Shown here piece after piece: positions 1 to 64,000 of a stretch of DNA of 64,000 bases. The notes under the pieces are model-generated. The model was not told the DNA's origin. It saw only the letters and a list, made by a program, of their open reading frames with translations, and made no database searches. This stretch comes from an uncultured Micavibrio sp. (lineage in GTDB: Bacteria; Pseudomonadota; Alphaproteobacteria; Micavibrionales; Micavibrionaceae). The stretch spans positions 2,220,656 through 2,284,655 of the forward strand of contig OZ253663.1 of assembly GCA_965263215.1 (NCBI GenBank), given 5' to 3'. How positions within the stretch are numbered: the stretch's first letter is position 1; each line of letters begins with the position of its first letter. The position numbers and the translations under genes are program-made.

Positions 1-581
1 TTATGGAAGAAATGATTGGCTTCCGGTAGTACACGGAAATCAATATCAATTCCCTTTTGCAGGTGCAAACGCTCCACAAGCTCACCCACGCATTCTTGCG
101 GAATGATATCATCACGACCACCATGCAACATCAAACCTGAAGTCGGACAAGGCGCAAGGAACGAAAAGTCATCTGTGTGCGCAGGTGGCGCAATAGAGAT
201 AAAGCCTTCAATTTCAGGGCGACGCATCAAAAGCTGCATCCCAATCCACGCACCAAATGAAAAACCGGCAACCCAAACATAAGGTGCATTCGGGTTTATA
301 TCCTGCATCCAATCCAACGCAGAAGCCGCATCGCTCAACTCACCCTCACCTTCATCATAAGCACCTTGAGAGCGCCCAACGCCACGAAAATTAAAGCGTA
401 AAACGGAAAATCCGCGTGCTACGTAAGCTTGATACAACGCGTATGTGATCTTGTTATTCATCGTGCCGCCATGTTGCGGATTTGGATGTAAAACCAGAGC
501 CAACGGTGCATCTTTTGTTTTGGAGTGATGGTAGCGACCTTCTAGACGTCCGGCCGGACCGTTCAGGATTACTTCGGGCAT
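1..581 (-). CDS. alpha/beta-fold hydrolase (C-terminus runs off window start)
   Basis: Missing from the ORF track because it is open to the window edge. Reverse-strand translation from the ATG (comp. 579-581) reads MPEVILNGPAGRLEGRYHHSKTKDAPLALVLHPNPQHGGTMNNK...VWVAGFSFGAWIG (GxSxG nucleophile elbow)...LHGGRDDIIP...ANHFFH. Confidence 0.8.
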   Translation of the reverse strand, partial: MPEVILNGPAGRLEGRYHHSKTKDAPLALVLHPNPQHGGTMNNKITYALYQAYVARGFSVLRFNFRGVGRSQGAYDEGEGELSDAASALDWMQDINPNAPYVWVAGFSFGAWIGMQLLMRRPEIEGFISIAPPAHTDDFSFLAPCPTSGLMLHGGRDDIIPQECVGELVERLHLQKGIDIDFRVLPEANHFFH

Positions 582-750
582 TGAAAACCTCTTATATTAT
601 TCAATAAGTTAACTTATATAATTTAATTATCAGGTTTTGTATTATTGAAAATGTGCCCCGATAATTGCCCTTGTTATATTAGACAATTAAAAATATGTCC
701 ATAAAATTCGTATAACCCCTTGAAAAACAATGTGGATAATACGATAGTGG

Positions 751-1899
751 ATGGTTATGAACAAGCTTATTTACCTCGATTACAACGCAACTGCAGCACT
801 TCGTCCCTCTGCCCGAGTCGCGATGCAAGCCGTTTTGAACTGTGATAATGCGGCCTATAACGCTTCGGCGGTGCATAGCTATGGTCGGGAGGGACGCAAA
901 ATTGTTGAAGATGCCCGCGCACATGTAGCCAAACTGGTTGGCGCGGACACAAACCAGATCATCTTCAATAGCGGCGCGACCGAGGGAAATAACACAGTTT
1001 TAAGGCATTTCGCGGACACCTATCCCAATGAGACAATCCTGATCTCTGCATCAGAACATCCTTCGATATTAGAACACCAAAACACACTGCCGAACGCACA
1101 AATAATTCCTATTAATGATCAAGGGCTTATTGACCTTGGCGCACTTGAAACTTTACTAAAAGACCATAAAGTCTGTTTGGTGTCTTGCATGTTCGTGAAT
1201 AACGAAAGTGGTGTGATACAAGACGTTGCGCAAATATCCGCCCTGACGCACAAATATGGTGCCCTATTCCACTGTGACGCTGTACAAGCGGCGGGGCGCA
1301 TTCCCGTTGATATGAAAGAAAACGGCATTGATTTTCTGACAGTATCCGCGCACAAAATCGCTGGGCCACAAGGCGTTGGCGCGCTGGCACTGGGCTTATG
1401 CGGACAAACCCCGACGTTACTTATAGGCGGCGGGCAAGAAAAGTCCGCGCGCGCAGGCACAGAAAACGTCGCGGGCATTGCGGGGTTTGGCGCTGCCGCA
1501 CAAGAATCTTATGAATATATGAATCATTATCAGGCTCTTGAAGGTTGGCGCGATAAATTAGAAGAGCGCATCACATCAATATCGCCTGATATCATCATTC
1601 ATGCAAAAGACGAAAAGCGCGTTGCCAACACAAGCTTTTTCAGTCTCCCTGATACCAATTCCCAAACATTGCTTATGGCATTGGATTTAGAAGGCATTGC
1701 AATCAGTAACGGCTCTGCATGCTCCAGTGGAACCGTCAAGCCGAGCACAACCCTCCTCGCGATGGGACTGGATGAAAAAGTCGCCGCCAGTGCCTTGCGT
1801 ATTTCGATGGGCTGGGCTACGAAAGAGGACGATATTGATGCATTCTTAGCCGCGTGGGAAAAAATATATACGCGCCTGCAACATAAAAAAGGGAAATAA
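751..1899 (+). CDS. cysteine desulfurase, NifS/IscS-like class V aminotransferase
   Basis: 382 aa. Carries the PLP-lysine motif SAHKIAGPQGVG and the active-site Cys loop SNGSACSSG. The N-terminus IYLDYNATA is typical of the family. Confidence 0.9.
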   Translation: MVMNKLIYLDYNATAALRPSARVAMQAVLNCDNAAYNASAVHSYGREGRKIVEDARAHVAKLVGADTNQIIFNSGATEGNNTVLRHFADTYPNETILISASEHPSILEHQNTLPNAQIIPINDQGLIDLGALETLLKDHKVCLVSCMFVNNESGVIQDVAQISALTHKYGALFHCDAVQAAGRIPVDMKENGIDFLTVSAHKIAGPQGVGALALGLCGQTPTLLIGGGQEKSARAGTENVAGIAGFGAAAQESYEYMNHYQALEGWRDKLEERITSISPDIIIHAKDEKRVANTSFFSLPDTNSQTLLMALDLEGIAISNGSACSSGTVKPSTTLLAMGLDEKVAASALRISMGWATKEDDIDAFLAAWEKIYTRLQHKKGK

Positions 1900-1903
1900 G
1901 GGC

Positions 1904-2242
1904 ATGGCCGAAATTACAGTCATTCAAAAAGACGGCATAGAAAAAGCTATAGAAGCCGAAGACGGCTGGTCTTTAATGGAAATTTTGCGCGATGCCGGTT
2001 TTGCCGAAATTGAAGGTGCATGCGGTGGTTCTATGGCCTGTGCAACCTGTCACATGTACATCCACCCTGACTGGGAAGATAAAGTTACCGCGCAAGACAA
2101 TGAAAAAACCGAAGAAGAGGAAGACATCCTCGATATCGCGTTTGACCTGCATGATCAGTCACGCCTTGGTTGCCAGATCCGCATGAGCGACGATCTGGAT
2201 GGTTTAATTGTCGCTGTTCCCGGCGCGAAGGTAAAATGGTAG
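1904..2242 (+). CDS. 2Fe-2S ferredoxin, adrenodoxin type
   Basis: 112 aa with the cluster motif CGGSMACATCH...C (GCQIRM). It lies 4 nt downstream of the cysteine desulfurase gene. Confidence 0.9.
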   Translation: MAEITVIQKDGIEKAIEAEDGWSLMEILRDAGFAEIEGACGGSMACATCHMYIHPDWEDKVTAQDNEKTEEEEDILDIAFDLHDQSRLGCQIRMSDDLDGLIVAVPGAKVKW

Positions 2243-2248
2243 GCCGCT

Positions 2249-2533
2249 ATGATCAGGCATATTGTAATGTTCAGCGCAAAGAATCCAGACGACGTTGATG
2301 AAATTTATAACGGCTTAAAGATGCTTGAAACCATTGAAGGTGACTGGCTTCTTAATGTTACAAAAAACAAAAAGGTCGATCAGATCCAAAACGAAATCGA
2401 TGTTGTCGTCTATGGTGAATTTTCCGACCAAGCCATGTTAGAACAATATAAGGCGCACCCGACTTATCAGAAATGCATCACCGTTGTGCGCCCCTTACGT
2501 GACAAGCGTATTGCCGTTGATGTCGCGGCCTAA
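2249..2533 (+). CDS. Dabb (stress-responsive A/B barrel) family protein
   Basis: 94 aa. The IRHIVMFSAK start and YKAHPTYQ motif are typical of Dabb domains. Tightly packed after the ferredoxin gene. Confidence 0.7.
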   Translation: MIRHIVMFSAKNPDDVDEIYNGLKMLETIEGDWLLNVTKNKKVDQIQNEIDVVVYGEFSDQAMLEQYKAHPTYQKCITVVRPLRDKRIAVDVAA

Positions 2534-2615
2534 AAGAGCACCCGCAACATATAAATTATTTGACACAAACACTTATAATCATTCATCTTAACTTTAGAAT
2601 TTATAATAATAATTC

Positions 2616-3347
2616 ATGGGTGATATGAAAGATTCTGCGTTTATTACGTCTGACAATTTACCTGATTTGACCGCGGCCTTCGCACAATCTGTCAAATCGG
2701 CAGGAATTAGATCGCCCGAAGATGAGCTTAAAGTTTCTATTATTGGTGAACCCGGCGTCGGGAAATCATATATTGCCACCAAACTAGCCGAAGGAATTTT
2801 AGGATCCCACATGCACACAATGGAGCAATCCGTTGAGCGCGATAACATGCACGATCTTATTTTATGGTCTGTTCACACCAACGAACATCAAGAAATCATT
2901 CAATATGACGAAGCATCACTGCGTTTTGTTGATCAGGATTACCATGATTTTGTCGCCGCAGAGCAAGGCAAAACCCCTGTACCGAAACGTATTTTCCCTG
3001 GCGTTACGTTTGTTGAACACCCAAATGCGGATACTGAAGAAGATTCTGATATTGTTGTTCGGGTCAAATTCTCTGAGATGCAGAGACAAGAATTACATCG
3101 TATTCACAAAGAAATAGAACATGGCGGATACGACCTCGAATCCAAGAAGCAAGAATTGGCCGATATTGCCGCGCAAGGCTGTATGATGGAGATTGAAACC
3201 CAAGGTTTCCGTGTTGATGACACGCCGCTCATTGAATTTTTTGACCGTCAGAATAATACCGATGACGAGGATCTCAGCGTACCCGTTTACATGCTAGACG
3301 ATGATGATGCAGAATTAGGTGATTATGCTGGCATCCACCCTGATTAA
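2616..3347 (+). CDS. hypothetical acidic protein with a P-loop-like motif
   Basis: 243-aa ORF. It has a Walker-A-like GEPGVGKS, a possible Walker-B IIQYDEAS and a very acidic C-terminal tail. No family recognised. Confidence 0.6.
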   Translation: MGDMKDSAFITSDNLPDLTAAFAQSVKSAGIRSPEDELKVSIIGEPGVGKSYIATKLAEGILGSHMHTMEQSVERDNMHDLILWSVHTNEHQEIIQYDEASLRFVDQDYHDFVAAEQGKTPVPKRIFPGVTFVEHPNADTEEDSDIVVRVKFSEMQRQELHRIHKEIEHGGYDLESKKQELADIAAQGCMMEIETQGFRVDDTPLIEFFDRQNNTDDEDLSVPVYMLDDDDAELGDYAGIHPD

Positions 3348-3366
3348 TCTTCAATGAATCCTTGAT

Positions 3367-4209
3367 CTATTCGGGCTCGAACACAGGATCTAAATTCACA
3401 CGCAGCCTAAGTGCGACAACTGCGGGTGTTACATTTTCAATAGCGGGTATGCCACCAAACTGCGCATTTATAATTTGATCTTCACGCCCCAAACGAATGT
3501 AAGGAAAAGCAGACGGCACAACATCTTCTGCGTATCCTGTCACCGCGCCTACATCCAATCCGGCACCTAAAAACTTTTCACGATTTGTTTCTGCGCCCGC
3601 GCCCAGATAAACAGAAATACCGTGGATGCTATTTTTGTAAATTCCTGCTGCCGCATGGAAATTATTATTCAAACGGTATTCCGCGCCAATACCCGGGTTA
3701 AATTCATTATAAGGTTCGTCCGTAACGGTTGGAATTTTTACTTCCAGATCACCCAACTGTGGGAATTGATCGGCCAAATCTCCGAACACATCACCAAAGT
3801 CCAAAGTTTCGACACTTTCCACCTGATAGGTGCGCGCACCAATATGCCTTGAGCCTGAGGTTAAAACCACGTTCCAACGCTCCCACCCTTCCAATTTATC
3901 ATCATCTTGATTTTGCGATTGCGGCTTCACAATATCATCCCATGAAATCGGCGTGGCTTGGGGGTCATCCATCATCGAAGGCTGGCTTAATATCGTTATA
4001 GCCTTCGGGTTTTCAGTATCCAACGTATCTTTTGAATGTGTCTCAGGCGCTTCTTGTGCCATTGCACCAAAGGACATCAAACCGGCAAAGCTGGTCAGTA
4101 AAAACTGACGATTCATGTGCGCCCGCGCTGTGCTTAAGGCACTGCCCAACGCGCTACCGCCACTTGCGGAAGAATCTATTTCGGATTGAATGTCGTGATC
4201 ACTACTCAT
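3367..4209 (-). CDS. hypothetical secreted / outer-membrane-like protein
   Basis: 280 aa. A hydrophobic signal-like segment (FLLTSFAGLMSFGAMAQE) is followed by a Gly/aromatic-rich C-terminal half with an alternating pattern suggestive of a small beta-barrel. Confidence 0.6.
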   Translation of the reverse strand: MSSDHDIQSEIDSSASGGSALGSALSTARAHMNRQFLLTSFAGLMSFGAMAQEAPETHSKDTLDTENPKAITILSQPSMMDDPQATPISWDDIVKPQSQNQDDDKLEGWERWNVVLTSGSRHIGARTYQVESVETLDFGDVFGDLADQFPQLGDLEVKIPTVTDEPYNEFNPGIGAEYRLNNNFHAAAGIYKNSIHGISVYLGAGAETNREKFLGAGLDVGAVTGYAEDVVPSAFPYIRLGREDQIINAQFGGIPAIENVTPAVVALRLRVNLDPVFEPE

Positions 4210-4226
4210 GGTTATGATTATAACTC

Positions 4227-5147
4227 TTACATATCATGATCTGCAAAATCTTGTTCGGAAACATCAACCGGACGGCCATTTTGCGTAACATGAATTACAG
4301 GAATGCTCTTAATTGTTTCAATGCCTTCATCAACATAATTATCAAGCTGCGCCAATAATCCATCGTAATATCCAGTGGTATTATCAATCACCATCGGGAT
4401 ATTTTTATCCTCTACCAATGCTTGCGACGCCTGTGCCAATGCCACAATACCGGCATCATCTGCGAGTTTATTTTCGTGAGCACGCCTTGAAAAACCGGGT
4501 GCCTCATCCGCACGATCACGGCGCACAAAGCGGTCTTCGGCCTTGTCCTTACTCCATCGTTGGGCATAATCATATTCGGGTGTGCCAATCGCATTATACA
4601 AATCAATAATCGGTACAACTTCTTCAACACTGTCAACGACATGGACATGCTCTACACGGTTGCCGGGGAAGTTATGCATTAACCGACTTTCTTTAAGCGT
4701 ATCAAGCTGCTCTTTCAGGCCATTATAAAAACCAGACTCATTAACGACAATCAACGGCGTGCCACGGCGCGCAAGGTGCATTGCCTGATCAAGTTCTTCC
4801 AAACCGCCTTGCATCAAAACAGCCACGTCCGCACGCGTATCTAAAGATTTCTTAACGCCCTTGCGTCCTTCAACAATGACACGTTCAATCAAATCATCAT
4901 TCGTATTTGGGGGATGTGGGACAAACGGCGATGACCCGGGGTCAGAATAAACATTCACAACCTTGCCTTCATTATGCAACGCGCCAATCATAACGTCACC
5001 TTTGATACTATCCAGATCACCGGGCAAGATCACAGTCATGCCCTGCCCTGCAAGAATATCGCCCAAAGCGCGACCATCATCACAAAACGAGTCACTCTTT
5101 GACGTCGAGCTCGCCATCACAGCTATTTTTTGAACATTACCACTCAC
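4227..5147 (-). CDS. LOG/TIGR00730-like Rossmann-fold protein with a degenerate catalytic motif
   Basis: 306 aa. The pattern IAVMASS...LGDILAGQGMTVILPGD...ADVAVLMQGGLEELDQ...PLIVVNESGFYNGL resembles LOG family proteins. The canonical PGGxGTxxE motif is replaced by QGGLEELDQ. Confidence 0.5.
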   Translation of the reverse strand: MSGNVQKIAVMASSTSKSDSFCDDGRALGDILAGQGMTVILPGDLDSIKGDVMIGALHNEGKVVNVYSDPGSSPFVPHPPNTNDDLIERVIVEGRKGVKKSLDTRADVAVLMQGGLEELDQAMHLARRGTPLIVVNESGFYNGLKEQLDTLKESRLMHNFPGNRVEHVHVVDSVEEVVPIIDLYNAIGTPEYDYAQRWSKDKAEDRFVRRDRADEAPGFSRRAHENKLADDAGIVALAQASQALVEDKNIPMVIDNTTGYYDGLLAQLDNYVDEGIETIKSIPVIHVTQNGRPVDVSEQDFADHDM

Positions 5148-5240
5148 AACAATCCCCTTAATAATATTTTTTATTCTTATACATAAGTCATAGCGCGTTT
5201 TGACAGAATGTTCAAATTTTTGTTGATTTCAATAATAATA

Positions 5241-6608
5241 TTATAGGCGGGAACACCAAAATTGATACATCCCCTTGAACGCATTGGGATTTTCCTGCTC
5301 ATAACCATGCCATCCATCAAGCGTATCAAAGCGTTTTGGATGATGGTCAAATGCTTCAAATTTTAGCCCTAATTCATTCAGCGCGCTCTGAATTTTCGGA
5401 ATGGTAAAACGGTGTTCCTGCGCATGAAAAATAAGATCGCGGCAATCGGACAGGCTGTAAAAATCACGGCGCGTTGTGACGGCCTTGGCCGCATGATCAT
5501 GGGGTAAAGCGTTGATATATTCCCGCGCCGCTTTGATGCCCGCATGATCGGGTTTAAATCCTTGCTCCTTAATCACTTCGCGCGCGGCGACAACATCACG
5601 GCGGCCAATTTCACTATACAGACCGATATGCATCCGCCCATCGGGCTTTAATTTTTGCAACAAGCACCGCCATCCTGCGACAGGGTCATCCATGTGGTGC
5701 AACACGCCCGAGCTTTCGATGACGTCAAACGCCTGATCAAGTGCATCAAGATTAAGGATATCCGCCTGATAGAAAGAAATATTCTTCAGCCCCAACGCCC
5801 ACGCTTTGTTCTTGGCATAGCTCAAACTCGCGCGGCTCAGATCAATGGCGGTTATCTTGGCATTCGGATACAGCATCGCCGTACCACACAGACCAAACCC
5901 CGTACCGCACCCCGCAATCAAATGATTATGTGTTTTGCCGAGATTGGATTTCGGCGCGGATTGCACGTGAATGCTGCTCCAACGCGGATATGGATTTTCC
6001 TCGTAATGGCTGCGCACTTTTTGGGAAACATCATCATCCACGCCCCCAAACGATACGATACTCTCATCAATCTCAGGGGGGTTGATATCCTTCAGGGTAT
6101 CACTGAACACATGCTCTACCCGTGCGCAATAGGCATCAAAGGCGGCGTTGAATGCCGCGTTGCTGCTCTCCTCCCGAAGGCGCAGAAGAAGGTTTTCAAA
6201 GCCCGTATCATAAACGGTTATTTTCTTAAGGCCTTCCAACAAAAACGGATCATTCAGACTTTCCCGAAGCCACCCTTGAAATGTCGGATCACATTGAATA
6301 AGGGAATGCCATGCCTGCGATAAATCTTGATAATCTACCCCCTCCTCTGTCAGGCATATCATCACGAGCTCTTTCAACTTGGGATTGAAGCTCTCAAATC
6401 TTATGTTTTTCAAAACATGCGCCAAACGCACTTTATGATCGTGATTGTCGGGGTCTGCGGTGACGGCCTTCGCAAAAAATTCCAACGCGCGCTGTATGTC
6501 ACCTTGTTTATAGGCCATTGCCCCCAACGCAGCATAATCATTGTTGGAAAGCTTACCCGTGACGGTTTTTTTGTTTTTTTCGCGCGCACGTCTTTGTTTG
6601 CGGTTCAT
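5241..6608 (-). CDS. TPR-repeat / class I SAM-dependent methyltransferase
   Basis: 455 aa. An N-terminal TPR-like segment (AYKQGDIQRALEFFAKAV) is followed by SAM-binding motif I LIAGCGTGFG and then AIDLS...VIESSGVLHH. Confidence 0.8.
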   Translation of the reverse strand: MNRKQRRAREKNKKTVTGKLSNNDYAALGAMAYKQGDIQRALEFFAKAVTADPDNHDHKVRLAHVLKNIRFESFNPKLKELVMICLTEEGVDYQDLSQAWHSLIQCDPTFQGWLRESLNDPFLLEGLKKITVYDTGFENLLLRLREESSNAAFNAAFDAYCARVEHVFSDTLKDINPPEIDESIVSFGGVDDDVSQKVRSHYEENPYPRWSSIHVQSAPKSNLGKTHNHLIAGCGTGFGLCGTAMLYPNAKITAIDLSRASLSYAKNKAWALGLKNISFYQADILNLDALDQAFDVIESSGVLHHMDDPVAGWRCLLQKLKPDGRMHIGLYSEIGRRDVVAAREVIKEQGFKPDHAGIKAAREYINALPHDHAAKAVTTRRDFYSLSDCRDLIFHAQEHRFTIPKIQSALNELGLKFEAFDHHPKRFDTLDGWHGYEQENPNAFKGMYQFWCSRL

Positions 6609-6745
6609 AACTGTCTTTCACCTGTGTTGCCAGCACACAACACATAGCATAAATGAGACCTAATCCAATCCCCATGTTTGCCTTATACGCTCATGCGGGA
6701 TTTTGGTTTTACAAATCTAGATTAAGAAAGATTACTTTTTGAACG

Positions 6746-7780
6746 TTACTTTTTATCTATAAAGCTCCTGATCAGACTCTGAGACTTTTGATAAATATCG
6801 CTCCAATCCTTTAAATTTTTTGCATTGAAGGAAACCTGAAATAACGCAATATTAGGCACTTCCATAAACATTGCACATACATCGCCTTCACAGCCGATGA
6901 AAACCTTTTTCATATTCTGTTCAATCGGCACACCTATCATCGCGTCCGCTGTAATCATTCCTTTACCTTTTGGATTTGGGACACTCAGTTCTCCAGAAGT
7001 AATATCCAAACCAAATTCTTGTGTTTTTGTGACGGGTGCACGTGAATTCTTTATAACTTTACCAAGTACAGTTTCAATTAATTCATTATTGAAAACTACT
7101 TGCTGATTCTTCATCTGCAGTACAACAGCCTTATTATTTACTCTAGGATTAAAACTAGCACCTCCAACGTAATACACCACTTGGCCAGACTGTAACTGTG
7201 ATGTCTTTTTGCCGGAAATTGGCGGCGGTTTCATATCAGGTAACATTGCCACAAGATTAATTTGGGACATTTCTGTTCCAAAAAACGAAACCCCCAGATC
7301 TTTATTCATATTTTTCTTCAAATAAGGCTGTGGAATCGCAAGCTTAATCACTTGGCTCCCCCCTTCCTCTTTGATCTCAACAGAAACGGTTGCATTTTCT
7401 AAATGGTTAAGCGCCCAATTGTGTATCTGTTTTTTAAATAATGTTGGTGACAGAAGCAAGATCGCGACAACACAAATAGCAACCCATGATCCTGTACTAG
7501 ACGCAGGTTGCGACGCAACCTCTCCTTCCCCAAGCTCGTGAACTAGTTGATGTGCTTTACGGATATTACTTTTACCTACAAAAGCATAGGCAATAGCAAA
7601 AGCAACAAAATATGTTATCCATGCACCATAAAAAAGCCAAAAAACCCCTTTTCCAGTCAAAAATTTTGCGATGCCTATACCAGTTGTCAGTGCCAACGCG
7701 AAATGAAACGACGACTTTACCCGTCCTTTAGAAATAGACTTATTTAAAGCCTCAAGTTGTTTTTCTTTTTTAATCATCAC
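6746..7780 (-). CDS. hypothetical membrane protein
   Basis: 344-aa ORF with two or three N-terminal hydrophobic helices and no recognised domain. The annotated start overlaps the icd stop by 11 nt, so the true start may be slightly downstream. Confidence 0.55.
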
Positions 7781-8993
7781 TACCCATCGCTTTATCCAGA
7801 TTTTCGCGGAGTTTATCGAGGAATTCTTGCGTCGTCAGGAATTTCTGATCCGCACCAACAAGCAGCGCGAGGTCTTTCGTCATAAAGCCTTGCTCCACCG
7901 TTTGCACACAGACACGCTCCAGCGTTTCACAGAACTCCACGAGCGCGTCGTTGTTATCAAACTTACCGCGATATTTCAGGCCGCTTGTCCATGCAAAAAT
8001 ACTGGCAATCGGGTTGGTGGAGGTCGGTTTACCTTCCTGATGCAAACGATAATGGCGCGTGACCGTGCCGTGCGCGGCCTCCGCCTCAACGGTTTTCCCG
8101 TCAGGGGTCAGCAAGACAGAGGTCATCAGGCCGAGCGAGCCGAACCCCTGCGCCACGATGTCTGACTGCACATCACCGTCATAATTCTTACACGCCCAGA
8201 CAAACCCGCCCTTTGACTTGATCGCCTGTGCCACCATGTCATCAATCAGGCGGTGCTCATACCATAGCTCACGCTTATCGAATTCGGCCTTAAATTCCTC
8301 ATCAAAGACGCGCTGGAAAATCTCTATAAACCGTCCGTCATATTGTTTCAGGATGGTGTTTTTAGTCGACATATAAACGGGGTAATTCTGCAGCAGGCCA
8401 TAATTAAAACTGGAACGGGCGAAGCCCTCAATGCTCTCATCCAGATTATACATGCCCATCGCCACGCCGGATGATGGAAAGTCAAAAATCTCCCACTCCT
8501 GCGCTTCACCGCCATCTTTGGGTGTGAACACCATTTTCAGCGTGCCTTGCTCCTTAATCTTCATATCGGTGGCTTTGTATTGATCACCAAAGGCATGGCG
8601 ACCAACAATGATGGGGTTTTCCCACCCTGGCACGTAGCGCGGGACATTCCCGCAGATAATCGGCGCGCGGAAAATCGTGCCACCAAGGATATTACGGATC
8701 GTGCCGTTCGGGGATCTCCACATTTTCTTCAGGCCAAACTCCTCCACCCGTGCCTCATCGGGGGTGATGGTCGCGCATTTAATGCCGACGCCATGTTTTT
8801 GAATGGCATGGGCGGCGTCAATCGTCACCTGATCATCTGTTGCATCACGGTTTTGAATGGAGAGATCATAATATTCCAGATCAACATCCAGATACGGTAA
8901 AATCAGGCTCTCCTTAATGAATGCCCAGATGATGCGGGTCATTTCATCCCCGTCAATTTCTACGACCGGTGTATCGACTTTGATTTTTGCCAT
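7770..8993 (-). CDS. icd: NADP-dependent isocitrate dehydrogenase (homodimeric, eukaryote-like ~405-aa type)
   Basis: 407 aa. The sequence [23 protein letters not shown]...GTVTRHYR...[10 protein letters not shown] is a strongly recognisable IDH1/2-type sequence. Confidence 0.95.
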
Positions 8994-9075
8994 GATGTGC
9001 GAATCCTCTTTGATGTGATTGGTGTAAGCAATCTATCATAGGGGCACAGAAGGAAAAATAGGTTTTATGGGAGAA

Positions 9076-10101
9076 TTAGCGCAAAACGTGACTGTATAAT
9101 TCCATCACGTTTTTCTTGAACACCTCGCGGGTGAAGCCTTCTTGATAGGCTTTCATGCCGTTCTCGATGACGTGTTTTTGGAGATCATCCTCTTTAATCA
9201 TACGGTTTAGTGCCTCAGTCAGCGCGGGCACGTCGTCAATCTCAACGATCAGGCCGTTTTCCTCATTCTTCACATAGGCTTTTGGCCCCGCTGCCTTGGC
9301 GGTGACGAGCGGTTTGCCTGTGCCCCATGCCTCAATGACGACTGCGCCGAACGGCTCATAGCGGGATGGAAACGCCACAATATCACAAGTGGCAAGCAAG
9401 TTTTCCCGATCATTCCGCCAACCGAGGAAACGCACGCGATCTTCCAGTTTCAAATCTTTCATTTGTTGCTTGAGCTGTTGCTCTATCGGCCCTGCGCCCG
9501 CAATCCAAAGATAGGCTTCCGGCACGTTCACAAGAGATTCCAGTAGTACATCCAACCCCTTTTTCTCATGCAGCCGCGCGAGCGCAAGCAGGAGCGGCGC
9601 ATCATCGGGTGTATCAAACTCCGCGCGGTCAATCGGCGTGCCCTGATCAAATTCCGCATAGATATGGAGCAAAAACGCCTTATCCGCAGGCACGCCATTT
9701 GCGACGATGTGATCGACAATGTCCTGCGTCACAGCCGCGTGATATTCGCAATGCACGAAACGCGAAGGCTTGTAATACCCGCCGTACCAGCCAATATTCA
9801 CATGGTCACCGGCTTGGGAGAACATACCCGCACGCCCCATCCAATGATGGACGATGTCGGGTTGAAACTCCTTAATATGCTTTTTGATTTTCGCGGCGGT
9901 CGGGAATTTAAATGTTTTATTAAATGATGCGGTTTCAAGCGGGATACCGCGCCCCTTAATAACGCCTAGTTTATGATCGTTATTGGCGCGGGTAATCACG
10001 CGTTGCTGCACATCCGTTTCATCCAAAGCCTCGACCGCGTCAACGAAGAACGTCTCTGCCCCGCCTACGCTATCCCCTGCCATCGCGTGTAGAATTTTCA
10101 T
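9076..10101 (-). CDS. glycosyltransferase family 4 (GT-B)
   Basis: MKILHAMAGDSVGGAETFF is a typical GT4 N-terminus. The C-terminal E-x7-E region reads FPSRYEPFGAVVIEAW. I chose the internal ATG (comp. 10099-10101) over the GTG at 10122. Confidence 0.85.
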   Translation of the reverse strand: MKILHAMAGDSVGGAETFFVDAVEALDETDVQQRVITRANNDHKLGVIKGRGIPLETASFNKTFKFPTAAKIKKHIKEFQPDIVHHWMGRAGMFSQAGDHVNIGWYGGYYKPSRFVHCEYHAAVTQDIVDHIVANGVPADKAFLLHIYAEFDQGTPIDRAEFDTPDDAPLLLALARLHEKKGLDVLLESLVNVPEAYLWIAGAGPIEQQLKQQMKDLKLEDRVRFLGWRNDRENLLATCDIVAFPSRYEPFGAVVIEAWGTGKPLVTAKAAGPKAYVKNEENGLIVEIDDVPALTEALNRMIKEDDLQKHVIENGMKAYQEGFTREVFKKNVMELYSHVLR

Positions 10102-10146
10102 ATATTGCCTATAAATTTTCACTGGATTCTTACAGAAACTAATGAG

Positions 10147-10578
10147 TTATTTCTTATATCCATGGATAATAATATGTTCGTCAGTCAATTCAATTGGTAA
10201 CTTCCCCAATTTATTTAGCGCCTTAAGTAACTCGTTACTAGCTTCCTCTGAAATACTCACAGCGCCAGTTTTAGGATTTCTATAATTTTCTTTTCTCTTA
10301 ATACGGATAGCAAAAATATCCCTGTAATCACAAGGGCCTCCACCGAAACCTCCATCTTGTATAAAGTCATCTTCTAATAAATTAATTGGAGGTACGCCTG
10401 TTTGCCGAAACTCTTCTTCATCTCTAACAAATGCTACCTCGATAGGGAAACCTGCTTTTTGTTGATATAAAACTATCAAAATCTCACGCCATTTTGTGTT
10501 GTTCATCAAAGATACACTGTATCTCGATATAGCTCTTTGAGTTCTTTCATTGACTTTGCTCGCCCAATCATTTTCCAT
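10147..10578 (-). CDS. hypothetical protein (AT-rich singleton)
   Basis: 143-aa ORF that is visibly more AT-rich than both neighbouring genes. No domain recognised. Confidence 0.55.
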   Translation of the reverse strand: MENDWASKVNERTQRAISRYSVSLMNNTKWREILIVLYQQKAGFPIEVAFVRDEEEFRQTGVPPINLLEDDFIQDGGFGGGPCDYRDIFAIRIKRKENYRNPKTGAVSISEEASNELLKALNKLGKLPIELTDEHIIIHGYKK

Positions 10579-10747
10579 ATTTTACTCTTATCACATTATT
10601 CAATTAGCATTTTAAGCCTAAGCAATCTCGCAAGATAAGCCAAGCAATTTGGCATGCGCCGCGAGGCGCATTACAAAAACTTGTTTTTACCCGCTAAAAT
10701 CCGTATATTCCGCCGCACGAGCCGTTAGTTCGTACAAAGGAAAAGAA

Positions 10748-11893
10748 ATGAGCGAAGAACTTAACAGTATGGGCATAGCCAAGCCCCCTTCCGAAACCCG
10801 CGTGGTAGTTGCCATGTCGGGTGGGGTCGACTCATCTGTATGCGCAGCGCTCCTCCATGAAGAAGGCTATGACGTGGTTGGGGTGACGCTACAGCTCTAT
10901 GATTATGGCGATTCAAGCGGCGAACAAGTCAAAAGCAAGACATGCTGCGCGGGGCAAGATATTTACGATGCGCGCCGCGTCGCCGAGGGGTTAGGATTCC
11001 CCCACTATGTTCTGAATTACGAGAGCAATTTCCGCGAGAGCGTGATTGAGGATTTCGCTGATAGTTACTTAAAAGGTGAAACCCCTATCCCGTGTGTGCG
11101 CTGTAACCAGACCGTGAAATTCCGTGATTTGTTAGAGGTCGCGCATGATCTTGGCGCCGATTGTATGGCAACAGGCCACTATATTCAGCGCATCGTCGAT
11201 GAGAACGGCCATGCGCATTTGAAACGCGCCCATGATGACGGGAAGGATCAGAGCTATTTCCTGTTTGCGACCACGCAAGAACAACTCGATTTTCTGCGCT
11301 TTCCCCTTGGCGGGTGGAGCAAGGACATCACCCGCGAGCATGCGGAGCGTTTGGGCCTGATGAATGCCGATAAGCCGGATTCACAGGATATCTGTTTCGT
11401 GCCACATGGGGATTACGCGAAGGTCGTGAAGAAAATCAGACCCGAAGGCGCAAAGCCGGGCAAAATCGTCCATATTGACGGGCGCGAGATTGGTGAGCAT
11501 GAGGGCATTATTCACTACACCATCGGCCAGCGCAGAGGGCTTGGTATTGGCGGCGGGGTTAGCGGCAATAACGACCCGCATTATGTGATTGAGCTGCGCC
11601 CTGATGCCAACGAAGTCATTGTCGGGCCGAAGGAAGCTTTGGCACGCAATGTTCTACACGTGCAGGATTGTAATTGGTTGCTCAATGATAAAACTAACGA
11701 ACCGATCAAAGTTGACTTGAAGTTCCGTTCTGTGATGAAACCAACCTCTGCGGTTTTACATTTAAATGACAAGGGCGCGGAAATTCATCTAGATACCCCC
11801 CATTACGGTATTGCCTCAGGGCAAGCCGCCGTATGTTACGTAAATGATCGCGTGATCGGTGGCGGCTGGATTACAGGCACAAGTAACGCCTAA
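10748..11893 (+). CDS. mnmA: tRNA 2-thiouridine(34) synthase MnmA
   Basis: PP-loop motif [11 protein letters not shown], plus CCAGQD and the catalytic Cys region. The start is set at the ATG at 10748, which is preceded by AAGGAAAAG. The longer ORF from 10649 has a non-homologous leader. Confidence 0.93.
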
Positions 11894-12279
11894 ACGCTAT
11901 GGGCTGCAACTAATGCCTCTAATGTCTCCAAATTTTCTTTTTTGATCGGTTTAAGCATGTAATCTTTCACGCATTTATATGCCAAAGCTGGGTCTTTATC
12001 TTTAGGCAAATCAGAAGATGTCAGCATAACCACCACTGGTATTTCTTTTGTGTTGTTATCTGTGAATTTCTCAAGGAATTGATGACCGCTCATTTTGGGC
12101 ATATTAATATCTAATAAAATCAAATCAGGATCTTTATCCACCCCGCGCATGACTTCGAGCGCCTCTTCACCATCAAAAGCTTTTAAAATTTGAATATCCG
12201 GGAAAGTTTTTAAAAGAAGCAACTCCCATAAATACTGATCTGCTTCGTTATCTTCGATAATCAATATCGTTTTCATCAC
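11890..12279 (-). CDS. single-domain response regulator (CheY-like receiver)
   Basis: 129 aa. [10 protein letters not shown]...[14 protein letters not shown]...MLTSS...K gives the full receiver signature (DD/D/T/K). Confidence 0.85.
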
Positions 12280-12469
12280 ACACTCCTGTAGTTTAACGCG
12301 CTACGGGACGATTTAATATGAACACTGAAGATGATAAAAAAATGAAAAACGAATGATATTGTTATCAAACTTTTGCCACACACACACTTCAGTCGCTCCC
12401 CTAGCAACACACACTAAAATTATACACTAAGAACATAATAATACAACTTTGTGTTGCGTTATTTGTAAC

Positions 12470-12494
12470 AAAAAAGGGAAGCTGTAAGCCTCCC
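12470..12494 (-). terminator. rho-independent terminator of the 12524-13021 gene
   Basis: On the minus strand: GGGAGGC-TTACA-GCTTCCC, a 7-bp stem with one G.U pair, followed by TTTTTTG. Confidence 0.6.
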
Positions 12495-12523
12495 TTAAAT
12501 TCTCTTTTATACAAAAGCGATAC

Positions 12524-13021
12524 CTACGGCTTCATGCCGCCGCCATTTACCGCGCCGTCAACAGCATCATTAATCTGCTGTTCACGACCGCTTAAGGCTT
12601 CTGCCGCTTGTCCTGCCATACCATCATTCTGCGTAACGCCATCTACAACAGCCTCCGCGCCGGTTTTCACGCCATCCTTAACGGCTTCGTCAGCATCAGA
12701 GAACAACCCGACTAGGCTCTCATACCAAGATGGCCCGTGATCATCGAGCATTTGTTGATTGGTCACATCAGGGTCACGTCCATATTCCTGTGCCGCTTGC
12801 TCACTGAACAATGTACGGCGAATGGATTTCTCAGAAGGCTCATAGTCAGATACGCCCTGCGCTTCCATTTGCGCGGTCATTTCTTCGATCAAGCTTTCAC
12901 GCTGCGCTTCGCCAACGGGGCTCGCTAAAAATTTATCAAGATTTTCCGGCTGAACGAACGTTCCCCATTTATCTTCACCAACATCAACAAATGTCAGCAT
13001 TTGTGTATCTATACTTGCCAT
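12524..13021 (-). CDS. hypothetical acidic protein
   Basis: ORF with the ATG at comp. 13019-13021, preceded by AAGGG 8 nt upstream. It has its own terminator. No domain recognised. Confidence 0.6.
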   Translation of the reverse strand: MASIDTQMLTFVDVGEDKWGTFVQPENLDKFLASPVGEAQRESLIEEMTAQMEAQGVSDYEPSEKSIRRTLFSEQAAQEYGRDPDVTNQQMLDDHGPSWYESLVGLFSDADEAVKDGVKTGAEAVVDGVTQNDGMAGQAAEALSGREQQINDAVDGAVNGGGMKP

Positions 13022-13141
13022 GATCAGCACCCTTTTATATTTTTTTGTTAATTAACACCACATATTACGCCAGTTTTGGGGCTTAAGGCAACTTTTGTTT
13101 TACTAATGAATGCGGGTTATTGAAATTGTTGCGTCATACAC

Positions 13142-13171
13142 TTGACAAAAAACAGAAAAATTGGCCATATA
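13142..13171 (+). promoter_or_regulatory. putative sigma70-type promoter for tRNA-Met
   Basis: A perfect TTGACA at 13142-13147 and a weak -10 (CATATA) after an 18-nt spacer, about 38 nt upstream of the tRNA 5' end. Confidence 0.3.
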
Positions 13172-13208
13172 CGCCATCGATTATTATCGACCCTGAATTC
13201 TTTATCGT

Positions 13209-13284
13209 GGCGGTGTAGCTCAGGGGTTAGAGCAGTGGAATCATAATCCATGTGTCGGGTGTTCAAATCACCCCACCGCTACCA
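13209..13284 (+). tRNA. tRNA-Met (anticodon CAT), elongator-like; tRNA-Ile2(CAU, lysidine) not excluded
   Basis: Hand-folded 76-nt cloverleaf. Acceptor GGCGGTG/CACCGCT, D arm GCTC/GAGC, anticodon arm GTGGA-ATCATAA-TCCAT, T arm GGGTG-TTCAAAT-CACCC, with an encoded CCA. Confidence 0.9.
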
Positions 13285-13307
13285 ATATTTTCATTTAAAA
13301 TCATACC
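13239..13307 (+). repeat. attL core: 69-bp direct repeat (tRNA anticodon loop to CCA plus 23 nt)
   Basis: Identical base for base to 36674-36742. Confidence 0.9.
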
Positions 13308-13350
13308 CTTATAGAGGCTTTCTTCTAAGAGCTAAATCACAAAAACACTT

Positions 13351-13371
13351 TGGGGTATCACTGGGGTAACA
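13351..13371 (+). repeat. arm-type-site-like tandem heptamer TGGGGTA-N4-TGGGGTA (copy 1, inside the island near attL)
   Basis: TGGGGTATCACTGGGGTAACA. The 21 nt are identical to 36523-36543, and a diverged third copy sits at 36784-36804. Confidence 0.6.
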
Positions 13372-13477
13372 AACTCGATTTTAAAGACAAAGTAATTACG
13401 TTTGACTAGCCGTCTAAAAATATAGTGGAGCATAAACCATTTGACAGAGATCAAGCCCACCCTCCACTAACAGAGTT

Positions 13478-13517
13478 TTACTTACATTTGCCAAGGATAT
13501 CCTTGTCTTGTAAGTAA
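13478..13517. promoter_or_regulatory. nested palindrome upstream of the HARE-HTH gene (candidate operator)
   Basis: TTACTTACA (13478-13486) pairs with TGTAAGTAA (13509-13517). These arms enclose the perfect 14-bp palindrome CAAGGATATCCTTG (13492-13505). Confidence 0.4.
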
Positions 13518-13571
13518 CATCCTAATAGTATTTTAAACAATCTAAATTTTATAGTTGTTTTGGGGTTAGAC

Positions 13572-14513
13572 GTGAGCGCTTATTTAGAAGCTGCAGAAAA
13601 AGTCTTGGAAACTACTGGTGTTCCTATGAACTCCATAGAAATTTTACGAGCAGCTCACAGTATGAATCTGCTTTCACCTGACCTATACGGCAAAACACAA
13701 CATAAAACTTTTCACGCTAGAATAAGCGTGGATATAAGAAAAAACGGCGATAAAAGCGCTTTTTACAGAGTTGCTCACGGTGTTTTTTTTCTAAAAAAAC
13801 TAAAAGACTCTCCGCATCTATCAAAAAAGCAACAAAAAGGGATACATGCCATTCCTCGCAAAAGAGAGCTTAACAGAGAACCCGTGCTAAAAATCAAGAA
13901 AAGTATTATCAACAGCCTAGTATCCAAGAAAGGGATTTTCGACGCTAATGAATTAGAAACAATACTATCTTACAAAAATACTCAGTACGGAAATGCCAAA
14001 AATTCAAATGAACAGTATTGCAAACTTTGGGTTTTTGTTGTTGTGCAAAAGCAAGAAGAAATTTTGACATACAGACAGGGCAAGTATAGAGAAAACAAAG
14101 ATAGTTTTCTGAATAGAAGAACTATTGGTTTCAAAACGCTCGTTACAGCAAACGATAAAACTTTCTTAGACAAAGAAGACTGGGGAATCATATATTCAGG
14201 TTTGTCAGCTACATTTTCTGATCTTGGCGTGCCTTTTGATAGCATCATCATTGATGATGAAAAAACAAGCGCCAAAATCGAGTTTTTTTTATGTTATAGA
14301 GGTGAAACTGGCAATGATGAATTAGTTTGTGTTGTTAACTATGCCTGCCCCAACTGGCTTGAGCCACATAAACGCACGCTAGCTATCAATGACTTGTGTT
14401 GGCTTAAGACCACACACCTACCCAACAATATCGATGATTTTGACGGATGGTCAAAGATTATTATCCCTGAGCTATTTTCTATCTGTTCACCAAAATCAAC
14501 AGCGAGTACATAA
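13572..14513 (+). CDS. HARE-HTH (winged-helix) domain protein with an uncharacterised ~200-aa C-terminal domain
   Basis: The N-terminus SAYLEAAEKVLETTGVPMNSIEILRAAHSMNLL...TFHARISVDIRKNGDKSAFYRVAHGVFFL matches the HARE-HTH pattern. I prefer the GTG at 13572 (GGGG 6 nt upstream); the track ORF starts at a TTG at 13560. The C-terminal domain is not recognised. Confidence 0.7.
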   Translation: MSAYLEAAEKVLETTGVPMNSIEILRAAHSMNLLSPDLYGKTQHKTFHARISVDIRKNGDKSAFYRVAHGVFFLKKLKDSPHLSKKQQKGIHAIPRKRELNREPVLKIKKSIINSLVSKKGIFDANELETILSYKNTQYGNAKNSNEQYCKLWVFVVVQKQEEILTYRQGKYRENKDSFLNRRTIGFKTLVTANDKTFLDKEDWGIIYSGLSATFSDLGVPFDSIIIDDEKTSAKIEFFLCYRGETGNDELVCVVNYACPNWLEPHKRTLAINDLCWLKTTHLPNNIDDFDGWSKIIIPELFSICSPKSTAST

Positions 14514-15961
14514 TGGCGTTTCTTCATTATTTAAAAGAAAAGTATTTGCTACACATGATATCATCTGGGTCTGCTGAACAATGTGAGGAAGCAATGGAAA
14601 ACTTCTGCTCCTTAATGCGAGCAGGCCATCAAATTAGAAATCCTAAGCTTATGGGGAGAGCGTTGGTAGGACGCTTATTTAGTCCTTCTGAAAGAATAAG
14701 CAGATGGTCATTAAATGCAATAGCCCACATTGGTCGCAGAGCCGGAAGAGAATTTATCAACGCTGTCCAAAGAAGTGTTCTTCAACATATCGAACACCCT
14801 TTTATGTTGAGGTATGCTATCGCTGCATTATTTGCTGTCATGCAAAATGATGATGAAGTTTTCGAATGGCTGAACACAAATAAGGTACCACTCGAAGTCT
14901 CCGCAATCTTAGCGTCAGCCCCTTTCAGTCAAAAATGTAGAGAAAATATCAATAAATTAGGGATTAACATTGAATCAGCAGATAACCTAACTCTTCAAAA
15001 TGCTTCAATCCTTGTTGGGGTTGGCGAGATGCCCGAAGGAATTTTCTCAGGAAAACATCCTTACAATACGAATATTGGACAACTAAACAAACACGATGAT
15101 AATTTAGTCAGACAATATTCTATATGGGCAGTCAAAGAGAACCCTGATCTTTCTGTCACAGACTTAACATTCAATTTATGGGACATAGATAGCCTTGCAC
15201 ATGACGAAAAAAAATGGGCTTATCCAACAATAGCTGTGGACAAAGAATGTGCTAGCAAATATCGGGATATTTTAGAAGCGGGTAGCAATGACAATCACGT
15301 AGACGTAAGAAAAAAATTAGCCAGCGGACTTTTAAACACTTATTATATTGATATTGAAAGACTTACTTTTGACTGGTATGCAAATGAAGATGACCCTGAG
15401 ATTGTACTACGTTTGTTAGAACATATGGCTAGTCAATCTGATAAGTCTAACGATTATAAGCAAACTGCCCTAGATCGTTTTACTGCACTAGGAAAAGGGT
15501 CTATTGAAAGAGATCGGTTACAAAGTGCTGCTGCAAGGACAACTCTTTTTGGGGATATGCAAGACATTGTTCTTATGCCAGACCCAACATTTTTTGTAAC
15601 GAAGTTAACAGGAGAACCAACAGTGACCTACAACAACATCAATGAAATAAACATAGAAGGTGGAAATAGCGGCGATATCTCTGTTGCCCAAAGTAATATA
15701 GGCTCTGCACGCAATACAGTTAACGATATTGAGAATATCGAATTGAAAGAAATTCTAAGAGAATTGCTAGACGAAATAGATAAAAACAACCTTTCTGAAG
15801 ATAGTGAACTATTAGAAAACATTGAATGTTTAGCAAAACAACCCAACAAAACTACTGCTAAAAAAGTTTTAGAATATTTAAAAGCATATACCACTATAGC
15901 CAACATCCCCTTAGTCACAGCCAAGTTAACTGAGTGGGCAAACAACCTTTTAGGCGGATAA
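14513..15961 (+). CDS. HEAT/ARM-like helical-repeat protein
   Basis: 482 aa. The ATG overlaps the upstream stop (TAATG), which indicates translational coupling. It has repeated helical units with HEAT-type signatures (NLVRQYSIWAV, HVDVRKKLASGL) and an Asn/Glu-rich C-terminal tail. Confidence 0.7.
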   Translation: MAFLHYLKEKYLLHMISSGSAEQCEEAMENFCSLMRAGHQIRNPKLMGRALVGRLFSPSERISRWSLNAIAHIGRRAGREFINAVQRSVLQHIEHPFMLRYAIAALFAVMQNDDEVFEWLNTNKVPLEVSAILASAPFSQKCRENINKLGINIESADNLTLQNASILVGVGEMPEGIFSGKHPYNTNIGQLNKHDDNLVRQYSIWAVKENPDLSVTDLTFNLWDIDSLAHDEKKWAYPTIAVDKECASKYRDILEAGSNDNHVDVRKKLASGLLNTYYIDIERLTFDWYANEDDPEIVLRLLEHMASQSDKSNDYKQTALDRFTALGKGSIERDRLQSAAARTTLFGDMQDIVLMPDPTFFVTKLTGEPTVTYNNINEINIEGGNSGDISVAQSNIGSARNTVNDIENIELKEILRELLDEIDKNNLSEDSELLENIECLAKQPNKTTAKKVLEYLKAYTTIANIPLVTAKLTEWANNLLGG

Positions 15962-15983
15962 AGGCCACATGTAAGACTATTCT

Positions 15984-16092
15984 CAATATTAGCGTTTTGT
16001 CTCAAAATTAGCGTAACGCTAATAATAAAAACGGTTTGATATAAATGGGTAATTTCAATATTAGCGTAAAAAATGTGTATATATACGCTGAT
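15984..16092. repeat. ATTAGCGT iteron / palindrome array
   Basis: CAATATTAGCGT at 15984-15995 and again at 16056-16067 (identical 12-mers). A 17-nt palindrome ATTAGCGT-A-ACGCTAAT at 16007-16023. An imperfect inverted half-site ACGCTGAT at 16085-16092. Confidence 0.6.
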
Positions 16093-16122
16093 TCAAACCT
16101 TTTTGTTTAAAAGGCTATGTTT

Positions 16123-16551
16123 TCAATAGCCGTTACAAAGCGGGATCGTACCGTGCTTAGTAATATACTCCCAGATCAGCTTGCGTTCGGCGTAAAAAAT
16201 AAAAGAATTCAGATAACGCTCATCTACAAATACAGGAGCAAAGCCCGCAGCATAAACATTAGTAAGATCGTCACCTAGCTTTCGATTAAAACGATTACCA
16301 CCACTATGTTTGTGTTTCATATTGCCAACGCGTGCAGCCTTAAAGAATGTGGTAAGGCGTTTATGAATGTCCTGCGACTTGCCATGTGTCTCACCAATGT
16401 AAATAATTTCTCGCGCGTTATGATCAGCTGCTCCATCCGGCTTTTGGTCGAAGCGCGCAATAATATAAAGACCTGTGCGTTTTCCGTGCGGAATACTTCT
16501 CACGTCATCCCATGCATACCAATCAGAAAAAACTATGTCCGGTGTGATCAA
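16123..16551 (-). CDS. GIY-YIG nuclease superfamily protein (small, stand-alone)
   Basis: 142 aa. Motifs are GLYII...IIYIGET (GIY...YIG), then a downstream Arg (KRL), then YAERKLIWEY...LCN (conserved Glu and Asn). TTG start with GGGAG 6 nt upstream. Confidence 0.6.
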   Translation of the reverse strand: MITPDIVFSDWYAWDDVRSIPHGKRTGLYIIARFDQKPDGAADHNAREIIYIGETHGKSQDIHKRLTTFFKAARVGNMKHKHSGGNRFNRKLGDDLTNVYAAGFAPVFVDERYLNSFIFYAERKLIWEYITKHGTIPLCNGY

Positions 16552-16559
16552 ATGAAACT

Positions 16560-16760
16560 CCCGCGCGGTGCGCCCCCGCTTAACTTGACTGGTAGTCGGG
16601 GAGTTTACAAATCGCTAGACGATCCCTGTGATTTTAGCCGCGAAGCCTGTTGTATAGCACAAGCTCCCCGACCATAGGTCAAGGATGCATCATTCCGGCT
16701 GATGCTCACCGCTAGCGAGGTTGTAAAGCCCCAAAGCCGTTGCGTATCGGCCTCACAAAC
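16560..16760. other. GC-rich, stem-rich non-coding patch (candidate structured RNA or foreign DNA remnant)
   Basis: No ORF of 60 aa or more on either strand. Much more GC-rich than the surrounding island. A 9-bp stem GTCGGGGAG (16606-16614) / CTCCCCGAC (16665-16673) encloses a GCGAAGC mini-hairpin. A further stem is GCATCA/TGATGC. Confidence 0.3.
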
Positions 16761-16953
16761 AAGGATAGATCGATTTGGTCATAAATGGAAGATGTAACGC
16801 TCTCAAACCAGTCGTAATTTTCAATTTGAGAGCCGCAGGCAGCATTGTAATTTCATAGTATGGGATTTGTTTGTTTTAAGAGTACATGAGAGCCTACGCC
16901 CTTAAATCACTGCAATCAGTTTTCATAGGTGAAACATAATGCTCTAAATATGC

Positions 16954-16966
16954 CGTTTTGTTACCC
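16954..16966 (-). repeat. inverted partial copy of the arm-type motif (GGGTAACAAAACG)
   Basis: The reverse complement of 16954-16966 equals 36797-36809 (13 of 13 nt). Confidence 0.45.
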
Positions 16967-17132
16967 GTGGCGTACCCGAACACTGCGTATGATATTAAAA
17001 CCGCAATTAAAACAACGCGCCCATCACTTACTTGGCAAGATTAATAGTCCTTGTATCGGTCTTCTAGGTTTTCCGTGAGATACCACATCACCTGTCTTAA
17101 TGTCTGTTTGTAAATTAACAAAGGAGACTGAT

Positions 17133-17363
17133 ATGACTAAACCAACCGAAACAACAACGCTCAAGGAATTATGTAAATAGCGCAAACTCTGCCCGCGTGT
17201 GTCGCGCATGTTACTGCGAGAAGCGGTAAAGGATGAAAAGAAGCATCCGAACCTAGCCAAACATCACAAGCCCCGTACAGCATGGATATGGTCGGAAGGT
17301 TCAAAGGCATTAGAAGAAGCATTGATAGTACTTAAGCCCCAAACACCGAAAAAAACAGTATAG
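17133..17363 (+). pseudogene. small ORF interrupted by an in-frame TAG (codon 16)
   Basis: Strong RBS (AAAGGAG-N6-ATG). Reads MTKPTETTTLKELCK-TAG(17178-17180)-RKLCPRVSRMLLREAVKDEKKHPNLAKHHKPRTAWIWSEGSKALEEALIVLKPQTPKKTV. The same frame stays open for 60 further codons in AT-rich DNA. Confidence 0.45.
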
Positions 17364-17371
17364 ACAAAATA

Positions 17372-17413
17372 AGTCGTGTCAAAATTAAGTGTACGAATAA
17401 TTATGACACGACT
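17372..17413. terminator. hairpin between convergent genes (candidate bidirectional terminator)
   Basis: AGTCGTGTCA (17372-17381) pairs with TGACACGACT (17404-17413): a 10-bp perfect stem with a 22-nt AT-rich loop. It sits between the 17133-17363 ORF and the primase stop. Confidence 0.45.
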
Positions 17414-17420
17414 AAATATA

Positions 17421-19211
17421 TTATATTAAAGACCACTTGGCGTTTGGCCCTTTTGCATCCGCTTGTGCTATTTCTTTCAAATTACGATGCAAAGTGCTTT
17501 TACTGACATTTATGCTGCGCGCACTGATAGCCCTTTGAATGGCCGAAGACGACATGGGACCGTCATATAACAGTTCGGTGAGTATTTCCATCAGGTTTGG
17601 TTCAGAGTTAGGCCGCCCTACTCTCTGCACAGGATCAAGTCCGTCCGCATCGTAATCAGCAACAGCTAACCACTTTAACTCTGGGTGCTCCGTCTTAGAA
17701 CCACCGACCAATTCAAACAAAAGTGTGTTTCCAAGTTCCGACCAATTGCTTTTCACATGCGCAAACCCTGAAACATTAGGATCATCCTTCGAACGACCAA
17801 TGTGCAATACTGATCGAGCACGTGCAACGAAACCGATAGAACCAAGGCCTTTGTTCAGAGCATGTTCACCGCCAGATTTAGCCATATGCCGAACACCGAT
17901 CACGCATATATTATGTTCTCGTGCTAATTCATCAATTTGCGTTAAAAATTCAGTAACCTCATTGAAGCGATTAGAATCTACACCGCCCCCCATGTAAGTA
18001 AGCAACGGATCAATGATAATAACATCAGGCTTAAAGCTATGAATTTTTGCTTCGAGCGTTTGAATGCCTTCCTGCGTCAATGGTTTAAACCGCCCCTGAA
18101 AATGAATAATGTTCGGTGATAAATTTGCACCTGCTTTTTCAAGACGCGGACGCATTGTTTTCGCAGGGTCATCTTCTGCGTTCAATATCAACACGCGCCC
18201 TTTTGGCAGCCTGTCTTTACTAAACGGTAATTTACCCCCTCTGGAACAAAGTGCAGCAAGGAACATTGTAAAATAAGACTTTCCTCTGCCCGGATGTCCG
18301 TCTAAAAAAACAATGCACCCTCGCGGTAAATAGGGATACCAATACCAATCAACTGACTCCGTCTTGATTTTTGACATATCTAAGAAATCATCATTGGCAG
18401 CTTCATCATAACGTGAACTGCTTTTTAAAATTGTGGCCACTTCTTTTTTAGTCAATGGTGGAACACATAACTCATCATTGATATTAAGCAAAACCGCTTT
18501 ACTTGCCTTTGTCGAGATAGACTGCCTTCTTAATGAACAAGCAACTTTAAACAGAGACTCATTTCTTTCACCATCAGAAAATACATGCTTACCCTTAGGC
18601 TCAAAATTAATCGTGACTGTGCGTTTTGAGGCTAAGCTATTATGCACCTCACTTGGTAAAGCTTGTGCTTGTGTTGATGAACCAACCCAAGTATATCGAA
18701 CACCACTGACATGACGACTTGGTGGAAGGATAATATATCCACCCTTACCACCACCCTTGATATCAAAACCTGACATCGCATTGTTTTGGGATTTCAAGTC
18801 AGCAAGCACATAAAGGTGGAAACCTTTTCCAGTTTCAACCTTAAGCGTATTTAATCCCTTTAAGCCTAGCTTATTGCTTGATCTGAGCCCTTGTGTTCCA
18901 TCAAAATCGAGAGCCACCAGACCAGGAACGAGCGGACTAGCTATGTTGGCTTCTGGATACTTTCTCCACCAATCCTTGACTTGCCTTAAATCTGTTGTTG
19001 CAGCCTTAAAGCCTTCCTTCGTGATAGGATGTTTCCCTTGGTTTTTACATCCGTTATTGCCACACAAACATTTCAAATCATCATCAATGCCGAACACCGG
19101 AAATATAGGAATGCCTGTCTTGGCATATGCCAATGCCACTTTCTTTTTATTTTTTGATTTCATCACCTTAGCCAGTTCAAATTTTTTCATTAACTTAGGC
19201 ATTGTCAGCAC
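17421..19211 (-). CDS. bifunctional Prim-Pol primase / RecA-like (AAA_25) replicative ATPase with a C-terminal HTH (P4 alpha-like)
   Basis: 596 aa. The N-terminus GIPIFPV...CKNQGKHPITKEGFKAATTDLRQVKDWW...ANIASP...LDFD is the Prim-Pol pattern. Walker A is GHPGRGKS and Walker B is VIIIDPL. The C-terminus has an HTH-like segment, SKSTLHRNLKEI. Confidence 0.85.
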   Translation of the reverse strand: MLTMPKLMKKFELAKVMKSKNKKKVALAYAKTGIPIFPVFGIDDDLKCLCGNNGCKNQGKHPITKEGFKAATTDLRQVKDWWRKYPEANIASPLVPGLVALDFDGTQGLRSSNKLGLKGLNTLKVETGKGFHLYVLADLKSQNNAMSGFDIKGGGKGGYIILPPSRHVSGVRYTWVGSSTQAQALPSEVHNSLASKRTVTINFEPKGKHVFSDGERNESLFKVACSLRRQSISTKASKAVLLNINDELCVPPLTKKEVATILKSSSRYDEAANDDFLDMSKIKTESVDWYWYPYLPRGCIVFLDGHPGRGKSYFTMFLAALCSRGGKLPFSKDRLPKGRVLILNAEDDPAKTMRPRLEKAGANLSPNIIHFQGRFKPLTQEGIQTLEAKIHSFKPDVIIIDPLLTYMGGGVDSNRFNEVTEFLTQIDELAREHNICVIGVRHMAKSGGEHALNKGLGSIGFVARARSVLHIGRSKDDPNVSGFAHVKSNWSELGNTLLFELVGGSKTEHPELKWLAVADYDADGLDPVQRVGRPNSEPNLMEILTELLYDGPMSSSAIQRAISARSINVSKSTLHRNLKEIAQADAKGPNAKWSLI

Positions 19212-19416
19212 CTCCGCGTTTTGCAGATTGCTGCGCTATCCAAGCTTCTATTTCGTCAGCGAGCCAGAATACTTTTTGTGGTGAAATTCTTACTCTTTTG
19301 GGGAACATCCCGTCAGCTTCTAAACGAAGTTGGTGGGAATTACTATAATTTAGACCAAGTTCAACTAAATTATCTTGCGACAATAGAATCTTACTTATTT
19401 CAGCGTTGTCACTCAT
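19195..19416 (-). CDS. alpA: AlpA-family transcriptional regulator / excisionase
   Basis: MSDNAEISKILLSQDNLVELGLNYSNSHQLRLEADGMFPKRVRISPQKVFWLADEIEAWI. The ATG at comp. 19414-19416 is preceded by AAGGAGAAAACG. Confidence 0.8.
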   Translation of the reverse strand: MSDNAEISKILLSQDNLVELGLNYSNSHQLRLEADGMFPKRVRISPQKVFWLADEIEAWIAQQSAKRGGADNA

Positions 19417-19519
19417 CGTTTTCTCCTTATTTAAGTGAATAGAAAACGACGATATAAAGTGGAGCATTAGGTGTCACTTAAGGTAAAAATAATAGAATTT
19501 TACCGTACCTAAAAAATTA

Positions 19520-20170
19520 CTAATTTGATGTTTTTAACATCTCTTTTTTTAAGTTATAGAATTTAGAAACCGCTTTTTCGACCTCTCTTAAGCTTGGTGT
19601 GCTGTTTTCATTTCCTGGGTTGGTCTTACCCATATTTTGTTTGCCCTTCATTTTTTCTGCTACATGTTTTGCAATAAGCCTAATTGACCAATCCTTTTTA
19701 TCTGGATCGTATAGGCACTTTTGAATTTCCAAATGAATATTTTCCCAATCCCACTTTGGCATCCTTCCCTCATGCTTAGGAATTTCTAAAAAATTCTCTT
19801 CTTCATGTATTTCACATTTTAACCAACCATGATTTTTATCATGATCAAAAATTAAGTACGAGCCTGGGATATAAATATCTTCTATTTCAACATCGACAGA
19901 AAGACGCTTTGAATCCGTTTCCATATGTTCGTAATATCGAACTTCAAAATCCGTACCATTTTTAATCATGTGAAGCATCTTATCTTTGACATCACGAGCA
20001 AGCTTAAACAAATTCGAGTCTTTGTTTATACGATACGGATCATTGTCCGCAACATAACCGGGAACTCTGTTTTCAATTACCAAGCAGCCAATGGCGTCAA
20101 AATGCCACGACTCCCTATATTCCTTGCGGCCTATCTGATCAAATATTTCTGCTAACGTGTAAATTTTCAT
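19520..20170 (-). CDS. hypothetical protein (island backbone)
   Basis: 216-aa ORF between int and alpA. It overlaps the int stop by 32 nt. No domain recognised. Confidence 0.6.
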   Translation of the reverse strand: MKIYTLAEIFDQIGRKEYRESWHFDAIGCLVIENRVPGYVADNDPYRINKDSNLFKLARDVKDKMLHMIKNGTDFEVRYYEHMETDSKRLSVDVEIEDIYIPGSYLIFDHDKNHGWLKCEIHEEENFLEIPKHEGRMPKWDWENIHLEIQKCLYDPDKKDWSIRLIAKHVAEKMKGKQNMGKTNPGNENSTPSLREVEKAVSKFYNLKKEMLKTSN

Positions 20171-21305
20171 TATTTAATTTTTCCATTACATACGTAGCCC
20201 ATTTATTCAGAGCATCGCGTTTTTCTCGATCATAACCATATTGATTATATACTGCCACTACCCCTGAAATTGTTCCAGAAACATGATTAAGAATTTTTTC
20301 AATGACATGCGGCGGCACATCTAAACTCGCCATTCCTGACACTGCTGTGCGCCTTAAATCATGTATACGCCAACCATTTACACCTGTTGCTGCATCAATG
20401 CGCTGTTTAATTTTACTATGCCCTGATACTGGCGTATTACCTGTCGTTGTAAACACAAAATCAGAGTGAAGAAATCGTGGAACAGATTGTAGGATTTTTA
20501 TGGCCTCATCTGATAAAGGCACCATGTGTGCTTTACCATTCTTTGCACGCTCTTTGGGAATTGTCCAAACCTTGTTTTTAAAATCCAATTCGTCCCATCG
20601 CATACCAGAAACTTCACCGCGTCTTTGTGCAGTAAGAATAAGGATCAAAAACAACGAACCAAATGGGTAAGATAAGTTTTGACATTCTGACCATACTTTA
20701 AAAAGTTCATCACCCGTTAAAACACGATCTCGTGGATTTTCTTTTGCTGGTTTTTTAACGCCATGACATGGACTGAATTCAAGGTAATCACGCTCAACAC
20801 ACCAATTCATAAATTTACTAAGTGCTGAGTGAACTCTATTGGCCTGTGTTGGAGTACCATCTGCCACCAACATATCAAGATGCGCTATTAAATCACGGCG
20901 TTTAATGTCAGTGAGTTTTACATTTCCGTACCTGACAATAAACTTCTTCATACGAGAATTTGAAATTCGCCAATCTTTATTCCTTATTTTAGCGTATAGC
21001 TCAAGGAACAAATCATAAGCTTCTTCAACAGTTAAGTCCCTTTCAGGTTCAAGTGCCCCATCTGCAGCCATACGCATTTTCTCTTGTGCCAAGTTACGAG
21101 CATCAGCCAAAGATAATGTAGGGTATTTTCCAAGTGTAATGCGCTGCGTTTTATTGTGCATACGAAAACGCACAAAAAATGACTTTATACCGTTTGTTGT
21201 TACACGTAGTCCAAAGCCTGATAGCACGGTATCACAATATTCCATGCGTCGTGTTTCTGATTTTACAGTTTCAACAAATTTACTGGTGAGCTTCTTCTGT
21301 GCCAT
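20139..21305 (-). CDS. int: tyrosine-type site-specific integrase, P4-like (DUF4102 arm-binding N-terminus)
   Basis: 388 aa. N-terminus: LTSKFVETVK...GFGLRVTTNGIKSFFVRFR...LGKYPTLSLADAR. Catalytic region: TAQRRGEV...HDLRRT...H...Y, ending in YGYDREKRDALNKWA. Confidence 0.92.
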   Translation of the reverse strand: MAQKKLTSKFVETVKSETRRMEYCDTVLSGFGLRVTTNGIKSFFVRFRMHNKTQRITLGKYPTLSLADARNLAQEKMRMAADGALEPERDLTVEEAYDLFLELYAKIRNKDWRISNSRMKKFIVRYGNVKLTDIKRRDLIAHLDMLVADGTPTQANRVHSALSKFMNWCVERDYLEFSPCHGVKKPAKENPRDRVLTGDELFKVWSECQNLSYPFGSLFLILILTAQRRGEVSGMRWDELDFKNKVWTIPKERAKNGKAHMVPLSDEAIKILQSVPRFLHSDFVFTTTGNTPVSGHSKIKQRIDAATGVNGWRIHDLRRTAVSGMASLDVPPHVIEKILNHVSGTISGVVAVYNQYGYDREKRDALNKWATYVMEKLNNENLHVSRNI

Positions 21306-21489
21306 GCAAGAAAATTAAGACAAACAAGACATCTATCTCAACCCTATTTATGGAGCACTTTCTAACGCTATGCTGCACGTTGCGATAAGATGCTATCGGA
21401 ATTAACGCAAAAAACTCTTGTTATACGATAATTTTTCTTACGGAAAATAATGGTTGTTGCATTACATAAAGCGCGAACAATTTTTTGAT

Positions 21490-23226
21490 TTAAAAAGGAG
21501 TAAGGTTATTTAGTATACCGCCTTGCAAGCATCTAAACGGGGTGTAATGAGATTTGTATGTTTTAGGATGGCTATACACACAAAGTTCATCATTTAGTAT
21601 TTCCCTTTCTAATTTATACCATTCTGGGAGGCCAAGCTTATGATTGGCTAAGGATATGTACATATGAATTCTGCCCTGAGGGCTTTGAACTTTTTCTATC
21701 AATGACTCTGCTAAAGTATAATTACCAAGATCCATTAAAAAATGGATCGCATAAGTAATAACAATGTCTTTATCATATTGATCCAAGAGTAAATCTTTTA
21801 GCTTATCTTCGAGTTCGCCATTACCTGTCAATTTGGAATAGCCGACAAGCGCACCCCATGCATACCAAAAATCATATGCTCTGTTATATGCTTCATTGGA
21901 CCTAGTATAAAAATTATCTCTCTGAGTTTCTATCGTTTTCAGAACTTCTAAAACGGTTTGCGTGTCTCCAGTTACTTTTAGGTAGGCTGGAAGAGCTGCA
22001 TTTAAATAGTTTACGGACCATCGATTGGGGGCGTTTTGCAGTTTGTTTTTAAGAAAATACATATCGTATGCATGTATCCCTAGGAACTTTGTTATCAAGC
22101 CTTTTAGGAGCAATGTTGCTTGCTGTGTTTCTCCGTATTTGTGATATGCGAGGCCAATAAGGATAAGACCATAATTTACATTATGATTTTGTAGTGTTTC
22201 TCTTAAATCCCTTAACTTCTCTAGTCTTTTATCAGGAGCTAATTCATCAATTTTTTGTAATTTTATTTTTATAAATTGAACATCATCCATAAAACCATAA
22301 ACTGACTGCTGTTCTAAAGCACTCATATCTTGATTTTTTGGGGAGGCTATCATGGTGTTATAATTCCCTGTTTTAGGATTTCTCTCCGCGTATTTTACTG
22401 CTAGCCTTCTAAGGAGTACGTCTCTGGCTCTTGGTGGTGTGATTTTGTTTATTGTCTTATTGGATTTTTCGAGTAAACCAGCATCTATTTCATTTTTTGC
22501 AATAAGCGTTAATGGGCAAACTTTATTATCCTCTCGTTTTATAAAGTGGGCAATGGTTTGAGCCTTGAAGAAATAACTTTGTGCTAGCTCATGCTTTCCA
22601 GATTTATATAAAGTGGACGCTATTATGCTTTTTATCGCAGCATCGTAGCATCTATCTCTGTCAGTCATACTATATGAAGGGTAGTATAGTTTTAGAACAT
22701 TTTCGGCATCTTCAACTTGGTCACATAACGTGTACGCCTGTATTATTTTTTTGCTGGCTACACTGGTATATAAATTGCGTTCTAGAGTTTTCGTCGTTTC
22801 TAGGAATTCCTTATTTTTAGCTTGCTCGATGTGCGCGAGGGCTTGCTCGCATTGATTAGTTTCCGCAAAGTGTTTTGCTAAAATAGCATGAATTTTTGAA
22901 CTCCATATAGGATCATTCACTTTCTCTACAATTGACAACGCTAAGCTGGGATCTTTTGATGCATATAAGGTGATAGAGGCAAGATGTGAACCGGAAAAAT
23001 CTCTATTTTCTTCAAATTTAAAATTATTATCCTGTAGCTTATCAGTCTCACTGAGAGCTTTCATGTACAAATATTTTACATCTTCAAATGTATATGCAGC
23101 ACCTTTGTCGGCGAATGCATGATTGAATATAGGTGCTAAAAATGACATCAAAAATAATGTGAATGAGAAGAGATGTGTTTTTGTCACATAAGAGCTCCTA
23201 AATTTCGTAATTTCACTATCAAACAT
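21490..23226 (-). CDS. secreted TPR-like helical-repeat protein
   Basis: 578 aa with an N-terminal hydrophobic signal (LFSFTLFLMSFLAPIFNHAFA) and a repetitive helical Ala/Tyr/Leu pattern. Confidence 0.65.
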   Translation of the reverse strand: MFDSEITKFRSSYVTKTHLFSFTLFLMSFLAPIFNHAFADKGAAYTFEDVKYLYMKALSETDKLQDNNFKFEENRDFSGSHLASITLYASKDPSLALSIVEKVNDPIWSSKIHAILAKHFAETNQCEQALAHIEQAKNKEFLETTKTLERNLYTSVASKKIIQAYTLCDQVEDAENVLKLYYPSYSMTDRDRCYDAAIKSIIASTLYKSGKHELAQSYFFKAQTIAHFIKREDNKVCPLTLIAKNEIDAGLLEKSNKTINKITPPRARDVLLRRLAVKYAERNPKTGNYNTMIASPKNQDMSALEQQSVYGFMDDVQFIKIKLQKIDELAPDKRLEKLRDLRETLQNHNVNYGLILIGLAYHKYGETQQATLLLKGLITKFLGIHAYDMYFLKNKLQNAPNRWSVNYLNAALPAYLKVTGDTQTVLEVLKTIETQRDNFYTRSNEAYNRAYDFWYAWGALVGYSKLTGNGELEDKLKDLLLDQYDKDIVITYAIHFLMDLGNYTLAESLIEKVQSPQGRIHMYISLANHKLGLPEWYKLEREILNDELCVYSHPKTYKSHYTPFRCLQGGILNNLTPF

Positions 23227-23251
23227 GATTTTTCATACTTTGCCTTATCAC

Positions 23252-25402
23252 TTATTCACCACTATCGTATAGCCAATTACGAAGGGGTACACACCTTAGT
23301 GCCGCTATTTCAGATTTACGTTTCTCTTTGATACCATAGATAAATATTCTTCCTCTGAATTCATACAATAAATAATTATCTTCAAGCCAATCTATAATAG
23401 AGATTGTGTTCACATTGCCATCTAACTCACCTACTTCAAGTAGTGTGCTTTCGTTGTTTTTTTTGATATACAGCTCTCGTTTTTTTACTTCCGCGACGTA
23501 TGATCCTGAACTAGATTCTAGCCTCTCTTGCTTTCTAGTCGGATTGTCCCAAGGCCATATACCTTTATACAGTTTAGCTTCAGTTCCGTTTTCAATAAAT
23601 GATTTGGGAAATCCTGTCGCAGAGTTACTTTGTCCGCTTATTTTAGTAAAGCTTTTATCGTTAGTATTTAGTCTATAGTAAACTTCTTCTGTCTTAAATT
23701 TCTTACGATTATATTTGGAAACGTAACCGACATATATGCTTTTTCCATCTTCAGACCAAAAGAGCTTGGTCCGACCATCTAGCTGATCTACTAGGAGGTT
23801 TTGAGGACTAGGATATTCGAAAACATTTTGTTTATAGGTGGCTAAATCGATAATAGTAACACTACCTTTATTATTATGAAAATCTACAAAGGCTAACTTC
23901 CGACTATCAGGAGAGAATTTAAACTTCTCATAGAGGTTGTCACCGGAAACTCCTTCGAAAACTAAAATTTGTTGTTTCTTTTTTGTGTCGTAAATATATT
24001 TGAGATCCTTGTTTCCTTCCTTACCTAAAGTCCAGAATAAGAGATATCTTCTGTCAGGAGAGACTTCTGATATAAAACTGAAATCTTGTAAAATTTCTAT
24101 TTCAGGGGCGGAAAATGATGTCCTATGAATTACCCTATCAACTTCAAAGTAGAAGTGTTTGTTACTATTAACCCAGTTCAGATCTTTTGAAAATTCCCTA
24201 TGCCGGGTATCCGGATATGGTGTCTTACGTTGCCTACATTCGGTGAGATCATAACGATTATATGGACCTAATATCTCCTTAACCCTTCTTACTTTGTATG
24301 AATTACTCTTATCGTAAAATTTGACGATATGGCCATAAAGGATCTCTTCTAATTCAGGCTGAATTTTTTCTAAGCCTCTCCTGTGCTTAACATGAACATC
24401 CATACCCAAAATCCTATTGATATACATGTCCAAATAAAGCCTTATAGCCCCTTCCTTTTGAAGGTGGGTAAGTTGACGATCTTTTAGTGCGGCAAAAATT
24501 TCTTCAGGTTCGAAATCCAATAACAAACCATATGCTAAAGTTTGATATTCCGGCGTTTTTGATATATCCCAATAGTCTCCAAAAGCATGCCATTCCAACA
24601 GAGCTAAAATACGATCACTTTTGTTAGATAACTTTTTTTCAAGCGCTTCATGAAAAGGCGCCTTAATTATTTCATCGTGATTTTTTGCAAAGAACTTGTA
24701 TTCTTCAAATTCTAAAACCTCTTTTATATGTGGCTGAAAAATTTCAGGCATCGCGTCCACCCAAGGCTTCTTTTTATCTAGGACAGCCTGCCTTTTTTGC
24801 TCTTGGATTGCTAAAAACTCATCTGAGTATATATAAGGAAGCTTCACCCCTGCTTCCTTCAGCATTTGATTTAAAATGCCTGGATTTCCTGCATTTACCC
24901 TTACCTTTAAAGAAGTCAAAAAGTGACCGTCTTTGTAAATTTTCATTTCAATACATTGATAGCACAGCAAATAATCGTAAGTATGGTCTTGTGTAACAAC
25001 ACGAATAGCATGGCGGGGCTCCCAACATGCACACATAACAATAGCATTCCCCCCTAAAACACTCCTAAATTCTGCAGCAGCTAGCCGAGCTTCTTTACCA
25101 CTAACCTGTGTTTGACCAAGCAAATTAGTCCCATAATGTTTTGGTAATGAAATCGGTAAATTTTTCTTCTTTTTTTCATTTAGGATCGGATTATTTATTT
25201 CCGGATTGTCTGTTTTTGGCTCTAGGGAATACAAGGTTAAAGTCTTGGCATTAGACAAAACAGACAATGCTATATCTACTTCACTTTGATGGGATACCGA
25301 CTTATTTGAACTTTGAAAATATGAAACAACAAAAATAATGGCGATGGTTATTGTAAACGCAAAGAAAATCCTTCTTTCTTTTGTATTTTTGATATTGGCC
25401 AT
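23252..25402 (-). CDS. membrane-anchored protein with a TolB-like beta-propeller C-terminal half
   Basis: An N-terminal anchor (IFFAFTITIAIIFVV) is followed by repeated SPD(G/S)R/K-LAF-type blades (VSPDRRYLLFW, FSPDSRKLAFVD, WSEDGKSIYVGY). The start is taken at the ATG (MANIKN). Confidence 0.65.
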   Translation of the reverse strand: MANIKNTKERRIFFAFTITIAIIFVVSYFQSSNKSVSHQSEVDIALSVLSNAKTLTLYSLEPKTDNPEINNPILNEKKKKNLPISLPKHYGTNLLGQTQVSGKEARLAAAEFRSVLGGNAIVMCACWEPRHAIRVVTQDHTYDYLLCYQCIEMKIYKDGHFLTSLKVRVNAGNPGILNQMLKEAGVKLPYIYSDEFLAIQEQKRQAVLDKKKPWVDAMPEIFQPHIKEVLEFEEYKFFAKNHDEIIKAPFHEALEKKLSNKSDRILALLEWHAFGDYWDISKTPEYQTLAYGLLLDFEPEEIFAALKDRQLTHLQKEGAIRLYLDMYINRILGMDVHVKHRRGLEKIQPELEEILYGHIVKFYDKSNSYKVRRVKEILGPYNRYDLTECRQRKTPYPDTRHREFSKDLNWVNSNKHFYFEVDRVIHRTSFSAPEIEILQDFSFISEVSPDRRYLLFWTLGKEGNKDLKYIYDTKKKQQILVFEGVSGDNLYEKFKFSPDSRKLAFVDFHNNKGSVTIIDLATYKQNVFEYPSPQNLLVDQLDGRTKLFWSEDGKSIYVGYVSKYNRKKFKTEEVYYRLNTNDKSFTKISGQSNSATGFPKSFIENGTEAKLYKGIWPWDNPTRKQERLESSSGSYVAEVKKRELYIKKNNESTLLEVGELDGNVNTISIIDWLEDNYLLYEFRGRIFIYGIKEKRKSEIAALRCVPLRNWLYDSGE

Positions 25403-25417
25403 TATCACTTAACTCCC

Positions 25418-25939
25418 CTACTTTTCTAGTAGTCTACGAATGACGGATTTGTTTTTTTTATACTCTAGAGCCTCTTGTGTCTCTGCTAGTAACTTTTCCA
25501 AGTTTTTAATAGTAATTTTTTTAGAGCATTCTCCAACTTTTTCTCCAACTTTATATTGCCAATACTTAATAAGAATGGTGCTTTTGTTTAAAGCATTCTC
25601 GGACAGACAAAAGTATGATGAAGCTTGATCTGGGTTTGGGCCACCGAATGATTTTATAATTTCTAAATCAGTTGCAAATCCATTACCATCACTAAAGTTA
25701 CCCGTTAGCGTTATCGTTGTTGAGTTAGTTGGGCCAATATTCCGATGGTAAGTAATAAACATGTCTATACAATGATCATGTTTATTATCAACTAACTTAC
25801 CTACTTGCACTCCTGGATGCGGTACCTCTTCACAAGCGTGTGAAGGCTTAAGTGCTAAGATTACTGCCAAGAAGGAAGTACAAATCACAAAAATAGTCAG
25901 GTGCCTAACAATAGCTAATTTTTTAACCTCATTTTCCAT
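25418..25939 (-). CDS. hypothetical secreted protein
   Basis: 173-aa ORF with a signal-like N-terminus (LTIFVICTSFLAVILA). The start ATG lies inside the conserved GTGATAA..AGTATGGAAAA motif. Confidence 0.6.
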   Translation of the reverse strand: MENEVKKLAIVRHLTIFVICTSFLAVILALKPSHACEEVPHPGVQVGKLVDNKHDHCIDMFITYHRNIGPTNSTTITLTGNFSDGNGFATDLEIIKSFGGPNPDQASSYFCLSENALNKSTILIKYWQYKVGEKVGECSKKITIKNLEKLLAETQEALEYKKNKSVIRRLLEK

Positions 25940-25978
25940 ACTTCGTAATTATCACTATATATCTTTTTCTTATAGACA

Positions 25979-26656
25979 TCATATAGCGTCCCTTATCTTC
26001 TTGTTATCTAGATACTCCAAAGCCTTACTTTGGGTCTCTTCTGCTATGTCTTGTTTGTCCACTCCTCTTAGAATTTCAATCAAGCGACAAACTGAATTAG
26101 CATAGCTTTCTTCTGAGTATTCCTTATGTTCATCATTATTAAAATTAGGATTAGTTCTCATCAATCTCATATTTGCTCTGTGCAAGTATTGAATTTCTGC
26201 CAATTTTTCATCAGGATCAGGAATATATTTATCACAAATTTCAAATTCCTTCATTTCAACGAGCAGAGGTTCTGTAACGTGATAGGCCTGTGCAGCTTGT
26301 TCAGGATAGTTTTTATGTATCTTAATGAAAACTGAAGCAGTATCATTGTCTTCTTCTAATACTTGGTTTATCGCGAAAAAGTCGTGAAAGATATCAAAGT
26401 GACCTTTCCCTGCTAGAAGTTTCTCCCGATTACTATCCCTGAGATCAATTAGAGCCTCCAGAGCTAGAGGATATTGTTCTGCCAATTTTCTCCATAAACC
26501 TAATGCAAATGATAATCTAACGCCGCCCATTCCACTCATCTCTCTGGATGCCTCATGAAACCAAATATGCTTTTCAAGAGCTTCTTTGTATTTACCGGCT
26601 TTATACAAATCTGATAATTCACTAATTACATTTAAATTAGAGTTTTCTTTACTCAT
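25979..26656 (-). CDS. hypothetical helical protein
   Basis: 225-aa ORF with no domain recognised. A 9-codon upstream mini-ORF carrying the conserved 5' motif precedes it. Confidence 0.6.
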   Translation of the reverse strand: MSKENSNLNVISELSDLYKAGKYKEALEKHIWFHEASREMSGMGGVRLSFALGLWRKLAEQYPLALEALIDLRDSNREKLLAGKGHFDIFHDFFAINQVLEEDNDTASVFIKIHKNYPEQAAQAYHVTEPLLVEMKEFEICDKYIPDPDEKLAEIQYLHRANMRLMRTNPNFNNDEHKEYSEESYANSVCRLIEILRGVDKQDIAEETQSKALEYLDNKKIRDAI

Positions 26657-26702
26657 ATCTATTACAAGTTTGCTTCATTTTCATACTGTTCGTTATCACT
26701 TC

Positions 26703-28541
26703 TTAAAAAATCCCTGCTTCACCTTTTTCAAAAGCATCTCTCCAAATCTTAAAGCCTTTCAGCTCATCTTTAGAAGCATCTTCACGTCCTAGGTAACTAT
26801 AATCATCCGAAAATCCTGTTGTTCTGCGAGGCACACAACCTATCCTAGTTGTCCAAGTGTTGTCTTTGACTGCCTGTTCTAATGCTTCAATACTCTCATA
26901 CTCATTGCTAAAAGAGCAAGCTACAACGAACAGAAAATCATCAACGGGGGACGTGATCTCATGATCAGCAATAAGAATAGTTTGTCCTTTGTAAACATCC
27001 ACCCTATGGACTTTCAAAATTTTAATTAAGCTCCACTTGCCATTGCTTTCGCCCCCCAAAAGCATTCCTTCAGAATGTCTAAATTGTTTGTAGTCCTCTG
27101 GAAAAAACGCGGCTTCTTTTGTCATAGAAACATGCTCATGGCGCGTCCATGTAAAGGTTTTCAAACAAAGTTCGTAGTCATTAACACTATTAAACTGCTT
27201 CTGATCTGAATTGCATTCAATCACACCACCTTTGATACGAATTACGGATTTACCATCGTAATACGCTTTGTGTTTTCTTATCCAACCAGGCATCTCACCT
27301 TTAGTATCAATTTTTTCAATTTCAAAGGTTTTGATGTTCAATCGATAAACTGGTGTTGTCCCATACAGTCTCTCTCCTCGATAACCGAGATTACCTATAA
27401 TATAGATAAACTCATCTACCAAAGTTGCTGAGTGAAAATCTGTAGGAGGAAAAACCTCTTTCGGATACATGTAAATGTCAAACTCACCATTACCACGATG
27501 ATGGAAAACTTCATTATAAATACAAAAATCAGGATCGTAATAATCCTCATGCTCTCCGGCAATTTCTATATATTCCCCATTACCTAAATCAGTAATGGTT
27601 TGGCCATAGCGTTCATAACACCAAACAGGCGGATCATCGTGCCTAGTATCGTTAAATTGATCACGTGCCTTCCATGCTCCCGCACTAGTGCGCACCATTT
27701 CATACCAGAATTTTTTCTTACATAGTTCTGGGTTCGAAGTCCCAAACACTCTATGTTTTTGTTCAAGATATTCTTGCTTTTCTATATTTATTTTCTCTTG
27801 TTTGTCTATCCCGAAAACTTCCAATTTAACAGGAGGATGCGGATTAATATCGCTAAGGTCGTCTCCGGCTTTTGCAAGCAACAAAGCTATGTCAGCTCTA
27901 TATGTTTCTGCTATCGCTGTTTTTCTAGAGAACTGCCCTCTATCTTTTTTAAAAATATCAGCTCCTAAATCAATCAGAGCTTTAACACACTTTACAGCAC
28001 CGTATTTCGATGCTTCCATTAAAGGTGTAGAACCAAACTCGTTATATTCTTCTATGTTGCAACCCAGTTCTACCAAACACTTCAGCATTTTATCGTCATC
28101 AGATCTAATAGCGTATTCAAGTACGAGCATACCGCACCGGCCTTTGTCATTTAGATCAGCTCCTGCATTCAATAAGAGCTTCAGTTTTTCTATATTTCCA
28201 GCTTGTATAGCAAGCAGAAACGGCGTGCGCTCCCAATGATCTAGTGCGGTTATATCAAATTTATCATCTAAGAGTTTTTCGACTTCTGCGATACTGCCAT
28301 ATGCGATTGCATGAAAAAGCTCTGTCCATTTCAAATGCTCATGGTCAGCTCCCAGTTCAATAAGAAGCTTTACAACATCAAACCGACCATTTCTGGAAGA
28401 CACATTTAAAGGCGTTTCGTTGTATTTGGTTCTTTCGTTTGGATCAGCACCTGATTCAATATAGTTCCGAACTTCACTTAGGAGGTTATCTCCGTTTTCG
28501 TATATTAATTTTAATAAAGGAGTTTCATTTATATTGTTCAT
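26703..28541 (-). CDS. ankyrin-repeat protein with a Kelch/beta-propeller-like central region
   Basis: At least 5 ANK units (e.g. NETPLNVSSRNGRFDVVKLLIELGADHE, RTPFLLAIQAGNIEKLKLLLNAGADLN, STPLMEASKYGAVKCVKALIDLGADI). The ATG at comp. 28539-28541 is preferred to the upstream TTG. Confidence 0.85.
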   Translation of the reverse strand: MNNINETPLLKLIYENGDNLLSEVRNYIESGADPNERTKYNETPLNVSSRNGRFDVVKLLIELGADHEHLKWTELFHAIAYGSIAEVEKLLDDKFDITALDHWERTPFLLAIQAGNIEKLKLLLNAGADLNDKGRCGMLVLEYAIRSDDDKMLKCLVELGCNIEEYNEFGSTPLMEASKYGAVKCVKALIDLGADIFKKDRGQFSRKTAIAETYRADIALLLAKAGDDLSDINPHPPVKLEVFGIDKQEKINIEKQEYLEQKHRVFGTSNPELCKKKFWYEMVRTSAGAWKARDQFNDTRHDDPPVWCYERYGQTITDLGNGEYIEIAGEHEDYYDPDFCIYNEVFHHRGNGEFDIYMYPKEVFPPTDFHSATLVDEFIYIIGNLGYRGERLYGTTPVYRLNIKTFEIEKIDTKGEMPGWIRKHKAYYDGKSVIRIKGGVIECNSDQKQFNSVNDYELCLKTFTWTRHEHVSMTKEAAFFPEDYKQFRHSEGMLLGGESNGKWSLIKILKVHRVDVYKGQTILIADHEITSPVDDFLFVVACSFSNEYESIEALEQAVKDNTWTTRIGCVPRRTTGFSDDYSYLGREDASKDELKGFKIWRDAFEKGEAGIF

Positions 28542-28648
28542 GAATAATGTGCGATATAAGCACAATAAAAAAGGGTTTATATAGTACTCAACCTATTCCA
28601 CAATCACTAGGAAATCAATAACACAGCTTTATTCCTAAATATCAACAA

Positions 28649-28897
28649 TCACTCCCTGCCCCGATCTTTTCCATCATCTGGACTTATCTCAATTTCTTGC
28701 TTCGTCCGTTCAATATAGGCTTCTTTTCTCTCTTCCTTAGATAATGACTTGTCATTCTCCGGTAGGTCTTCATAAGACTGCTTTTCGGTTTCCTGTTCTT
28801 GTGTCTTCTGCGCGGGCTCTTTCTCGCGTTCTTTTTGCATACAATCTAAATAAGCGGTAGTGTCGCAAACGTTGGTTCCAGTTCCTCGTCTAGCCAT
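28649..28897 (-). CDS. hypothetical highly charged small protein (weak call)
   Basis: 82-aa ORF, Glu/Lys-rich, with no clear RBS. Its 5' end is bracketed by a 14-bp inverted repeat. Confidence 0.35.
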   Translation of the reverse strand: MARRGTGTNVCDTTAYLDCMQKEREKEPAQKTQEQETEKQSYEDLPENDKSLSKEERKEAYIERTKQEIEISPDDGKDRGRE

Positions 28898-29004
28898 TGA
28901 TGGTATGCTGTTCGAACTTGATGCGATTGCTGTCCTAGGGGAATAAACTTTGCGACACTACCTGCTCATCCTTATTTTGAAAAAAGAGTTGTTTGAGACA
29001 CGAC

Positions 29005-29364
29005 CTAAAAAATCAGCTTTTCTATCGACTTTATTAGTTCCTTGTCACCTTTTTTATCTAAAGCTATAGCAAGCTTTAAAGCCTGATCTGAAATATCGTC
29101 TAAAAAACTATGTTGAGTATCAGTTACGCCTTTATAGAAATCCAAGATCGGTACGTTTGTAGCTTCAGAAATTTTGAACAACATAGACGCTGATATCCTG
29201 TTTATACCTGTTTCGTATTTTTGAACTTGCTGAAATGTAATGTCCAGCTCTTTACCCAACCTCGTTTGACTAAAACCTTTGGCCTTTCTAATTTTTAACA
29301 AGTTAGAGCCTATAATCTTGTCTATGTCCGTTGGCCGACCTTTTGTTTTCCAGGCAGATGTCAT
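29005..29364 (-). CDS. XRE-family HTH transcriptional regulator
   Basis: LLKIRKAKGFSQTRLGKELDITFQQVQKYETGINRISASMLFKISEATN is the Cro/C1 HTH pattern. The ATG at comp. 29362-29364 has AAAGG 7 nt upstream. Confidence 0.8.
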   Translation of the reverse strand: MTSAWKTKGRPTDIDKIIGSNLLKIRKAKGFSQTRLGKELDITFQQVQKYETGINRISASMLFKISEATNVPILDFYKGVTDTQHSFLDDISDQALKLAIALDKKGDKELIKSIEKLIF

Positions 29365-29497
29365 TAGATGACCTTTTGTTTTTATGCACAGCAAGTTATA
29401 GTTGTGCGTGGTTGTTTTATTTATCAAACTCCACTTTAAGCTTTAAGTGAGTATCTATGTATAAATAATAGTTACTCAAAAAACAAAAAGTTATTTT

Positions 29498-47583: not shown

Positions 47584-48405
47584 ATGCCGCACCTCTATCA
47601 AATGAACGTTTTAACAATTATAGAGATCGGCAAAGATGGCGTTTTCCTTGAAGGCGAACATTACGGAGATGTGCATCTGCTTGATGCCCCTAAAAACCTT
47701 CGGGTAGACGAAGAAATAGAGGTTTTTATCTATCGCAATACATCGGATAATGTCGTGGCCACTGTGGCCCCCGCGCGTGTTAAAGTCGGTGAATGTGCGA
47801 ATTTAGAAGTGGTTTCAACGGGTGATAACGGTGCGTTTTTAGACTGGGGCTTGCCCAAGGATTTATTCCTCCCCCATTCAGAACAAGCTTATTACGTAGA
47901 TGAAGGCGATTATTGCGTCGTGCATGTGTATCTGGACAAAAAAGGACGCCCCGCCGCCTCATCCTTGCTCTACCATCACTTAGATGAATATCAAGGTGAT
48001 CTCGAAGAAGGCCAACAAGTCGACCTCCTCATCGCGGATGAAACCGAACTGGGATTTAAGGCGGTTATCAATCACAAGCAACTCGGCCTTATTTATCACA
48101 GCGAGCTTTCACAACCGCTACAGCTTGGAACAACCATGAAAGGATGGATCAAAAGTATTAGCGACGATGGAAAAATCAATCTCAATATTAATGCCTTCGA
48201 CGCAGATACGCGCGACGCGCTAGAAGCACAAATTCTAAATCAGCTCAAACAAGAAAATGGGCGCATAGATATTTCAGATAAAAGCCCGCCTGAAGAAATA
48301 TTTGCGACGTTCAAGGTTAGCAAAAAGAATTTTAAACGCGCGATCGGCAGCCTATATAAACAACGTCTCATTAAAATTTCACCGAAATATATTGAGCTGG
48401 TTTAG
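47584..48405 (+). CDS. S1-like RNA-binding protein, CvfB/YitL family
   Basis: 273 aa. S1-like repeats (GAFLDWGLPKDLFLP) and a C-terminal winged-helix tail (FKRAIGSLYKQRLI). Confidence 0.7.
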   Translation: MPHLYQMNVLTIIEIGKDGVFLEGEHYGDVHLLDAPKNLRVDEEIEVFIYRNTSDNVVATVAPARVKVGECANLEVVSTGDNGAFLDWGLPKDLFLPHSEQAYYVDEGDYCVVHVYLDKKGRPAASSLLYHHLDEYQGDLEEGQQVDLLIADETELGFKAVINHKQLGLIYHSELSQPLQLGTTMKGWIKSISDDGKINLNINAFDADTRDALEAQILNQLKQENGRIDISDKSPPEEIFATFKVSKKNFKRAIGSLYKQRLIKISPKYIELV

Positions 48406-48638
48406 TCAGCTTGCTTAACACGGATTCTATTCTTCCCTACTTTGGAGCCATGTAGCTCTTTTATCGCTATCTCCCCTTCATGCGCCAACGCCATTTCCAC
48501 AAAGGCAAACCCCTTTGACTTACCGCTATCTTTATTAAGAACCAGATCACATGCTTTAATATTACCGTAGGCTTTAAAAAGCTCAGCGACCGATTGTTCA
48601 CTAAAATCACGGGGTAAATTAAGGGCAATAAGTTTCAT
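48402..48638 (-). CDS. RRM (RNP-1) RNA-binding protein
   Basis: RNP2-like KLIALNLP and RNP1 KGFAFVEM. The ATG at comp. 48636-48638 has GGAG 8 nt upstream. Confidence 0.8.
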   Translation of the reverse strand: MKLIALNLPRDFSEQSVAELFKAYGNIKACDLVLNKDSGKSKGFAFVEMALAHEGEIAIKELHGSKVGKNRIRVKQAD

Positions 48639-48904
48639 GGTAAAAGCTCCAAATGAATGAGACATCAATGTCTGAGTACCATAAGCACGCACTATTGCCT
48701 AGTTTAAAGGGGTACAGACACCACGGAATAGCAAAAGCCTCAGAGCCTGTCTTCACCTCTGCCCCCCTCCGCTTTAACGCTTTCCAAAGCTGCGCTAATT
48801 TTTCATTACGCGGGAGAGACCATGTCAAACAGAGGCGTGGCCGTTTCCGAGATATCTTGTCGCACTATGAAATTTAATTACATCAGTTTACAGAATTTTA
48901 TGCA

Positions 48905-51900
48905 TTACAAAATATTGATGTTGCCATTTTCGATCAACTGTTGAAGATCAAGATTTTGTAGTCCTTCCAACGCAACCAAATCAACAGCTTGTGCCGCGTT
49001 ACCGCTACCGCTTGTATCGACAGACAGAACAGTACCGCCATCAACCTCACGTGAGAACACAAAATCATCAATGGCTTGTTGCGTGGGATCATACCCTTGC
49101 AGCAAACTTGATAAATCAAGAACATCACCTTCGTCGGTACTGAAATCTTTAATGACATCAACGCCTTGGCTTACAGCCTCCATCACAAATGTATCTTGAC
49201 CGGAACCACCGGATAAAATGTCATTGCCCGCGCCGCCATAGATAACATCGTTACCTTCTTGACCGTAAATAACATCATTACCATCGCCACCGCGCAGCAC
49301 ATCATCACCGCCCTGACGCCCAGCGCCAGAACCAACAACACTTTCCTGTGACAATGCTTCGTGGTTGTTTTTGATATATTCAATGGTATCCGCACGTGAC
49401 CAATTCGGGTTAAGTGTACTTTCGCCATTTTCAAGACGATCAAACACGTCCCACCCTGACCCGTCTTGCATGCTCAAACCATGTTCATCAGCCAATGTGT
49501 CTGTGTGAAGACTATCACCAAAGATCGTGTCATCGCCGCCACCGCCTTCAATGACATCATCACCAACATCATCTAACGTATTGATTGGGCTCGTATCTTT
49601 CAAAATAATCGCTAAGTCAGATGGATCATCAATGTTCAAGGCATCTCCGCCCTCATCAATGACATCCAAACGTGACATCACCGAATTACTGGCATTTACA
49701 CCAATCGCGATAACATCATCACTCAGTGATTGTAACAATCCGACCTCGTCTGATCCGTCTGCGCCCGTGATTGCCGCCATGACCGCATTGGCACTACCGC
49801 TTTGTACTGCGCCTGTATCATCATTAACCGACCTGTTCGGATTACCATCAGAAATAAAATAGGTGGTTGTAATAGCATCCCCGCCCAGAGCATCACCACT
49901 TTGCAGCCATAAATTAGCCTCTTGCAATGGCGACTCATAATTCGTGAACCCATTACCTGTTAACCCATCCAGATAATTAATCGCGGCGGTTAACTCATCC
50001 GCATTTGTAACCGTGAACGTCCCGCTTGGCATCACGTTTGTTGCAAATGGCGTGATGTGGATTTTAATCTCTCCGCCTTGATATGCACCAAAGTCATTCA
50101 GCGCATTTTCAACGGCATCTTTTAGCAATGAAATACGAGACGATGCGTTACTTGCACTCCCCATAGAGCCTGAAACATCAAGGATAAACACAAAGTTATA
50201 GTCTTGTGTTTCAGTGATTGTACCCGCACCACCGACATCACCGACCAGTATATCACCCGCCGCGCCGCCAACAATCGCACCTTCTTCGCCGCCAATATGA
50301 TGGTCAACATCCGACTTCGATGTATCGTCCACGTTTTTACCGACGATCAATTCAGGCGTTAAGCCTTTCAGCATTAAGATTGCGCTGGAACTATCACCAT
50401 CACCATCAGTCAAAACATATTCAAATTCATCACAAACATCAGATGGGTCCTCATATGTCGCTTTCACGTTATTCAATAAGAAAGACGCGCCTTTATAAGA
50501 ACCCGCATTTGTTGAATTCAGCGCGATAGAGGTAATAGCAAGACCACCAAAATCAGACGCATCAAGGGAGAAAGAAAATTCACCATCAACAATTTGGCTT
50601 GGCACGAATTGCTGTTCGCCTGCAACTGTCGTTCCATCTTCTAATGTCACCACAAAGTCCACACCATGTTGACCATAGTTACTATTGCTACCGATCTCAG
50701 AAACTGTGATTGATACATTTTGTGCATTTTGATCAAAATCAATGTCAAAAGTTTCCCCTTGCGGCCAGACCTTCTTACTGTCGCCGTTATTCAAATTATC
50801 AATACCAATGCCACTGCCGTCTGCCGTATCAACCCAACTCAAGTCGTAATTACCACTATTGGCTACGGAAACCGTTATTCCTTCTTGCGTAAGCGAATTT
50901 TGTGTACCAACCACATCCAACGCCACAGGATCAAAAGAGGACATGCTTGTTGTTGTCCCTGCCCCTGCATTGAGCGTGTAGGTATAAAACCCATTGGCCG
51001 AAAGCTCTAACGTACCATAATCGCCATCAATGGTGATTGTTCCCGTTTCAGGCACATCGACTGTATTGGCTCCAAATTTAACTTGCGTGACCGTATTATC
51101 TATATCCTGTGACAATTCATCATTTGCCATGACATTGCCATCGACGCTGCTGTCGGATACGTCAAACGTCGCCGCATCATCATGCGCAACCGGTCCATCG
51201 TCCAGAACGTTAATTTTTAGTGTGCCATCAACGCCATCACCATCGAAATCTCTGGCTGTTACGCCAAAATTCAAAGTGATCACATCATTCGGGTCAGACA
51301 TATCAGGATGATCAAGCGTCCCTTCCAGAACAAAATTATATGTGCCGTCGGCGGCAATACTTAATGTGAATACAGTGTCAGTGCCCGCAACACCAGTATA
51401 GGTGTTGGTTGCACTGTCGAAAGACACAATTACGGTTTCACCATTTGATGTCAGTGTTTGGCTTGGCCCGACACCGTTACCCGTAAATCCGCCCGCGCCA
51501 TCTTGTCCGAAATGTGCATCCAGTTGCCCAGATACTGAAACATCCGGTGCCATGTTTGTTTCATCAACACTCGCCGTTTCAGGAACCACACAGATTGGCC
51601 CGTCATCCAGAACGTCAACTTGCACCATTGTTTCAATCGGATCACCGTCACCATCGGTGGCAATCACACCAAAATTCAGACTAACGGCGTCGTTTGGATC
51701 ACTGCTGTTCGGATGGTCAATTGTACCAATCAATGTGAAGTCATAATCACCATTATTGTGAACCGTCATTGTAAAGACCGTCACGCCGTTGGCCGCACCT
51801 GTGTAAACACCAGTTGTGGCATCATAGGTTACGATTACAGGATCACCGCCGGATGTAATGCCATTTATTACGGATACACCGTTTCCTGTAATTGTGCCTT

Positions 51901-53032
51901 CACCATCACCGCCGAAATCAACAGTGACAGAACCTGATGCAGTTTGCGCGCCGGATGATAAATCCGTTTCATCGACACTGATATCTTTTGTATCAATCGA
52001 AATCGGCGCATCATCTTTCACCGTAATACTGACGGTTGTGGTTTCAATATCACCATCTGAATCTGATATTTGCACACCGAAATCTAATTGTATTGCATCG
52101 TCAGGATTACCTCTATCCGCATGATCAAACGGCAAGATTTGGTTGTAATTATACTCCCCTGTCTGCGGATCAATCGTAAATGTGAACACGGTCTGACCAT
52201 TTGCCATACCCGTATAGCCCGTTGATGTGGCCGTGATAATAACATCGTGACCACCCGAATGCAGTCCACCATCGGCCATAGAACCTGACGGCACAAAATC
52301 ATCATTCGCGGAGATTTCTCCGCCGCCATTCCCCCCAAAGTCAAAGGCCAAAAATCCGCTATCACTTAAAGAGAATCCATCTGTTTCATCCAAAATTTTA
52401 GCAGCACCAAAAATTTCCGGTGCATCATCAACGAAGCCCGAACCTTTTCCGCCGTCCTCATCGTCAATAAATTGTTCATCACGATCAAATTCAATCCCGT
52501 ATTGTAATTGTGTTGGGTCAATCGGGCCAACATCTTCCAAACCGATAACGCCTTGTGCTTCGAATTCACTTTCAAAACCATAACCACCACCAGATGGTGC
52601 GCCAACGGCCTCACCTGCTGCGGGCTCTACGCCTGCTAATTGTTCGGCGACACTCGCAAGTTCTTCCTCAGCGCCCTGCGGAGCTTCATTTGTCTCAGGG
52701 ATAATGCCGTTTTCTTCAAGCGCAGAGATAGAAGAAAAATCTTCTGTGTCGTTTTGCGCCAACAACATTTCTTCATATCCTTTTGCTTCGTCAACCGCGC
52801 ACACCTCATCATCTTCCAGCGGCATTTCTTCTGCCCCCAAACCAGGTTCAATAGAAGCCAACTTAACCGCAAGGTCATCCATGTTCAGACCTTCAGTATA
52901 TCCATCCATAGTTGATCCTAACCCATCAATCACCAACATCGACGTGCTCATAATTTCTGTACCGGATAAACCTGTTACAGAATCCCCCGACTGTTTGTTA
53001 GAACCATCATCATTAAACTGAAAATCAAGCAT
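48905..53032 (-). CDS. giant RTX-type adhesin (tandem T1SS-143/VCBS-like repeats, VWA domain, Ca2+-binding nonapeptides, T1SS C-terminal target domain)
   Basis: 1375 aa and very acidic. MIDAS motif FVFILDVSGSMG. GGxGxD repeats GGDGNDVIYGQEGNDVIYGGAGNDILSGGSGQDTF. C-terminus DVIKDF...GDVLDLSSLL. Confidence 0.9.
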   Translation of the reverse strand: MLDFQFNDDGSNKQSGDSVTGLSGTEIMSTSMLVIDGLGSTMDGYTEGLNMDDLAVKLASIEPGLGAEEMPLEDDEVCAVDEAKGYEEMLLAQNDTEDFSSISALEENGIIPETNEAPQGAEEELASVAEQLAGVEPAAGEAVGAPSGGGYGFESEFEAQGVIGLEDVGPIDPTQLQYGIEFDRDEQFIDDEDGGKGSGFVDDAPEIFGAAKILDETDGFSLSDSGFLAFDFGGNGGGEISANDDFVPSGSMADGGLHSGGHDVIITATSTGYTGMANGQTVFTFTIDPQTGEYNYNQILPFDHADRGNPDDAIQLDFGVQISDSDGDIETTTVSITVKDDAPISIDTKDISVDETDLSSGAQTASGSVTVDFGGDGEGTITGNGVSVINGITSGGDPVIVTYDATTGVYTGAANGVTVFTMTVHNNGDYDFTLIGTIDHPNSSDPNDAVSLNFGVIATDGDGDPIETMVQVDVLDDGPICVVPETASVDETNMAPDVSVSGQLDAHFGQDGAGGFTGNGVGPSQTLTSNGETVIVSFDSATNTYTGVAGTDTVFTLSIAADGTYNFVLEGTLDHPDMSDPNDVITLNFGVTARDFDGDGVDGTLKINVLDDGPVAHDDAATFDVSDSSVDGNVMANDELSQDIDNTVTQVKFGANTVDVPETGTITIDGDYGTLELSANGFYTYTLNAGAGTTTSMSSFDPVALDVVGTQNSLTQEGITVSVANSGNYDLSWVDTADGSGIGIDNLNNGDSKKVWPQGETFDIDFDQNAQNVSITVSEIGSNSNYGQHGVDFVVTLEDGTTVAGEQQFVPSQIVDGEFSFSLDASDFGGLAITSIALNSTNAGSYKGASFLLNNVKATYEDPSDVCDEFEYVLTDGDGDSSSAILMLKGLTPELIVGKNVDDTSKSDVDHHIGGEEGAIVGGAAGDILVGDVGGAGTITETQDYNFVFILDVSGSMGSASNASSRISLLKDAVENALNDFGAYQGGEIKIHITPFATNVMPSGTFTVTNADELTAAINYLDGLTGNGFTNYESPLQEANLWLQSGDALGGDAITTTYFISDGNPNRSVNDDTGAVQSGSANAVMAAITGADGSDEVGLLQSLSDDVIAIGVNASNSVMSRLDVIDEGGDALNIDDPSDLAIILKDTSPINTLDDVGDDVIEGGGGDDTIFGDSLHTDTLADEHGLSMQDGSGWDVFDRLENGESTLNPNWSRADTIEYIKNNHEALSQESVVGSGAGRQGGDDVLRGGDGNDVIYGQEGNDVIYGGAGNDILSGGSGQDTFVMEAVSQGVDVIKDFSTDEGDVLDLSSLLQGYDPTQQAIDDFVFSREVDGGTVLSVDTSGSGNAAQAVDLVALEGLQNLDLQQLIENGNINIL
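51194..52420 (-). repeat. three tandem ~136-aa protein repeats inside the adhesin gene
   Basis: Each unit reads ...TVFT(F/M/L)T...(Y/D)(N/D)F...DH(A/P)..(S/G)(N/D)P(D/N)D(A/V)..L(D/N)FGV...D.DGD......V.V.DD(A/G)P, spanning about aa 205-343, 343-478 and 479-613. Confidence 0.8.
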
Positions 53033-53283
53033 CTTGAGGCTATCTCCATATTATTTTCTTCGCGTTTCAATAAAACGCTTTTCATACAAACTCAGGATAT
53101 ATTTTGAAATTACGCATACCCTATCTCATTTGCTCAAAATATAGATAAACCCTTAACAAAGACTTACTTTTAGAAAATTTTATGAAAAATAATATGCCTG
53201 TTAACGAATCTTTTATGTTTAGGGCATTAGAATGAAAAAACTGAACAACCGTGTTGGGACATAAAAACAAGTAGGAATTAAAA

Positions 53284-53487
53284 ATGGCACGAACATTTCA
53301 AATTGGTGAAACAGGCATAGATGCGATGATGACGCAGGATGGCAGTATATTAAATACACAATCTGCAGATGGGGAAATCTCGGTTATAGAGGGCAACACT
53401 GCCATGACCGTACAAAACCCTGATTATCAACCTGAGGATGTAGTACAAACCAATACCCCTACGAACCTTCCGGGGATAGATATCTAG
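53284..53487 (+). CDS. hypothetical small protein
   Basis: 67-aa ORF with GTAGGAATTAAAAATG upstream. A good intrinsic terminator follows it. Confidence 0.5.
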   Translation: MARTFQIGETGIDAMMTQDGSILNTQSADGEISVIEGNTAMTVQNPDYQPEDVVQTNTPTNLPGIDI

Positions 53488-53514
53488 TTCTACCTCCCTT
53501 AAATATTGAAGTGA

Positions 53515-53544
53515 AGCACGGCTCAAATGGCTGTGCTTTTTTTA
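53515..53544 (+). terminator. rho-independent terminator
   Basis: AAGCACGGC-TCAAATG-GCTGTGCTT, a 9-bp stem with one G.U pair, followed by a T-run. Confidence 0.7.
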
Positions 53545-53703
53545 TTTCAAGCCATAAAAACCTTAGAAAATATAGTTTAACAATTGCAACTTACCCTCCC
53601 AAAGCATAAAGTGCGCAAACATCTATTATTGTTAGCTTCATACGCATTTATTTACGGTACAAAAATGCTGTGCGTTATTTGACGAAATGTGTCAGGGAAA
53701 GAA

Positions 53704-54825
53704 ATGAAAAAATCACATCTCATTGCTGTCGGTTTTTCCGGCCTTATCATTATATGGATGGCCTTTGGTATGGTTTTTTCAGGAAACCCTGCGAAGACGG
53801 ACAACGCTCAAACAGACAAAGATAATAATGCGCAAGCTATGACAGTTGAGGTAAGCGTACAAAGCTCCGCTCCTGTCATCAGTTATATTATTTCGCAAGG
53901 CCATGTCATGCCTGACCGTGAAGTGCATGTACGTTCAGAAGTTGCCGCACAAGTTACTGAAATTTTAATTGAAGAAGGCCAAAACGTTAAAGCCGGCGAT
54001 ATCATCGCAACGCTTGATATTGACGATAGACAAGCCAAATTGGATAAAGCCATCGCAAAAACGGCAGAAGCACAAAGAAAATATAACTCCCTTAAAAGCC
54101 TTAATCAAAAGGGTTACACGTCCCAAACGAAAAAAGACGAAGCATTGGCAACATTAAGGTCTGCTGAAGCCGACCAAAAGCTTATGGCGTTGGAGATTGA
54201 GAACACAAAAATCAAAGCGCCTTTTGATGGAATTATTGATCATCAAAATATAGAGGAAGGCGATTACGTTCGCGTGGGAGACGAAGCTTTCACAATCGTA
54301 GATAATGATCCCCTGATTGTAACCGTTCACGTTCCACAACATGAAATTGGTGCCTTAAAGGTAAATGGAATGGCGGCAATCAAGCTCGCCACGGGGCAAA
54401 ATAAGCAAGGTAAAATCCGTTTTATCGCCCCCCGCGCGGAGCAAACAACACGAACGTTTCGCGTTGAAGTTGAAATCCCAAATCCTGACAATTTGCCATC
54501 GGGCATCAGTGCAACGGCGCTCATTCCCAAAAAAAGCATAACCGCCCATTTCATTTCTCCCGCCTTACTTGCGTTAGGTGAGCAAGGTGAAACAGGCGTA
54601 AAAATCGTAAATGATAAAAACGTCGTTGAATTCTATGAAGTGAAAATCGTCAAAGCAGAACCAAGCGGGGTTTATGTGACCGGATTGCCCAAGCAGGTAA
54701 AAATCATCAGCAATGGACAAGGTTTTGTCTCAGCAGGAGAAAAAGTGTCCTTTACCCTTACTGATGAAACAAATAGTAACGACACAGCAACACAAAAATC
54801 AGGAAAGCCAAATGAAAGTCATTGA
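53704..54825 (+). CDS. efflux RND transporter periplasmic adaptor (MFP)
   Basis: N-terminal anchor, lipoyl/hairpin motifs (GDIIATLDIDD...AKLDKA...IKAPFDGII) and a beta-barrel C-terminus. ATG at 53704. Confidence 0.88.
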   Translation: MKKSHLIAVGFSGLIIIWMAFGMVFSGNPAKTDNAQTDKDNNAQAMTVEVSVQSSAPVISYIISQGHVMPDREVHVRSEVAAQVTEILIEEGQNVKAGDIIATLDIDDRQAKLDKAIAKTAEAQRKYNSLKSLNQKGYTSQTKKDEALATLRSAEADQKLMALEIENTKIKAPFDGIIDHQNIEEGDYVRVGDEAFTIVDNDPLIVTVHVPQHEIGALKVNGMAAIKLATGQNKQGKIRFIAPRAEQTTRTFRVEVEIPNPDNLPSGISATALIPKKSITAHFISPALLALGEQGETGVKIVNDKNVVEFYEVKIVKAEPSGVYVTGLPKQVKIISNGQGFVSAGEKVSFTLTDETNSNDTATQKSGKPNESH

Positions 54826-57800
54826 TGCCGCATTTGATCGCTCACGTGTGGTGATGCTGTCTTTTGTTATGATCTTAATCTCTGGCGCTCTGTCTTATAT
54901 TGCAATTCCGAAAGAGTCAGAACCAGACATTCCCATTCCGACATTTTATGTTTCGATGTTTCACGAAGGCATCGCCCCCGAGGACGCAGAGCGTCTTTTA
55001 GTGCGCCCCATGGAACAAGAACTTCAGGCATTGGAAGGCCTGAAAGAAATGAGCGCAATTGCAGGGGAAAGCCACGCGTCGGTCACACTGGAATTTAGTG
55101 CAGGATTTGATCCGGACGAAGCGTTGCTCGATATTCGTGAAAAAGTCGACTTGGCGCGATCGGAATTGCCACCTGATGCAGAAGAGCCACGAGTGATCGA
55201 GTTAAATGTTGCCCTTTTCCCTGTGATTAGTGTCGCCTTATCCGGCCCTGTCCCGGAACGACAACTGGTCAACATTGCGCGTGATTTACAAGATAAAATA
55301 GAAGCTTTACCTGGTGTTCTTGAGGCCGAAATCGGTGGAGACCGAGAAGAAATGATGGAAGTCGTTGTTAATCCTTCCGTCATGGAAAGTTACGATATTA
55401 CCTTTCAGGATATCGCAGCCCTCCTCCAAAACAATAACCGCCTTATCGCTGCAGGCGCCATCGACTCAGGTGCAGGTCGAATGGTGTTGAAAGTTCCCGG
55501 CGTTATTGAAGATATCGATGATGTCATGAATTTACCCATCAAAACCCTAAATGAAACAGTTGTGACATTCAAAGATGTGGTTAGCATACGGCGCGTATTT
55601 AAAGACCCGGAAGGTTTCGCACGTATTAAAGGAGAAGGGTCTGTCGTTCTGGAAGTCTCCAAACGCCTTGGCGCTAACATCATTGAAACAATTGATCTTG
55701 TCCGCGAAGTGATTGAAGAAGAACAAAAATTGTGGCCAGAAACCATAAAAGTCACATTCATGCAAGACAAGTCTGTCAACATTAAGGATATGCTGAAAGA
55801 CCTGCAAAACAACGTCTTATCTGCCATCGTTCTGGTTATGATTGTCGTCGTGGCCGCACTTGGTGTACGCCCTGCCTTTCTGGTTGGTATGGCTATTCCG
55901 GGGTCTTTTTTGGCCGGCATACTTTTAATCTATAGTATTGGCTTAACCATCAACATCGTTGTTTTATTTAGCCTTATTCTTGTTGTTGGTATGCTTGTTG
56001 ACGGGGCCATCGTTACCATTGAGTTAGCGGATCGAAAAATAGGTGAAGGTTTAGAGCGCGCAGAAGCCTATGCCTTTGCCGCAAAACGCATGTCTTGGCC
56101 CATTATTGCATCCACAGCAACAACTTTGGCCGTATTTTTCCCGCTTCTTTTTTGGCCGGGTATGGTCGGCGAATTTATGAAATATTTGCCAATCACCGTT
56201 CTCTTTACGCTTATGGCATCCCTTTTTATGGCTCTGATCTTCATTCCGGTTTTAGGTGGCCTGTTAGGCAGTAAAACTGTCGGTGACATGGGAAGCTTAG
56301 AAGCAATAAAGGCCGCAGAAAGTGGTGACTTAAAACAAATAAAAGGATCGACCGGGAAGTACCTCAGATATCTTGAAACACTTTTACACCATCCTGCAAA
56401 AGTACTGCTGGCGGCCATTGTCTTTCTTATAATGACCTTTGTTGCCTTTGGAACCTTTGGTAAAGGCGTAGAGTTTTTCCCCGACGTAGAGCCTGACTTT
56501 ATTCAAGTACAAGTCCAAGCACGCGGAGATCTTTCCGTTTTTGAAAAAGACAAACTCGTTAAACGTGTTGAACAAAGAATTTTGGGCATGGATGTATTCA
56601 AATCCGTATATTCCCGTACATTTGGCAATACAAACAACCAACAAAATATGCCCGAAGATGTGATCGGTGTTATACAACTGGAGTTTATCAACTGGCGTTT
56701 ACGCCCCCCTGCATCTGAAGTGATCGATAATGTACGAGAAAAACTTAGCGATGTTGCAGGCATAAAAGTGCAAGTCAGAAAAGCAGAATCCGGACCATCT
56801 GCAGGGAAGCCCGTTGAGGTTGAAGTACGTTCGACAAGTATGACCAAGCTTACGGAATCGATTAAACAAGTAAGGGGTTTAATGAACGATATCGGTGGGT
56901 TCGTTGACCTTGAAGATAGCCGCCCCCTGCCCGGTATTGAATGGCGTTTAGAAATTGATCGCGAACAAGCCGCACGCTCAGGAGCCGATGTATCCGTTTT
57001 AGGAAGTGCCGTGCAACTTTTAACTACGGGCTTGAAAGTTGGCGAATATCAACCTGATGATGCTTCTGAGGAACTCGATATACGCTTGCGCTTTCCTACC
57101 GATGAAAGAAGCCTGGAACAACTCATGCAATTACGTGTGCCAACACCTCTTGGACATATTCCCGTCGATAATTTTGTGCGATTTGAAACAGCGCAAAAAA
57201 CAGGAAACATCAATCGTGTAGATGGCCGCCGTGTTATGACGATAAAAGCAGATGTGGAAGAAGGATTGCTTGTCGACCAACAAGTCAAATTATTAAAAGA
57301 AGCTGTCGCAAATGCCACTTTTGACCCAGCGGTCAGCGTTCACTTTAAAGGACAAGACGAAGACCAAAAAGAAGCCGGTGATTTCTTATTGAAGGCATTC
57401 TTAACTGCGATATTCATGATGACCACTATTCTGGTGACACAGTTCAACAGTTTCTATCAAGCCATCTTGGTTTTAAGTGCCATTATCTTCTCAACGGCAG
57501 GCGTTTTGCTTGGCTTGCTCGTCACCGGCAATCCATTTGGCATTGTAATGGGTGGAATCGGTGTCATCGCTCTCGCGGGGATAGTCGTAAACAACAATAT
57601 TGTATTGATTGATACATTTAACGATTTGAAGAAAAGCGGCATGGAGCCCATGGAAGCCGTTCTTCGCACAGCCGCGCAACGTATGCGCCCTGTCCTTTTA
57701 ACCTCCATTACGACTATCCTTGGCCTTCTTCCCATGGTTTTTGCAATGAATATTGACCTCATCAACGCAGATATTGCCTTCGGCGCACCATCAACACAAT

Positions 57801-59365
57801 GGTGGATACAGCTCTCCAGTGCCATCGCGGGTGGCTTAGCATTTGCGACAGTTCTCACACTGATTCTTACGCCATGCCTTTTGATATTAGGGGAACGATT
57901 AACTTATAAAATAAAATTGCCCCAATTTTTATCTCGCTCCAATAAATCAAAGCACGCAGTTTCAATAATGATATGCGGCATAATTTTAAGTGGTTGCGCG
58001 CAAGAACAAAAAATAGATCATCAACCGTTCAATAAACCCATCCCCGAAAAATGGACATCAGAAGATGTCATTAATGGAGACTACAAAAACTTAGGATGGC
58101 TTGCAGATTTTAATGATGAACAACTCATATCACTCGTTGGCGAAGCCCTTAAAAATAATTATGATCTTCAAACGACGGCTACGAATTTAGCCATCGCGGC
58201 TGCACAGGCGAAAAAAGCCGGAGCAAACCTATATCCTCAATTAAATTTAACATCGCAAGCCGGGCGCAATGGAAGCTTAGAAGCGCGCGGCAGCAACTCA
58301 AGCCAATTCAGTAATTTTAATAACACTTTTGGACAATCCGGTGACATCTCATCAGGGCAATACGGCGTCTCCCTTGATGTGAACTGGGAAATAGATATAT
58401 GGGGTCGCATTCGCGCAGGATCTCAAGCTGCAGAGTATGATTATTACGCGGCTGAATACGACCACAGAGGCGCGATACAATCAATCGCTGCACAGACAGC
58501 AAAAGCATACTTTTTAGCAATCGAAACGTCAAATCAATTGGCACTGGCACAAGATTTTGAAAAAAACCTTCAAGAAACCCTAAACGTCACGAATGCTTTT
58601 TATAAGGAAGGCCTTCTCTCACTTCAGGATATTCATCTGGTAAAAGCAGACTTGGCACGCGCAAGAGAGTCTGTCCAAAACACGAAGAGCGCTTATTTTA
58701 TCGCCTTACGTAGCCTTGAAGTTTTATTGGGTCGCTACCCTTCCGCTAATGTACAATTTAGTCAGACACTCCCTCAAATGCCGGCGGCACTCCCCTCGGG
58801 CATTCCCTCATCCGTTCTGGAACGACGCCCGGACGTGCGCGCCGCGGAACGGCGTATTGCCGCAGCATTCAAACGCGTAAAATACGCAAGAGCCGCAAAG
58901 TTACCCTCGGTTTCATTGACCAGTTCTATCGGCGGAAACTCTGACCAGTTGAAAACATTAACCGATCCTGAAAACATTATATGGAATGTGATCGGCAATT
59001 TAATGTTCCCTATCTTCAATGCAGGCGATCTGGACGCAGATATAGACATCAGAACCGCAGAACAAAAATCGGCCATAGCAAACTACCAACAAACGGCGCT
59101 CAACACATTCTTAGAAATTGAGACAGCGCTTAGCAATGAGGCCTTATTCCGCGAGAAACAAAACAATCTGAACGACGCATATAAAAATTCAAAAGCAGCA
59201 GAAAATATTGCAGATGCGAATTTCAAAGCAGGCGAGATTGAACTTCTTGATCTTTTACAGATCAAGCGTAGTACCATCACCACCCAAACGGCACGCATTA
59301 CAGCGCAAAGAGAGCTTTTAGATCAGCGTATCAACCTACATTTAGGACTCGGTGGAAAAATTTAA
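54812..59365 (+). CDS. RND (AcrB-type) efflux permease reading in frame into a NodT-family outer-membrane lipoprotein
   Basis: The ATG at 54812 overlaps the MFP stop. About 1035 aa of AcrB-like sequence with 12 TM helices run to ...LTPCLLILGERLTYKIK. With no stop, the frame continues LPQFLSRSNKSKHAVSIMICGIILSGC (lipobox Cys at 57995-57997) and then about 455 aa of typical NodT/OprM sequence (YPQLNL..., RPDVRAAERR). Confidence 0.85.
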   Translation: MKVIDAAFDRSRVVMLSFVMILISGALSYIAIPKESEPDIPIPTFYVSMFHEGIAPEDAERLLVRPMEQELQALEGLKEMSAIAGESHASVTLEFSAGFDPDEALLDIREKVDLARSELPPDAEEPRVIELNVALFPVISVALSGPVPERQLVNIARDLQDKIEALPGVLEAEIGGDREEMMEVVVNPSVMESYDITFQDIAALLQNNNRLIAAGAIDSGAGRMVLKVPGVIEDIDDVMNLPIKTLNETVVTFKDVVSIRRVFKDPEGFARIKGEGSVVLEVSKRLGANIIETIDLVREVIEEEQKLWPETIKVTFMQDKSVNIKDMLKDLQNNVLSAIVLVMIVVVAALGVRPAFLVGMAIPGSFLAGILLIYSIGLTINIVVLFSLILVVGMLVDGAIVTIELADRKIGEGLERAEAYAFAAKRMSWPIIASTATTLAVFFPLLFWPGMVGEFMKYLPITVLFTLMASLFMALIFIPVLGGLLGSKTVGDMGSLEAIKAAESGDLKQIKGSTGKYLRYLETLLHHPAKVLLAAIVFLIMTFVAFGTFGKGVEFFPDVEPDFIQVQVQARGDLSVFEKDKLVKRVEQRILGMDVFKSVYSRTFGNTNNQQNMPEDVIGVIQLEFINWRLRPPASEVIDNVREKLSDVAGIKVQVRKAESGPSAGKPVEVEVRSTSMTKLTESIKQVRGLMNDIGGFVDLEDSRPLPGIEWRLEIDREQAARSGADVSVLGSAVQLLTTGLKVGEYQPDDASEELDIRLRFPTDERSLEQLMQLRVPTPLGHIPVDNFVRFETAQKTGNINRVDGRRVMTIKADVEEGLLVDQQVKLLKEAVANATFDPAVSVHFKGQDEDQKEAGDFLLKAFLTAIFMMTTILVTQFNSFYQAILVLSAIIFSTAGVLLGLLVTGNPFGIVMGGIGVIALAGIVVNNNIVLIDTFNDLKKSGMEPMEAVLRTAAQRMRPVLLTSITTILGLLPMVFAMNIDLINADIAFGAPSTQWWIQLSSAIAGGLAFATVLTLILTPCLLILGERLTYKIKLPQFLSRSNKSKHAVSIMICGIILSGCAQEQKIDHQPFNKPIPEKWTSEDVINGDYKNLGWLADFNDEQLISLVGEALKNNYDLQTTATNLAIAAAQAKKAGANLYPQLNLTSQAGRNGSLEARGSNSSQFSNFNNTFGQSGDISSGQYGVSLDVNWEIDIWGRIRAGSQAAEYDYYAAEYDHRGAIQSIAAQTAKAYFLAIETSNQLALAQDFEKNLQETLNVTNAFYKEGLLSLQDIHLVKADLARARESVQNTKSAYFIALRSLEVLLGRYPSANVQFSQTLPQMPAALPSGIPSSVLERRPDVRAAERRIAAAFKRVKYARAAKLPSVSLTSSIGGNSDQLKTLTDPENIIWNVIGNLMFPIFNAGDLDADIDIRTAEQKSAIANYQQTALNTFLEIETALSNEALFREKQNNLNDAYKNSKAAENIADANFKAGEIELLDLLQIKRSTITTQTARITAQRELLDQRINLHLGLGGKI

Positions 59366-59491
59366 AGTTCATTTATGTCTTTTTATCAACCGCACCTTAT
59401 TACCATAACCATTGGTAAATTAGATCATTTGGGGATTTTATGTTAAAATAGATGATCTTTAACTAATAGTTTTTATTAGGAGAATTGCCAA

Positions 59492-59683
59492 ATGATTACC
59501 GGTTATTGCGTTAAATGTAAGGAAAAGGGTGTTGAACTCAGCAACCCTGCTATTCACCAAACTGCCAAAGGCGGGTTTATGGCAAAAGGCGCTCATAGCA
59601 CGTGCGGCACTACGGTTTGCTCAATCATGTCGAAAGACAACGCTGAAAAAGCCATCGCTAGCGGTGTTAAAAAAGCAGACTAA
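59492..59683 (+). CDS. small zinc-ribbon protein (DUF5679-like)
   Basis: 63 aa. The pattern CVKC...(25 aa)...C.....C and a GGAGAA RBS. Confidence 0.55.
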   Translation: MITGYCVKCKEKGVELSNPAIHQTAKGGFMAKGAHSTCGTTVCSIMSKDNAEKAIASGVKKAD

Positions 59684-59928
59684 CGCCTTACAATACCGCT
59701 CACAGAGATATACTTATTACGAAGAAATATGCTTTTTTCGCGTCTTCTGCCATGCCAATCACGCTCTTTAAATTTTTAATACTCAATTACATCTTCTTGA
59801 AACTTAAAATTTCATTGTATTTTCCATACAAACCGATTAAAACCTAACACTTAACTTGAAATATATAGGTAAGCCTTTGTGTTATCACAATAACATAAAG
59901 GATTTGCGCGTAAGGTGGTTGCGACACA

Positions 59929-61347
59929 ATGTTAAGTAATAATAAGAATTATTCCCGTAGAGATTTTATAAAAAACATAGCAACAGGGTCGGCTTTGGCC
60001 TGTGTCGCGGGCAGTACGTCACTTCTGGGTGGATGCTCCTCTGCTATAGACACGAAACAATCTTATTTACATGGTGCGATAGATCCGAAAAATATCTCCA
60101 CAGTTTATCTTTGGACAGATATAATTCTGCAGGCGGTACGAAATAAATCCGTAACGCCGCCATTCGCCACGCATGCATTTGCCATGGGGCATCTGGCTGG
60201 GTTCTTGGCCGTTAACGGCATTCAAAATGAATATAACACTCCACACGGCCTAGACAGCGCCCCCGAAAATGCTGATCCTGATGTTGCCTTTGGCGTGGCA
60301 GTATCTTACGCGATTAGTGATGCGTTTGGTGCGTTATTTACATTTGATCGCAAACGTTTCCTTGATCAATTTCCGAACAGCGAAGCCAAAAGTGAAGGCA
60401 TAAAATGGGGGAAATATGTTGCTCGTCACGTTATCAAGGCACGTACAAATGATGGATCAGAACCCAATAAATCCAACTTCTATTTAGACCGCTACCCACG
60501 CCGCGAAGGCGCTTTGGGTTGGTCACCGACAGGCCCGTTTTATCAGGCCGAACTTGGCCCCGCTTTTGTAACATTTGAACGCGGCCTCTACCCGGGTTGG
60601 GGAGCCATTAAACCTTGGGTGATGAAGAACACAAAAGACTTCAGAGCCAAAGAGTTTCTTGACCCGCGCAGCGATGAATTCACTCGCCAATATCTGGAAG
60701 TGAAAGAACTCGGCGCGTATAACAGTGCAACCCGAACAGAAGACCAAAAACAAATTGCATTCTTCTGGGAAGATGGCCCGCGTGGCGTTACACCGCCTGG
60801 GCACTGGCAATTAATCGCCATGCGTCTAACTCAGAACATGAATTTATCTTTACTTGAACAGGCGCGTATCTTCGCCCTACTCAGTTTAGGACAAGCAGAT
60901 TCAGCCATTGCCACGTGGGATAGTAAATACGCCCATGATATTGTGCGCCCTGAGACATTCATCAGGTTCAGAACCGGTAAAATAGGCAACGAAACATTGG
61001 CCAGTGCAGGCGATTCAAATTGGAAAAGTTTGATCCCTACGCCGAACTTCCCGGCTTATACGTCTGGGCATTCGTGTTTCAGCGGCGTATCCGCACGGAT
61101 TATTGCTCGCTGTATCGGAACGGACAAAGTCTCATTTTCCAGCAAATCACCAGACACTGTGAACTGGTTATCGCATGTTAGTGATGTCACCAGATCATGG
61201 ACAAGCCTGTGGCAAGCCGCAGAAGAAAACGGTGCGAGCCGAATTTACGGCGGTGTTCACTGGGACGAAGACAATGTCGAAGGGCTTCGCATAGGTAAAG
61301 AGCTTGGCGATTATGTTTATAAAAACGCATTCAAGAAAAAAGCATAA
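59929..61347 (+). CDS. Tat-exported PAP2-superfamily / vanadium-dependent haloperoxidase-like protein
   Basis: Twin-arginine signal SRRDFIKN. All three PAP2 motifs are present: K-x6-RP (KYAHDIVRP), SGH (YTSGHS) and SR-x5-H-x3-D (SRIYGGVHWDED). Confidence 0.8.
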   Translation: MLSNNKNYSRRDFIKNIATGSALACVAGSTSLLGGCSSAIDTKQSYLHGAIDPKNISTVYLWTDIILQAVRNKSVTPPFATHAFAMGHLAGFLAVNGIQNEYNTPHGLDSAPENADPDVAFGVAVSYAISDAFGALFTFDRKRFLDQFPNSEAKSEGIKWGKYVARHVIKARTNDGSEPNKSNFYLDRYPRREGALGWSPTGPFYQAELGPAFVTFERGLYPGWGAIKPWVMKNTKDFRAKEFLDPRSDEFTRQYLEVKELGAYNSATRTEDQKQIAFFWEDGPRGVTPPGHWQLIAMRLTQNMNLSLLEQARIFALLSLGQADSAIATWDSKYAHDIVRPETFIRFRTGKIGNETLASAGDSNWKSLIPTPNFPAYTSGHSCFSGVSARIIARCIGTDKVSFSSKSPDTVNWLSHVSDVTRSWTSLWQAAEENGASRIYGGVHWDEDNVEGLRIGKELGDYVYKNAFKKKA

Positions 61348-61357
61348 GGGGGCGGAC

Positions 61358-62377
61358 ATGAAAAAACTTACTCTCATTTTAAGTGCCGGCACATGCCTTA
61401 TAGCACCAACCAAAGCACAAGCAGATAACCCGACGTTCGGTGTTAATTATGATGGCATTTCCTTTTTGGAAGAGCCATTGGCACGAGAACTAGGCCCAGT
61501 GACATTAAGTACACGCGCGCTAATTGATCAATCGATTGAATATGACACAACCGATGAAAAAGACACATACAATACGCGCGTTAATGCCGATATCAGACTT
61601 GAAACACAACTGCCGAACACATGGCAGGTTGGTGCACAATATTTCATAGATTTCAACCGGCTAAACGGAAGTAATCGAGAGAAATATGAAGATGATCTCG
61701 TCTTTTTCCTATCTGACGAGCTAGGCACCGTTGCGGTTGGCAATGTCACCAATGCGGTTTTTGAAAACACCAGAAGAATGCGCGCGGTCGGCCATGGAAA
61801 CCTTACAAACAACGCGTTTTTAGGCAATCTTGACGAAACAGGCGGGTTTTACTCCGTACGCTTTAATTCTTATGTGTTCTCACTCACCGGTGATCAGGAA
61901 GGCCGCGCGGAAGGCGCCCTATCCTATGAACGCAATGTCGGGAAGTATAATATCCTACTCAGCACACGCATACGCAAAGGCGAAGTTTCTGAGAATGGTG
62001 ACATCGAAAATGTCGGCAGCAATGTCGTAACATCTGATACAGGCGATACTTACGGCGCTGCGGCAGTCGGGAGTTTTAGATACAGCTCTTTCATGTTTGA
62101 TGGTGAAGTCGGATATGAAACCATTGATACCGATCAAGGCAGCGATAAAAACGACCACCCTTTTGCCTCTGTCGGCGTCAGCTATAAGGTACGCGCCCTA
62201 AGCGTTTCTGCTGAAGGCGGTATCAGTCAATATGATGATCAGGACTTACGATCGGTTGCACTTGGCGGTCGTTATGACATCGCCCGCGGTCTGTCATTCA
62301 ATATGGGTGTCAATTACACGTTCGTTGAAGATAATGACAAGACCAAGGCCATTGGCTCATTCCGCTACGAGTTTTAA
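61358..62377 (+). CDS. outer-membrane beta-barrel porin-like protein
   Basis: Signal peptide MKKLTLILSAGTCLIAPTKAQA after an AAGGGGG RBS. Alternating beta pattern and a C-terminal ...FRYEF. Confidence 0.7.
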   Translation: MKKLTLILSAGTCLIAPTKAQADNPTFGVNYDGISFLEEPLARELGPVTLSTRALIDQSIEYDTTDEKDTYNTRVNADIRLETQLPNTWQVGAQYFIDFNRLNGSNREKYEDDLVFFLSDELGTVAVGNVTNAVFENTRRMRAVGHGNLTNNAFLGNLDETGGFYSVRFNSYVFSLTGDQEGRAEGALSYERNVGKYNILLSTRIRKGEVSENGDIENVGSNVVTSDTGDTYGAAAVGSFRYSSFMFDGEVGYETIDTDQGSDKNDHPFASVGVSYKVRALSVSAEGGISQYDDQDLRSVALGGRYDIARGLSFNMGVNYTFVEDNDKTKAIGSFRYEF

Positions 62378-62380
62378 AAA

Positions 62381-63223
62381 CTATAAAATAATCGTTCTTT
62401 GACCATGAAGGAAAATGCGCCTCTCAGTGTATAGCTCAATGGCACGCGCAAGTACTTTAGACTCAGTGTCGCGTCCCAACACTTGAAGCTTTTTCGGTTC
62501 GTGACGGTGATCTATCCGCACGACATCTTGCTCAATAATCGGCCCCTCATCCAAATCGGCCGTGGCAAAATGTGCTGTCGCCCCAATGATCTTCACGCCA
62601 CGCTCATAGGCCTGATGATAAGGTTTAGCCCCTTTAAATCCGGGTAAAAATGAATGATGAATATTGATAATCCGTCCTGCATACTTTTTACACATATCAT
62701 CTGATAATATCTGCATGTAGCGCGCGAGCACGATAAGCTCTGCCCCTGTTTCTTCTATTATTTTTTCGAACTGCGTTTCGGCATCCGATTTATTATCTGG
62801 TAAAATCGGCACATGATAATAACGCAAGCCCCTATCCTCTACTAACTGGCGGTTGGTTTCGTGATTGGATACAATGCCACAAATTTCAATATTCAAATGA
62901 TTGGTACGCCAGCGGTATAAAATATCGTTCAAACAATGATCAGCTTTTGATACGAAAATCAGCGTCTTAATGGCAGCGTCTTGTTTTGATACTTGCCAGT
63001 CCATTGTAAACTCTTTGGCGACTTTTTGAAAAGAGTCTTCAAACGCTTTTTCCGCACCTTCGGACAATGCAGAAAAAACAACGCGCATGAAAAATTGACT
63101 GGAGAGCGGGTCGTTAAATTGCGATGATTCTTCAATATTGCAATTTGCATTACTTAAGGTCATGGCCACGGCGGCCACTATTCCGTGGCGGTCATCACAA
63201 TTCAGGCGGAGTATATAAAGCAT
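62381..63223 (-). CDS. purU: formyltetrahydrofolate deformylase
   Basis: 280 aa. N-terminal ACT domain (CDDRHGIVAAV), then the formyltransferase core IINIHHSFLPGFKGAKPYHQA...GATAHF...LDEGPII. Confidence 0.93.
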   Translation of the reverse strand: MLYILRLNCDDRHGIVAAVAMTLSNANCNIEESSQFNDPLSSQFFMRVVFSALSEGAEKAFEDSFQKVAKEFTMDWQVSKQDAAIKTLIFVSKADHCLNDILYRWRTNHLNIEICGIVSNHETNRQLVEDRGLRYYHVPILPDNKSDAETQFEKIIEETGAELIVLARYMQILSDDMCKKYAGRIINIHHSFLPGFKGAKPYHQAYERGVKIIGATAHFATADLDEGPIIEQDVVRIDHRHEPKKLQVLGRDTESKVLARAIELYTERRIFLHGQRTIIL

Positions 63224-63299
63224 ATCTGTTTTTTTTAGCGTTGAGTGAAATCAATTAAACTAACGAACAGTCTAACGCCTGAAAAGTTATAGTCTAGCT

Positions 63300-63878
63300 T
63301 CAAGTGCCATGAATCATCGTGAGATCAAACACATGCAAGAAATCCCACATTGTTTCGTCCACCGCCAGACCTACAATCGCGACAAATCCACCCATTTCCC
63401 ATGGAATACGAAATGTATGGGTGATGATAAAGGCCAGATAAACATAGCCCAGCAATGTCATGAATACGGCGTAGACCTCAACATCCATCACATCGCCACC
63501 GGTAAAGATATAAAATAAGATCGGCGAGACAAAAATAATATCGAACAAACTGATCCAATTTGTGATGACCAAGAACCGCCAAAAATGTTCTTGGCGTTCT
63601 AATTGCTTACTTAAGAAATAAACAATCGTAAGGTATATTCCTGCCCCAATGAGAATACGAAAAAAATGCACTGATATGATGAACGGTATTGTATGCCCTT
63701 CTTTGGTTGTCATCACCAGAGCGACAAAAGCAAGCGGGGACAGCATAAGCGGGATTAGGAAAGATTTTATGGCGTCTTTGCGCGATGTCGATTGAAAGCG
63801 CTCAATACCTTTGCGCATAAAAATGATTACTTCAAGGCACCCTGCCAGATTTTGTTTTATTTCCTGCTTAGTAAACAT
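63300..63878 (-). CDS. hypothetical integral membrane protein
   Basis: 192-aa ORF with about 5 hydrophobic helices. No family recognised. Confidence 0.6.
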   Translation of the reverse strand: MFTKQEIKQNLAGCLEVIIFMRKGIERFQSTSRKDAIKSFLIPLMLSPLAFVALVMTTKEGHTIPFIISVHFFRILIGAGIYLTIVYFLSKQLERQEHFWRFLVITNWISLFDIIFVSPILFYIFTGGDVMDVEVYAVFMTLLGYVYLAFIITHTFRIPWEMGGFVAIVGLAVDETMWDFLHVFDLTMIHGT

Positions 63879-64000
63879 AAGGCACCTCTTTGTTTTTTAT
63901 ACCCAAGTGATACTTTATTAAACCATGAGCACACGCGCCAAATGTCAAAAATTTGTAAAATCGTTGTAAAAAAGCCTTAATCTTCACACGAAAATTTATA

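What the first reader, a model, noticed from the sequence alone, without database searches (positions are those of the whole stretch)
13478..16551. Uncharacterised HARE-HTH + HEAT-repeat gene pair (plus a small GIY-YIG nuclease) at the attL end of a satellite-like island: candidate novel conflict or defence system
Two genes are translationally coupled by a TAATG overlap at 14511-14515.
- The first is a 313-317-aa protein. Its N-terminus fits the HARE-HTH winged-helix pattern, and its ~200-aa C-terminal domain matches nothing I can name.
- The second is a 482-aa HEAT/ARM-like repeat protein with an Asn/Glu-rich tail.

They are followed, convergently, by a stand-alone 142-aa GIY-YIG nuclease. 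The block sits between the att site and the replication/integration module of a P4-like element. Variable regions of phage satellites and integrative islands are known to hold anti-phage systems. DNA-binding sensor, repeat scaffold and small nuclease is a plausible sensor/effector architecture. I do not recognise this combination as any named system.
Basis: inference. Interest (0 to 1): 0.72.

Follow-up and report, generated by a model that had tools for sequence, protein, structure and literature searches.

The report
Unnamed sensor–effector gene pair on island
Two overlapping genes at the tRNA-proximal end of a genomic island are a real, conserved pair found mainly in Alphaproteobacteria: a DNA-binding protein with a degenerate Nudix domain, plus a helical-repeat protein whose end is swapped among relatives for a caspase-like protease, a nucleosidase or a small helical bundle, which is the pattern of an undescribed anti-phage or conflict system.

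Summary
The two genes are real and overlap in TAATG.

- **geneA** (13572-14513, 313 aa) has an N-terminal HARE-HTH. Its "unknown" C-terminal domain is a TM1382-type Nudix fold whose catalytic REx2EE motif is lost.
- **geneB** (14513-15961, 482 aa) has three parts: a ~355-aa ARM/HEAT-like solenoid, a disordered Gly/Asn-rich linker, and a ~75-aa four-helix bundle.

In 59 of 75 related genomic loci a geneB homologue follows geneA directly, often with a 4-nt overlap. The same holds in all 8 viral-collection contigs and on an Agrobacterium Ti plasmid. No third gene is conserved.

The solenoid is constant but the C-terminal module varies:
- helical tail, as in the window: ~33 of 51;
- CHAT caspase-like protease with an intact His/Cys dyad: 14;
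- PNP_UDP_1 nucleosidase: 3.

The pair sits on int/AlpA/primase islands, conjugative plasmids and prophage-like contigs. On pTiCFBP5877 it lies among TIR, caspase and CHAT genes.

PADLOC, Pfam and NCBIfam have no model for the pair, and I found no paper describing it.

The 142-aa ORF is not a conserved partner, and its GIY-YIG assignment has no statistical support.

Verdict: a credible new candidate conflict or defence system. Its function and mechanism are inferred, not shown.

The parts
13209..13284 (+). tRNA-Met (CAT), the integration target of the island
   Evidence: ARAGORN
13236..13316 (+). Left copy of the 81-nt direct repeat (attL): the 3' 49 nt of tRNA-Met plus 32 nt downstream
   Evidence: the repeat finder family D1, 95% identical to 36671-36751. 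The 24-nt core is exact at both sites, with 0 matches expected by chance.
13572..14513 (+). geneA, 313 aa (GTG start; an in-frame TTG lies at 13560): HARE-HTH plus a degenerate Nudix-fold protein, the proposed sensor/regulator
   Evidence: ORF. Start supported by the alignment of 16 homologues. The identical 313-aa protein is in public collections.
13584..13796 (+). HARE-HTH winged-helix domain of geneA, with the invariant GKTQHKT motif
   Evidence: Pfam PF05066, E 6.4e-9, above the gathering cut-off. Invariant columns. AlphaFold pLDDT about 80-93.
14016..14486 (+). TM1382-type Nudix-fold domain of geneA. The Nudix box is degenerate: SATFSDL stands where relatives have REVNEE or RELQEE. The C-terminal motif is DDFDxWS.
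   Evidence: Foldseek against PDB: top hit 3e57 (TM1382), E 4.4e-7, TM 0.71, followed by RppH, NudC and YfcD. Foldseek against BFVD: top hits are phage NUDIX proteins. hhalign to the phage protein L100:3800-4459: probability 90%. That phage protein matches TM1382 by sequence at E 1.8e-8. The Pfam NUDIX model does not hit.
14511..14515 (+). TAATG stop/start overlap coupling geneA and geneB
   Evidence: Sequence read directly. Overlaps of 1-4 nt or more recur in homologous loci.
14513..15961 (+). geneB, 482 aa: scaffold plus C-terminal module, the proposed effector subunit
   Evidence: ORF. Homologues found. Directly downstream of geneA in 59 of 75 genomic loci.
14513..15577 (+). ARM/HEAT-like alpha-solenoid (residues 1-355), the constant part of geneB
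   Evidence: AlphaFold pLDDT about 90. Foldseek hits to designed armadillo proteins and importin-alpha at E about 1e-6, with low TM scores. Conserved in 54 neighbouring ORFs by phmmer. Pfam HEAT_2 hits in homologues.
15581..15718 (+). Gly/Asn-rich linker, predicted disordered (residues 357-402)
   Evidence: pLDDT 23-46. The consensus N..N..G..Q.GA...GG.A.N.G is shared by the type I tails.
15719..15949 (+). C-terminal four-helix bundle (residues 403-479), the window's variant of the exchangeable module
   Evidence: AlphaFold helices 403-424, 431-442, 446-457 and 465-479, pLDDT 70-82. 18 of 31 such tails match the C-terminus of PADLOC candidate PDC-M14B, best E 2e-5. The window tail matches at 7.6e-5.
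15978..16067 (.). Cluster of ATTAGCGT-containing 18-nt repeats, including the palindrome ATTAGCGTAACGCTAAT, in the geneB/142-aa intergenic region. Function unknown.
   Evidence: the repeat finder family D8. Sequence.
16123..16551 (-). 142-aa ORF: a neighbour or island-backbone gene, not a conserved partner. The GIY-YIG assignment is unverified.
   Evidence: No family hit. The only homologue found is in L016, 75% identical. Absent from the other loci.
17421..19211 (-). Island replication gene: Prim-Pol + PriCT_1 + AAA_25/DnaB-like helicase + HTH
   Evidence: Pfam; PHROGs
19195..19467 (-). AlpA-family regulator/excisionase
   Evidence: Pfam PF05930, E 3.7e-7
20139..21305 (-). Tyrosine integrase with an Arm-DNA-bind_3 N-terminal domain (P4 type)
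   Evidence: Pfam
36671..36751 (+). Right copy of the 81-nt direct repeat (attR), marking the far end of the 23.4-kb island

Best explanation
geneA and geneB form a self-contained, horizontally mobile two-gene conflict system. It is most likely an anti-phage or anti-MGE abortive-infection module.

**geneA, the constant sensor/regulator.** Its HARE-HTH binds nucleic acid. Its TM1382-type Nudix domain has lost the catalytic REx2EE residues, so it probably binds rather than hydrolyses a nucleoside-diphosphate-X ligand or a capped or modified nucleic-acid end.

**geneB, made in fixed ratio through translational coupling.** It uses its conserved ARM/HEAT solenoid to dock on geneA or on a target. 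It carries the output module at its C-terminus.

**Outputs in relatives.** The output is a CHAT caspase-like protease or a PNP_UDP_1 nucleosidase. Both are known cell-suicide or immune effectors.

**Output in the window.** It is the commonest variant: a Gly/Asn-rich flexible segment plus a four-helix bundle. I infer this acts non-enzymatically, by oligomerisation, membrane perturbation or target sequestration.

**Shown:** domain identities, conserved adjacency and coupling, exchange of the C-terminal module, and carriage on mobile elements.

**Inferred:** the A-B physical interaction, the ligand or trigger, the activity of the tail, and any protective phenotype.
For: **Conserved pairing**
- geneB follows geneA directly in 59 of 75 GTDB loci.
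- It also does so in 8 of 8 IMG/VR loci and on pTiCFBP5877, and in metagenomic contigs.
- The genes overlap in the window and in many homologues.
- No third gene is conserved. After A (70 loci) and B (51), the next cluster reaches only 9 loci.

**Modular output on a constant scaffold**
- About 33 helical tails, 14 CHAT and 3 PNP_UDP_1 among 51 complete geneB copies.
- The CHAT His/Cys dyad (HFSGHG / NaC.S) is conserved in 14 of 14.
- A divergent geneA clade is linked instead to an operon of HD phosphohydrolase, P-loop kinase and a PNP_UDP_1 protein. The nucleotide-targeting theme therefore follows geneA.

**Sensor-like geneA**
- HARE-HTH.
- Nudix fold with only D203 and D217 left of the acidic Nudix-box residues. 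Homologous phage and TM1382 proteins keep RELQEE and REVNEE.

**Mobility and patchy distribution**
- tRNA-Met island with int, AlpA and primase in the window.
- The same island type in L005-L008 and in L016 at the same tRNA-Met/mnmA site, with the cassette inverted.
- 9 plasmid records, 6 of them conjugative.
- A serine recombinase directly upstream in several loci.
- An IS-disrupted copy and several frameshifted copies.
- Only 75 loci among 185,579 species genomes, almost all Alphaproteobacteria.

**Conflict-gene company in some loci**
- On pTiCFBP5877 the pair lies among TIR, caspase, CHAT, S8 peptidase and metallophosphoesterase genes.
- In L011 it is next to an MmeI-like type IIG RM gene.
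- The tail resembles the C-terminus of PADLOC candidate PDC-M14B.
Against: - There is no experimental evidence of protection or toxicity for any member.
- Immediate neighbours across about 50 loci are mostly unrelated or housekeeping genes. Only a handful match PADLOC models (mad3 x3, UvrD/GajB-like, RtcR, RT-helicase). Some of these are probably generic ATPase or helicase hits, so defence-island enrichment is weak.
- The window's own geneB has no recognisable enzymatic effector. Its last helix is not a convincing transmembrane segment: Kyte-Doolittle maximum 0.89 in the window, and above 1.6 in only 3 of 34 tails.
- A homologue 63% identical to geneA (L004) occurs without geneB, so geneA can exist alone.
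- The A-B interaction was not modelled.
- HARE-HTH domains also occur in non-defence proteins such as the RNA polymerase delta subunit (established knowledge).
Confidence: 0.6

Rival explanations
1. The pair is a toxin-antitoxin-like addiction or stabilisation module of mobile elements. geneA is a DNA-binding autorepressor and antitoxin that holds the toxic geneB (protease, nucleosidase or helical toxin) in check. Loss of the element releases geneB. Any anti-phage effect would be secondary.
For: - Two small overlapping genes with the HTH protein first.
- Carriage on islands and conjugative plasmids.
- Frequent solitary insertion among housekeeping genes, without other defence genes.
- Decayed and IS-disrupted geneB copies with geneA retained, as expected if B is the toxic partner.
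Against: - At 313 and 482 aa, both proteins are far larger and more elaborate than typical type II TA pairs.
- geneA carries a conserved ligand-binding-type domain that an antitoxin would not need.
- No operator-like inverted repeat was identified upstream of geneA.
- TA-like behaviour and abortive-infection roles are not mutually exclusive.
Confidence: 0.2
2. geneA is the island's own regulator, a Stl- or CI-like master repressor that senses a helper phage or a metabolite. geneB is an accessory scaffold. On this view the pair controls island excision and replication rather than killing or defence.
For: - Position at the att-proximal end of int/AlpA/primase islands in three independent island lineages: the window, L016 and L005-L008.
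- An HTH plus ligand-sensing architecture like the NrtR-type regulators (established knowledge).
Against: - Most copies are not on such islands. They sit among unrelated chromosomal genes or on large plasmids.
- The cassette is inverted relative to the island backbone between the window and L016.
- Fusion of the partner to a CHAT protease or a PNP nucleosidase is not what an excision regulator needs.
Confidence: 0.08
3. The pair has a housekeeping or stress-signalling role. It would be a nucleotide-responsive transcription factor with a scaffold protein, unrelated to genetic conflict.
For: - Many neighbours are housekeeping genes.
- NCBI annotation gives only 'winged helix-turn-helix domain-containing protein'.
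- The window's geneB has no enzymatic domain.
Against: - Extremely patchy distribution: 75 of 185,579 species genomes.
- Presence on plasmids, islands and prophage-like contigs.
- Pseudogenised copies.
- Exchange of effector-type modules.
- No conserved metabolic neighbour.
Confidence: 0.07

Closest known systems
Modular 'constant component + exchangeable effector' conflict systems described by comparative genomics (e.g. the EACC1-caspase two-gene system and the EAD-coupled systems of Kaur et al. 2020, PMC7159879)
   Same: - A two-gene layout with one constant component.
- A second protein whose effector position is filled alternately by a caspase-superfamily peptidase, a PNPase-superfamily domain or non-enzymatic helical or repeat modules (read).
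- HEAT repeats and PNPase, caspase and Nudix domains are all listed there as parts of such systems.
   Different: - The constant component here is a cytoplasmic HARE-HTH + degenerate Nudix protein. It is not a TM-helix EACC1, a vWA-MoxR pair, a STAND NTPase or a GTPase.
- There is no NTPase at all.
- The distribution is alphaproteobacterial rather than in multicellular actinobacteria or cyanobacteria.
- None of the Pfam models for those systems hit.
PADLOC candidate system PDC-M14 (protein B)
   Same: The roughly 100-aa C-terminal helical tail of the window's geneB matches the C-terminal region of PDC-M14B models, as do 18 of 31 related tails. Window E 7.6e-5; best E 2e-5.
   Different: - Only the tail matches.
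- The 365-aa solenoid of geneB and all of geneA have no PADLOC hit.
- The scores are weak.
- I found no paper on PDC-M14. The match therefore says the tail is a shared module, not that this is PDC-M14.
NrtR-type Nudix-related transcriptional regulators (established knowledge, not tested here)
   Same: Both combine a winged-helix DNA-binding domain with a Nudix-fold domain that has lost catalytic residues and serves as a ligand (ADP-ribose) sensor.
   Different: - The domain order is reversed: NrtR has the Nudix domain N-terminal and the wHTH C-terminal.
- The winged helix is of a different type (HARE-HTH).
- The Nudix subfamily is different (TM1382-like, with a C-terminal DDFDxWS motif).
- NrtR controls NAD metabolism genes and is not paired with protease or nucleosidase proteins.
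Caspase-like and PNP-domain immune effectors: type IV Thoeris TIR + caspase-like protease (bioRxiv 10.1101/2024.10.24.620036, abstract seen), and the ATP-nucleosidase PNP effectors of CBASS and Detocs (established knowledge)
   Same: - Relatives of geneB end in a CHAT caspase-like protease with an intact dyad, or in a PNP_UDP_1 domain.
- On pTiCFBP5877 the pair lies next to TIR + caspase gene pairs.
   Different: - No TIR, cyclase or other signal-producing enzyme is part of the pair.
- The effector is fused to a HEAT solenoid and partnered with a HARE-HTH/Nudix protein.
- The window's copy has neither enzymatic effector.
HARE-HTH-nuclease fusions in restriction and Dnd/BREX-associated genes (PMC10853773, PMC12839542)
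   Same: A HARE-HTH domain is used in a conflict context, where it is proposed to discriminate modified DNA.
   Different: There the HARE-HTH is fused to a PD-(D/E)xK nuclease. Here it is fused to a degenerate Nudix domain, and no nuclease is conserved with it.

Membership tests
HARE-HTH (Pfam PF05066) | Match to the family HMM above the curated gathering score | tested here: met
   geneA residues 9-79, E 6.4e-9, 36.5 bits against a cut-off of 25.9. The same domain is precomputed for 15 of 17 homologues.
Nudix superfamily | Nudix alpha/beta/alpha sandwich fold | tested here: met
   The AlphaFold model (pLDDT 80) gives Foldseek hits to TM1382, RppH, NudC, YfcD and NUDT22 at E 4e-7 to 1e-3, and to phage NUDIX proteins.
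Nudix superfamily | Nudix box GX5EX7REUXEEXGU with the metal-binding glutamates | tested here: not met
   On the Nudix helix the window has S212-A-T-F-S-D217-L-G-V and the family consensus is A...DLG.P. Only D203 and D217 are invariant acidic residues. The homologous phage protein and TM1382 keep RELQEE and REVNEE. The register was set by eye from these alignments.
Nudix superfamily | Match to a Pfam NUDIX model | tested here: not met
   No NUDIX hit for full-length geneA or for its C-terminal 173 aa, even at E<=5.
TM1382-like Nudix subfamily (PDB 3e57) | Sequence-level link and shared C-terminal (E/D)xWSxI motif | tested here: met
   The link is indirect. The geneA profile matches the phage protein L100:3800-4459 with hhalign probability 90%, E 1.6e-6. 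That phage protein matches TM1382 by phmmer at E 1.8e-8, with EGWSQI aligned to EGWSKI. geneA has DGWSKI. The direct geneA profile against PDB sequences finds nothing.
HEAT/ARM alpha-solenoid repeats | Stacked helical-hairpin solenoid fold | tested here: met
   Model pLDDT is about 90 over residues 1-355. Foldseek hits to designed armadillo proteins and importin-alpha at E 1e-6 to 1e-4, though TM is only 0.2-0.35. Pfam HEAT_2 hits a homologue (L030) at E 1.4e-6. The window protein has no Pfam hit.
CHAT / caspase-like protease | CHAT domain with a His-Cys catalytic dyad | tested here: not met
   The window's geneB has no CHAT domain. 14 homologous geneB proteins do, with HFSGHG and NaC.S conserved.
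PNP_UDP_1 nucleosidase effectors | PF01048 domain | tested here: not met
   Absent from the window's geneB. Present at the C-terminus of P0020, P0021 and the L030 homologue.
GIY-YIG nuclease (the 142-aa ORF) | Match to a GIY-YIG family model or to a solved GIY-YIG structure | tested here: not met
   No hit in Pfam, NCBIfam, PADLOC or PHROGs or against PDB sequences, as a single sequence or a two-sequence profile, at E<=10.
GIY-YIG nuclease (the 142-aa ORF) | GIY...YIG motifs about 10-11 residues apart, followed by conserved Arg, Glu and Asn | tested here: inconclusive
   By eye: GLY(26-28), YIG(50-52), KRL(63-65), E121RKLIWEY, N139. These are conserved in the L016 homologue. However, the GLY-YIG spacing is about 21 residues and there is no statistical support.
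PADLOC PDC-M14 | Both system proteins match the PDC-M14 A and B models over most of their length | tested here: not met
   geneA has no hit. geneB matches only at residues 362-477, aligned to the last ~100 positions of PDC-M14B, E 7e-4 to 8e-5.
P4-like satellite / integrative element | P4-type tyrosine integrase, AlpA-type regulator and primase-helicase next to a tRNA att site with a direct repeat | tested here: met
   Pfam hits. tRNA-Met. 81-nt direct repeats 23.4 kb apart.
P4-like satellite / integrative element | Helper-exploitation genes (capsid size redirection, psu/sid/delta-like, cos site) | tested here: inconclusive
   The Pfam scans of the island ORFs that I tested show ankyrin, TPR, LuxR/LuxI, PhyH and DUF3857 but no phage morphogenesis domains. 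Several ORFs have no hit, and not all were scanned.

The most novel reading that the evidence does not exclude
This is the founding example of an undescribed anti-phage immune family. A catalytically dead TM1382-type Nudix domain fused to a HARE-HTH acts as the receptor. Its ligand would be a phage-derived or infection-induced nucleotide, or a capped or modified nucleic-acid end. Active homologues of this Nudix domain are encoded by N4-like and jumbo phages. On activation it switches on a HEAT-scaffolded output: a caspase-like protease, an ATP/NAD-type nucleosidase, or a new non-enzymatic four-helix 'tail' effector shared with PDC-M14B.
Probability: 0.35. Interest if true: 0.75.

Novelty: new variant of a known kind. 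Interest (0 to 1): 0.62.

Why it matters
If the pair protects against phages or other mobile elements, it would add a defence family with several unusual features:

- **Sensor type.** A pseudo-enzyme Nudix domain coupled to a HARE-HTH, a type not yet seen in characterised systems.
- **Built-in comparison.** Three interchangeable outputs sit on one scaffold, which makes the activation logic experimentally tractable. The CHAT or PNP versions could serve as read-outs for the trigger.
- **A handle on the unknown module.** It would give a way into the unexplained helical tail that PADLOC's candidate PDC-M14B also carries.
- **A possible arms race.** Phage-encoded active homologues of the same Nudix subfamily suggest a conflict around one nucleotide ligand.

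It also documents defence-type cargo on int/AlpA/primase islands and Ti plasmids of Alphaproteobacteria. That group is under-sampled in defence-system screens.

Tried and rejected
**Database and literature searches that found nothing**
- PADLOC, NCBIfam and PHROGs scans of geneA and geneB gave nothing beyond the weak tail match.
- Literature searches found no description of the pair: 'PDC-M14'; HARE-HTH with Nudix and/or CHAT; HARE-HTH alone; Nudix/HEAT/CHAT/phage defense; TM1382; inactive Nudix. The original HARE-HTH paper (PMC3272235) is not held.

**Searches limited by the tools**
- The word-indexed homology search for geneB saturated on low-complexity words and returned only 5-6 proteins, even with a 31-sequence profile.
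- As a result the geneB structure had to be predicted from a 6-sequence alignment.

**GIY-YIG tests on the 142-aa ORF**
- PDB sequence searches, plasmid tblastn and an IMG/VR scan all returned nothing.

**Hypotheses tested and rejected**
- The 624/625-aa PNP proteins linked to the divergent geneA clade and to L069 do not share the geneB solenoid detectably.
- The tail is not a classical transmembrane segment by simple hydropathy in most members.
- The tail does not occur in other neighbouring proteins. It is found only in geneB and its fragments.
- EACC1/EAD membership is rejected. EACC1 is a TM-helix domain encoded 5' of a caspase protein, and no Pfam EAD models hit.

**Inconclusive or failed steps**
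- The promoter/terminator scan of 13250-17450 found no more sites than shuffled sequence gives, and no terminator.
- An exact look-up of P0001 to identify the source genome failed. The organism is inferred only as a probable alphaproteobacterium, from the nearest homologues and from shared tRNA-Met/mnmA synteny with L016.

Full report
**1. The observation**

The region holds two long, same-strand ORFs. geneA runs from 13560 (TTG) or 13572 (GTG) to 14513. geneB runs from 14513 to 15961. The sequence at 14511-14515 is TAATG, so the TAA stop of geneA shares one base with the ATG of geneB.

All 15 aligned homologues begin at the position of the GTG at 13572. The 313-aa form is the one stored in public collections. 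I therefore take 13572 as the start.

A convergent 142-aa ORF lies at 16123-16551. tRNA-Met is at 13209-13284. On the minus strand there is:
- a Prim-Pol/PriCT_1/AAA_25 primase-helicase at 17421-19211;
- an AlpA-family gene at 19195-19467;
- a 216-aa ORF;
- a tyrosine integrase with an Arm-DNA-bind_3 domain at 20139-21305.

The G+C content drops from about 45-50% to about 36-38% at the tRNA.

The last 49 nt of the tRNA plus 32 nt downstream (13236-13316) recur at 36671-36751 with 95% identity. The 24-nt core is exact at both places, with none expected by chance. The island is thus 23.4 kb, with the integrase in the middle. Its right half carries ankyrin-repeat, TPR, LuxR/LuxI, PhyH and DUF3857 genes. 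No phage-morphogenesis or capsid-redirecting gene was seen, so 'satellite-like' is not shown.

**2. What geneA is**

Pfam places a HARE-HTH at residues 9-79 (E 6.4e-9, above the curated cut-off).

An AlphaFold model built on 16 homologues has mean pLDDT 80. It shows that the C-terminal ~165 residues adopt a Nudix fold. The best PDB match is the uncharacterised T. maritima protein TM1382 (3e57; E 4.4e-7, TM 0.71 on the target). RppH, NudC, YfcD and NUDT22 follow. The best viral matches are phage NUDIX proteins.

A tblastn hit in an Acinetobacter N4-like phage led to a 220-aa phage protein. It aligns with the geneA profile (hhalign probability 90%, E 1.6e-6). By plain sequence search it also matches TM1382 (E 1.8e-8). 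All three share the strand-loop motif (ILxYxR...R...SIGFGGHV in the phage protein; ILTYRQGKYRENKDSFLNRRTIGF in geneA) and the C-terminal (E/D)GWSxI motif.

The phage protein and TM1382 keep the catalytic Nudix helix, RELQEE and REVNEE. geneA has SATFSDL there, and the family consensus is A...DLG.P. Only D203 and D217 are invariant acidic residues. Pfam's NUDIX model hits neither geneA nor its isolated C-terminal domain.

I conclude that geneA carries a TM1382-type Nudix domain that has lost canonical pyrophosphohydrolase chemistry. It nonetheless remains under strong constraint, with 53 invariant columns in the 16-sequence alignment. That is the signature of a ligand-binding pseudo-enzyme.

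**3. What geneB is**

An AlphaFold model from only six sequences still gave pLDDT of about 90 for residues 1-355. These form an alpha-solenoid that Foldseek matches to designed armadillo proteins and importin-alpha (E about 1e-6, low TM).

Residues 357-402 are Gly/Asn-rich and predicted disordered. Residues 403-479 form a four-helix bundle with pLDDT 70-82.

Pfam, NCBIfam and PHROGs give no significant hit. PADLOC gives only a weak match of the tail to the C-terminus of the candidate protein PDC-M14B. That match is reproduced by 18 of 31 related tails, best E 2e-5.

**4. Is the pair conserved?**

Yes.
- The word-indexed search found only 17 geneA relatives. The exhaustive profile search found 1145 at E<=1e-3 and 214 clusters at E<=1e-30.
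- A scan of one genome per species returned 75 loci, almost all Alphaproteobacteria.
- With profile HMMs of both proteins, 59 of the 75 loci have a geneB homologue starting within a few dozen bases of the end of geneA.

The exceptions are:
- four contig ends;
- two or three geneA fragments;
- one locus (L069) with a different PNP_UDP_1 protein in the geneB position;
- eight loci of a divergent geneA clade (about 25% identity).

All eight IMG/VR contigs that carry geneA also carry geneB. So does the Agrobacterium Ti plasmid pTiCFBP5877. In a Sulfitobacter plasmid geneB is cut by an ISL3 element.

Metagenomic contigs reached from either protein show the same adjacency. Their upstream genes were confirmed as geneA homologues by profile comparison.

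Overlapping stop/start codons recur.

Clustering all neighbouring ORFs shows no third conserved gene. After geneA (70 loci) and geneB (51), the next cluster is present in 9 loci. One homologue 63% identical to geneA (L004) stands alone next to an HTH_3 gene and a relaxase.

**5. The key finding: an exchangeable C-terminal module**

The roughly 365-aa solenoid is shared by all geneB proteins. What follows it falls into three classes among 51 complete copies:
- a ~120-aa Gly/Asn + helical tail, as in the window: 30, plus 3 divergent;
- a ~200-aa CHAT domain: 14;
- a ~315-aa PNP_UDP_1 domain: 3.

Pfam confirms CHAT and PNP_UDP_1. The caspase-type dyad (HFSGHG ... NaC.S) is conserved in all 14 CHAT tails.

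The divergent geneA clade is instead joined, tail to tail, to an operon. It encodes a YfbR-like HD phosphohydrolase, a P-loop nucleotide kinase (sometimes fused to the HD domain) and a 624-aa protein ending in PNP_UDP_1. The N-terminus of that protein is not detectably related to the geneB solenoid.

Proteases of the caspase superfamily and PNP-family nucleosidases are established suicide or immune effectors in bacteria. Examples are the TIR-activated caspase-like protease (bioRxiv 10.1101/2024.10.24.620036, seen), PNPase and caspase effector positions (PMC7159879), and the ATP nucleosidases of CBASS and Detocs (my own knowledge). A constant partner plus a scaffold with swappable effectors is the organisation typical of conflict systems.

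**6. Genomic context**

*Mobile elements*
- The window's island.
- The int/HTH_17/AlpA/AAA_25 island of L005-L008, where the pair is again distal cargo.
- L016, an alphaproteobacterial MAG in which the pair sits at the same tRNA-Met/mnmA site. Its order is int, primase, 142-aa homologue, A, B, tRNA. Relative to that backbone, the A-B cassette is inverted in the window.
- Nine plasmid records, six predicted conjugative.
- A serine recombinase immediately upstream in several loci.

*Company*
- On pTiCFBP5877 the pair is embedded among TIR, caspase, CHAT, S8 peptidase and metallophosphoesterase genes.
- In L011 it is next to an MmeI-like type IIG enzyme.

*A caution*
A census of 149 immediate neighbours across about 50 loci shows mostly unrelated, often housekeeping, genes. 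Few have PADLOC matches. The defence-island argument is therefore anecdotal, not statistical.

**7. The 142-aa ORF**

It has no hit in any family library. It has no hit against PDB sequences, even as a profile at E<=10. It has none in plasmids or IMG/VR.

Its only homologue in the fetched loci is in L016 (75% identity). There it lies upstream of and codirectional with geneA. It keeps the orientation of the primase gene while the A-B cassette is flipped.

It is therefore a neighbour or backbone gene of this particular island lineage, not a component of the system. The GIY-YIG idea rests on a by-eye motif pattern (GLY, YIGET, KRL, ERKLIWEY, PLCN) with an atypically long GIY-YIG spacer.

**8. Mechanism**

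*Most likely (about 0.6).* This is a two-gene conflict module.
- geneA is the sensor/regulator: HARE-HTH for nucleic acid, degenerate Nudix for a nucleotide-type ligand or a modified end.
- geneB is the effector subunit. It is held by its solenoid and made in fixed ratio through translational coupling.
- Activation releases or assembles the C-terminal module.

For the CHAT and PNP variants the outputs are proteolysis and nucleotide destruction. For the window's tail variant the output is unknown. I favour oligomerisation or membrane or target perturbation, for two reasons:
- the flexible Gly/Asn segment;
- the terminal helix rich in small residues.

Hydropathy does not support a classical TM helix in most members.

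*Shown:* domains, pairing, coupling, module exchange and mobility.

*Inferred:* the A-B contact, the ligand or trigger, the tail's activity and the phenotype.

*Rivals.*
- A TA-like addiction module (0.2). It is compatible with much of the evidence and does not exclude a defence role.
- An island master regulator (0.08). Against it: most copies are not on such islands.
- A housekeeping regulator (0.07). Against it: the patchy distribution, the pseudogenes and the effector swapping.

**9. Comparison with known systems, and novelty**

The logic resembles the constant-component/variable-effector systems catalogued by comparative genomics (PMC7159879). However, none of their defining components is present: EACC1 TM domain, vWA-MoxR, STAND, GTPases.
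- It is not PDC-M14, because only the tail matches.
- geneA works like an NrtR-type regulator (dead Nudix + winged helix). It has the reverse domain order, a different wHTH and a different Nudix subfamily.
- HARE-HTH is known in conflict contexts only as a nuclease fusion (PMC10853773, PMC12839542).
- PGAP names the proteins only 'winged helix-turn-helix domain-containing protein' and 'CHAT domain-containing protein'.
- I found no paper describing the pair. The library is incomplete, so prior description elsewhere cannot be excluded.

I rate it a new variant of a known kind: a modular sensor-effector conflict system built from a previously unreported combination.

**10. Verdict**

- the C-terminal domain of geneA is a degenerate Nudix fold;
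- the small ORF is not part of the system and not demonstrably a nuclease;
- the island is 23.4 kb and not shown to be a satellite.

Interest is 0.62. This is a solid, testable candidate for a new defence family, but it has no functional data and only weak defence-island enrichment.

Noticed in passing
L073, L076, L077, L078, L083, L084, L085, L087 (e.g. L073:8924-12337, minus strand): A divergent clade of geneA (about 25% identity, full length) is not followed by geneB. Instead it abuts, tail to tail, a conserved three-gene or fused two-gene operon. The operon encodes a YfbR-like HD phosphohydrolase, a P-loop nucleotide kinase and a ~624-aa protein ending in PNP_UDP_1. This looks like a second, nucleotide-centred system built around the same HARE-HTH/Nudix-like protein.
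   Followed up: partly
L100:3800-4459 (Acinetobacter phage vB_IME_Ab2712, OK149216.1): An N4-like phage encodes a 220-aa stand-alone homologue of geneA's Nudix-like domain. It keeps the catalytic RELQEE motif and matches TM1382 by sequence. Pseudomonas jumbo phages have structural relatives. Phages thus carry the active form of the domain that the bacterial protein uses in degenerate form.
   Followed up: partly
L098 (Agrobacterium tumefaciens pTiCFBP5877, NZ_CP039902.1 51701-66579): A dense cluster of conflict-type genes surrounds the pair on a Ti plasmid: three further CHAT proteins, an S8 peptidase, three TIR-domain proteins, a caspase-family protein directly next to a TIR gene, and a metallophosphoesterase.
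   Followed up: no
window 15978-16067: The geneB/142-aa intergenic region holds three 18-nt direct repeats (TATTCTCAATATTAGCGT and variants) and a perfect palindrome ATTAGCGTAACGCTAAT. That gives four ATTAGCGT half-sites within 90 nt, possibly a regulator or replication-protein binding array.
   Followed up: no
window 13351-13371, 36523-36543, 36784-36804: The 21-mer TGGGGTATCACTGGGGTAACA occurs just inside attL, just inside attR and (86% identical) just outside attR. These could be integrase arm-type sites or the trace of a tandem or earlier integration at the same tRNA-Met.
   Followed up: no
window 21490-36479 and 37092-45494: The right half of the island carries eukaryote-like repeat proteins (a 620-aa ankyrin + Kelch-like protein, a 578-aa TPR protein), a LuxR/LuxI quorum-sensing pair (29498-31101), a PhyH dioxygenase and an 886-aa DUF3857/transglutaminase-like protein. 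Low G+C continues about 9 kb beyond attR, across a hybrid histidine kinase, an MHYT sensor and a 1045-aa EF-hand protein. This suggests a further foreign segment and a host-associated lifestyle.
   Followed up: partly
L016:2019-10512 compared with window 13209-21305: A related alphaproteobacterial MAG has the same island type at the same tRNA-Met/mnmA site. The geneA-geneB cassette is inverted relative to the int-primase-142aa backbone, so the pair moves or flips as a unit.
   Followed up: partly
L035:7236-7883, L044:7000-7602, L055:7087-7710, L062:7283-7972: A serine recombinase (Resolvase + HTH_7) lies immediately upstream of and codirectional with geneA in several unrelated genomes. It is a possible vehicle for moving or inverting the cassette.
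   Followed up: no
L099:7923-9750 (Sulfitobacter plasmid NZ_CP136685.1); L017, L018, L025, L058, L059, L070, L082, L088: Several copies of geneB are truncated, frameshifted or interrupted (by ISL3 in the Sulfitobacter plasmid) while geneA stays intact. This is consistent with geneB being the costly or toxic partner.
   Followed up: no
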